Shown here piece after piece: positions 1-64,000 of a stretch of DNA of 64,000 nt. The DNA is taken from contig OX597816.1 of the NCBI GenBank assembly GCA_951406725.2, forward strand, positions 104,346,001 through 104,410,000, in the 5' to 3' direction. The DNA comes from Octopus vulgaris. Lineage: Eukaryota. The notes under the pieces are model-generated. The model did no database searches and had not been told where the DNA came from. It worked only from the letters and a program-made list of their open reading frames with translations. Positions within the stretch are counted from its first letter, which is position 1, and every line of letters begins with the position of its first letter. The position numbers and the translations under genes were made by a program.

Positions 1-330
1 AGAGAGTTCCCGGTGTTTGTAAATATGTAGTTCACTTGGTGTGTTGGTTGAACCATCGATGCATACACCCAAGTCTGTGCATCTTTCCGCATAAGAATCT
101 CAGATGGAGAATTTTTCGAATGTTTATAAATATTTACTGTGCTACCAACAGATTAAATTTAGAGAATCCACTTCAGCTACTTTTGCATTTTCTTCATGAG
201 ACCGAGTATGTCCGTTTTGGAAGGTTGAGGGAAGGGGCAAATTCGTTACCACATAACATAATGCACCTATCATGACAGGTATAAATGAAAATTAATTGTC
301 AGTGTAGAAGCGCTGTAAGTTCCGCATTAA

Positions 331-361
<31 letters not shown>

Positions 362-366
<5 letters not shown>

Positions 367-1170
367 CTTATTTTGATGCATATGATGGAAAGTGGGAGCT
401 GTCCACAGCTAGCAGACTAAGGGTGACACTTGTTTACTGGTCATGTTTCAATAACCCTACGAAGAATTCTCACAGTTCCAAGCAATGCTGACTTTTGTAG
501 GTGTTCTACCTTCACACATGACCGATCTTTTTCAGCAATGTTGGTAGTTGAGTGCTGATATTTCCAAGTGCACCAATTTCTATTGGTATCACGTCTACTC
601 TCTTCATTGACCACAAATTTCGTATTTCCCACTTAAAAACGTCATAGTTGTTAGTTGTTTATTTTTCTTCCTCTTCACATTGATCATGTTGTCACCGGGG
701 TATGTGCTTTCTATTTTATGCACCACAATATGTCCGGTCTTCTATGTCTGGTCGGAGTGATCGCACTGGATCATTGCCTCCCACAGGATTTTGTAATTCT
801 CATTTTCGGTTAGTCCTTCTCGAGTTTTCTCATACCACTTCTTTGCTCTTTGTAGGTCGTGATTCCACAGAGCTTCCAATGGATCGTTCTTGCCACATTG
901 TCATGGCGCCTTTTGTATTCCAGTTGTGCTAAATTTCTGACATTCGTTACTGACGTGCCATGCCGTTTCACCCCTCTCACCAGACATTCTTCATATAGTT
1001 GGTCCTTAACGCTTGTTCCTGAGCTGCGCATATGAGTGCATCTATCTCGGTTGCCAAGTGAATCCTCCTCATCCATAGCCACCAGTCCTCTGTATCTGTC
1101 TTGGCGTTCACATCTCTTTCAAACTGACTGTACATTTTCTTTTCCTTCCATGCTCTTTCTTTTCATAAAT
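362..1170 (-). mobile_element. 5'-truncated, internally deleted R4/Dong-type (RLE endonuclease) LINE fragment
   Basis: ORF pieces YKRRHDNVARTIHWKLC and C-terminal LQKSALLGTVRILRRVIET match the RLE C-termini of the longer copies in this window; 3' end abuts (TA)n at ~334-361. Confidence 0.85.
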
Positions 1171-1199
1171 TTTTCTTTATTTACATGATTTTCTCTTTT

Positions 1200-1900
<701 letters not shown>

Positions 1901-3581
1901 ATATGTCGATATCGAATTTCTCTATGCAAACGCCTAATGCAACAACTCCACTTAACTGCTTTAAACTTTTCCAAAATTATTATCATATACTGTGAAAGGA
2001 GAAGCTTATCTATCGCTTGAAAGAGAAACCTTTCATAAAATAAAATTATGCTAAACAATTTAATAATAATTGCTTGGAATAATCGACGACTTTAATCAAC
2101 GTTGCTTCTTTGATGTGACAAATTATGTACATTTGGTTCTGTGTGTTTATTGATTTTTTTTATTATATTATTCTATTGCAATTAATTAACACTGAAAATA
2201 GTCAGAAAGATGATAGAAAGCTATATATTTGTAAAATTTCACACTAACATGGACTAGACCGGCCTCGCTGGCATTTAAAATATTATGTTTCACTCAGGTG
2301 TTATTTGAGTATTGTGAATAATGAATATAAACTGTGAGAGTGAATATGTTATGATAACAACACTCGTGTCAACTTTTCTTATCTGGATAATTCGGCAACT
2401 GTCAAAAATCTGCATTTCATTAAAGAATGTTTAACCAAGAACTTATTGGTTAAGGACATACTCTATTTAAAATCAGAAACCCGTAGATTTCAAATCAATA
2501 CTGTGATGTCTTAGTTTCTATTTCAGTGGTCCACATTTCTCATTAAAGTTTGAGTATAGATCTTGTGAGATCTATATCGGAGAAATATTACCAACATTCT
2601 TTGCACAGGAAGAGTATTACCTTACAGTAAAGTATCTTGTATACAAACTTGGACATGCCTCAACTAACTTGCATATGAGTGCGTGTGCTGACAACGCGGA
2701 TTAACTAGTATGTTTTACATTGTGAAATTAAATTTTGTTTTGTGCAGTCGTGTTTTAATTTTGGCATTGAATTGTATAATTAATTTTCTACTTTAATGTG
2801 GTATTTATAATGTACGTAAGATTGATTCTCTAGTATTTTCCTATCACCAAAACCTCAGAAATATGTCAGCCCAAGCACAAATTACGGATAACCAAAGTGA
2901 TCTATAAACTTTACTGTAAAACTGACTGTTGCAAACTTCAGCATACTTGCTGTTATATTTGACAGACTGGTACAACACTCTTGTAGAGGCTCACTATGCA
3001 CTTGCAACTTTGTAGGAGTGCACATTCTATTACTGCACACCACAAAACGAAATATGCGCGCGTGTCTGTATAGCATTTTTTACAGAAATGCCGTACGTTC
3101 CAAATATATTTTACAGCTAGATGCATTAATCATTGAAACTTGTTTTCTATCGCTTATATCACTTTCACAGCGTTTTGTTTGTCAGTACTACATCACTTAT
3201 CCTGAGCTACGAAATGTATTTTCCACTTACACTGATTCCCTCATTTTCATTTAATGCACATTTCTAATAGAACTTCCTCTGTCTCACATATGTACAAGTA
3301 GGAACAACATTTGACTTTCTGGATTTAACAATGATTAATGTTGCATAAATAAAAACAATTATTTGGGGGGAAACTATCCAAAATTATATTATATGATTTT
3401 TACAATATATACCGAATGAAAATAAAAACAAAATATCTGTTCATACATTCTGAAATTATATAATAATAATTATTTTTTAAAAATTGTTTTTGCATTAAAG
3501 TCTTGAAGAAAATATATTTAACTGAATCACTGCCAAGTTTTCTCTTAATCCTTTAAGTACTGCTAACTAATTTCCTTTCAG

Positions 3582-3639
3582 AATAGCAGCTGATCGAAGG
3601 GCAAGCTCCGCGTTCCGCTTCAGAGGAACGTTAATGTAG
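3582..3639 (+). other. Candidate terminal coding exon of an unknown host gene (IAADRRASSAFRFRGTLM*)
   Basis: Branch-like TGCTAAC at 3561-3567, pyrimidine tract TTTCCTTTCAG, then a locally GC/CpG-rich open frame ending in TAG; no homology recognised. Confidence 0.3.
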
Positions 3640-4674
3640 CGCCATAGTAAATCTCGTAATTTTAACTAACCTCTCTGAAGTTCACAAATTTTCTGTTCCC
3701 TGGAAATTAATTCGATGAAATATTTGAAAAAAAAAAAAAAGTAGTACATTTGCCATTTTCCATCTTATTTGGTGTCACTTTTTCCGGGTATAAATCACAA
3801 ATAATGACAATGCGTTTATGCAATAACAAATCTTTTTTTTCTTTTTGCTTAGATGGTATCGTGCGAATGGATATTAAAATATGCAGTTTAGTTTTCCTTT
3901 GGGATTCTAATGCAAAAATTCAGAGCTTACACACACACACACACACACACACGCACCGCACCACACACAGGCACACAGTCACTTATATATATATATATAT
4001 ATATATATTTAATCATATGTACGTATGTGTTTATGTATGCAGGTATATATATGTATGCATGTATCTATCTACTATCTATCTACCTCTCCCTCTTTCTGTA
4101 TATATATATATATATATATATCCATGTTTTTTAAGCTTTAAAATTATATGGTCTTGCTCTAGAGTAAAGCTCATAAATCATTCAAACAGTATATCAGTAC
4201 ATCATATTTCTTATAAGAAAACATTTATTTCGAAAGAATATTTCACTCCATGAACGGCAATTGGGCATTATTCTATAAATTTATCTAAATTTGAAGAAGT
4301 GTCTGAAGCATTGTAATTAGATTCACAACTTCAATCCATATAGTGAGACAAGGATAATTCTTTCATACTTCTTCATCAACAAGAATGTTCATCAAAGCAT
4401 ACAAGCTCTTTTGAGTACTGTGGTATCAGACAGATGAAACTTATAGCCGGTCGCATATAATTCTGTTTATATTTTATATTTATGTCTCCCTGGAAGATGC
4501 AGCTTCTTATTAATTCCGCCAATAACAAAACCGTTGACTACACAGCCACACACTCGTTGATAAAACACACACATTTATATATGGTAAATTTATGGAATGA
4601 AGTCCCATAAAACTCATCAATTTAGTTAAAAATGGAGGAGACAAGTTGTTAAAATATAGAAGAAGTTTAATTTT

Positions 4675-4788
4675 TGCAGGCGATCGTTTCGTACAGAGAT
4701 ATAGTAATAATGTAAATTCATGATTAAATTAAATTAAATTAATTACATTAATTACATTACATACATATCAACATATTCTTCAGTGCAC
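4675..4788 (-). ncRNA. Degenerate type-I hammerhead ribozyme motif, probably from a Penelope-like remnant extending to ~6380
   Basis: Minus strand TGCA-CTGAAGA-(long AT-rich stem II)-GAAACGATCG-CC-TGCA; stem I TGCA/TGCA, palindromic stem III, cleavage triplet reads GCC rather than GUH. Confidence 0.5.
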
Positions 4789-6384
4789 GAAGTAAAAATC
4801 ATAATGCAAAGAACTTAAGAAGGAATATAGCAGAAAAATTGAAGCTAGGAGATTCATATTTTTGTCCGTGTAAGAAAGAAATGTGAGTCATGTCGGATAT
4901 ATGACCATAACTTACGGCTACAACAGATATTTGGAGATATAAGTCAAGAGGTATCATAGACGTTCCTTATATAGATGAGTATGGAAATTAGAGATTTAGA
5001 TTCCAAATAAGTAACGTAGGACAAATATATATTAGACAAGTCCAATGGAACGACACTCCTAGATTTATATTAAAAGCTGAGCTAACCGTTGAAGTCATAA
5101 TGTATTTTTCAAAAGGTTTTCTACATAAAAATGCTGCTTAGCGTGAGGATTTGGTATATAAGAAGTTAATATTAGACAGTTAACGTAAACAAATGTTAGG
5201 AGATAAAGAGGGATAAGAACGATTTAAAGAGAGAATCTTATATGTATAAGGGACTAATATTTATATAAAAATCATATTAGGTAATACGTATTAATGACAA
5301 AGCAGAAAGAGGTAAGTAAAACAGAAAGACATTTGTAGATATTACACTTAAAACAGTGTATGTAATTGCTGTGACAATAAAGATAAAAAGTTAAATTGCA
5401 ATTTGAAGTAAAGATAGGTATACTTAAAAAATAAATATATAAATGTAGGGGAGATAAATGATCGGGGGAAGAGAAGAGCAAAACAATAAAAATTAGAAAA
5501 AAAGTGAAGGATATTGATGTGTTAGGTTATAGTGTAGTTGTGTTTTAGTATATATAAAAAGATTGTTTTAGAGGTAATAATCTAGCTTAGTATTATGTGA
5601 GCAAGATATGTAATGGTAGTAAGGTCAGAGAGGTATTCAAACTGCATGGGTGTAGTGCCAGTAAGAATATAATAAAAAGAAAAAAGTACGAGAGGATGGG
5701 TATGCAAAAGTGTAAAAACACTATACATAATATGAGAAATATATTTGAATAAGAAGAGTGTGTCTATATTTACTCATACGTGTGTAGAGGTATATTTGTA
5801 CTTTAGTATATATAGATATAGGGATTCTTGTAGATGTAGGATTAATGTATACATATAAAATAAATTATACACAGTACAACTTTACCCATTCCGGTTCTTG
5901 GAGAGAAGGAGTAACTCGCATATAGATATAAATACACACATATAAATAGATTATATATATATATATATGTATGTATATGTGTGTGCGAAACATACATATA
6001 TACGCAGGTACACACATTCATATTAATATACATGTCATTGCCTACATATAATAATCAAACACATATCTATAGATATACACAAATAGATAACGCATAAGAT
6101 CTATACCTAGATGTGCATACATGGGTGTAGACATGTGGGACACCAAGAAGTACTATATGTGCATACATGTGTGCATATGTGAGCAGTTCAAATATACGTG
6201 ATTATAATGTGTAGTAACAAATAACAAAAAAACATTAACAGTTGGAATGGATATGTTTTGAGTGGGGAAATAGAAGTGCTGAAAAGTGGAGTACATAGAC
6301 ACAATATGTAAATAAAATACAAGACAAAAAATTATAGGTTTCTTATATACTAAGAAAAGATATAATTTCCTTTATTCAAACATG

Positions 6385-6718
6385 TGGAGAGAAAAAGACC
6401 CCAGCAATGTCATCACGCTTCAGGACCAGTTACTGCAACAGCCTGGGTTTGAAGGGTCCACAGCTTTTTAATTTTCTCCCAAAGAGTCTGAGGAACTTGC
6501 ACAAAGTAGATGTAGGGTTTTTTAAATCAAAGCTGGACCTCTTCCTGTCGAGAGTCCCAGATGAACCTACCTCACGGCAAGAGGTGCAAATGAAGGTAGC
6601 TATATCAAACTCCATTCTTCACCAAGTGCCACATATTAGAAGAGACTCTTAGTAATAACAGTGTAGCAAAACGGCGGTGCATCAGCATGGTCGCAGCTCT
6701 GAGCTGAAACTAGAGAGA
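6385..6718 (+). mobile_element. CR1/L2-group LINE 3' end
   Basis: ORF 6407-6652 NSLGLKGPQLFNFLPKSLRN...FKSKLDLFLSRVPDEP is a typical CR1-group ORF2 C-terminus; the tail GGTGCATCAGCATGGTCGCAGCTCTGAGCTGAAACTAGAG recurs at 35630-35670 (-). Confidence 0.8.
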
Positions 6719-6897
6719 ATATGTATGTATATATATATATATAAGATTCCAGTACTTATGTGTATACCATTCTGCCTAAATACTAGAACTACAGATGCAA
6801 TATCACTGCATATCTCACGTCTACTTTCATCTCTCAATTTCACTCTCTGTTTCATGTCTTATCTAGAATAACTATTGCTTAACCAACTTCTCACACC

Positions 6898-6945
6898 GTC
6901 TCCGATGAAGCGATATATAACAAATCTCGGAAACAACTATAAGAC
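6898..6945 (+). ncRNA. Degenerate hammerhead motif in a Penelope pLTR-like remnant (~6740-6985)
   Basis: GTCT-CCGATGA-...-GAAACAACTATA-AGAC; stem I GTCT/AGAC, core box mutated; downstream sequence is shared with 10110-10212. Confidence 0.45.
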
Positions 6946-7429
6946 CTGTTTATAAATGTTTTGAAATCTTTCACAACCTTGGAGGTCATATGGGAGACAG
7001 ACTTATACAGGATGATGAACTCCTTCCTCGATGACACATTCCAATTCGTGTTAAAGTATCATGACTTAGCACCATCAAGGTGTTTGAATGAGACATTAAG
7101 TCTAGTCGGCCTCTGGCGAGGCGGAAATAAGGATAAAAGTAAGAGATTCTAGTACCTCGTGATATGAATATGCATGGGAAAAAGGTAAGCTGAGTGCCTC
7201 ATTTGTAAGGAACTTGAATCCTGTTGGAACAACGTAAAAGGTTTATTATCTCATTATTGTGTAAAAGAAAAAAAGAACAATGATTTCGAGAAGCGTCAAT
7301 CGGCGGGCGTCGTATGCCTACCCTCATCAATATCATTTCTTTTACTTATCATTCATCTCATTTGTGTTTTGTCCAGCCCTCAACTGCTTCTATCTGTGCT
7401 AAGGTTTTATGGATATCTAATGAAATAAA

Positions 7430-7567
7430 GAAGCTTGCTTCCCAACCACATGAATCCAGGTTCAGTCCCACTGCGTCGCACCATGAGCAAGTGTCTTCTG
7501 CTATAGCCTCGGACCGACCAAAACCTAGTGAGTGCATTTGGTAGCCGGAAACTGAGAGAAGCCCGTC

Positions 7568-7618
<51 letters not shown>

Positions 7619-7870
7619 TGTGTGTGTGTCTGTGAGTGTGTGTGTGTCTGTGTTTCTTTGTATCTGTGTTTGTTCCTCCACTATCGCTTGACAACACATG
7701 CTGTTATGTTTATGTCCCCCGTAACTTAGCGGTTCGGCATAACAGAGCGATAGTACACGTACTAGGCTTACAAAGAATACATCCTGGGTTCCATTTGCCA
7801 GCATAAAACCCTTTAAGATGGTGCTCCAGCATAGTCAAATGATTGAAACGTGTAAAATGATAAAAGAATA
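7430..7870 (+). mobile_element. tRNA-derived SINE, family A (internal microsatellite, CR1-like tail)
   Basis: AAGAAGCTTGCTTCCCAACC...GGTTCAGTCCCACTGCGT head, (TA)(TG)n middle, GGTGCTCCAGCAT...TGAAAC tail; homologous to copies at 13118, 43857 and 45752. Confidence 0.85.
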
Positions 7871-9178
7871 TATTGACTACATTGATAGATAAATAGATAG
7901 ATAGATGACCAGGTAGATAGATAGAATGATAAATTGGTAGATAGATATATATAAAAAGAAATACAGGTAGATCTATTTCTTAGACTTATTTAGGTCCTAT
8001 GAAACTTTTTATATGAAGCAAGAGCTCATATCTATCGAAGTAGAATTACAAAGTGCATGTTATTTGATATTTTCCCAAATATCACCGTATTTCATTACCA
8101 GCAAAGATAAATTTTGCTAAATTTTATCTCATTGATGTTTTAGTTATGGTTTCAAATATATTTGTTTGTTAAAGTTACATATAAGAATACTATATAGAAT
8201 TATAAACCTGATCGATTCTGTCGATAGTAAAGAAATATTAGAAAGTGAAATTGAAAGCATTATTAAGTGAATCATATTTCCAGCAACATTCATGCAAATA
8301 TGTTTATATCAGCGAAGAGATAGCGTGACTCATACCGAACCAAAGTACCAATCAAACGAAGTGATTTCGTCAACCAGTTTTGTATAATTAAAGCCAAACA
8401 GACGTTATGTCTGTCATTAGAAATGTCATCTAATACGACTAAATATCAAGTCTGCTAGCAGAGATTCAAATCTAGAATGCTTTAGACAGTTCAATAAATG
8501 CGTCTGAAGGGATGGTGAGGTATATCACTCTGACAAAAAAGGTTAAAATTGGCTTTAAGTATATAATCTCATACACCAACCTGATTCATCGAGAGATGAA
8601 GAAGTGGCATGTAATATAAGTTGGTAGCGTTGTTATCTTTTATCCATTGGCAGGGAACAATAGACCAATGTAGTCTTCCTGGAACCATAAAATTGGATGT
8701 ACCTAAAATATACATTAGCTAACCAGCCTGAATGGCATTTCCTGGAACTGTAATTATAAGTTCCTTTAAAGCAAGACATGTAATTGCAATTCAATGCTTA
8801 GCATTTCTTTATTAAAATCTACTGATACAAGACAATAGCTACAACATATACAATACGGAAAGAACCCTGAGGGGAATGTAGATAGCCACAACGTGATTTA
8901 TATGTCTAGAATCGCATGAAAGTCAGTAACATTTCCTGTTTATTAAGTGTGACATTTCATGTTGTATTTGCTAGCAAGTGAAACTGTAGAGTCTATATCA
9001 ATGAAAGAGGGAGTAAAGTTCGGTATTACTTATATCAAAATTATACTCTCTCTCTCTCTTTCTCTCGCTTTCTTTCTATTTCTTTACACACACAATCGCA
9101 CACACATACAATTATAAACACACCCATATATATCACAATGTATTATATTACATTATATTATACTACATATTACATATA

Positions 9179-9220
<42 letters not shown>

Positions 9221-9314
9221 TTTATTTATTCATGTCTACATAATTGTAGTTCTTATAGAAGAATGTAGTTGAAAGTTACTTCGAAGTATCGGCCAGCTAA
9301 GCTATCGTCGGGTT

Positions 9315-9350
9315 GCAGTCTGATGACGGCCGAAACTTCGAAGTCACTGT
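9315..9350 (+). ncRNA. Minimal type-I hammerhead ribozyme
   Basis: GCAGT-CTGATGA-CGGCC-GAAA-CTTCGAAG-TC^ACTGT: intact core, GUC triplet, stem I CAGT/ACTG, palindromic stem III ACTTCGAAGT. Confidence 0.75.
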
Positions 9351-9487
9351 CAATAACAGTCTTGCATAAGAATAATATATACTCTACAAATGTATAAAGT
9401 AAGCAATGAGATTATGTAAAAAATGTTTTTATAACTGAACATAAAAACGAACATTAATATATAACTGTATAATAATATATATTCTCT

Positions 9488-9817
9488 GATTTGAAGCGAC
9501 AATTTCTAAATCCAAACAAAACGCTAACCCCAGCCAGAATCGAACCCACAAATCAACGCTAACACGGCTCCTTGTGCATCTGATTAGGCCAAACACTTCT
9601 CCTTCAATTTCTGGTTTGTTTACAAATATCATATGTAGTTTTAGACAGTTTTAGAAGTATGTATTCATGAAATTTGGCTGAAATTGATTTGTGAGTGTTT
9701 GGCTCTATCGGATGCGCAAGGCGTCTTGTTGGCTTTGATATGTTGGTTCGATTTTGGCTGGGGTAGCTCATCATTTTCCGGCCATTTGTTTGTATTTAAA
9801 CACTGTCGTTTCAAATC
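9488..9817. repeat. Diverged long inverted repeat (fold-back or MITE-like)
   Basis: Left GATTTGAAGCGACA...CCCCAGCCAGAATCGAACC...CCTTGTGCATCTGATTAGGCCAAACACT matches the reverse complement of the right arm over >100 bp. Confidence 0.8.
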
Positions 9818-9926
9818 TATATTATTATATATTATTATGATATGATATTATAAAGTTATTATTTTATGAGTCTTCCATAGTAGCTTTCTCTCCGTAACTT
9901 GCAAAGCCTTTCTAGTTTGTTTACAA

Positions 9927-9990
<64 letters not shown>

Positions 9991-10109
9991 ATGTGTGTGT
10001 ATGTGTGTGTGTGTTTGTGTGTATCGATACAGACACACACATATATATTCATATACATACACGCATATTATCATATATAGGTATATGCATATATATATAA
10101 TTTGTTTTT

Positions 10110-10212
10110 AGAATGAGATAAAAAAAACAAAGGCTGTGAAGATTTTAGAACATTTATAAATAGCTGTAAGACCTCTAAAATCTTCACAGCCTTGGTTTTT
10201 TTATCTCATTCT
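10110..10212. repeat. Short fold-back with ~40-bp arms, Penelope pLTR-like
   Basis: Arm 10110-10149 is near-perfectly complementary to 10174-10212; loop contains AGCTGTAAGACC. Confidence 0.85.
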
Positions 10213-11134
10213 GATAAAAAAATATGTATACATACGTTGATAAATGACCTACGTTGGACTCCTTACTGGCATAATCACCGAACCTGGAGCTTAACTATGC
10301 TCTATCGATAGCATTTACTCAGCATTACCTGACACCATTATTTCTCATAACCTCCTATATATGCAATGCATACTCTGTTAAAATAACTGAAATAACACTA
10401 ATAACAAAGTGAATTTAATAATGACTTCAAATTTTGATTTCATATTTGGCCACTTAATTTTAGCGTGGATTATAGTAATTTAGTAGATATTAATATATTA
10501 ATAATGTATAATAGCTGGAACTTCTTTGATTATTCACGAAAGGACTAAACACAGCCATAATACATACAGATTTCGAACATAGTACAAAGATACATCAAAC
10601 TAAAACATTAGGTACAGTTCAGTAAATTAGTAAAGTTGAGTCATAAACGCATATTGTTAATTTTTATCGCCTTTAATATTCATGCAGTGAAATTGAAAGC
10701 TTGAGAACTAAGATTTTAAATATTCACTGCTTGTAGCAGAATTACAGACATTTGAATAATTAATATCCATAGCTACACACAAATATACATGCACACACAC
10801 GCAAACATACTCATCACACACACGCACACACACACTCATACACACACAGAGGCATATATATATTCAAATATGAATTAGACAGCGAGCTTTGTTTGACATG
10901 TAACATTGATAAGTCAAAATAATGACGAAACGTCGATGTCTATCGCTCCCAAAAAGGGAGTTGTCTCCCTTGAATATGACTTTCAGGTGGTTCTTTTTCT
11001 TTACACCAGGCGCTTAACAATCACAACCGACCCACGAACTAACAACACAATGTGCGTCCGATTTTGCTTATATACATACACACACATACACAAACATATA
11101 CATATATGTAAACACACATATTTACATACATGCA

Positions 11135-11695
11135 GGATGTCCCAGTGAAAACCCCAATAAAATGCAACTCAATAGACCTGATATAATGGTTTGGGACAAA
11201 GAAGGGAAACTGTGCGTTTGTGGAAATTAGCTGCCCAATGGATGTTAACATAAAGCTAAAGCTTAGCGAAAAAGTGAATATATACGCTGAACAACTGAGA
11301 TTACTAGTTCAGGCTTATACCTGTAATTATTTGAGCGCTGGAATATGTGACACACTGCCTAGATATTAATTTTCAGAAATTAGGTATCTTAAAATCAGAA
11401 AGGAGAAAGTTGATTCGAAAAATATAAATGCAACCCATCTGTAAAAATCTGTAAAACTTTCCGGAGGTTTCTCGTTTAAGTATTTATGAGCATGTCTAGA
11501 TATGTAAGTATATTCATGAGAAGCAATACATAAAACAAAACATACAAATCTACACATATACATACATACATACATACATACGAAAATATCCTGTTCCTGA
11601 TGTTGAAATTCCAATGAAGGTGCTTTGAATATAGGTTAAAACCCGGCTCTTTCTCTATTGGCAAGAAATCTTAAAATAAAACTGAATAATGACAC
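11135..11695 (+). mobile_element. 3' fragment of a second RLE-endonuclease LINE lineage
   Basis: Manual translation NRPDIMVWDKEGK...VEISCPMDVNIKLKLSEKVNIY...KICKTF (PD..E..K nuclease motif); not in the ORF track. Confidence 0.7.
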
Positions 11696-12619
11696 ACATA
11701 CTTACGAGTGTGTGTGTGCGTGTGTGTGTGTGTGTGTGTGTCTGTGTCTGTGTCTGTGTCTGTGTTTGTGTGTCTCTGTGTGTGTGCATACAATTGTGCT
11801 TATCGTTAAAAGACAAATGATGATTGTGTTTATATATTATTAGTTTACTTGTTAAGTTGATTTGATCGTTAAACTAAGTACATTAAGCTACGGTAAACAA
11901 CTTAAATTTACGTAACACAAATAAGAGTTGATGTACAGTTGGACATACGGACAAATTCTCAAGGAATTGAGCTTTGCCTTTTAGTTGAGGAAAGAAAATA
12001 AATCCTAGCAGTTAGAGTTGCGAGAAGAAAAGGAGAAATTAATTTGATAAAAATAATACCAATTATCTTAAAAGCGAAACTTTAGGAGATTAGGAGCAGT
12101 CCTGAGCTTTCGGAGCAGACAGGAGGAAAGATACTGTGATGTTTCTGTTAATTATAAGACGAAATTTCCCTAAGAAGACAACAATACATTTGTTATAACG
12201 TATTCTTCTATAAATCTTAACTTTTTTGCTAGCTCTTCGTATGTAAACCGACTAAATTAAATACAGTAGTCGTCTCTTAGTAAACAAGTTAATTTAATAA
12301 GTAATTCAATAATTTAATTACATATTTCAGCAGTAAAAAGTTAAATACTTCTGGTTAAAAGTCAATAAAAGATATAGGAATGACTGTATTGTATAAATAG
12401 TACAGCGAAATGAACTAATATTATAGATTCATTATGTCAGTATCTGGAACCAAACATTTGCTCCACTTCCAGTATAACGGATTCACCTATCTCCTCTTCT
12501 GTTACAGCGAAATCTATCAAATATATATATATATAAATATATGCTATTACATATTATTTTGTATTATATTTATATTATATATATATGTGTGTGTGTGTAT
12601 GCATACATATATACGAAGA

Positions 12620-12935
12620 GGTTTTTCATTCTCCGTCTATCAATTTCACTCACAAGACCAGTGTGCAAAGCAGTGGAACTGAATGCGGAACTATGTGGAT
12701 GGGAAGCAAGCTTCTTAGTACACAGCCACGCCTATACCTAATAATTTGTTGATATGTATATATCTTTCATCTTTTACTTGTTTCTGTCATTAGATTGCAG
12801 CGATGCTGGGGCACCGCCTTGAAGAGTTTTTAGTCGAATGGATCGACCCCAGTATTTCGTCTTTTAGGCCTGCTACGCAAACACACCAAAATTGATTGCC
12901 AAGTCGTGGAGGGGTGACAACCTACCCACACACAA
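12620..12935 (-). mobile_element. Two deleted SINE family A fragments
   Basis: Reverse complements of the head (CACAGCCACGCCT, GGGAAGCAAGCTTCTT) and the tail (ATGCTGGGGCACCGCC). Confidence 0.7.
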
Positions 12936-13043
12936 ACATACACATGCACACACACACACATATATATATGCCGAACCGTTAAACCCGATACATTTTTCTT
13001 CCGTTTTTTTTTTCATTTTCTCTCCATCTTTTACCTCTCAGTC

Positions 13044-13079
13044 CTTTCTGACGAAGTGCGTAGACTCGAAACTTCAAAG
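13044..13079 (+). ncRNA. Minimal hammerhead motif in a short repeat (~12972-13105)
   Basis: CTTT-CTGACGA-AGTGCGTAGACTC-GAAA-CTTC^AAAG; stem I CTTT/AAAG, one stem III mismatch. Confidence 0.6.
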
Positions 13080-13117
13080 ATTTTTCCATTCTTCCTGAGC
13101 GTTATATATATATATAA

Positions 13118-13280
13118 GCGCAGGCGTGGCTGTATGGTAAGAAGCTTGCTTCCCAAACACAAGCTTTCGGATTCAGTCCTACTGCGTATCAACTTGGGCA
13201 AGTGTCTTCTACTAAAACCTCGAGCTGACAAAGCCTTGTGAGCGGATTTGGTAGGCAGAAACTGGAAGACGCCCTTCGCG

Positions 13281-13311
<31 letters not shown>

Positions 13312-13492
13312 GTGTTTGTCTCCCAACCATCGGTTGACAAACAATTCTGGTGTGTTTATGTCCACGTAACGTAATGGTACGGCAAGGAGACCGATAAGAT
13401 AAGAACTGGGCTAACAAAGAATAAGACCTGGGGGCGATTTGTTCGACTATAGGCGGTGCTCCAGTCAAATGACTGAAACGAATAAAAGAATA
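13118..13492 (+). mobile_element. tRNA-derived SINE family A, near full length
   Basis: GCGCAGGCGTGGCTGTATGGTAAGAAGCTTGCTTCCC head, CORE-like CTTGGGCAAGTGTCTT, tail GGCGGTGCTCCAGTCAAATGACTGAAAC. Confidence 0.85.
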
Positions 13493-13499
13493 CTGGCCA

Positions 13500-13645
13500 G
13501 CTTCTTTTAGTTCCCGTGTACAAAATCCAATGATCAGTCAGAGGATATAATAGAAAACTGTTGCCCTGGTTGCAGTGCAGTGGGATTGAACCCGCAGCCA
13601 TGCGATTGGGAAGCAGGCTTCTTACCACACGACCACGTCTGGTCC
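13500..13645 (-). mobile_element. SINE family A head fragment
   Basis: Minus strand GTGGTCGTGTGGTAAGAAGCCTGCTTCCCAATC...GGGTTCAATCCCACTGC (A and B boxes). Confidence 0.75.
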
Positions 13646-13679
13646 TATGTATATGGTTGTTTGTTTCTCTGGAGACTGT

Positions 13680-15568
13680 CAGAGATTAAACACACAGATT
13701 AAGTCTGTTTATAGACATCCTCCTGAAACCCTTCCTTAAACATATCGATAGTCATATCAGAGATGACTTGGATATGTTAAACCACCTTCCAAAAAACGTT
13801 AAGGAAGAAACAATCATGGTTTCATTTGATGTAGTTAATTTATATACCAGTATAGCTCATAATTATGGACTAGAGGCAATACAGTTCTGGCTGGAACAAT
13901 TTCCGGAAGAAATACCAAAAAGGATCAGTAAAGAATTCATTACTAAATCGGTTGAATTCATCCTACATAATAACCACTTCATGTTTGACAATACATTTTA
14001 CCGTCAAAAATCCGGAATTGCTATGGGTACAAGGACAGCACCAGTCATTGCGAACCTAACAATGGGCTACCTGGAAATAATTGTATACCAGGAATCTTTA
14101 TCGACCTTTGGAAAGCCCCTCTCTCAATACATAAAAGAGAATTGGAAAAGATTCCTAGACGATTGTTTTATACTCTGGAATGAAAACACAGATAAACTCC
14201 TAAAATTCAAAAACCTATTGAACAGCATCAACCCAAATGTACAGTTCACAATGGAATACAACCAAAAGGAACTTCCATTCTTAGATATACTAATTACAAA
14301 ATTAACCTTGAAATAGAAACAGACATTTTTTACAAAGCCACAGACGCTAAACAATACCTACTTTTTGATTCATGCCACCCAAGACACACTAAAACAAACA
14401 TCCCTTTCAACCTTGCAAGAAGGATATGCACAATAGTGTCAGAACAAAGTACCAGGAACGTTAGACTACAAGAACCCAAAAACACCCTAATTGACAGACA
14501 CTACCCAGCTCAACTCATAGAGGATGGGATCAGACGTGCAACAGAAATTGACATAGAATCTTTGAGAAAAGTTCAACACAACAACACAACTTCCCCGAAA
14601 ATACTGCCTTACATATCCACATACAACCCCAGAAAGAAAGAAGCCTTCACCATCATCACCCAGAATTTACCAATACTTCATAAGGACCCAAAATTAAAGG
14701 AAATTCTAAACATACATAAAGTCATTAAAAGCTACAAACAACCTAAATCACTTAAAAAGATTCTCACAAAGGCAAAATTGTTTTCTGAAATTATGGATGC
14801 AAAAGTAAAAAAATGTGGAAGACCAAACTGCGCAATATGCCCAAACCTTCTAGAAGGATCAGAATTCCTTTTCAAAGAGGGACAAAAATTCAAGTTCAGA
14901 TCTAATTTTACTTGTGCTTCTGAAAACATAATTTATGTCATAAGGTGCTCGGGCTGCCACCAAAACTACGTGGGGTCCACGGGACTATCACTCAGACATA
15001 TATGCACTCTGCATCGACAACAGATCGCATTCCCAGAATACAGAATGATACTCCTTAGTGAGCATATTGAGAAATGCGCAAAGCAACTACTACCACAATT
15101 TTTAATCTTTCCATTCTATCATTGTGCTATTGGAACACCAACACAAATTAGATTAAACAAGGAAACATTCTTCATTGAAAAATATACGCCCAAACTTAAC
15201 CACTCTAACATTCTTATACAGAGAAACTCACCCCATCAAATAAAGGGAAAAGAAATATAAAGCGATTATCTCCCTTATACCGGAAGAAATCGCTTATTAC
15301 CTTCCCCTACCTGGAACTCTTCTTTGCACTTCATAACGAAGACGTAACACGATGTAAAGAAAGACATTTGAGAAATTTGAAAAGTTAACACGAAACCGCT
15401 AATTTCTTCAAAAACTATGTTATTGTATGAAAAAATTTTATAACATTCTTCTAACATAATGACTCAAATATATTCTTTAACCCTATAAAACAAGCCTTTT
15501 GTAGTTTTTCACTCTTTGCTATTTTTTATTTATATTCAACCACGTGCTTTCACACACCAACTTTCTCA

Positions 15569-15570
<2 letters not shown>
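13680..15570 (+). mobile_element. 5'-truncated Penelope-like element, Neptune-like (RT + Cys linker + GIY-YIG), frameshifted
   Basis: RT motifs VSFDVVNLYTSI, GIAMGT, KRFLDD, LPFLDI; linker CGRPNCAICP; IYVIRC..C..NYVGSTG endonuclease. Confidence 0.9.
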
Positions 15571-15602
<32 letters not shown>

Positions 15603-15604
<2 letters not shown>

Positions 15605-18600
15605 AAAAGCAATAAAGATTCAAGTTAATTTAAATGAATTTACTTGAATATGGTACCTAACTTAGATGCACCAAAAAAAACTATACTGTTTTAACAATAC
15701 AGTAATGTGGGGTGATTATAAGCGAGAAAGAAGCAACAAGAATGGATAGGTTTTTAGTACAATCGTTTCATACAAGGACAGGCTTTATTAAAAGTTGCAA
15801 AAATTACAGCATATAAACGTGTCCTGTACTCATCAGCTAAAATACATGTGAGTTCTCTAGACATCCTATTGGTTGAGGCTATACTCATGAAGTAGATAAT
15901 TAAGTAACATAAACAGATTTCCAAAGTTCATTAAATTTCTTTAAAGATGATGTGCAGTCTTATCACAGAATTTTAAAAAAAGTTTTAACAGCATCACAGA
16001 GAAGGTGACCTAATCCATAGTGCACATATGAATTTCCAGAGATATGATGAGGGATTACATACTCACAGACGACAAATTTATCCATTGTTAATCACAACGA
16101 GGTGGGTCTCAATTCCTGCTTATTAGCATTACAGAGAGGGTGAATTAATCCTTTGTATAGATGCACAATTTCCAATGGTGTAGATGTAAATTTCCAGAGA
16201 AATGAAGAGGAATTTCATATTCACAGGCGATAAATTTATCAATGGTTGAACACAATGAGGTAGGTATCAATTCTTGTTATATGATTAGGTATTTGCCACA
16301 TTAATCACATTACTGCTATTTACAAGAGGCTGTAGCTGTTTAACTTTTAAAGGCTGAAGGGCTTTCTAGAGATGCAAAGAATAGAAAAGGGGAGGGAATA
16401 GAAGAAAAGAGAGAAAGTAAAGGAGGAGGGAGCAAAAAGGGGGGGGGAGAGGGACTAAAAGAGAGAAGAGAAAAGGAAAAAGAGAATAGGAAGAAGAAAA
16501 AGAAAAAAGAGCAAAGAGAAAGAAATAGGGAAAGAAGGGAAAAAAAGAAAAAAAAAAAAGAAAAAAGAAAAAGAAAAAAAAGAGTGTTCTAGTTATACAG
16601 AAGAATTAGCAGACGGCAAGTCTGGTTTTAATTTACAGGCATCTAGGAACTAGAGGAGAATATTATTATTTGACCAGTAAAACAGCTAATTTATTGCTGT
16701 TGAAATCAGCTATGAATTTAAAGAGAATCTAAAGAGATAACACAGTCAGGGGTTTAGGGGTCAGATGCTAAAATCAAAAGAAAATACATTAGGAAAATCT
16801 AAGTATAATCTTATCAAAAAGTCATTAAAGTTTACTTATTTAATTTATTCATTATATTGTCTTAAGGAGTTGCCTTTATTATTCATACATTGACGGACTA
16901 CAGGTCAAATCTTAGAAGATCATTTACAAGGTGTTAGGGGATTGTCTATCATAATGAAGATAATCATATTATCACCGAGGGAGTAGCCTTATTTATTTAA
17001 TTTTGGAATAGAATTATGGGGCTATAGTAACTCATTTTATTTTATTAGAGTTATGCTACTTAAATTAGATTAAGTTAGGAATTAAAATTACAAATTTCAA
17101 TTAAGATTTAAAATTAAGAATTTAAAATTATGAGTTTGAAATTAAATAAAGCCTCAATTAAGCAGCGTATAAGTACTATTCATTTCCCTGTTCTCAAAAA
17201 AACTGATGCAGATATAAGGAAAAAGATAACTGTAGTGTGAGAACTCTTAGTTATCTACTTAAAGCAGTGTTATACTAGTAGAAATCAAGTTATATCTATC
17301 TATCTAGTTACGAATATTCTAATCATTTAAAATATTTTAAAGTCTTCAATTTAGCGTGGACACAAACTTGACCTAGTTCGATATGGTTATTCAATAAGTT
17401 TCTATGTTTTCTATGCTTTAGAATTTCATACGTCTCCATGGAGCATAGTTGGCAACCAACCCTACTATTTTTGTACGGAATTGCTCTCCTAACTATTTCC
17501 CAATTAAGGTTATAATTATTATTATTATTTTTGAGTTCCCACATTTTGTTTGAAAGTGTGGTGGTACCAGCTTTATGACGTAATTTAAAAGACGAGATGT
17601 GATTTCTAACTCTAGAAAGAAAATTAATTGTACATCCAATGTAAAAATATTTGTTATTCTCCGTGGATATGGTACATTTATAGATTACATTATTTTCCCC
17701 ACATAGACCAGGTGCCGGGCATTTTGATTTTATTCTACACTTACACACAGGAGGAACAACTTCAGGCTTTGGATTATTCTTGGGTAGATGTCTTAGGTTC
17801 CTATTACTTTGATTATCATTTCTATAGTTAGTGCTGATATCTAAAGTATTGCTATTATTTATTGATCCTTCTGTTTCATCATTTAGGTCTAAAGTCCTAC
17901 CATGATTTCTTATATTATTGGTAATGTTACTATTATTGTTAGTCTTTTTATCCGACTGCATATTGTTGTTATAGATATCACTGATATTTTCATTCTCCTT
18001 ATTTTCTCCATTAGCCTTATTTCTATTATTTCTATTATTAACATTATTACTTCTATTAATATCGGCATTGTTATTATTACTATTACTGTTAATGTTATTA
18101 GTCATTCTGTGGTTACTAATTTCACCTATGTTTTGATAGTTACTATTGCTGTTTTTATTGTTGGTAGTATTATTATAATTTCTATTGGTATTCATGCTGA
18201 TATTATTATTTTTATTTCTATCTTTCCTGGCTAGTTTAATGTTGTTATTATTAATCTTAGCTATTAAAGTGGACATATTTGGGAGGGTTGAATAAGAAAT
18301 CCTAACTGTTTTCCTAGAAATAATTCTATGATATCTATGAGAGATAGGGAAATTTTTTTCCAGAATTACTTTGAATTTGTTCTCTATATCCGATTGTATC
18401 GCACAGTTGAAAGGAATATTCAGCCATAATATATCTTTTTTATTAAATTTAGGGTTATTAGAATTACTACTATTCATCTCACCGGAGTTATTGTATTTAT
18501 TACCATTATTTTTATTTTTATTTGTGTGCATCTTAGGTTTATCTACTTCGATATTATCCGATTTACCTATTTTCTGGTCAATGCTTCTATTTGAATTGTT

Positions 18601-19854
18601 GGGCCTGTACGCTAGATTAGCGTTTACCGTTAATTTAATTCTACTTTTATTTCGGGCTTGGTCTGCATTGCTGCTTACGTGATTACTGATAACTTCATTA
18701 TTAGGAATACATGAGTTCCCCTTATCAACGAATGTAATCTTTTGGTTGTATCCAGCCTTGGTTAACGCCGCATTATAATGCTCAGAATGGGAGTTAAATA
18801 TATCCTTATTGGATGATAATTTTGAAATTCTTAATGAAATATTTCTTACTAAAGATTCTATTATATTTGGGGGATGATTTGATAATTTATTTACGTAATT
18901 CGTGATTTCGCCTTCCTTTCTAAATGGGTAATGTAGCTTGGAGTTCAGGTCTAGCGTAATATCTAGGAGGTTAACTATTTTAGTGCCCGGTTCATACGTT
19001 ATACTGAGGTTGAAATCCTTAAAGAACTTATTAATTTTCTTTCTAATCCTTTCTATAACAGATTTATTATTACTAGGGATAACAAACAGAGCATCATCCC
19101 TATATAGACCCCCTGTATTTCTGGGATATCCTTGCTTATGCATTTTAATAGATATGCGCCTACTAGGTTGGTTACCTCAGCCGAATCACTGGAACCCATT
19201 GGTATATCAAAAAAATTAGGTGTATCTGCTCTAGTCCGTAATTTATCTTCAAATTCTATAAATGTCTTCCTAGCTAGTAGCACAATATTGATTTCTCCTC
19301 TAGATATGAGGGAGCGATTCATGGCAAATATTAGTGATTTGTTGAGTAAGATAGGGGAAATACTAGAGTAATAACTATTAATATCGAACTGAATAAAGGA
19401 CAGACTACTAGTATTATTTAGAGAGTTAAACCATTTTAGAACTTCGTCCGTACTTAGCCATAGGTTTAAGGGGAGAAGGGGGTTATTTGGGGTAGAACAG
19501 TGTCCAGGATAGATTTACTAAGTCGGCCAATGTCCGACTTAGTTGGACAGATCAGCCTTACCGAAGGGTTTTCCAAGAAGTTCTTTTTGTGGTCTTTAAG
19601 GTTGATCCTGGGCTCACACGGTTTAAGTGGCTCCGTTCTATCCGTTAAATTTAGTTTCTCCATGATCTCTTTCATTTCCATGTTTACTTTTTTCAAATTG
19701 TTCTTAGTCGTAATTTTATATTTGGAGTTTAGTTCCTTCCTAATTAATTTGCTATAAATATCGTAATCAACTCTATACATATTACCCGTTTTATCTGCTG
19801 GTACTAGGATTCCATGTTTGCACCGGGTTGACTGAATAAAGTTCCTAAGGCGTC

Positions 19855-19855
<1 letters not shown>
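15603..19855 (-). mobile_element. Penelope-like element, Naiad-like, 5'-truncated, with long 3' region and pLTR
   Basis: PADKTGNMY, LKDHKKNF..NPSVRLICP, DIPMGSSDSAE, GLYRDD, then CKCR..CP..C, VIYKC..YIG, CQLC..E, CVH; frameshifts between ORFs 19466-19969, 19053-19322 and 17323-19143. Confidence 0.9.
15752..15842 (-). ncRNA. Type-I hammerhead ribozyme in the Naiad-like pLTR
   Basis: Minus strand TTTTAG-CTGATGA-GTACAGGACA...TGTCCTTGTAT-GAAA-CGATTGTA^CTAAAA; intact core, GUA triplet, same orientation as the ORF. Confidence 0.85.
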
Positions 19856-19885
<30 letters not shown>

Positions 19886-21196
19886 GTATGTATATAAATA
19901 TATGTGTGTGTGTGTGTATGTGTGTGTGTGTTGAATTAATATACACATGTCATCTTTCGCTTGTTTCAACTACATGAGTGTAGCTATCTGTTAATGTGCT
20001 TTTTCATTTTCAAGATGGCATGGTATTAGCTGAGGGCGTTTTTGTTGTTGCTTGCTTTAGCCTTTAGACCGACCGTCTACAGGTTCCCTCAGTTCAACGA
20101 ATCCGTGAAGTTATGCTGTTTACTGTCAACAGATGCCATGAATATATAACCAGATGTTGACAGCTGACAGTGAAGCAATTTTCCAGTATCTATTGCTGAT
20201 GCAGAGAGTGCATGTGTTTCGGGTAGAACAATGAAGTGTGCTGTTATCCTTATGATAGCAGTAATTGATAGAGAGCCAATTATCTTACAAGGATTGTTGA
20301 CAAGGAGATCATTTAATACTGTCAACACACACTGTGCATCTACAGTTTCGAGGTCAGATATTTATAGAAGGAGATATTATTCTAAGAGAAGAGTTTATCA
20401 GCAAGGAGTCTTGCTTGATATTTTTTATTATATTTTATTTTTCAATACTATTTGATAGAATCAGTCTCAACACAGCATTAATGATTTCTATAATTTAATA
20501 ATGATGTCTGAGAGACTCAAACTTAATGATCGTAATGTTTGCAAAACTTAATAATTTGAAAATCAGAATATTCAAAAGGGATTTGTTTCTACTTCCTGCA
20601 CAGTTCCTGTTGTATAAAGAAGACAAATACGACAGCTTCCCGCTAAAACAATGGTGCTTAAGAGGATAGCTTTATTATTTATTTAATTTTTTCTAAAACA
20701 ACTTCATCTTACTTTAAAATTAAAAACAAAAGGATCGACTTTCAGTAGCATTTTGAATGTTATAAACTCATACTAATTGGAAGAGAACATTAGAAGGAAG
20801 ATCTGAAGAAAAAAGTTCCTTCCAAATAGCTATTGTTGTTTCAATGATAAAAGATGACACAGTTGAAAGTTAATAATGCATCGTACATGTCATCATGTCT
20901 GCAACGAAAAATAATAATAAACAGAAGGGAAATGTAATAAAATAAATCATTCTGATTAGGTAACTTCACTTCAAATAATCATAGGAAACAAAATCAATTG
21001 AAAACAAGAGCCATACTATAAAAATGTGATTCAACACCGCGCCAAAAAAGACTAATACACGTTTCTAGTATATAACAGTAACGTAGCATTGCACATTCAC
21101 ACACACACACAAACACACTCAGGCATGTGCGTGTGTGTATGTCTGTTTATTTGTGTGTGTGTGTGTGTGTGTGTAGTGCTACATTACTTTAAAATA

Positions 21197-21405
21197 CAGG
21201 GCGACCCAGAAGTCGCGCACCATTCTGGTTTTCATTTAAAATAATTAATGCATTTTATTTTATTATATTTTTTCGGCATGTTTTATTGTAGAAGGTGCTC
21301 AATTTGAGCATTTGTTACGATTAATTTCAATAAAATGGTTTGGAAATCAATAAGGGTGTATTCTTTTAAAAAACCACGGTGGTGCGCAACTTCTGGGACA
21401 CCCTG
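21197..21405. mobile_element. Tc1/mariner-type MITE (209 bp)
   Basis: TIRs CAGGGCGACCCAGAAGTCGCGCACCA / TGGTGCGCAACTTCTGGGACACCCTG with TA on both sides. Confidence 0.9.
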
Positions 21406-21460
21406 TATACTCACGGACACACACAGATAGATAGATAATTAGATAAATATAAAAAGGTAC

Positions 21461-21509
<49 letters not shown>

Positions 21510-21579
21510 CATACACTCATCATTATGAGGTTTACTGTGTCCTTATATTTATAAACATATTAATAATTCAAAATAAAAA

Positions 21580-22050
21580 TAATTCTTTCTTTATTGGCTA
21601 TAAGCGCTATGAAGAACATTTGGGACACACAGACAAAAGACAGTGGATACATATAAAAACACGTGAACAATTGAAGTAACAAGAATTAAATTTTCTTAAC
21701 AAATCATCTTATACAGAAAGTGCCACCCAGGGGCAACCAAGGAAACCCACTGATCCTGATCCACCTTAGGTATCAGTAGTAATATGACAATGCTCTTTCC
21801 TTTTCCTCCTCGGCCTACAGGAGCCAACTTAGAAAAGGGGCACTCTCTGGTACCACCCTCGCCACACTTATCTATCTTTCAACAAATTTACTTGGGAACC
21901 ACAACTCCCTCTCAACCCCTCGTTTGGATAAAAAAGAAAGGTGCCAGTCTATAAACATTACAGTCTCATTCACCATACAATATTTTTCGCCATAGCGAAC
22001 AAAGGGAAATGACCTGCCCTTCCCGACAAGAAAATGATGGCGGGACGATA
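21580..22050 (-). mobile_element. Degenerate L1/Tx1-like 3' end
   Basis: Minus-strand remnant SKFVER*ISVARV followed by a 3'UTR ending CCAATAAAGAAAGAA; recognised by eye. Confidence 0.45.
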
Positions 22051-22080
22051 ACTGTTATCATTATTATTATTATTATTATT

Positions 22081-22638
22081 GAGTGAGAGAGCAGTTCATG
22101 CCATCAAAGTGACACTGGGGTAAAATATACGAAGCCCAATATACCCATCATGACTACCCGTCTGATAAAGGTACACCAGGCACATGCATCACAACCATGT
22201 GTGCGCGACATGGTGATCTCATATCAAGATAAACAGCACATGACCTTGCAGGTGGGGCCCAGTTAGAATTTTCTTCAGGTTGAGTAGCCCATCCCGCTCA
22301 AACGGTCCCTGAATAAGGGTTGTTTAAGGATGTTGAAAGAACCACCCATGTTTCCAGAGGTGAACTATTCAAACCCCAAAGAATCCCTCTCAACACATGG
22401 CTATGATGCTCCCCCACTACTTCTGCTCGTGATCAGAGATGCACATATCGTCAGCCACTAAGGGACATGCTCAACTGGTTAAGGTCAAACAACTGACAAG
22501 CAAATCTGTGGTATTGAGCAGAATATTTGCTGTAGCCCATCTTTTATACCAAGACAAAACAATGTACATGATAACACTTCCAATCAGTTAAGATCAGAAG
22601 CCATGAGAGCCACTGCCTGGTACTGCATCAGGGCATTT
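22081..22638. mobile_element. ~560-bp non-coding element bounded on both sides by (ATT)n
   Basis: Sharp boundaries, higher GC than flanks, no ORF, embedded in (ATT)n next to a Dong LINE. Confidence 0.6.
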
Positions 22639-22700
22639 ATTATTATTATAATTATTATTATTATTATTATTATTATCATTATTATTATTATTATTGTTAT

Positions 22701-23615
22701 TGAGTATATTTTTTATATCGTGCTTTCACTTCACTACCGAGCGCAGCTCTGTGTGCCTTGGGTATGTGCTGTGATTTGTTGTGATGCTCTGATGGTTATT
22801 GTATGGAAAGTGTTCTGCGTAGGATGTGTGCAGTGCCTAGTAGTGCAATTTTATGTATGTTATATGTGTTTGTAAGTCCTGGTGTTTTTGTTATGTATTT
22901 GTCTGAATATTTTTTTATCATGCCTAATGCACCTACTATGATAGGAATTGTTTCTGTTTTCAGATTCCACATTCTAGTTACCTCTATTTCCAGGTCTTTG
23001 TATTTTGAGAGTTTCTCCATTTCTTTTAGAGACACGTTGTCATCTGCCGGTATTGATACATCAATTAGAAAGCATTTTTTTTCTTCATGATCTCTGACAA
23101 CTATATCTGGTCTGTTGGCCTTAATTTCTCTATCTGTGTGTATCGGCATATCCCAGAGTATGGTTGCTTTCTCGTTTTCTGTGACCTTTTCTGGTGTGTG
23201 CCTATACCATCTTTTTTCTGTTGTTATTCCATAATGTTGGCATAGTTTCCAGTATATATAGGTCCCAACTCTGTCATGTCTGTGAATATATTCCTTCTTA
23301 GCCAGGACTGAGAAGCCAGAGATAATATGATTTATTGTTTCTTGTCCATCTCCACATATTCTGCAGTTACTTGTTATATTTCTTTTCATTACATGTTTTT
23401 GGTAATTTCTGGTGGGGAGGCTTTGGTCTTTTGCTGCAATTAAAAATCCTTCTGTTTCTGCTTTCAGTCCTGAGCTTCTCAACCATTGTTGGGATTTTTC
23501 TTTGTCTATTTCTTTTGCATTTAGTTTAGTCCAATATTTGCCATCGTTTTATTATGGTTCCTTGCTATTCTATTTTTAGTTTGGATTTCATTTGTTTTAT
23601 AGCTTTTGTTGTGTC

Positions 23616-23647
<32 letters not shown>

Positions 23648-26600
23648 TTCTTCTTCTTCTTCTTCTTCTTCTTCTTCTTCTTCTTCTTCTTCTTCTTCTT
23701 CTTCTTCTTCTTCTTCTTCTTCTTCTTCTTCTTCTTCTTCTTCTTCTTCATTTTTGTTAGGTGGTATGATTTCTTGTTTGTATTTGTCAGCTTCCTTAAA
23801 TACTGAGAACAGTTTTTTGTTTTGCTCGTATTTTGCCGCTATTTGTATAAATTTTCCTTCCTTCTGAAGTAGATATTTTTGCAGTCCTATGGTGGTTATT
23901 TTATAGTAGTTTTCCAGCTGTATAAGGCCTCTACCACTATCTATACGTTGTATATATATAGCCTTTCTATGTCAGATTTTGGGTGACGCATCCTAGATCC
24001 TGTTTATTATTTTTCTTGTTTTCCTATCTATTTTGGTCAGTTCATTTAGTGTCCAGTTAAGGATATTGTAGCTGTAACTTATGACTGGGCCGGCTAAAGT
24101 GTTAATACCTATTATCTTGTTTTTAGCATTGAGCTCTGTTTTCAGTATTGATCTAACTCGTCTATAATATTCTTTTTTATATTTTCTCTTTCATTTGTGT
24201 GTGTTGTGTCTTATCTAGTTCATGGATTCCTAAATATTTGTAAGTTTGGCTTTGGTCTAATTCTTTTATTTCATTGGTTTCATCTAGTGTGATGTTGCTA
24301 CTCTTAACTAGCTTTCCTCTTTTCAGGGTTACTTTGGCGCATTTCTCTAATCCATATTTCATATCTATTTCTTTGGTAAACCCATGAACTGTCTTTAGTA
24401 GTGTTTCCAGCTGTTTGTCATTTGTAGCGTATAGTTTTAGGTCATCTATATATAAAAGATGGCTGATCGTTTTGCCGTAACATTTATATCCGCATCCAGT
24501 TCTGTTTAGCATATCCAATAGAGGTGACAGTGCCAAGCAGAAAAGGAGTGGAGAGAGTGTATCTCCCAGGAATATTCTCTTCTAATGGGGATGGCTTTGG
24601 TTTTCACAAGTCCCTCTTTTGTTTGGAGCTGTAGCACTGTTTGCCATTTATTCATAGAGTGTCCTATGTATTTTATAATTGTTGGTGCAACTTTGTTCAT
24701 GGCTAGTGTTTCGAGGATCCATGTGTGGGGGATGCTATCAAACGCTTTTCTGTAGTCGATCCAGGCCATACTAAGGCCTTTCTTCTTTCTGTGGCAGTCT
24801 TCAGTTATGGCTTTATTGATCATTAGTTGATCTTTACAACCATATGAGCCTTTGCGGCATCCTTTCTGCTCTTCTGGAAACAGGTTGTTTTCGTCCAGGT
24901 GCTTGTTCAATCTTTGCGATATTACTGCAGTAAATGCTTTGTACATTGTAGGGAGACAGGTTATAGGTCTGTAGTTTTCTGGTGTTGCTGTCTCATTTGA
25001 TTGGGGAATTAAGATGGTTTTCCCTTCGTGAGCCATTCAGGCATTGTCTCTGGCTCTGCTAGTATGTTGTTAAAATTTTCAGCCAGTTTTTTGTGCATTC
25101 CTGTTAGATATTTCAACCAGAAGTTGGGGATCTTGTCATGCCCAGGTGCCTTCCAGTTGCTTAGTCTTTGCATTGCCTGGGTGACCTCTTCAGTTGTTAT
25201 GGGGGTCCAAAGTTGCTCAGATGCTATGTTTGGTGTTTTAATACTCCTTTTTTTTGGTTGTTCGTTCGCCGACCATATTTCTCTCCAGAATTCTTCCACT
25301 TCTTCTGCCGTTGGTGCTGCAGTGATTTCCATTTTATTTTTGCCAAGTTCTTGGTAGAACTTTTTGGGGTTGGAGTTGAACTGTTTGTTTTGTTCAAAGA
25401 AACGTTGGCGTTTCTCGTACCGGCGGATCCTTTGTGCTTTGGCAAGGATATCTTGCTTTAGCTTTTCTTTTATCTCAGGTAAATCTTTTTCTGTGATGTT
25501 GTATTTGCGGAGTATTTTTGTGTTCTTTTTGTTGCTCAGTAGCGTTGATTGTCTACCGATTTCATTAAGAATCGACAGATCTTTTCTCATTTTTTGTATT
25601 TTGTTTTGGATGTTATTTATCCACAGGGTTTGTTAGGGTTGTGGTACTCTTGTTTGAATGGGTTTGAGTGAGTATCCTGCTGCGTATACTAAGTCATTTA
25701 GCTCAGTGATATCGCTTTTTGTTTCAGTGGCTATTAGTTCCGTGACGGCTAGGTTTATGTTGTTTATAATTGATGTTGTTGTTTTGTCTATTTTGATTTT
25801 TGGGAGGTATGGTCGGTGGTCCATTTTGAGCTCTGTGGTTTTCAGTTCTTTGATTATTCTACTTTTTATAGTTTCATAATCATTAGGCCCCCTCTTCGTT
25901 GTTTCCAGGTTTTAGATTTGTGTCGCTTTCTTTCTCATCCGTATGTTTGTTTGTCGTGTTTTGGCTTGCTGTTTGTCGTGTATTATTATGTATCCTTACG
26001 GTCTGGGTTTGTTGTTTTTTGTTTACATCGTTTTTGTTGGAAATGTTACGTTTGTCTTCGTGTTTTACTGTTTCAGTGTTTGTATTATTTGGCATTGTTG
26101 TGTGGCTTCTATCTACATTTTCCTTATGTATTTTTTCTTTTAAATGTTTTATTTCTATTTCTGATATTCTTTTGCGTTGAGAATATATCTCCGTATATTT
26201 GCTAGTTTATTAGGGTTCATTGTTGTATCCAGGTCTTTATTTATGTTATTTTTCTTCCATATTTTGTATGTATGTGTTGTTGTATTTTCATTCTTTGGGT
26301 AGAGCACTGCTGTAAATTAAGCGTGTAGGATAGAAATGTATTCCTCACGTGTCCATTTATGTCTTTTTGGTATTATTTGCGGGACATCAGGAACAACGTC
26401 CGGCCAATTATTTTGACGGTCGTCATTTTCGTAGGGTACCGGTCCGTTCATTTCTGTTGTCACATTGTTTTGCACGTGTAGTTTTTCGTACATTTTATGT
26501 TGTAAGTATACAGTACGTACTTCCCAATTGTTATTCTTGGGTTGAATAATACCGGTATTATTTAATTTCTTCGTAGTTTTTTTGTACATGGTGTTTGGGT

Positions 26601-26866
26601 CCGGAGATGATCTGGTGTTGATGGATCGTAATGTATCAAGCATGTTTACATGTGTTGTGTTAGAGGTGGAGATGATATCGAGTTAAAATACATCATTTCG
26701 TTTTGAAAATAGTAATAAATTTCAATGAGTATTACTTACTCGGATATAGTCCAAACCTTTGTCAGTTATTTTTTTAGCTCCATGCGATGTCTTTGTTTCC
26801 GATGTTTGTGGATAGATTTCGGAGCACTGTTTTATTGCTCTCACATGTTTAACGTCCCCGGTGTAA
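22701..26866 (-). mobile_element. Near full-length R4/Dong-type LINE, frameshifted
   Basis: N-terminal KWTREEY, RT (WKAPGHD, NYRPITCL, WIDYRKAFDS, YIDD), CRIC..H zinc knuckle, RHD, NRPDI..D..K..KY RLE; flanked by (TAA)n and (GAA)n. Confidence 0.93.
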
Positions 26867-26970
26867 TCTTCTTCTTCTTCTTCTTCTTCTTCTTCTTCTT
26901 CTTCTTCTTCTTCTTCTTCTTCTTCTTCTTCTTCTTCTTCTTCTTCTTCTTCTTCTTCTCCTTATTATTA

Positions 26971-27038
<68 letters not shown>

Positions 27039-27039
27039 G

Positions 27040-27082
<43 letters not shown>

Positions 27083-27102
27083 CATTATCATCATCATCAT
27101 CA

Positions 27103-27143
<41 letters not shown>

Positions 27144-27189
27144 TGTTATCATTATTGTCATCATTATCATCATCATTCTTATCATAAAC

Positions 27190-28900
27190 TCGCCCGTAAT
27201 GCCCGCAGAGTGACGAAACCATCATGTACGCCCCCGTATAGCGTTCGAGTGTTACAGATATGTGGACTTATGTTAAACAGTAGCGATTAGGAGTAGGACG
27301 GCTCCAGTTATCGTGACCGCTCACTACTATTCATATCCCAGTTGCTGCAAACGGTCTTTGAGAGCGCCTAGCCTCTTCGTCCGAGAGTTGAAGCAGGCCG
27401 TCAAGGCAGCTACTAAAGTTTATAATTCTTTGTAGCCTATCGCTTTTTCTAAAGAGTTATCCAAAGTGTTGCTGGAAGACCGCGCTCATTTGCTTGAGAT
27501 CGTGCAGTACGCGCTCATCCTGGTCTGTCAATCACGGAACCTGTGACTTTGTTGCCTCTCGCGCCTCCACCGCTGTAACGCATTGGACGATATTCATTCC
27601 TTATTGTTTTAGGTCACAAGCGCTAGCTCCGAAAGCGCAGCCTTTGTGTTTCACATTCAAGAAATGATCGAGGGCCATTCTAGCCGCTAGAACATTGGTC
27701 ACGATGTCACTTCTAATTGTTCATTAACTAGTTCATTAACTAGTTCTGCGTCTAATCTATTTCTCTCCATTATTTGCTCTTTAATAAATGCTATTGACCC
27801 ATATTTAATTGTTCTCTTCAGGGTTCCTCATCATATGTTATTGGTTATTGCCCGCCCCCATTAGTTTTTTTTTCTTAACTAGCTCGCTAATCCGGTCTTT
27901 GAAGTCTTTTCGTGCCGGGAAAGACTCGTTCAACTTCCAGTAGCCTGTCTATGAGTCCTCTGTAAGGCAACTGTGAAGATCAGAAACTTGTGAACTGTGT
28001 AGTCGACCAGTTTGAATTGTGGACACCCTACCATATCTTTGTTAGTTAACATAACGAATGCTCTATCTGGGTACGATCTGGAAGACCTATCGGGGGTTTC
28101 TCCAAGTCAAAATTTACACATTTGGGAAGGGTAATTGTTACCTATGAGACAGTTGGAAACGTCTGAGCATGTTTTTTGAGTTTTTTTGCATCCCCATCTA
28201 TGGGGTGAACATAACGCAATCCTATCGTGCGACCAAAATATCATTCCAGTCCCTTACTTGAACTAAAGAGTGGGAAGTAGCTTGAAAGGTTTCTAGACAT
28301 CTAAAGAAATCTGGCAGTCCAGACCTGGTGGATGCACAGACAGTCGCTAATATGAAGTACTGCTTTTACTTTCATTCACATCTAGTACCACCAACTTATC
28401 TACCGGATCTAGGAAGATTTTCTCCTCCTCTAAACCAAAATTCTTTTCGGGAAAGTTGAACTACTCTACCGCTGGATCCTATCAGATCACTAGATGAGCA
28501 CGTCTTTTGATCCTCAAACATTGGGCTGAGTCTGTTTGTCCCAGAAATTGTGGATTCAGTAATGGGTACCACAGCTTAGTCAAGTGATAGCCATTACTGA
28601 ACCCACAATTCCTTTTTACTGTGATTGTATGTTTTCTTTTTGCTGTGTTTGTATGTTTTGTTATGCTTGTGTATTTTCTTCCTGTTGTACTAGGCACAGT
28701 GGGAGGTTTGGTTGTTGAGACGATGGGTTTGTGATTAATTGCTTTTGTTGCCCTTGGTGTTGTTTCGGTGCGTGCGCTACTGTGTGACAATTTGGGGGTA
28801 TTTTGGGACGTTTCATCTACGTGAGGAATTATGGCCTCTTGCCTTTTGTTTTTGGGCTTTTCTGGTCATCACTTGCTATTCTCTGGACTCCACCGCTTTT
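27190..28900 (-). mobile_element. Old L1/Tx1-like remnant (ORF1 end, APE endonuclease, linker)
   Basis: Minus-strand remnants GSSRSYPDR and CPQFKLVDYTVHKFL (SYLDR/SDH APE motifs), plus linker VLHDLKQMSAVFQQHF. Confidence 0.6.
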
Positions 28901-28980
28901 TTTTTCGTTATTTAAGAATGATTCAGCAGGGGAAAGTAGAGGCTGGTTGTGTGTACGTGTGTGTGTATGTGCGTGTGTGT

Positions 28981-29031
<51 letters not shown>

Positions 29032-29084
29032 CTCTTGTCTGAAGTTCCTGGTGCTAGTGTTGGAGTTGTTGATGTAGTTTCTTT

Positions 29085-29340
29085 GGAGTAGGCAGTATAT
29101 GGCTGAGCACTCTACAGAGACGCTTAGCCTTGATGTAGTTCTTAGAGAGATTTAGCATAACTCAAAATGTGACACGGTCGGCCCCTTTAAATTTCATGTA
29201 CATCTCATTTTTGACAGCTAAGTGAACTGGAGCCATGTGAAATAAAGTGCCTTGCTTAAGGACACAAACTGCCGCCAAGAATCGAACACACGAGCTGACA
29301 ATCTTGACTCGGATAGTCTAACCACTAAGCCACGCGCCTT
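29085..29340 (-). mobile_element. tRNA-derived CORE-like SINE, family B
   Basis: Minus strand GGCGCGTGGCTTAGTGGTTAG (A box), GTTCGATTC (B box), GTGTCCTTAAGCAAGGCACTTT (CORE-like). Confidence 0.75.
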
Positions 29341-29640
29341 CACATTTAGAACCTAGCAATTACGTCTGCTCTAACCTGCATAACGTTCGAAAAGCAAGTC
29401 ATTTGTCTAGTGTAATCAAGAAGACAGAATACTTTAGTAGGATTTACAAATATTTAGCTTTCGATGTGCAAAATAGTATGTGTATGTGTGTAAATATATC
29501 ATACATATATACACATATTTGGATATATATGTGTGCATATATATCATACATATATACACATATATGGAAATATATGTTTGTATATATACATATACATATT
29601 ACCACGACATAATGGAACCAAATATATATCTATATATATC

Positions 29641-29692
<52 letters not shown>

Positions 29693-29866
29693 TAAGTATA
29701 TATACATATCTATATATGCACATATATGTATGCATAAATACAGACATACGTATATGTGTGTATATGTATATATATATATGTATATACATAAGCATATATA
29801 TACATATATATGTATATATAGAGATAGATAGATAGATATAGATATGTATATTACAATGATATGTAT

Positions 29867-29945
<79 letters not shown>

Positions 29946-31314
29946 CAATGAAAAGCGAAGTCGATAAAAAGCAAGTCTATTTTCGAAAGACAACGAATAT
30001 TGCAAAATGAAATTTCTTAATTTGTTTCAAGTTGACATATTTTCTACTTAAATGAAAATATTTTTTTGTGTAAATTAACCCAATTTTTTGCTGTATTCAA
30101 CATTCACGAAGATATATGCAATATATGCACTTCTTCTCATCAATGTCAATTGCATGAAGTTTTCCAAAATGCTTTTATTATTCACGAAAAGTTTTTCAAA
30201 TACCAACACAAATAATATCATAATTTCCTTTTCAAAAGTTTTTCTTTAAATATATAGAATCATTCTTTGACAGTTTCCACTAGCAGACATTTCAGTTTAT
30301 TTCTGTTAAATTATTTCATTAATTGTTTTCATAATTCCAGCTATTATTTGACAGAATTTCTAGAAAGTAAACATAAATAACTCTAAAGATATTTTGACAA
30401 GTGCCATTAATGCAACACGATATTTTGAGATTTTATTTATCCATATAAGAAAATTACCACTATTACTGTTACAATAGGAAGATACAGAATTGATTGGATA
30501 CGAAAGAACTGTGACTGGCCTATACATAAATATTGTTTCTAGGAAGAGAAAGTTTGATGAATTATATAACCATATAATCAATTTTGAAGAAAGACATGGT
30601 GACACTTCTAGTTGATTGGAAGCGATTGTCTATTAATTTAGACTTCAAGCACGACTGCTATTTAAATGAAAATTCTTAATGGCATATGTATATACTTTTT
30701 AAATAAATGAAGTTGTGATAATCTATGTAAGCACGCAAGTAAGAAATTATATTACTTTCGTAATGCAACCATATCAACATTTTTTATTCATATTTTAGTA
30801 ACAGATATTATTTCTTGTTAACGATTAGGTTTACAGTGAGTCTTTTATTGATATAAATACATTGCCTGCATTTTTACGAAAGTGCTATGAATTCTGCTTA
30901 TACAGGGAAAAATTTTAATATATTTTTAATATTAAAGGATGAAACACTCATTGAATTCCAGTCCAAAAAACTTTGAATTGTTAAGTTTTTGCCAAATATT
31001 TAAAAATAATGTTTAGGAATCGCCGGAATTATGAAATCCTTATACAAGTAAGGAACGTTTCATACGACGGACGGGGTTTTTAAGAACTGGGCTTTCGCAA
31101 CCTTACACATTTGGGATAAAGATCTACCATTTCGGATGCCTATGTAAGCATTATATAAACTTGTACATCTATCTGTGCGTATTGCCTTCACTATTTGATA
31201 ATAGTGAACACTAAGAGAAAATAGATCTTAATACCTAAAAGTACGTAACCCAACAGAAAGCATAAGAATTGTTAGGTTCTAAATAGATTATGCTTTTATA
31301 TATTAGTCAGAGAA

Positions 31315-31640
31315 GAAACCATAAGGTTGGCATTGATTTTTAAGTTCTGCAGTTTGACATCTGCCAGAGAAACATGGATGAAGAGGACATCTTAGAGATT
31401 GCAACTCTAGAGTCTGGGAAGTAAAACTCAAATGGGAATAAAGAGATGACGAGAGATGGGTGTATTGGGTAGGGTTATATAGAAGAGACCAGCAGATTGC
31501 CAATTAAGAGGAATAGATGAGCAGAAAGTATTGAAGAAGCAGCAGGAAAGAAAAATAGGAAAAGCAGCAAGACTTTGAACCTATGAGGTTTAGCATGTCT
31601 GTAAACGAATTTCTGCTAACCAACCGAAAGGCCTTCCTTT
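31315..31640 (-). mobile_element. Very degenerate CR1/Jockey-group LINE 3' remnant
   Basis: Minus strand RKAFRLV...FTD and downstream residues resemble LINE ORF2 C-termini; by eye only. Confidence 0.35.
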
Positions 31641-32248
31641 AAATGTAGATTTATAAAGTTTAAAACCAATTCTCACACAATTTTCGCATTGGATTGAAAG
31701 GTAAAAGAGCTGAACGTGTGCATCTGCAACTTTGCTGAGATTCATTCAGCTTTGTCCTATCTGAAAATAACTACTGCAAATCATTTAACTGCTGCCAATT
31801 TATCTTCAGTGTTAACTAAAATAAAAGCAGTTTGAACAAATGACGATTTGTCACATTGACTGCACAAAAGGGGAAATGCTATTCATTTAAGTTGACTTTA
31901 CAACATATCAGTTGTTACTTACATTTATACTGTTTTTTCTTTACCTATAAAGCCATGCCAAGGTGAAATTATGAACTACAGTAAGGCATTCCAATTTCCT
32001 ACATAAGCACCACAAAATTATTTTAATTCTCTTAAAATAATTTAAGTATAATTATGAAATACTGTAAAATTAGTAAACTGTGTTGAGAATTGAGAAAGAT
32101 AAGCTACATCTGTGTAAAAAATCTTAAGAGTCAGATTAAGACTATGTTGAAATTGCTAAAGTGTTTGCTATCAAAAATGTGGGAGAGAGAATGAGATAGG
32201 AGAGAGAAATAGAAGTAGAGGGAGAGACAGACAGACAGACAGGCAAAG

Positions 32249-32294
<46 letters not shown>

Positions 32295-32941
32295 AGGATT
32301 ACAATTGCAGACAATAACAGAAAGATACACTGAGTAAGATACTGAAGGAAGTACAAAGGACTGGTAGTGATATATAGAGGGAGAGTATGATGGATAACTC
32401 TTTTACTGGCTTCAGAAAATCGGATGTGACCATATTGGGACATCAGCACGTAAGCATGGAGAAGTGATATAAATTAGTAATAAAACGCTACACAATATAT
32501 GTGTAAAGCACGGAGTGGTGGAGTAATTTGAGTATTTAACGACGATGCAGCATAGGGGAGAGGGGGGAAAATGTATTTCACACATATTCTGATATTTCAG
32601 TGATTATAATTGATATAAAATCGATGTCGTAATGAAAATGTTATATGCATATTTATACTCGTATGTAATCTAAGTATGTTATATTACGCTACGCATCTAT
32701 ATAGCTATAATAAATATGTGTATACTATTATATATGATGATATATCTTCAATATATTGCTGTCATTTGATATTGTACTAGTGCACATCGACTCAGTGATT
32801 CGTTGAGCTTTTGATATTCAGATGTTGATGTAGGACTCTGTACAAAATAAAGTATAGTCTTATATTTCTGCACTCCTTCAAATGAACACACATGTAAGAC
32901 ATATGCACAGTACAAATATATTATCTATTTCAAGTGATGCA

Positions 32942-33009
<68 letters not shown>

Positions 33010-33164
33010 TACATTAAAACCAGCTTTAAAACAGGTAGGCTTATGGTAGATTTTGTAGTGATATTGCATTAAAAGAATAGAATATAAAAATGAAATAGGA
33101 AATAACACGTTTAAGGGAAGGCCTTTCGGTTGGTTATAAATATCACCCTTTTCCTTTGTATGTT

Positions 33165-33202
<38 letters not shown>

Positions 33203-33271
33203 AGTGTGTGTGTTTGTGTATGTGTGTGTGTGAATGTGTGTGTGTGTGCATGTTTGTGTGTGTGTGTAATC

Positions 33272-34756
33272 TTATTTGATAAATACTATGTTTTCATAGG
33301 CTTCTATTAGTTTCATGTGCTGAGAACATGCCAAACGTTGTTTTACGAGGGGCGTTCAATAAGTAATGCCCCTGACCCACTTCCCATAGCAGTAGAGCAA
33401 CGAAACTTGGCACAGTTATTAGTCTTTTTCTACATAGGAACCACCCAGAGTTACGCATTTCTCCCATCGTTTGATGCGGCTCTGGAGACCGTTTTTGTAG
33501 AAGAACCCAGCTTGGTCCTCCAACCTCAACGTGACTTCAGAAATCAAGGCTGCATCATCTGGGAAACGCTTTCCTTACAAAAACAACTTCATGATTGGGA
33601 AGAGGTGAAAATCAGAGGGTTCAAGGTCAGGAAAGTAGGGGGGATGGGGAGGAGTTCATAGCCATACGCCTGTGCTTCTGATCTGGCGACAAGCGAGTTG
33701 TGGACCAGAGCGTTGTCCTGCAGGAGGAGGATGCCTTTGCTGATCTTGCCCCGCCTCTTGATTTTGATAACTTCTCTTAATTTCCTCAAAAGTGAAGCAT
33801 AATAGGCTCCTGCAGTTGTGGTACCCTTTGCCAGGAAATCTGTCATCACTACTCCGTCCTGGTCCCAGAAGACTGTGAGCATGACCTTGCCAGCGGAGGG
33901 CTGCACCCTTGCCTTCTTTGGAGGGGGTGAGTCACGGTGCTTCCACTGCATTGACTGGGCTTTGGTCTCTGGATCATCGTGATGGACCCAGGTTTCATCC
34001 TGTGTAATCAGTCTTTTGAAAAATCTTGACTCATCTTCTTGGCACATCTCCAAATTCACCCTCGAGCACTCGACGCGTTCTTGCTTCTGGAAAGGCGTGA
34101 GCAACCTGGGAATCCATCTGGCAGACATCTTTTGCATATGCAAATGGTCATGAATGATAGTTTCCACAGACCCGGTACTAATCTTGAGCTCATGGGCTAT
34201 TTGGCGAATAATTATGCGTCGATCTTCTAAAATGGCAGCCTCAACTTGACGGACAGATGCCTCATCAATGGCAGAAGGGGGCGACCAGATCTGGGAGCTG
34301 TTTCCACAGAGTTCCGACCATGTTTGAATTCACGATGCCAGCGTTTTACAAGGTCATATGATGGAGCATCATCACCATAAGTTACTTTCATTTCATCAAA
34401 AGTCTTCCGTGGTGTGCGTCCTTTCAAATACAAAAACCGGATCACTGCTCGACACTCAACAGGCTCCATTTCACACTTGACTCGGTTCAAACACCTGTAA
34501 ATCAGAAACCACAATTAATTCAGAGCTGTAATTTGCCACTTACTCTATAGAGATATAAATGAATGGACATGCAAAATTTCAGCTAGATCAAACAAATGCA
34601 AGTGGGTCAGAGGCATTACTTATTGAACGTCCCTCGTATAATACGTCTGATGATTCTGCTGGGACACCAGACGTGTTATAAAACAATGTTTGGCATGTTC
34701 TCATCACATAAAACTAATAGTAGCACATGAAAACATATATGGTGTTTATTAAATAA
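33272..34756. repeat. Fold-back element (~90-bp arms) interrupted by the mariner
   Basis: 33272-33345 joined to 34639-34652 is the reverse complement of 34665-34756. Confidence 0.8.
33346..34636 (-). mobile_element. Full-length mariner transposon (1291 bp, irritans-like), frameshifted transposase
   Basis: ~37-bp TIRs CGAGGGGCGTTCAATAAGTAATGCCCCTGACCCACTT, TA duplication, HTH ending PRSGRP, WIPRLL, TQDETW, QDNA. Confidence 0.95.
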
Positions 34757-34848
34757 TATTTATCCCTCACCAGATGGAATACTTTTTGTCGTTGATCACG
34801 GCACAGAACAGTGCACTATACACACATACATACACGCGCGCGCGCGCG

Positions 34849-34900
<52 letters not shown>

Positions 34901-34903
34901 ATT

Positions 34904-34943
<40 letters not shown>

Positions 34944-35629
34944 AAGTAAGTTAGGGGTTGTGGATCCAACCTACTTATCCAATATACTGTTTGTATACAC
35001 ACATACACGCACACACACACGCATATATATATATATATATATATATATAAGTACCTCATTTTTAACTGCCTTCCACCTAAATACACTTGACATGTATAGG
35101 CACAAGTTACTTTTTTCCATAGGCTGAAACAGCTGTAATTGATTTTAATGATTTTAATAATTTATATTAATACATTTTTTAATAACTACTTGTATTCTTA
35201 TCTTATATGCATGGAATTTTATACTGTATATATGTATGTTATTATGGTTGTCGTTTTGATAAATAAGTAAGTCAATATCCTAATATCCTAAAGCTGATAA
35301 ACCAACTAATGTGTTTCTTCATTTTCGTATTTGTAATATATATATGGATTACAACACATAACCACACTTCAACTCATTTTTACTTTACGTCAACTGACCC
35401 TGCTGTATTTAACATTATCTCAAAACAAATGAACGAGGAATAAGATTCCATTATCGCAAAACAAACATCATACCCATATCAGCTTAATTCTCGTTCATTA
35501 ACCCAAGATGAATATTTAGTTCCATTTTGATGAGCGCACCATTGGTCATAAAATTTAGCAGTGGTCTGCCGGGGCTCTTAGACCTGTACACTAAGCATTC
35601 AACGTTGTTCTTCCGATATCTTTTTTTTT

Positions 35630-35672
35630 TCTCTAGTTTCAGCTCAGAGCTGCGGCCATGCTGATGCACCCC
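35630..35672 (-). mobile_element. Isolated CR1-group 3' tail with A-tract
   Basis: Near-identical to 6676-6716. Confidence 0.75.
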
Positions 35673-35839
35673 CGATGATTATATATGGATAACAAATCCA
35701 GCTTAACGAAAAGTAAAATACAACAGTTGATGCTATGCTGGCTGAGGTTATTAATCCTGGTAGGGATATAGTAACCGATCATGTGTTGACCATACTAATT
35801 ATGATCATATGAAATGGTTCACAAGATCAACGGAGTTTA

Positions 35840-36330
35840 ATAGATGCAATCCTGATTTCACTCTCCATGAGAAAAGATACTAACTCCAACAGTAGAAACT
35901 TTCTAATAATTGACGGTAAGTGATGCGCAAGGCATTTTGTGAAAGGGTTGCATATATAGATATGTTCCATCGGAATCCAAGAGCCTCAATAGAGATTTAG
36001 ATCTGGTACAGGCACCACAGATATGGTCTTCATTGTCAGAGAGTTGCATAAACTACTCTCTTTACCTACTTTTTATTCATCTAACGAACGCCATTGACAC
36101 AATGGATGGAAATGGGCTGTTGAGAATCTTCTGAAAATTGAGATAATCAACTAGTATTGTTGATAATTTTTTTTTCAATACACATTTCTGTGAATCATAA
36201 CTTAAACTCAAATAGTGTTTCGACAGAGCCAATGTTGTGGGACAACTTTGTTCTTCATACATATGTCAGTGTCGATTGCTCGTACATCTAAGTGTAATAT
36301 AGACATCTTTGTCCACAATTGCATAACATG
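35840..36330 (+). mobile_element. Ancient RTE-type RT remnant
   Basis: Manual translation FRSGTGTTDMVFIVREL...LYLLFIHLTNAIDTMD.NGL resembles GFR..R.T.D / FIDL.KAFD. Confidence 0.65.
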
Positions 36331-36899
36331 TAAACGGTTTAACCTGAATTATTTCAAAGTTAAAATTATACACACTAATATATACATATACATATACACA
36401 TGCATACATGAATACGTAAATACTGCATGCGTTTGTATTCGTGATAGTGGCGGTGGGTGTATGTATATTTACATCATTTTAGCTAGTTTGAAATTGTTAC
36501 CATTGTTACTTAGGATACAGTTGTACTCGCATTACACTGCTGCATTTTAAAATTTTCTTTCTTTTCTATCTTTCATTTTTTACTTTAACATACAGTAGAG
36601 TCTCTTCTTTTATTGATATTGATATGGTGAGGTCTATTGCCAAAGAAACATGGCATGATAAAAGTTTAACAAGGGAGAGAAACTAAACAAATCTCTTCTT
36701 GAAAGTTGATATAATTATAATGTTTCTGCCGGGAGCACAAGCGGAACTGTTAATTGGATAAAAAAAAAACAAAAACAAATGAATACTATTTTTTCCGCTT
36801 ATTACAATATAGAAGACGCGTTGAGTCATTCATTTGATGATCAATATTTCTGTCTGTTTAGTTTGCTTTTTTGTCTCTAATTAACATGTCATACCTAGA

Positions 36900-38145
36900 T
36901 AACATATTGTGGGAGCCTCTGACATGAGCTGTCAATTTGTTAGAAATAGCAACACCATCTCCTTCAAATCATACCCTGCCTAAGAAAGATTGACTAATCC
37001 TGGCCCACGAATAATAAGCTTGAATTACATAAGTGTGATGGTCATACCTGAGATACGTTGCTTCATAGATCTATACGACTAGGGTGTGCTTGATGTAAAG
37101 AAACAGCAAAAACAACAACAACGGCTTTATAGTACTTTTGTGTGGGCACAAGCCTTTTAAAGCAGTAGTAAAATTTATCCCGACAAAATCAATTCTATCT
37201 TTAGAAAAGGAACTCAGCTAAACAATACGAGAACATAATCTCCATCGTATAGATAAGAGACAAAGCTAGGCAACGTTGATTGTAATATTTCTTTGATCGG
37301 TTGTTTTCATACATTAATAAATCAGATTTCTCGAGCAGAGTTTAAAAGGACAATCGAATAGCAACAATACGCAGCATTTCTTAATATGACCAATGGATAT
37401 TGCATTAAGTAGCTAGACTACTTATTGCAGATTTATGAAGATATACCTTCTTATAGCAAACAAGTCTTCCTAGAAGAAATGTATTAGCTTTATGCGGGCC
37501 CGTAAAAGATCTTCTTAGCGGTCGCCGACATGCTAGATATAAGAGCCAAATCAATAAAAAAAGGCGTAATAACATATTGAATAATATAGTCTGAGAGGAA
37601 TGAGTTCTGAAAAGATCAGATTTTCTCGAATAGGACTCCTTTGATCCTACGTCTGTAGGATAAGAGCTAACTGGGGTCTAAGCGAAAACATACTAGGTTC
37701 ATAACTTTCTAGGAGTTCATAACTTAGTTTCTAGGTATTATAACTTAATTTTATGTACCTCGCATGGATTTCCGTAGAATGTAGTTCACATGTTACTATT
37801 TCTTTCCATGCAAATATCTTTTCGTCTTCAATTTGTGTTGAATACACTAATTTACCCAAAAAGGTGTCGCTCTGTTTTTAATTCCCATTAATGCTACTCA
37901 TCATTTCAAATGATTTTATTTTAGAGAGGGATGTCAGTGTATTGAACATTTCAACCTGAAAATTTACTTCTGAGCGAAATAAAAACAATGAAGTAGAATA
38001 TTTTCCAATGAAACATTGCTCCAACTCGTTAAAGCAGAGATTTATGAGCTAACAAGGGAAACATATGCTACGTCTTCAGCTGCCGAACATAGCAACCAGA
38101 TGTCCTTTCGTGAGGGTTAACAATAAAACAACAACAACAACAATA
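36900..38145 (+). repeat. Cluster of 3-4 diverged ~200-bp retroposon 3' units with (AAC)n-like ends
   Basis: Recurring GACATG..AGAAATAGCA.CC..ATCTC and TTGATCATAG.TCT motifs; related copies at ~56390-56610 and ~57060-57250. Confidence 0.5.
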
Positions 38146-38941
38146 CGTCTATCATCCTAATATGCAGAGAGGTCAACTAGGTCATTGAGAGCTATGTGTC
38201 ATTCCGAGAAACTAATTCCACGTTAGTGATAGAGCTCCAATTATTGTGTAAGTGCAAATCTTACACATTCTAATTTAAATATTCCGTTTATTTTTGTGCA
38301 GAAAAATAAATAGAAGGCAATTAATTGAAGCATTTCGACGTCCTAATATGTCTGTCTTAAATAATGTTACCAATACGCTTACTGTAAAGACAATGGATTT
38401 GATAATGGCTAACAAGATTTGAAGGAATGTATTAAGAAAATAAATATTTGACTAGAGTAATCCTACCAAAAGAACACACACATATATATAAATAATTATA
38501 TATATATATATAATATCCATACATGCATATATACGCGAACATATAGATAAATACACGCAGACGCGCATACATATACGAAGCATGTTAAGTTGAATGTGAA
38601 GCCTACATCACTTATAAAGATTATCAGAAGCCGACTTCTAATAAACTGACTCGTCAGTTTAGCATAAGCAACAAAAATATTTAAAACAATATCCACGAAG
38701 ATAATGTTAAAACTATTACAGAACAATGGTAATACGTTATCGTTGGTTAATAATATACATTGCTAAACAGGCTCAAAGTTACAAATTTTGAATTGATTAT
38801 TTTGATTTAAATAGTTGAGTAGTCATGTTACTAATCCCAGAAAGACAAAAGTGAAGATTCTCTGTGTAAGATTAGAACACTGTACGTAAAGCGCTGGAAC
38901 TAAACACTACAAAGCATTTTGTCCTTAATAATATGAAGAAG

Positions 38942-39020
<79 letters not shown>

Positions 39021-39131
39021 TTCACTTAATCTTACACCGTTAATTTTTATCAGTCAGCTTTCAAATAAACTGACCGAGGCATAGGAATTTTGGGAAGAAA
39101 CAACCTCGTAGTTCGCAATCCTATCGAAATG

Positions 39132-39857
39132 TTAGTTAGTTAGTTAGTTAATTTGGCTCAAAAGCAAATAGCAAGGCCATGTAGGGGGACATGGAGTTAA
39201 GTACAGGGTGGTGTTCATGTAAAGAGTTCAGGCCACTTGAGGTCCAGGGAGGCTTTGAACAAAGCGGTCGTCGGCATCTTCACCATCTCGTCCGGCAGCT
39301 TGTTCCACGGATCCGCAACCCGGACGGAGAAAGCTCCTCTCCTTCGATTGAGATGAAATCGTCGCAGGTAGGGTCGGAATGACCCCGCAGCCGACGCTCC
39401 GGAGCAGGAGTGAAGAACAGCTCTTTCGAGAGGTTACACTTCCCGCTTATGATGTTGTGGGCGAGAATGAGATCACCACGGCGGCGGCGTTTTTCAAGAG
39501 AATAAAGGTCGAGCGTCCTCAGCCTTTCTTCGTAGGACAAATTTTTGAGACCATGAACCATGCGGGTAGCCAGCCTCTGGACTCTTTCGAGATGCTGTAT
39601 GTCTTTGAGGAGATAAGGAGAAGAGGCTTGAATCCCATACTCCAATATGGGTCTCACCAGCGTGACATAGAGTGGCAGGAATATGGCTGCTGTGAGCATT
39701 CCGAATGACCGTCGAATCAAAAACAGAATTCCGCGCGCTTTGTTGGCAGCATGGACGCACTGGGCCGAAGGCGAAAAGGAGGAGTCCACCAAGATACCCA
39801 GGTCCTTTACCTGATCGGTCCTCTCCAGCAGCAGACGACCCGGCTCGAAATCAAGTT
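39132..39857 (-). mobile_element. 5'-truncated CR1 LINE
   Basis: KARGILFLIRRSF...LYVTLVRPILEY...LERVQRLATR..LSYEERL..L.LYSLEKRR.RGDLI; (TAAC)n tail. Confidence 0.92.
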
Positions 39858-40699
39858 GAAATAATTAAGACATCTTAGGAAATCTCTTACAAAACTTTTC
39901 TGTGTATTGTTATATATCTTAATATATATTTGATATATATAATCCAATTTGATATTAGCATATGCAATTAGTTTCGAGCTGTACAGTGCGTAGTTGATTT
40001 ATGCATTTTAGACAAATCTAAAACAACTTTTATAGATAACAAAACGATTGACCAAGGTTCCGTACATTACAATATTTCTTTAGGAAAAGCCGATTCAAAG
40101 AAATAGGCATCTTACATAAACGGTAGTAACTAAAGAAAACAAGAAAAAAAAAACAGCAGAAAATATGACAACTGGTGTTACTTGCCTTTAACAAAATAAT
40201 ATTTTCCACGACTGAGTAACGAACACTTCTCATATTTACAGTAAGTTATTTAACCAATATAACCTTATATCTGAAGAAAAAGTACCAGCAATATTTGGAG
40301 TGCAAACATCGGCGGGAGATATTTTGATATTAACAAGACACCCAAAATACGTTGTACAATTTCACAAATATATAGACTTGTTCTCACAACACTTTTCAAA
40401 ATATTAGCGTCTTTTAAATTAAGAAGTCACTTCCATAAAATATGTGTAGAAGGAAAAGAAAAACCTAACAATTTTTAGCAGCCCCCAAAGTAAAGAGAAA
40501 GTAATTTTAAGAAATTATGCATGTATCGCAAGGAAAATCTAATATTCTGGCATTTGGTGAAAAATGACAAGATCGCAGCTATGCACGTTTTTCTACAGAG
40601 GAACAATGATTTCCTAAAATTACATGATGGGTAACTAAATGTTTATGAATATTTGAGATTAATATAATGAGTCATAATTACTAAACATGAACTTAGAGA

Positions 40700-41620
40700 A
40701 ATAACCTGAGGAGGCAAATGACATGAATTTCAATAAATCATGTAATATTGTACTGGCAAAAGAATCTTCTAGGAGAATGTTTACATCTCCTTCAGAGTTG
40801 AAAGTCTGCTCATTCAATGAATTTTAAAGAGATCAAAACAGATTTATTTTGAAGACGCAAGGTCGCACGAATACAGCAGATGCGGCAAAATCTCCTAGCC
40901 ATGCTCCAATAAATTCTACCACGTCTGCAAAGGAATGTAGGGACTGGTGTTTGTTGCGTTAAAAGACAATGCCCTTACGTTTAGCAAGTACTGGACAGCT
41001 CTGGTGGACCGTTGCTCTTAAGTTGTGTAGCTGTTCATACTACACACTCGAATTGATGGTCCTGTCTGTGGAAAGAAGTTCGTAAAATGCAACACACTTC
41101 CAATCCTACTAGATTGAAAGCATGATCTTCTTCGGGTTAAGCGATGTTTCGAAATCATTTGTGGAGGTTCGCCGCGCTTCCCTTGTGATCCTTTACGCTT
41201 TAAATTGCTATAGACTATCCATTTCTCGTTCTCTGTCACCTATTTCTTCAAAGCGGTAGCTTTTCCTCACATTCCAGTGGGGAATCATTGATAGAAATGT
41301 CGGGCGAGATTAGCCTCATTCAATTGATGCAGCATCCAAAAATCTTTACTGTAGACGTAACCAAGTTGATGCAGATTGTTTTCTACATTCGATTTAGATA
41401 TAGAATATCTGCGATTATCCTGGTCGAATAACGAGGGTTGGTTTCACTGTTAATCTTTGTTGGCCGATCAGAGCGAGATGCATCCTTAAACGAAAACTTC
41501 TCCAATCGAAATCTTGAGCATCCACTCCAAACGCGACGCATATCGTCCTGCAGATTTCGGTCACTTTTTTACACTTTTTAAGATAAAAAGCATATGGTGT
41601 CGATAATGTTCGTTTTAATT
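40700..41620 (-). mobile_element. Degenerate mariner transposase remnant
   Basis: VTENEKWIVYSNLKRK (cf. TGDEKW..Y.N), RSDRP, DLASS. Confidence 0.75.
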
Positions 41621-41912
41621 CTCTATTTTCAGGGTGATACTAAGGGGACAGAAAGCAGACCGGTGATTATGCAAATTTACCTTGAAATTAGTGCAGCACG
41701 TGGTGACATAAAGAAACCTAGATTGAGCCATAGATACCGTGAACTGAACGCAATATTCTTGGTGAGACATTTATTAACTGATGGGCAAGAGGCTAGGTAT
41801 TTGAAGCTACATAGTTTCGTCGCGTGCTCTATAGGGGTTTAAAAGGGCATATCTGTTTCGGATTCTATTTTAGTATTATACAGTTTTACTGTTATGAGGG
41901 GCTGCGAAGTTT

Positions 41913-43291
41913 GTGTTCAATAATACGGGACCCCGTAGCAGGTTGAAGAAATGTAATTGTAGGGACCCATCAGAATGTCCGATTAGCGGAAATTGTCGCC
42001 AGGAAAATGTAGTTTATAAATGTAGTGTTGAGGCTCAAGGAGGCAAGAGAAAAATATATATTGGTAGCACAGTAGACTTTAAGCAGAGGTATCGATCCCA
42101 CCTGAGCTCTTTCAACAATCCTAAATATAGGACCTCTACAACATTGGCATTACATGTTAATGACCTTAAGGAAAGGAATGTTGAATTTAAAATATCATGG
42201 GCTATCCTTGCGCATGCCTCCCCTTATAGAATTGGGTCCACTAGATGCGGTTTATGCATAAGGGAAGCATATACTATATTGAAAAATTACAACAATGCAG
42301 TGTTAAATAAGTTCACTGATGCAATACCGGCGTGTACGCATAAGATCCACTCGACGTTCCATAGGAAATTTAGAAATAGAAATAGCAATAAAAGTTAGAG
42401 CTAAGCAATAACAATTGAGTTAAGTTTAGTAAGTATAGTGGATGGTAAACGAGGTAAAACTAAAGTAATGTAATTATAAAAAAAAATAGTTGTTAGTCGA
42501 GGACTCGAACCTGAATATGTTGCTTTGCATGTATGGGAGAATTTATAAAATTGAAATAAAATAAAATAAAATAAATTAAGTGCTGAAGTGAAATGGTCCA
42601 GATGGCGCTGTGTGCATACAATTTACTATGGCGGCTTGATCGAATTGTATACGTATAAAGTTCCATTCAGGATCGACGAAAACATTTCTGGGAGTACGTA
42701 AATGCCGTGTTCTGAGAATGGTCGGTATGTGATTGTGTATTTGTGTATTTGTTCATGTTTTATATGTGTTGTATAGGACATCCTGATGAGGGGAGTGCCA
42801 ATTTTAAGTACTATTTTAAGTACTGATATGTCTAATATTAATTGGCATATCCTCGAAACGGCCCGTAGATGGACTTCCGTATATCTTATATTTTTGTAAG
42901 CCTGTATATGTATTATATTCTATGTACTATTCGTCGGAATTTTAATCGTCTTTTGATATGCCATATTTTTATTTTATTATCATTATATTTATTTCTCTTA
43001 TTCTAATAGTTTTAAGCGTGTTATATGCAAAATTTATATTTATATTTATATTTTTATTTGGATACTCATATATTACTGAATTTTTTATTTTTTTTAAATG
43101 TCGGACTGTTTAGATATAAATTAATATATAAGATTTGTATGTATTTGGTCTATCTTTGAATTTTGTGATGTTCCTGTGGTTGTTGCTCGCATTGCCTCCC
43201 CTTGGATAAAAAAGTGTATACAGCTCATTGTAGCACTTCTATTTCCAGTCCGTTGTATATCTTGTCACTCAAGATATAACTTTATATTTTG

Positions 43292-43295
<4 letters not shown>
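41913..43295 (+). mobile_element. Naiad-like Penelope 3' fragment: open GIY-YIG domain plus pLTR
   Basis: CNCRDPSECPISGNC, VVYKC..IYIGST..FKQRY..H..SF, CGLCIRE, CTH; ends in (TA)n. Confidence 0.88.
42779..42871 (+). ncRNA. Type-I hammerhead ribozyme in the Naiad-like pLTR
   Basis: CATC-CTGATGA-GGGGAGTGCCAATT...AATTGGCATATCCTC-GAAA-CGGCCCGTA^GATG; all core nucleotides intact. Confidence 0.88.
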
Positions 43296-43348
<53 letters not shown>

Positions 43349-43449
43349 TAGATAGATATATCTTTAGATGTATTTATGTGCGTATATCTATATTTACGCA
43401 CGAACACAAATACACATCTATGCATGCATGTATAGCTCTTCTATTTTTT

Positions 43450-43800
43450 AATTATTATAATTCTTCCTCTGAAGAGGGAGCCGGTTTCCAACAAAAATAC
43501 AACGCTCCATTTTGGGATGTAGTTAACACAGACAAATTCACATTTGGAACTTGAGAAAAGTCTTGCATATTTTTTTTCCTATTCCACTGACAGATTGCGC
43601 TTGTACGAATTAGCCGGTCAATTTCTCTTCCTGAAAATCTCAGTTTATCCAAATTCTCCTTGAAACTTTACTAACAAAACCTAGTGCTCCAATTATTATT
43701 GGTATGAATATGAATTCATAGTCTGGATATAGAAGCTAGAGGTTTCAAAGCAGTTGTCCATACATATCGTTTTTTTCTTTAATTTCCAAAGAGATATTCC
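43450..43800 (-). mobile_element. 3' fragment of an RLE LINE, same lineage as 11135-11695
   Basis: Manual translation YPDYEFIFIPIIIGALG...LDKLRFSGREIDRLIR...KICKTFLKFQM*. Confidence 0.7.
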
Positions 43801-43856
43801 AAACACACATACACACTCACATACACTCACACACTTACACACACACACACATATAT

Positions 43857-44005
43857 AAGACGGGCTTCTTTCAGCTGGCGTCTACCAAATCCACTCACAA
43901 GACTTTGGTCAACCCGAGGCTATAGTTGAAGACACTTGTTCAATGTGCCACGCAGTGGGACTGAACCCGGAACCATGTGGTTGGTAAGCAAGCTAATTTA
44001 CTATA
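43857..44005 (-). mobile_element. SINE family A 5' half
   Basis: Reverse complement of CCGGGTTCAGTCCCACTGCGTGGCAC...GAAAGAAGCCCGTC. Confidence 0.8.
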
Positions 44006-44117
44006 CAGGCAGTATGTATGTACGTATGTATAGAAATTAATTTACGAATTTAAACCACCTGTAATGGTATAAACATTATCGCTCGCACATATATTGTGTA
44101 TGTGTTTAGTTTATGCG

Positions 44118-44158
<41 letters not shown>

Positions 44159-45627
44159 CTCATATATACAGATACATATACGTATGTGTATAAGTGTGTA
44201 TACATGAAATAAATATTAAGACACTCATATGTTCCCTGTAACACATTCCGGCCTCGAAGTTTGTAATCACAAACCGCTTCATGGTACATTTATTCCTACA
44301 CGAAGAGTTTGAATAAATGCCACATTAATATTGTCATCGACATACAATAAGAAGTAGGGACACAGAAAAAGTGAACAGTATGCTCAAAGCAATCTGTTGT
44401 TGAATACGCCATTTAGGAATAGAACAAACTGAATCCATATGGTTTTGAAGTGAAATTTTTAGCTTGCTTCGTTCCATTTGACTATTACAATCTCCGATAA
44501 TATTGCTACATACAACTCAATTACCTATCTATTGTATGCAATTTAATTACTATATATAGAAGTTTTGAAAATAATCAACTGTAAATTTACAATTTATATT
44601 ACTGTAGCAACGAATTGAATTTACAATATATATAAATACTTCCTAATCAACAGACCGTTTACGTTAAACAGTTTGCATTTTAAAGATTGAAAATAAGGTA
44701 ATTACAGGCTACCACATAAGTAAAAACAAACCGATCTATTATTATTTTTCAACACAGCAGTTTGAATTTGAGTTTTGTTCACTTTGAAGTTTATAGATTT
44801 CTTAAACAATCCATTTTTGTTTGTTTTATATCTCTGATTTTATGATCAGGCATATGCCCGTCTCATCTGATGTATTCTTAGCATTAAAGGAGCTGGTTGT
44901 CATTGATGTTGGTTGAAAGGCTTTTGTTGTTTATGTGTCACAGTAGACTTTGCGAAAGAAATAACTGAGGAATTCTTAGATTAAATATATTTCGCTTCAG
45001 ACTTGTCTGTTTATTTCAAAATTCTTTTAGGCAATTATCACAAGACTAATTATCTGAGTATTGTTGTCCTCTTCGCTGCTCACGCAGTTTTGTCTGACAT
45101 CGTTGTCTGACGCCGGCAGTTTTCATTAGGTTAGTTATGGCAAATTAGACACGATGTGATATAGATGGTGTCAAGAATTTTCAGAAATTTGGACCAACAA
45201 GAGAAAGAAAGAGAGAGAGGGGGGAGGGAGAGGGAAATGGATAGAGAGACAATAGAATATTGGTCGTTTGTATGAGGCTATATGATTACACCATTGAGAA
45301 AATATGCCCAAAATAGTGATATATTTATTCTGGAATTTATGATGTTAATAGACAGGAAATGTGTGAATTTCAGGTATAAATGGTATATAAATATACATAT
45401 TTATTAAATCAATGTTGAGCGTCTACTCTGAGTTTCACCCTTAGCTGAACTGTTCGAGATAGTGGAAACCTAAAACTATCATTATCCTTATAGAGTTCTC
45501 ACCTAATTCATCCTGACGCACCTAACTTGAAGTCTCTATAAGCTCCAGCGTCTCTCCACCGTCATGAAAAGTCAAGCTGAGAAAGAATAGCAGACAGCAA
45601 CACTGTCAACTTTGATATAATTATGTG

Positions 45628-45721
<94 letters not shown>

Positions 45722-45751
45722 CGTGCGTGTGTGTGTGTGTGTGTGTGTACT

Positions 45752-45998
45752 AGGTGCAGGCGTGGCTGGGTAGTAAGGAACTTGCTTCCCAACCACATAG
45801 TTCCGCGTTCTGTTCCACTGCGTGGCACCTTGTACTGGTGTTTTCTACTATAGACGTAGGCCGATTCAAGCCTTGTGACTGGATTTGGTTGACAGAAACT
45901 GAACGAAGTCCATCGTATACTATATATCTGTAGTTTGATAGTTAGCTAGGTAGGTAGGTAGGTAGGTAGGTAGGTAGGTAGGTAGGTAGGTAGGTAGG

Positions 45999-46086
<88 letters not shown>

Positions 46087-46305
46087 GAAAGAGAGAGAGA
46101 TATTTATGTATGTGTGTATATGCGTCTGTGTTTGTACCCCACCCCATCATTGCTTGACAACTAGTGGTAAAGACTTTTGTGTCGCTGTAAGTTACCAGTT
46201 TGGCAAAACAGATCAAAGGAATAAGTTTAACGTGAACAGCCCTAGGGTCGATTTATTGGACTAAAATTTCAAGGCTAATGTCTGAAACAAGTAAAAAATA
46301 AAAGT
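45752..46305 (+). mobile_element. SINE family A with expanded internal (TAGG)n(TAGA)n
   Basis: Head GGTGCAGGCGTGGCTGGGTAGTAAGGAACTTGCTTCCCAACC, tail CTGAAACAAGTAAAA. Confidence 0.8.
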
Positions 46306-47100
46306 GAAAAGATATCTATTCACTCTACTTGGCATATTATGTTCTGTCCCAGATAATTCTTGCCGTATGTAAAATATATTTTTATGATTTAGTACTATTA
46401 CATTATGACATGCATTCATACATACACACATACAAACGTACGTACATAAGTACATACATACATACATATATATACATACATGCATGCATACATACATGCA
46501 TACATACATATACCACGCATAATTATAAATACATAACGTACATATGTACGTATATATCTGCATATGTTTATATCGTAAATTTTATACTATACTCTTCGTA
46601 TCCTATTGTTCTGCACATGCATACATTTTGATACATGATTCACAGTCACAGCTCTTAATTTTAGCGCACCTTTTAACTATCACGTGTACATCTTATCCGA
46701 TTATCTTAAGTTTTAAATATGACAAGATAAATCCCCTTTCCCATGTAACTTAAGCAATTCATCCAACTGCATTTGAAAAACAACTTTCGACCATTCAAAA
46801 TGCTTCATTTTGGTGCCTCTCTACTTGAACAACTTGCTGGAGCCCACTCTTCCTAAACAGCAAGAAATAAAAGGGTTCTATGAGGTTTGCATTCTCAAAT
46901 TGGTACATAAATTCATTCGTTTATATGGTTACATATATGCATTTCGGTGAGCATACAACAATGTGAAGTTACTTTATGCTGCCGCACCTATATGACACGT
47001 CTCGTGAAATTAACAGTACTAATGTCATTGTTTATCTTGCATATATTATAAACTGCGGCTAATCTATATTTCAAAATGATTAATTTTTATGCTCTGTATA

Positions 47101-47258
47101 TTCTTTTCTACTCTAGGCACAAGGCCCGAAATTTAGGGGGAGAGGCCCAATCGATTTGATCGACCTCAGTACGCAGCTGGCACTTAAATTATCGACCCCC
47201 GAAAGGATGAAAGGCAAAGCCGACCTCTGTGGAATTTGAACTCAGAACGTAAATGCAG
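47101..47258 (-). mobile_element. SINE family C, 3' part (split copy)
   Basis: Homologous to the reverse complement of the copy at 63341-63550; continues at 53817. Confidence 0.85.
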
Positions 47259-47435
47259 TTCTATATTTAAGAGATGAGGAACTATGTACATTATTTACAT
47301 TATTCATATTTTACGGTTATTTGTTCCCATCTTGTGTGTTGTTAATACAACGTTTCGGCTGATATACTCTGCAGCTTTCATCAGGTGTCCTGGGGAAATT
47401 TCGAACCTGGGTTCTCATTCCTAAGGTATTTCACT
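47259..47435 (-). mobile_element. Hammerhead-bearing terminal arm (left); ribozyme at 47345-47388
   Basis: Minus strand ACAC-CTGATGA-AAGCTG...CAGCC-GAAA-CGTT^GTAT; inverted homologue of 53668-53816. Confidence 0.85.
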
Positions 47436-47468
47436 GTTGTTGTTCTTATTGTTATTGTTATTGTTATA

Positions 47469-47537
<69 letters not shown>

Positions 47538-47538
<1 letters not shown>

Positions 47539-50500
47539 TGTGTTTGACTTTTGCTTTACGTCTGTACAAGTTGGCTCCAAGTCTCACCCAGAGACCTCAA
47601 GAGACAACAGGTTGGAAGTTCACGTTGTTGTTATGCCTAGTGTGCCATATATTTGGGGGGTTTGTTGGTGTTGTACTAGTGAATGCCTAATACATAAATT
47701 AAAAAAAAAAGTTTGTTATAAACCTTGGGATTACATAGAGAGTATTTTGCGTAGGATATGAGCAGTTCCCATGAGCACTATCTTTTGAATTTCTGCCATT
47801 TTGGGGTTTCCTGGTATCTGAGTTAGGTAGTAATCAGCCCCTTTCGCTATCATTCCCAGGGCACCTATGACAACAGGTATTGCTTTAGTCTTCAGGTGCC
47901 ACATTTTGCTGATTTCTATTTCAAGATCTTTATATTTGCTCAGTTTTTGGTAGGTCTTGACAGATACGTTTATATCGATTGGGACAGTCATATCAATGAG
48001 GAGGCATGTTCTTTGTCTGAAGTCTTTCAATATGATGTCTGGCCTATTTGCATCTATCTTTCTGTCAGTTTGAATGGTGAAGTTCCAGAGGAGTGAGATG
48101 TGGTCATTTTCAAGCACTGGAGGTGGATTGTGTTCCCACCAGTTTTTTTCATGGGGCAAATCCAGGTTTTTGCAAATTACCCAGTGAATATATTGTGCAG
48201 CTCTATCATGCCTGTTGAGGTACTCTGTAGTCGCTAGAAGACTGCATTTGGAGATAACATGATCAATGGTTTCATTTTGTTGTCGGCATACACGACATGT
48301 TGGGCTACTGCCGTTCTTTAATATGTTGGCCAGGTAGTTTCTTGTTGGTAGGCATTGATCTTGAGCTGCTTTGATAAACCCTTCTGTTTCAGATTTTAAG
48401 CCAGAGGCCATTAGCCATTGATGGGTCAGGGCTTTGTCAATATCTGCATTATTCGCTCTCTTTGGGTATTTGCCATAGAGAGGTTTTTCTTGCCATTTAT
48501 TATTCAGAATATCTAAGGCCGCAGTTTTGGCACGGGTTTTCATGCGCCTAGCTTTTTCTGTGCTTGTTTTCCTGTATATCTATCTCTAATTCCGAAATTT
48601 GTTGTATTCGGAATTCACTTAGATATTCCTTTGCCTGTTTTGTTACTGAGTATGATGCTTTCTTGTTTTCATGTTTTAAGACAAGTTTTAACATCCAGTC
48701 TTCAGACTTTTTCAGGTAGGTGTCTAGGCCAATTATAGCAATCTTCATTGTTATTGCCAGTTGCAAAAGTCCACGGCCTTCCTCTTTTCTTGGCAGATAA
48801 AGTCGTTCTGTATCTGCCTTAGGGTGGTGCATTCTATGCATTGTCAACAGTTTTCTTATTTTTCTGTCGAGCTGACATATTTCAGTAATTGACCAGTTAA
48901 CGATATTGAAACTGTAAGTCACGACTGGTATGGCTAATGCATTGATCGCTTCGATCCTGTTTCTTGCATTCAGCTGTCTTGAGTATTGCTCTCACTCTTC
49001 GATAGCGTTCTCTTCTGATCCTTTCCTTCATTTCTGAATGCCTTATTCCTTCTCCTTCAATTACCCTTAGGTACTTGTAGCTCTCCGCTGGGTCTAGTTC
49101 TTTTATGACATTCTGCTGGTCAAGCTTAGCGTTAGATGTTTCTGTCATTTTTCCTTTGATAAAGGTAGCTTTTGCACATTTATCGAGGCCGAATTGCATT
49201 CTGATGTCGTTACTGAATTGTTTGACTATCGCTAGTAAGCCCTTGAGTTGTTGGTCATTTTTTGCAAAAAGCTTTAAATCATCCATGTAAATGAGATGAT
49301 TTATATTTTTATCAAACATTTTATACCCGTACTGCGCGTCATTGAGCAGTTTTGAGAGAGGTATTAAGGCTAAACAAAAGAAGAGTGGTGACAGTGAGTC
49401 ACCCTGGAAAATGCCACACGAAATTTTTACGTCACCAGCATTTAGTGATTCATTGTCACTGTTCAGAGTTAGTGTGGTTCTCCATGATCTCATACTTACA
49501 GTCAAAAAGTTTCGCAGAGTAGGTGCTATCTTATACATTTCCAGGCATTTCCTAATCCAGCTATGTGGTAGGCTATCAAAATCCTTTTTATAGTCTATCC
49601 AGGCTATTGATAAGTTTTTGTGTCGTTTGTGACAATCTTCTAAGATCATCTTATTGATGAGTAGTTGATCTTTACAGCCGTAGGATCCACGTTTACATCC
49701 TTTCTGTTCATTAGGGAATATGCTGCTGTCTGTTAAAAAACTATAAGTATATTCCGTCAGGACAGATGTTAGCGTTTTGTACATAGTTGTTAAGCAGGTT
49801 ATGGGTCTATAGTTTTTTGGTTCATTTGTTTCTTCACTTTTTGGAAGCAGGCATGTTAACCCATTAACTAGCCAATGAGGCATCCTACTAGGGTGTTGCA
49901 AAACATCATTGTACAGTTCTGTTAGCAGTTCATGGCTCTCTGGGAAGGCATTTAGCCAGAAGTTAGGAATGTTATCCTTTCCTGGAGACTTCCATGTGCT
50001 TGACCTCCTGAGAGCAGATACTATATCTTCTACCTTGACACCCTCCCACTTTTGCTCTTCTAAGGGGTCCAGTTCTGTAGGTATTCTGTCAATCCAGGGG
50101 GCCTTTTCGTTGTGTGTTTTTTCTTCTGCCCAAATTTTATTCCAAAATCCCTGCACTTCTTTTGTTGGTACAGACCTTGCAGTAAACGCTGTAAAAATTC
50201 TTGGGGTTATTTTTGAACATGTTGTTGTCCTTGAAAAATCTAACACGCTTTTCATACCTCGCTATGCGGGCAGCTTTGGCAGATACCTTTTGTTTGATGG
50301 TTTATATGGTGGCATCAATATCAAGTATAGTTTTCATATTGTATATTTTCAGCAATTTTGGGGTTTTTGTAGGTTTGGTAGTCTTGTGAACCTTAAGGTT
50401 TTTCAAATATTCAATGTCAGATCTAAATAGTTTAATTTGTTGTTGCGGACGCTCTTGCCGAGAAGGCTTTTTGTGGGAATGTTGCCGTTTTCTAATCTTT

Positions 50501-52416
50501 ACACTACATAGGATCGTTGAGATTTTCGCGGATGCATAGTATAGGTGTTTGAGATTTGTGATATCAACATCATTAGCTGAAATTATATCCTTAAGTGCAA
50601 GCTGGATTTTACCAATTATTTTCATGTCTTGGTTAGAGTTGCGGATTTTAGGGAGTGTATCACGTTCATCCATGCTGGTTTCTTTAATTTTCAGCCATTC
50701 AATCGTGATTTGATTTTTTAGCTCATGTAGTTCTGTTGGGTCAATATTTGTGTGACTTTCTTTATCTATTTGATGTTCATCTGTCTTAGTGTTTATGATT
50801 GGTTCAGGGAGTATTTCACTTTGCCTATCACTTATACTAACTCTTTCAATCCTTACTTCGTTTTTATCAGCCCTGGGCTGGTCTATAATTATTTCCTCAG
50901 TATTATCTTCTCTAGCTGCAGCCTCGTTCATTTTATCCGATATTGCTTGTCTAACTTGATCAATCTCTACTTCAGTCAGTAATTTTCTTTTTATAATGTT
51001 TCTTCTGACGTTGGCAAGTTTGTTACTGTCTATGTAGGGTCTTACTTCAGGGTGTTTCTGTCTCCAGTTTAAGTATGTTTGTACAGTGTTAGATTTATCT
51101 GTGGGGAAATATATGGCATGGTAGAAGGCCTCAAGAACTTTTTTATTATCTTCCCTAGACCATTTTTTTTCTTTTTCTTTTGATTATTTGGTGACGAGCA
51201 TGGATGGCCATCTGTTGGAATATTCCGGTTGTGGGGTACGTCCAGCTCCTGTGTGTTGGGAAGATTTGATCCAGTAGCTGATTTTTCAATCAGAATTTGG
51301 TTCAATTTTCGGGGTACGTGGTCTTTTGTAATCCGCGCGACGACCAATGCGGTTTATTGTTCGATTTGTTGACATTGAAGCATGACGAGCTTCCATTCTT
51401 ATATTAGGAGATGGATCTATCAGTTTAGGGTTCTCTACACGTAAGCATTGCTCGTAGCGCAGCTTCTTAAGGCTAGCAGATCTGTATTCATCTGTATTTT
51501 TATCTCCGAACATTTTTTCCCCTTCTCTTCCTTTTTTCCTCTCTCTTTCTCTCTATCTCCTTCTTTCCCTTTTTCCTTCCTTCTTTTCCCTTCCTCTTTT
51601 AAACTTATAAAAGGCTCACTCTGCCTGTATTAGTTCGAAATAATGAGAATAAAATACGGAAAAAGAAAAGAAAAAAAGGGATCTGTCAGTTATTATTGTT
51701 ATTACTATCACCTTCACCACCATCACCATCATCATCATCATCATCACCATCACCATCATCATCATCAATGACATTGTTTTATGTGTAGTCACAGCCACCA
51801 TCATCAGCACTACTGCCATTGTGTGGGGGAATGGTTGATTAAAGAGGTCGTGTTCTATGGGTCTATAAATAGATTCAGCAGATGGTGGATACAAAGGACA
51901 TTAATGGTCAGTAAAAGGTCAAACCTGTTTACATTTACTTTTTTTTCCTTTCTCTTTTCTTCCTTTCCACATACATATGAATATGTATATGTATACTCAC
52001 ATACATGTTATCTGATGTTTACGTCGATTTTTTTAAAATTTCTGAATTCAGATGTATGTATATATTAGCAGGTGCTTACTTCCATAATTTTTTTATCGTG
52101 CATTTAATTGTGTTGTTACAATAAAAGGCAATTTAAAAGGCAATTTTACACATTCTTATAGTCATGAGAGACGACTAAATGTTCACACAAAATTGGAGAT
52201 ATTTATGTTTCTAATTTTCTTGTTAGGTGTACGATTGTATGAGCTGTAGGTATGTAAGTTCCTTAACTTATTTTGAGGGAAATTCAAATTACTCATAGAA
52301 AACAGTAGATCTTCCAGTTTTCTACAGTTTTTTTCAGTTGTCCTGCTGGGTTAGCTGTTGCCAGTTCAGAGCATCGGAAAAATACGTCCATCCTCTGTCA
52401 CGTCCAGCCGCCTTCC
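47538..52416 (-). mobile_element. Probably full-length R4/Dong-type LINE (~4.9 kb) inserted in (TAA)n
   Basis: RT (WKSPGKD, GIFQGDSLSP, YMDD), CRVC..H..SKC, RHD, NRPDII..D..K..KY; long (ATT)n on both sides. Confidence 0.93.
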
Positions 52417-52453
<37 letters not shown>

Positions 52454-52485
52454 GATTATTATTATTATTATTATTATTATTTATG

Positions 52486-52578
<93 letters not shown>

Positions 52579-52583
52579 ATTTT

Positions 52584-52647
52584 TCAGGTCACTGCCAGGA
52601 GTCGAACTCGGAATCTTGGGGTTATTAGCCCGCGCTCTTAACCACTA
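52584..52647 (-). other. tRNA-like head, truncated inverted copy
   Basis: Minus strand TAGTGGTTAAGAGCGCGGGCTAATAACCCCAAGATTCCGAGTTCGACTCCTGGCAGTGACC. Confidence 0.8.
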
Positions 52648-52696
52648 GAGGGAGATCAAATTTACTAACGTGCAAGCAAGTAATTTTCTCGCAACG

Positions 52697-52768
52697 GGGC
52701 ATAAGGCGTAGTGGTTAAGATCGCGGGCTACTAACTCCAAGATTCCGAGTTCGATTCCAGGCAGGACC
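52697..52768 (+). other. tRNA-like head with Pol III A/B boxes (not a functional tRNA)
   Basis: GGCGTAGTGG A box, anticodon-like loop CTACTAA, GAGTTCGATTC B box; acceptor stem does not pair. Confidence 0.8.
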
Positions 52769-52769
52769 A

Positions 52770-52801
<32 letters not shown>

Positions 52802-52829
52802 GTAATAATAATAATAATAATGATGATGT

Positions 52830-52862
<33 letters not shown>

Positions 52863-52879
52863 AATAATAATAAAAATAA

Positions 52880-53655
52880 CAACACTCATGTATGGATGAA
52901 GAGCTCAGGAGTGAAGGCTGAAGCCGTAGGTTTTATCATAGCAGCACAAGATCAAAGCTTGGCAACCACGGCTTACCGCAACAAAATAATGAACGATGGC
53001 ACTGACCCGAGATGCAGAATGTGTCATGATCAAGATGAAACTGTGGACCACTTCTTAACTGGATGCACAGCACTAGCAAAAACCGAATATATTCATAGAT
53101 ACAATAGAATAGCGCAATATATCCATTGGAAGATATGTAAACACTACCAGCTTCCAACTTCAGAAAGATGGTACCAGCATAAACCTAAAACTGTGACCGG
53201 AAAAGATGATGTAACAGTACTCTGGGACATGCCAATGAACACCGATAAAGAAATCAAGGCAAACAGGCCGGACATAATAATCAAAGATGGGAAGGATAAG
53301 AAATGCTTAATGATAGAAGTGACAGTACCATCAGAGAGAAATGTGTCCATTAAAGAGGTTGAGAAGTTATTTAGGTACAAAGAACTAGAAATAGGAGTAA
53401 CCAATGTGGGGAATGAAAAGCAGCACAGCACCAGTGGTGATTTGAGCGTTAGGGCTAATTAAAAAGGGCCTTGATAGGCAGCTCAACAAACTCCCTTGCA
53501 GTGTTAATGTTGGAGAACTTCAGAAAATAGTGTTACCATGTTCCGTACTCATTTTACGCCGTGTACTCTCCATGAGATGAGGATCTGCTGTGACCCTAGG
53601 GTCAAGAGATGACCCCGGTTCAGTAGAAAACGGACCATATTTTATTTTAAAACAA
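52880..53655 (+). mobile_element. 5'-truncated R4/Dong-type LINE in (AAT)n
   Basis: SGVKAEAVGFIIAAQDQSL, CRMC..H..GC, NRPDIII..E..K..Y. Confidence 0.9.
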
Positions 53656-53667
53656 TAATAATAATAA

Positions 53668-53816
53668 CATCGAAAAATACCTTAGGAATGAGAACCCAAG
53701 TTCGAAATTTCCCAAGAAACCTGATGAAGTCTGGAGGGTATATCAGCAGAAACGTTGTGTTAACAAGAAACAAGATGAGGACACATATTCGTCAAATGTA
53801 AATAATGTAAATAACG
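53668..53816 (+). mobile_element. Hammerhead-bearing terminal arm (right); ribozyme at 53717-53760
   Basis: AAAC-CTGATGA-AGTCTG...CAGCA-GAAA-CGTT^GTGT. Confidence 0.85.
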
Positions 53817-53888
53817 TCAGAACATAAAGGCAGACGAAATACCACTAAGCATTTCGTCCGGTGTGCTAACGTTTCTGCCTGCTCGTCA
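53817..53888 (-). mobile_element. SINE family C, 5' part (split copy)
   Basis: Minus strand GAGCAGGCAGAAACGTTAGCACACCGGACGAAATGCTTAGTGGTATTTCGTC matches the head of 63341-63400. Confidence 0.85.
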
Positions 53889-55657
53889 CATTTGCGCACT
53901 ATATATTCACTCTTCTAGTGTTTCTTAAAGACACTGAATTTCAATAGTGAATTTTTTTCATTTACCAAGCAGAACAGGCTTAACTTTCGTACTAGAAATG
54001 ATCTACCTAGTTTTACATTATAAAAAGTATCTAATTTGAGAACGTTTACATACTGAAGCACGTATCACGATTGTATACACAGTGTATTGACTGTTATATT
54101 GTTTTACCAGTGAGAACAGTCGATATTTCCTCCTCAAGTTGGGACATAGAAAACTTTAGGAAAATATACAACCAATGAAAAGTATTTGTGTGTGTCTGTG
54201 TGTGTTTGTGCATGTGTCAACATGCAGATATGGATATATATATGTAAATATATATGTACAGATATATGTAGAACCTTCGCCGACGTTTATGTTTCCTACA
54301 TCGTCTATGCACATCCACATAGACATTTATATGAGTGTGTATACGTTTATATATCCATGTACGTATGTATGTATGTATGTATGTATGTACGTATGTATGT
54401 ATGTATATAGGTAGGTAGGTAGGTCGGTAGGTATGTATGTAGGTATGTATGTAGGTATGTATGTATGTATGTAGGTATGTATGTAGGTATGTATGTATGT
54501 ATGTACGTACGTACGTATCTATGCATGCATATATGCAAGTATGTATGTAGTGTCTGTGTGTGTGTGTGTGTGTGTAGTTGTGTGTGTGCATGTGTTTTAT
54601 ATCTTGCTTCGCAGGCGAAGGATGAATGCACGAGGGAGAAAACCTACAAAACTTTCCTTTCGAATTGAAATACCCAATGCGACATTTGCGTGGCTAAGTT
54701 GTACCAGAAACCCTTGCCGTGAGCATATCATTGTTCTATTGCAAACTTTTAGCCAATGGTGTTATAATTTCCAAAGATTTATATAAATAAATATGTGTTT
54801 CTTAGCCGACAGAGGGCTAGATTACCCAACACCAATACCTAAGATTACGGTAGAGTGTTGCTTGAGGGAGATTCGTATTGAATTTACGATAGTGGCAGAT
54901 TCTCTGCGAATTGCCCTAATGAAATGCAGAGAACTGCAAGGCTAATTAAAAGAAGAATAATTTCTGACAAAAATCGGTGTATTTTGTCACACATTAATTT
55001 CTATTGCAAAATAATTTCCCGTGTTAATTAGAGAAAATCGCAACAGAAGTTATTAAAAGAAGACAAGAACTTAACAGTTTTTTTTAATTCTGGGTATGAT
55101 TGCTTTCACTCTTTATCTTAATCAGAACAAATAACAATTATCCTATCCACTTCAACAGATCTAAGATAATATGAACATGGGGAATATAGGACAGGGAATA
55201 TTGCATTTATTTTTTTCCGGAATGAATTTGCACAATCCCACATGTATTAGGTTCAATTAAGTCTTCCAATTAACTTGATGTTTACATTCTTTTATGGGTC
55301 AGCTGCTCTCTTCATTTGAACAACGTCATTTCTTTACCAATAATTTTGCTGAATTCTTCTATCAATATCATCAGCTAGTTATAACAACTTACAGACAAAA
55401 ATAACGCATCCACACACTCATCAGGTTGTAAGGAAAATATACTAAGAGAGTATTAGTAAATTCTAAATAACAGCTTTAATGCCGCAGCTAGTTTACCAGG
55501 TCAAATCCGATTCAGCGGATTTATGATGAATGACCATATTTTGTTCACTTACGGTGTAGTCTACGATGAAATTACCTAATTTGTGCCTCTAGCTCATTCC
55601 GATTCTATATTTATTTATTTTATAGATACATAGATACACTCAAACACACATACTTTC

Positions 55658-55731
<74 letters not shown>

Positions 55732-55905
55732 TTTATTTATTAGTATTTATGTACTTTTTGTGATCTGGATAAATGTTTTATCATATATTTTATTTTTTCT
55801 ATATGATATGCTTTATGTCTCTTAATGTTTGAATTACATAATAGTGGTTTTTCTCTAATTTATATATATACACTTATATACCCACATTCATATTAATACA
55901 TACAA

Positions 55906-55951
<46 letters not shown>

Positions 55952-58900
55952 GATACAAGTCCACATTACAACGATGAAAGCTTAGAGATCTATTATTTTT
56001 GATGACAAATTTCATAATTGCTCTATTCTGAATCCAATGCATGGAACTAGACACACGATTTGTAAATCACACTCATATTTTTAGTATAGCATGGTCAAAT
56101 TAAAAGCTATTTTACACACACGCGTGTACGCACACACACACACATATATAATAATAATCTTCTAGGAAAATAAATCTAGCTATAAAAACTGACGCTTACT
56201 AAATCATAAAGGTCAAGGATCTAGTTATGCCTTCCAGCAAATGCCAAAAACCAATGGATGCAAGCATGTTCATTATAGAATAAAAATTGTAATATCTGTT
56301 ACCTATATAACATTTATCATATTGGCCTGTTATTGAATGCTCATCAAGTTGTTGGACATGCCCTTGCAAAACAAGCACAAAGAAATTTACGTTAGGTAAA
56401 TGTCAATGAAAGAAACATTACGTGGATGCTGACCATCAAGAAATTGCAGCTCAATTTCTCGTGTAACATGCTTCTGTTTAAAGAAAAAGACATGGATATA
56501 CAGTAGATAGCATCATTTTAGAAACCTCTAGAAAGTTATTCTGATTACGGCTTCACTGTCTTCTCTCATTGTCTGCTCAAGATATGTCTGTCCTATGAAG
56601 AAACATAAATCCCCGAAAAGTTCACTGATTAAGCTTTGTTATGAACAGAATCATATTAATGTTATTGAATTTTGTAAGGATAAATACCAAATTCACCATA
56701 GATAGGATATGAAGTCGAAATGCATTGGTAGAAATTAACTAAAGTCGTTTTAGTTACCCCTAAAACATTAATGTACTCTATCATATTTTAATCTTAATGC
56801 GTAAACAGTTTCAAATATTGCCACTTGATAGCAGGTTCTGTGTTGGTTGTATGTCGCTATAAGACATTACCCTAAAATCAATTTTCATTTGACCACTAAA
56901 GTGTTTTAGAGCTTTATTAAATGCAATACATGAGTAGAAAGCCATGGCAGTTTCAATTCCAAGAGAAGTCAGCCATCTCATTTCATGTCGTACCTATTAT
57001 TTATGAACGTATTAATTTCCCAAAGATACACTAGATGAGAATAAGCAAGTGTATCAATGAGGACATTTCAAAATAGTCACACAACCAGTTGCAGACAAAA
57101 ACAATCTCCCTGAGACCTGCTGTCTTGAAACGAATAATATATTGCATAAGATATATTGAGCCACACTATACCTGAAGAAATACGTATTCGGAATGTCTTT
57201 GATCATAGGTTTGTTCAGTCAAGTCCAACTTTTGCTTAAAGAGCAACTACATCAATGAGATCTTCGGGGTTGAGTTAACGATTCAATTACGGAAAATTTT
57301 AAATCTATTTCTATTTTTGTTTTAACATGGCCACTGCCATCAAAATGACTCGTATAAAGTTAGAGTTAATTTCAATTTCTTTCATGAATATTCCAAATCT
57401 ATATTTCAATTATATTAATAATGCATTTGAACATAAAATAGAATTATTCGTAAAGCGATATATTTTCCTCATCCAATTTCGTCAAACAATTTACAATAGT
57501 ATTTTGTAGCATATTATAAAGTTTTGATTTTTGCAGAAGTTTCAATATGGCCTAATTTATATGATTATATGATTATACATCTATCTAAATTTTTTAAAAT
57601 CTGTTTAGGTAAAGACTCAAAGTGTACACTACTCCACAATATTATCTAATTTCGTCAAAATATTATGCAAAGTTTTATAAGCTGCATATTACGAGATTAT
57701 AAAAATATTAAGTAATAGTGACACATTACTAAATTTCGTTGGAAATGCGCTTGATATCAAATTATTCAGAGTAACATTTGATCAGTCAAAACAAATTGAT
57801 GAATAGTTGAATTTTTTTTCTTCCATTAGCGAAGCGAAGCTTTTCTATCATTGAATGCACCAGTTTTTAAGCAAGTAGTTTCTCTATTTTTCATGTGTTA
57901 TATCTACCTGTCACGTATTATTAATATCTTGTTTTATAAAGACTCTTCACATTTCTTTTAGGCTTCTCTTCATTGGAAAAATGACTACGAATATTAAGCT
58001 CTAGCGACAGAAAGAAAATATCTAGACATATATATTTAATTTAGAATCTGTATTGGTAAAATTTGATATTACCGCTTAGGCCACGGTAGGATCACATAAA
58101 ACTGATGATGTATAGTTGGTGTCAAAATAAACATATTGTGTAAGCTGGTGATCAAATTTCTGACTTGTCATGCAATCTAGGTCACGCGTCTAGCTATATT
58201 TGTTGTATAACAACAACGGTCAACTTATTCTTTATTTCCTCTCAATCAGAAATCGCCCTCGGCCGGATCTTTTCTCTATCTTTTTTCCTCCTTCTCTGAG
58301 TCTGTTTCGTTATGCCTGGCTTTCCAGGTTTGAATTCCCCGAAAGTCGCATCTCAGTTTCCTGCCATAAGAGTCACACTTGTTATCAAATACAGAAGTAA
58401 CATTTACCTCTTGAAAAAGAAGCAATTTATTGCTTCTTTTGGCGTTTTCTTTCTTCTGTGTATAAAAATTTAGAATCTATTTTATATTAGTTTTATCTTG
58501 ACATTAGCCATTATGTAAAGTTTGCATCTATGTGTGCAATGTAAATTTATAGACAACCTGCAATCTCAATTACCGAATAAGGAAATTTTTTGCTGAAGAC
58601 CATAGTGCAAAAACTGTTTGAAAAGTCAACTAATACAAGAGAAAGTGCATAAAGTTCACTAAAATAATACTAGTGTCAAATTTATACAATTGTCATGACG
58701 ATACAAACATTTCTTTTTCAATTCTTTAAAACTGACGTATTGATATATAAAAACTATTTTTATTCTTTTTTCACTTTGATAGATATATTAAATGTCCTTT
58801 CATTGAAAGGTATGTGATAACCTTGTTCTCTGCACAACCTTTCAATGTGTATGATACTTAGGTTCAAATTCCGAAAACTGTTGCTTGCTGTATAACATGA

Positions 58901-59289
58901 ACAAGGAGGGACACTAGACAGACAATCTCAGTTCTGGAGAGAAAAATTAGTGCTTAGTTAAAATTTTAGCAAAGGAACATACTGAAGATTACAAAAAGAA
59001 GAGAAGTGTAGTCCTGTTTAGAGGTTGTGTGCTATTTTAGAGAAGATAAAGTTGAAGTAGCAGAAAAAATTCCCAAATAAACATGAGAACCACTTATTTT
59101 GTAGGGTATTGTTAAATCTGTAAATGAAATGATAATCATTTTCATTTTATTAAACTGCAATATCTGCGTGTTTCTTATATGCCTACATATGCGTGTGTGT
59201 TTGCGTGTGTGTGTGTGTTTGCGTGTGTGTGTGTGTGTGTGCGCGTGCGTGTGTGTGTGTGCGTGCGTGTGTGTGTGTGTGTACTAACT

Positions 59290-61650
59290 CACTACATGTA
59301 TGTACTGGAAAAGATAATGGACGTAATTAGACGTATGAGGTGGAAAGCATTCTACCGCGACCTAACCACACCAACCCCGGAGGACAACTATGGAATCAGA
59401 TCGAAAAAATACCCAACCAAAATCAAGGACCACGAACTCTTCGAAGCGGATCTACTAGGCATCACTTCCCAGCTGAAATTCCGTAAGTCCTCTTCTTCCT
59501 TAGAACACAAACACCGGGCAGACATTAGATTGTTAAAAAAAACTCAGATAGGTCACTAATCTTCTCTGATAAGACGAAAAATTTATATAGGATAGACATC
59601 CTAGGTTACGATAGACTACTAAAAAAATCACACAAAATTATAGGCGCGCTGCCTGCACGCATATAATGACATCAACAGTGAAGCCCCCAAAATCAACTGA
59701 CAAAATAGAGATAGCGGATATGGTAGAGATCCTAGCTAAAAGAAACTCTTTCATTACCATAAAATATCATAAACCGAACTTTGCCTCAAACCCTAAATTC
59801 CGCCGGATCAATCCGGCCAAATTTGAGATCAGTCTGGCGAGTAAGCTCATATTGAGAAATTAAATGACACCAATTAAATGACCGCATGGTTTAATGCCAA
59901 CAAAGGAAGATATAGTTTGATACAGTCGACTTTTACTCAAAAGGACTACTGACCAAGGGGATTTCGTTCACTAAGGGCTTCCCTGACATTGGCGACAGAG
60001 ATATAGAAGTTATTATGCATGCCAGAAAGACAGTGCTGTTCAACAAATGTTTGGCATGGGTCAAGCAATCCGATCCTGACGATATACAACCTTCATCGGG
60101 TTGTACATCTTCGATACCCTTAAGAATGATTTCCTCTCTGTCCTCTTTGGCCCCAAAAGATATGACACCCTGGCCATCTCTTAGGTGGGGAGGAAATGGA
60201 CATACACTAGAGAGGCTTAGGAAATGTCAAATCAGCACGCTTGCCTCCATGAAAATCACCATAGAGACCAACCTCACAGCCGCGGACTTCTTAGACATCA
60301 CGCTCGACTTGTGCTCTGGTACATACAGGCCCTAACGCAAACCAAACGAGAGGCTAACGTACTTCAACACAGCCTCCTGCAACCCATCCATCGTGTTCAA
60401 AACACTGGTGAAGTGTGTAAGAAGATCACGAATCTGTCCTCCGACCAAGATATTTTCAACGTAGCGGCCCCGTATTATTACGAAGCCCTAGCTGCCAGCG
60501 GATTTAGGGACCGCATCTCCTACATGCAGTAGCAGTCGTAGATACAAGAGCAGAACTAGCAACGTCGCTACAATCGTCACAGTGATCAATATGCAACAAT
60601 AAAAATAACAGCACCTGCAACAGCATTGGCAGTTCCCTCGACGGCATCGACAGCAGTATCATCAACAGCAACATCGCTATCAGCAGTAGCATTACCAGCA
60701 GCATTCCTAAAGTCCACAGTAGAAGAAGTGACAACCCCTATAGCAGCGGCAACAAGTACAGTAGCACCGCCAGCAATAACGGCAGAAATAACAACAATGG
60801 CAACAGCAGCAGCAGCGACAGTGGCCTTAGCAGAAACACCAGCGGGACCACAGCTAATAACGCCTCTAGGAGCAATGGCAACTCTCCCATCAATGAGGGC
60901 CACAATAACAACGGCACCTTCACCATAACCGGCAGTGGCAATACCATTACCAACGCCACTACTACTACCTCCAGCGACGCCAGCACCAGCAGTCCCAGCC
61001 CCAACAACATCGATGTTGGCGGCAGCAACAACAACACCAGCAGATACAGACACAGCGCCAATAACACACGCCCACGGAGATACATTGGATGTTCCGGGAA
61101 CTATAAGAAGCAACGTCTCTCCAACCACAGGTGCTCCCTCAGAGTTTCGGAAAGGAGATACGTGACATCAATGGCCAGCCACGTCGGGCAACTAAGAGAC
61201 GATGGGCTTCCATACTCGATCTCATGGAAAATGCTCGAGAACCCAGGCCCCTACATCAAAGGAACGAAACGATGCAAGTTATGCATAGCTGAACGCGCAG
61301 GAATCCTAAACGACTCACTCGAACTACAGAACATCCTTAACTCCAGAACGGAAGTTCCTGCTAGTCTTTTTGGCGCCCACAAAAATGCGGCACAACCGGA
61401 AGTCGATAGCAAAGTGAGGTAATCACCAGTTGTTACCTTTGGGTAGTGAAGTATTTCCTACTTCATATTTTTGAGAGGTCTTGAGCCAACAAGTTTTGGG
61501 ATCTGACAATACGCCATAAAGCTAAATCCTTTATGGACGGGAAACTTAAGGCAATCCTATAAACCGGCCTTTCCCGTTTTTAATATAATTTATACTGCTT
61601 TACATCTTAGAATGTGCTCCTTCTTTCGATTTATGTTTTTTCAGACGATT
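59290..61650 (+). mobile_element. Old, multiply frameshifted Naiad-like Penelope element
   Basis: LEK..DVIRRMRWKAF, FITIKYHKPNFASNPKFRRINPAK, DFLDITLDL..GTYRP, ISWKML..PY..G.KRCKLC..E. Confidence 0.85.
61498..61557 (+). ncRNA. Degenerate hammerhead downstream of the Naiad-like ORF
   Basis: GGAT-CTGACAA-..CCATAAAG..CTTTATGG..-GAAACTTAAG-GCA-ATCC; stems retained, core and triplet mutated. Confidence 0.5.
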
Positions 61651-63150
61651 ATATATATATATATATATATATATATGCATGTATGTGTGTGCATATCTGT
61701 TTTCAGTGTGTATAATATATCCAGTGTGTTCGTTGGATAAAATTTTCAGATAATAGCAGTATGTTGTTCAAGTCCTTAGCCTGGGATATTTTTTCAGACG
61801 ATGCTGCTTGATCGAACATACTCCGTGGAGATAAAGCATTCAAACTAATCTTCATATTTCACCGTGGTTCTCTTTATACATGCATTCAGTCATATGGACT
61901 CACATACATACATACATTCATACATACATAGACGCATATTACACAAACTCGTCAAAAAGCGTGGTGAGGTAGGGAAAAGCGACAGCATAACAAATAATAC
62001 GAGAGAGAAAAGTAGAAAGACGTGCTATTTTCCTCATATGCGCACAGGTGTTCATTTTGTGAGTGCGCATGTGTGTATTTGTGTGTATGTGTTTGAGCGT
62101 TTGTGTATGTGCGTGTTTGCATGTGCTTGTGTGGATGTGTCTGTGCGTATATGTGCCCACTTGCGTACGTGTATGCTTTTTGTGACATACAGAAACTTGC
62201 AAACATTTCTTTACGCTGATGTGACTCACAAATAATATATTCTCACATTTTATCAGCATTCTTTAATTCTATACATCTATTGCTCTAAATACATCATCTT
62301 TCCTTCTTTTTAACCTTTCTGCGGCTTTCCGATTTCAATCATTCAGCTCGCCAACATAGTATGATTATCTATAAATAGTTTTAATTCACCAGCGAGATTC
62401 TTCTAGAATATTATTCCCGTGAGGTTTGTTTCAGTTTTATTTCATGCGACCTTCGGTATAGTATATTAACTGACAGTAAACTAAAAATAATGCTAATGAT
62501 AATAATATAATATATATTTTTTATAAGCAAATAAACATTCAACATGGCTCCAATGTTAACATCAATCTTTCTAAAATTTCTGTAGACACTTGGACACATA
62601 AACACATATATGTATGTATATACGCACACACACACAGTCGGGAATATATGTATGTGTGTGTGTGTACGTAAATCAATCTATACGAACATTCGCTCACACG
62701 TAGATATATCTATATGTATATAAATATATTAATATATATTAATATAGAAATATATTAATATATATTAATATAGCCAATACCTAAATTAACACAGACCAGT
62801 AAGAGTTTCAGGATAGATTTTAAAGACCCCAATCAATTATTGTATGGTATAAGATCATCAATCTTCTATGAAAACATAGTGGGTCCTATGAATTTACAGG
62901 AAATACGAATGGTTTCTTATCGTGATCCATGATTTAATGTAGAGTTATATGGTGTGCAAAATTCTATTAAAATCCATGTTTCACTGTGATAACTCTTTTT
63001 GAAGACAAAGATGAAAATTAGCAAAACGATTTCTTAAAGAGTAAAGTTTTCCATTTTGAAAAATTCTGAGTGGTGTGAGAAGAAGACTATCTGGGGTAAT
63101 TGCAGCAATTTCATCATAAACCAAATGAGTAAAGAAGTATATGGTAGATA

Positions 63151-63550
63151 TGCGAGCTGGCAGAATCGTTCACATGTTCTGAGTTTAAATTCCGCCGATG
63201 TAGACTTTAATTTTCATCGTTTTGAGGTCAGTATAATAAGTACCAGCTGTGTACTGGAGTCAACGTAGTCACCTTATTCCCTCCCATGAAACTGCCGGCC
63301 TTATGCCAAAAATTAAAAATCAATATTTATCTGCTTTAAAGCGGCGAGAGTTATTAGTACGCCGGGCGAAATGCTTAGGCGGTATTTTTCCTTCTCTTTA
63401 CATTCTGAGTACAAATTCCACTGAGGTTGACTTTGCCTTGCATCCTTTCAGGGTCGATAAAATAAGTACCAGTTGAGCACTGGACCGATATAATTGACTT
63501 ACTTCATCTCCCGAAATTGCTGGCCCTGTGCCAAACTTTGAAACCAATAT
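63151..63550 (+). mobile_element. Two tandem SINE family C copies (63151-63325, 63341-63550)
   Basis: Both share GTTCTGAGTT.AAATTCC...GACTTT...CATC.TTT...ATAAGTACCAG.TG. Confidence 0.8.
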
Positions 63551-64000
63551 TAATTTGCTTAATCTAATGTAAACAACTCTAAATATTTGCCAAATATTTT
63601 TGCAGGTACTTGTGGAAATGATAGTCATTTATTTTTTTACAATATCGATCATATACTTTGACAATCACCGTGATTGTTGATGCTGTTCAAGATTATTCTT
63701 AGTACAGCTTGAGTTTTACCTCCATTAAAGTGTCGTCTGCTCGTTTCAGGGGTTCTCCATTTAATACAGGCTGTTACTTGATAATATTATGTCGACGTTC
63801 TATTTGTGTCTGTAGGATGAAGTGAGATTAAAATAATGCTTCTTAATTCTACCCTCACAATAGATATCTGTCGATTCATGAAGTTACAATACCAATAAAT
63901 TTATATACATATAGAAAACTTCTATATGTATAGAAGCAAGTCTCCTTATTCATACATACATACATACATACATACATACATACATACATACATACATACA

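What the first reader, a model, noticed from the sequence alone, without database searches (positions are those of the whole stretch)
47242..53833. 6.5-kb fold-back insertion with outward-facing hammerhead arms and a 17-bp target duplication
Seen: a family-C SINE is cut in two (47101-47258 and 53817-53888), with TCAGAACGTAAATGCAG (47242-47258) repeated as TCAGAACATAAAGGCAG (53817-53833). Removing the two Dong LINEs leaves [hammerhead arm rc]-(ATT)n-[tRNA-like rc]-49 bp-[tRNA-like]-(AAT)n-[hammerhead arm], a head-to-head dimer inserted in one event; the right arm lacks ~35 terminal nt. Known: Penelope-like elements carry type-I hammerheads in pLTRs and often insert as inverted structures. Inference: a non-autonomous element mobilised by PLE RT/GIY-YIG.
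Basis: partly seen in the sequence, partly recalled or inferred. Interest (0 to 1): 0.85.

Follow-up and report, generated by a model that had tools for sequence, protein, structure and literature searches.

The report
Inverted dimer of tRNA-headed hammerhead retroelement
Two back-to-back copies of a small, abundant jumping element with a tRNA-like start and a Penelope-type self-cutting-RNA end landed here in one old event and were later hit by two larger retroelements; it looks like a SINE that borrows Penelope enzymes instead of the usual LINE enzymes.

Summary
A SINE is split with a 17-nt duplication (15/17 identical), and its halves rejoin against an intact copy. Between the duplicates lie two inverted units, each tRNA-like head, (AAT)n, then an arm with a minimal type-I hammerhead. 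Only the left unit has a 29-32-nt tail. Of the 6,558 bp, 5,655 are two later, unrelated Dong/R4-type LINEs, so the original insert was under 0.9 kb. Inverted copy, one-sided tail and minimal hammerhead are the known signature of Penelope-like elements (PLEs). Public contigs from 4 runs add three things. The head is very abundant and has a sharp 5' end. That end usually carries a short inverted copy of itself, and other head-to-head junctions exist. The 49-bp spacer is single-copy. Best reading (0.65): a tRNA-headed SINE moved by PLE RT/GIY-YIG, whose self-complementary 5' end joins two cDNAs head-to-head. It may be the octopus OK SINE of 1994 (recalled; paper not held). Not shown: the head-arm link genome-wide, the autonomous partner, and ribozyme activity (both copies are decayed). 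I found no description of a PLE-dependent tRNA SINE in the searches made.

The parts
47098..47258 (-). 3' part of the interrupted tRNA-type SINE (target)
   Evidence: aligns with intact copy 63354-63550
47242..47258 (+). left target-site duplicate (17 nt; last 3 nt may be shared with the element end)
47259..47287 (-). 29-nt tail present on the left unit only; forms the 3' strand of a predicted stem
   Evidence: (z -1.9, weak)
47288..47432 (-). left arm with minimal type-I hammerhead (core CUGAUGA starts at 47384, pointing outward)
47433..47537 (-). (AAT)n linker of left unit, outer part
47538..52416 (-). later insertion: near full-length, frameshifted RT + REL-endonuclease LINE (Dong/R4 type) in (AAT)n
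   Evidence: PF00078 E 2e-25
52417..52582 (-). (AAT)n linker of left unit, inner part
52583..52647 (-). left tRNA-like head, first 12 nt missing
52648..52696 (.). 49-nt single-copy spacer that replaces the family's usual palindromic junction
   Evidence: depth 0-45 against 1-2 million on the heads; no significant fold, z -1.07
52697..52770 (+). right tRNA-like head with A-box-like (52704-52714) and B-box (52747-52758) motifs
52771..52879 (+). (AAT)n/(AAC)n linker of right unit
52880..53655 (+). later insertion: 5'-truncated 3' end of a second Dong/R4-type LINE family
   Evidence: 47% protein identity to the first LINE
53656..53817 (+). short (AAT)n and right arm with minimal type-I hammerhead (core starts at 53721), no tail
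53817..53833 (+). right target-site duplicate
53817..53888 (-). 5' part (head side) of the interrupted SINE

Best explanation
The unit is a short non-coding retroelement: a tRNA-derived RNA polymerase III head, an (AAT)n linker, and the 3' end of a Penelope-like element (minimal hammerhead, terminal stem-loop, optional 30-nt tail). It is copied in trans by the RT/GIY-YIG protein of an autonomous PLE. At this site the endonuclease cut the two strands 14-17 nt apart inside another SINE. Each cut end primed reverse transcription of the element's RNA, one from the RNA end (with tail, left) and one from the internal start site about 30 nt upstream (no tail, right). Both cDNAs ran to the head. Because the family's 5' end is self-complementary, the two cDNA ends paired and were joined head-to-head. 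The palindromic centre was then, or later, replaced by 49 nt of unrelated DNA, and two Dong/R4 LINEs later inserted into the (AAT)n linkers. SHOWN: duplication, inverted units, one-sided tail, hammerhead motif, abundance and sharp self-complementary 5' end of the head, other head-to-head junctions, single-copy spacer, independent LINEs. INFERRED: head and arm as one family genome-wide, Pol III transcription, the PLE partner, two-sided priming and cDNA pairing, order of events at the centre, octopus as host.
For: (1) The hammerhead has the features listed for metazoan PLE min-HHRs in PMC4209133: extra nucleotide between 9 and 10.1, palindromic ACGU helix III, short helix I; each copy breaks helix I pair 3 and pair 10.1-11.1 on the opposite side, so the two copies together imply the intact pairs. 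That paper also reports min-HHR pairs 100-700 bp apart on opposite strands. (2) An inverted copy at the 5' end and a 30-40-bp tail at one end only are PLE hallmarks (PMC8557442). (3) The purified anole PLE protein cuts and extends both strands, is predicted to be a dimer, and starts reverse transcription at two sites separated by the tail (PMC11167929). (4), 4 of 24 listed runs, 195 bases laid: 6,019-9,502 contigs per run lie on the heads; summed depth peaks at 2.0-2.2 million against about 40-55 for single contigs (a rough 40,000-100,000 copies; the tool warns that this is not a copy number). Loose ends past the head's 5' end read CGCCATATGCCCGTGGGCA and then diverge into AT-rich sequence (163-241 contigs per run at 52647), i.e. 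a short inverted copy of the 5' end around a 2-nt loop. Joints from left head to right head without the spacer occur in 4 of 4 runs (52647 to 52697: 5, 7, 7, 1 contigs; 15, 20, 21, 10 contigs over the 15 of 81 joint rows shown), several with small central deletions. The head's 3' end is followed by (AAT)n in all four runs. (5) No run of four T in either unit, as expected of a Pol III transcript. (6) Divergences agree with one event.
Against: The head-arm link is seen only in these two copies, which come from one event; loose ends are 30 letters long and stop in the (AAT)n. No autonomous PLE with this end was found; the arm matches none of the PLE fragments of the window. The target is not AT-rich (7 of 17 G/C), whereas the anole enzyme prefers AT-rich DNA. 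Whether the right arm ends at a preferred family start site was not tested. The short inverted 5' segments of single copies could also come from snap-back of one cDNA, so two-sided priming is not the only route. The joints have only 21-46 letters on the shorter side: they show head-to-head heads, not whole dimers. tRNA likeness is below Rfam's threshold. The predicted cleavage triplet is GUU, a weak one (own knowledge), and both ribozymes are decayed.
Confidence: 0.65

Rival explanations
1. Two separate events: an ordinary inverted pair of PLE end-pieces beginning in (AAT)n made the duplication, and a head-to-head pair of a simple tRNA-(AAT)n SINE entered the centre. The head-arm join is local.
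For: Head-to-head heads recur on their own in the genome; inverted PLE ends are common; an earlier AI note on another genome (e1-7811937) found such a join to be a one-off; the genome-wide link was not shown.
Against: Needs a symmetric second insertion exactly between an (ATT)n and an (AAT)n; heads and arms are equally diverged within error; the head family itself shows fold-back 5' junctions with AT-rich flanks, which a PLE partner would explain.
Confidence: 0.13
2. A conventional SINE moved by a LINE (for example Dong/R4, which shares the AAT repeat), with the inversion made by twin priming and the hammerhead a passenger.
For: tRNA head, (AAT)n and a 14-17-nt duplication are normal for LINE-driven SINEs; Dong/R4 elements are abundant and active in octopus (PMC13282606).
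Against: The element ends in a unique tail, not in a repeat; the arm has no match to the three REL LINEs of the window; 5' flanks of heads are mixed AT-rich sequence, not (AAT)n, whereas Dong targets TAA repeats (PMC3812793); a one-sided 30-nt tail is described as shared by and unique to PLEs.
Confidence: 0.1
3. The head lies inside the pLTR of a longer or autonomous PLE, and these are two 5'-truncated copies, so there is no separate SINE-like family.
For: PLE insertions are usually 5'-truncated and inverted; the right unit extends 49 nt beyond the head.
Against: The 49 nt are single-copy, and depth falls from hundreds of thousands to under 700 at the head's 5' edge on both sides; upstream loose ends agree at only 0.41-0.58. 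A minority of longer copies could hide in the 474 loose-end rows not shown.
Confidence: 0.07
4. A DNA-level product: a fold-back or MITE-like transposon, or an inverted duplication made by repair after a single insertion.
For: Long inverted arms around a spacer; repair could also explain the spacer.
Against: The ends are unequal by a defined tail; the duplication is 14-17 nt; a duplication of the tail-less unit could not create the tail, and most 5' junctions are single heads with a few inverted bases.
Confidence: 0.05

Closest known systems
Insertion units of endonuclease-bearing Penelope-like elements (Penelope/Poseidon, Neptune, Nematis; PMC8557442 passages, PMC4209133 parts 1-2 of 4, PMC11167929 parts 1-2 of 4)
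   Same: Minimal type-I hammerhead near the 3' end, inverted copy at the 5' end, about 30-nt tail on one side.
   Different: No ORF; a tRNA-type head with a fixed, self-complementary 5' end in place of random 5' truncation; no homology shown to any autonomous PLE.
Non-LTR retrozymes, proposed non-autonomous PLE derivatives (bioRxiv 10.64898/2026.07.22.740005, parts 1-3 of 5)
   Same: Short, non-coding, type-I hammerhead, proposed to use PLE enzymes.
   Different: Retrozymes are defined by head-to-tail tandems; here the copies are head-to-head with ribozymes on opposite strands. The parts read describe no Pol III head, and the listed outgroups include no mollusc.
Schistosoma SM-alpha / Sj-alpha SINE-like elements (as reviewed in PMC6765202, passages)
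   Same: Pol III promoter followed by a hammerhead in one short repeat: the closest layout.
   Different: They occur as tandems that are cut to monomers which lose the promoter, and carry canonical hammerheads; no tail, fold-back or PLE partner is described in the passages seen. Sequence homology not tested.
Octopus OK SINE family (Ohshima and Okada 1994; only the citation was seen; paper not held)
   Same: From memory: a very abundant octopus tRNA-derived SINE with an internal (AAT)n and a purine-rich end. This element may simply be OK.
   Different: Not testable here. I recall no hammerhead, tail, fold-back or PLE link being described for it; two searches for the name found no paper.
Dong/R4 LINEs (for the two nested insertions; PMC3812793 passage, PMC13282606 parts 1-2 of 3)
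   Same: RT, zinc knuckle and restriction-like endonuclease motifs; all 3 such LINEs in the window sit in (TAA)n.
   Different: Clade not confirmed by a tree; database hits carried no clade name.

Membership tests
tRNA-derived SINE | tRNA-like head with A and B boxes | tested here: met
   A-box-like and B-box motifs at tRNA spacing (box consensus recalled); Rfam tRNA 18.4 bits, below threshold
tRNA-derived SINE | short, non-coding, high-copy, defined 5' end | tested here: met
   shown for the head only; no protein relatives of three frames tried
tRNA-derived SINE | 3' end shared with a LINE, or a simple-repeat / A tail | tested here: not met
   unique tail; no match to the LINEs of the window; only this window could be searched
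tRNA-derived SINE | transcribed by Pol III | not testable with these tools
   no T4 run inside is only compatible
EN+ Penelope-like element | minimal type-I hammerhead near the end | tested here: met
   2 hits in the window, null 1 in 400 windows; decayed in both copies
EN+ Penelope-like element | inverted copy at the 5' end and 30-40-nt tail on one side | tested here: met
   29-32-nt tail, left only
EN+ Penelope-like element | RT plus GIY-YIG ORF | tested here: not met
   no such ORF in the unit; it can only be non-autonomous
EN+ Penelope-like element | end homologous to the pLTR of an autonomous PLE | tested here: inconclusive
   no match in the window or, by three exact short motifs, in the supplement of PMC8557442; no genome held
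EN+ Penelope-like element | AT-rich target | tested here: inconclusive
   this site 7 of 17 G/C; family 5' flanks AT-rich
Non-LTR retrozyme | head-to-tail tandem of hammerhead units | tested here: not met
   inverted at this locus; no tandem in the window; genome-wide not tested
Non-LTR retrozyme | self-cleavage and circular RNA | not testable with these tools
   no RNA data laid
Schistosoma SM-alpha type | Pol III promoter followed by hammerhead | tested here: met
   layout only
Schistosoma SM-alpha type | tandem array and sequence homology | not tested
   no tandem here; no reference sequence at hand
Octopus OK SINE | sequence identity to the published consensus | not testable with these tools
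   paper not held; no SINEBase supplement
MITE / fold-back DNA transposon | equal terminal inverted repeats and short fixed duplication | tested here: not met
   ends differ by 29-32 nt; duplication 14-17 nt
Dong/R4 LINE (nested insertions) | RT + REL endonuclease, inserted in TAA repeats | tested here: met
   endonuclease motif read by eye; no tree

The most novel reading that the evidence does not exclude
One of the most abundant SINEs of this genome is driven by a Penelope-like element, not by a LINE: a class of tRNA-headed, PLE-dependent SINEs. Its self-complementary 5' end is self-perpetuating: a head-to-head source copy yields transcripts whose leader pairs with the head, their cDNA ends pair or snap back, and new fold-back insertions result. 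Because every transcript starts at the same place, tens of thousands of junctions record at base resolution how PLEs build inverted insertions and tails.
Probability: 0.45. Interest if true: 0.72.

Novelty: new variant of a known kind. Interest (0 to 1): 0.55.

Why it matters
SINEs are taken to depend on LINEs. Known non-autonomous PLE derivatives (retrozymes) have no tRNA head, and the hammerhead SINEs of schistosomes have no shown partner in what I read. A high-copy tRNA SINE carrying the PLE tail and fold-back signature would add a new SINE-partner pairing; a 2024 paper on small-RNA-derived mobile elements does not mention Penelope at all (0 occurrences). How PLEs form inverted insertions is stated to be unresolved (PMC8557442), and this family makes it testable from genome data and with the existing in vitro system. 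It would also change the annotation of a large repeat fraction: 893 of 900 recently active SINE families of O. vulgaris are unclassified. The locus itself is an old, dead insertion with no sign of host function.

Tried and rejected
No genome is held for the window, so copies could not be counted directly. Rfam gathering search of the whole window: 0 matches; the hammerheads are not found even at E 10. Exact-pattern scans with an arm motif (metagenome, genome and viral contigs) and a head motif (metagenome and genome contigs): 0 matches each, as expected for an animal repeat. Attempts to see the head-arm link in spurious predicted proteins failed: no hits and 3 chance hits to repetitive proteins. 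The spacer had no cover in 2 of 4 runs, both read in part; no conclusion drawn. Spacer as a hairpin: rejected (32 of 200 shuffles fold as well). LINEs as part of the inverted duplication: rejected (47% identity). My first hammerhead scan missed both arms because it allowed too little slack at stem II; the looser descriptors were written after seeing the arms, so their null rates are somewhat flattering. Literature: 10 searches found no paper describing an octopus SINE with a hammerhead or a PLE-mobilised tRNA SINE; subscription papers, Repbase, Dfam, SINEBase entries, the Zenodo library of PMC13282606, one MetaSINE supplement file and bioRxiv supplements were not visible and could hold such a description. 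Three papers were not held. Earlier-findings look-ups by sequence, place and one word set were empty.
Full report
Setting. No genome is held for the window. The repeat content (tRNA SINEs, Dong/R4-type LINEs, Penelope-like fragments, long microsatellites) and my recollection of the SINE sequences point to an octopus; no tool named the host. The only genome-wide evidence comes from one laying of public contigs on 195 bases.

Observation. The two 17-mers match at 15 of 17 positions and occur nowhere else in the window at that level. The SINE halves rejoin without a gap against an intact copy at 63354-63550 when one duplicate is dropped, and need about 15 extra gap columns when both are kept. The arms are inverted at 85% over 144 nt; the left one continues for 29 more bases to the duplicate. 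The heads are inverted with 6 differences in 64. The two LINEs are different families (47% protein identity), each lying in the (AAT)n of one unit in that unit's orientation; a third LINE of this type in the window also lies in (ATT)n, and Dong elements are known to target TAA repeats (PMC3812793, passage). They account for 5,655 of 6,558 bp. The original insert was therefore at most 903 bp, including microsatellites that have probably grown since.

The hammerhead. Rfam misses it. By hand it is a minimal type-I motif: helix I of 5 bp, CUGAUGA, one extra A, helix II of 5-6 bp, GAAA, and a palindromic ACGU in place of helix III. These are the traits given for metazoan PLE ribozymes, which are thought to work as dimers (PMC4209133, parts 1-2 of 4). 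A descriptor with these traits hits the two arms and nothing else in the window; 400 shuffled windows gave 1 hit (descriptor written after seeing the arms). Each copy has lost the third pair of helix I and the 10.1-11.1 pair, on opposite sides, so the pairs were most likely intact at insertion. Both copies are probably inactive now, and they lie on opposite strands, so they cannot pair in one transcript.

The head and its 5' end. Rfam gives only a sub-threshold tRNA match, but A- and B-box-like motifs stand at tRNA spacing and neither unit has a run of four T. In 4 of the 24 listed runs (three species labels), 6,019-9,502 contigs per run lie on the heads, with summed depth about 2 million against about 40-55 for single contigs: very roughly 40,000-100,000 copies. 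The spacer has depth 45 and 37 in two runs and none in the two partly read runs: it is single-copy, so the family ends at the head and the head is not the inside of a longer element. Past the 5' end the loose ends read CGCCATATGCCCGTGGGCA and then lose agreement in AT-rich sequence. The first bases of the head are thus normally preceded by an inverted copy of themselves around a 2-nt loop; the consensus rows suggest that this copy is 3 to about 10 nt long. All four runs also hold contigs that pass from one head into an oppositely oriented head without the spacer (15, 20, 21 and 10 contigs in the 15 of 81 joint rows shown), with various small central deletions or fillers. Perfect palindromes assemble poorly, so these are lower bounds; they prove inverted heads, not whole dimers. 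The head is followed by (AAT)n in all four runs, but the 30-letter loose ends (24 of 498 rows shown) do not reach the arm. Five pattern scans and three protein searches failed to supply that link.

Age. Pooled divergence between the units is 0.137 (Jukes-Cantor), 0.069 per copy; arms, heads and duplicates do not differ detectably. At the rate used in PMC13282606 this is about 19 million years, close to the SINE/LINE expansion that paper reports at distance 0.065. This holds only if the host is an octopus.

Mechanism. An inverted copy at the 5' end and a 30-40-bp tail on one side are described as PLE hallmarks (PMC8557442, passages). The purified anole PLE protein cuts and extends both strands, is modelled as a dimer, and starts reverse transcription at two sites separated by the tail (PMC11167929, parts 1-2 of 4). 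The simplest fit is that both cut ends were primed, one at each start site, and that the two full-length cDNAs were joined through their self-complementary ends. Snap-back from the tail-less cDNA cannot produce the tail; snap-back from the tailed cDNA that stopped 29 nt short remains possible. The 49-nt spacer replaces about 14 nt of the usual centre; long perfect palindromes are known to be stabilised by central rearrangements (own knowledge; a search for a paper found none), but capture during joining is equally open. All of this paragraph is inference.

Comparison. It works like a PLE insertion unit but is not a PLE (no ORF). It has a SINE head but lacks a LINE-type or repeat 3' end. It is not a retrozyme by the tandem definition (bioRxiv 10.64898/2026.07.22.740005, parts 1-3 of 5). 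Its layout is closest to the Pol III plus hammerhead repeats of schistosomes (PMC6765202, passages). From memory it resembles the octopus OK SINE of 1994, which I could not read; if so the family is long known and only its ribozyme, tail, 5' hairpin and partner would be new. Ten literature searches found no such description, but Repbase, Dfam, subscription papers and several supplements were out of reach. Other papers seen as passages only: PMC10886601, PMC4824008, PMC4758252, PMC3531059, PMC6962438, PMC8969392, PMC8967140; none described this element. Earlier AI notes on other genomes judged similar fold-back hammerhead inserts ordinary, and one SINE-head join a one-off; I did not test them, and they keep the two-event rival alive.

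Verdict. Real feature, correctly described in outline. The locus is an ordinary PLE-shaped, dead insertion; the family behind it is probably a tRNA-headed SINE that depends on a Penelope-like element. New variant of a known kind; interest 0.55, held down by the unproven genome-wide link, the missing partner and the chance that it is already in repeat databases.

Noticed in passing
window 22680-26890 (-): A third RT + REL LINE, flanked by (ATT)n on both sides with an added (CTT)n tract; 65-80% similar in patches to the two nested LINEs.
   Followed up: partly
window 13048 (+) and 13690-15260 (+): A second hammerhead-like core about 640 bp upstream of a broken RT + GIY-YIG Penelope-like ORF with a cysteine-rich linker; SINE pieces lie between them; no similarity to the arm.
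   Followed up: partly
window 17323-19969 (-), 41898-42398 (+), 59128-61422 (+): Further Penelope-like fragments with C-terminal GIY-YIG-like motifs (read by eye); two have long low-complexity linkers (Asn-rich; Thr/Ser/Asn-rich).
   Followed up: no
window 63176-63256 and 63354-63550 (-): An intact copy of the interrupted SINE followed directly by a partial second copy.
   Followed up: partly
window 47242-47258 / 53817-53833: The insertion falls just upstream of the B box of the target SINE; an earlier AI note on another genome reports a PLE hot spot in a SINE (e1-9979726). Whether this site is a hot spot here is untested.
   Followed up: no
window 33589-34329 (-) and 39280-39864 (-): A mariner-like transposase fragment and a CR1/L2-like LINE 3' fragment (read by eye).
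   Followed up: no
window 51420-52416: The 5' untranslated part of the large LINE is about 1 kb long and holds (CAT)n, pyrimidine-rich and AT-rich tracts.
   Followed up: no
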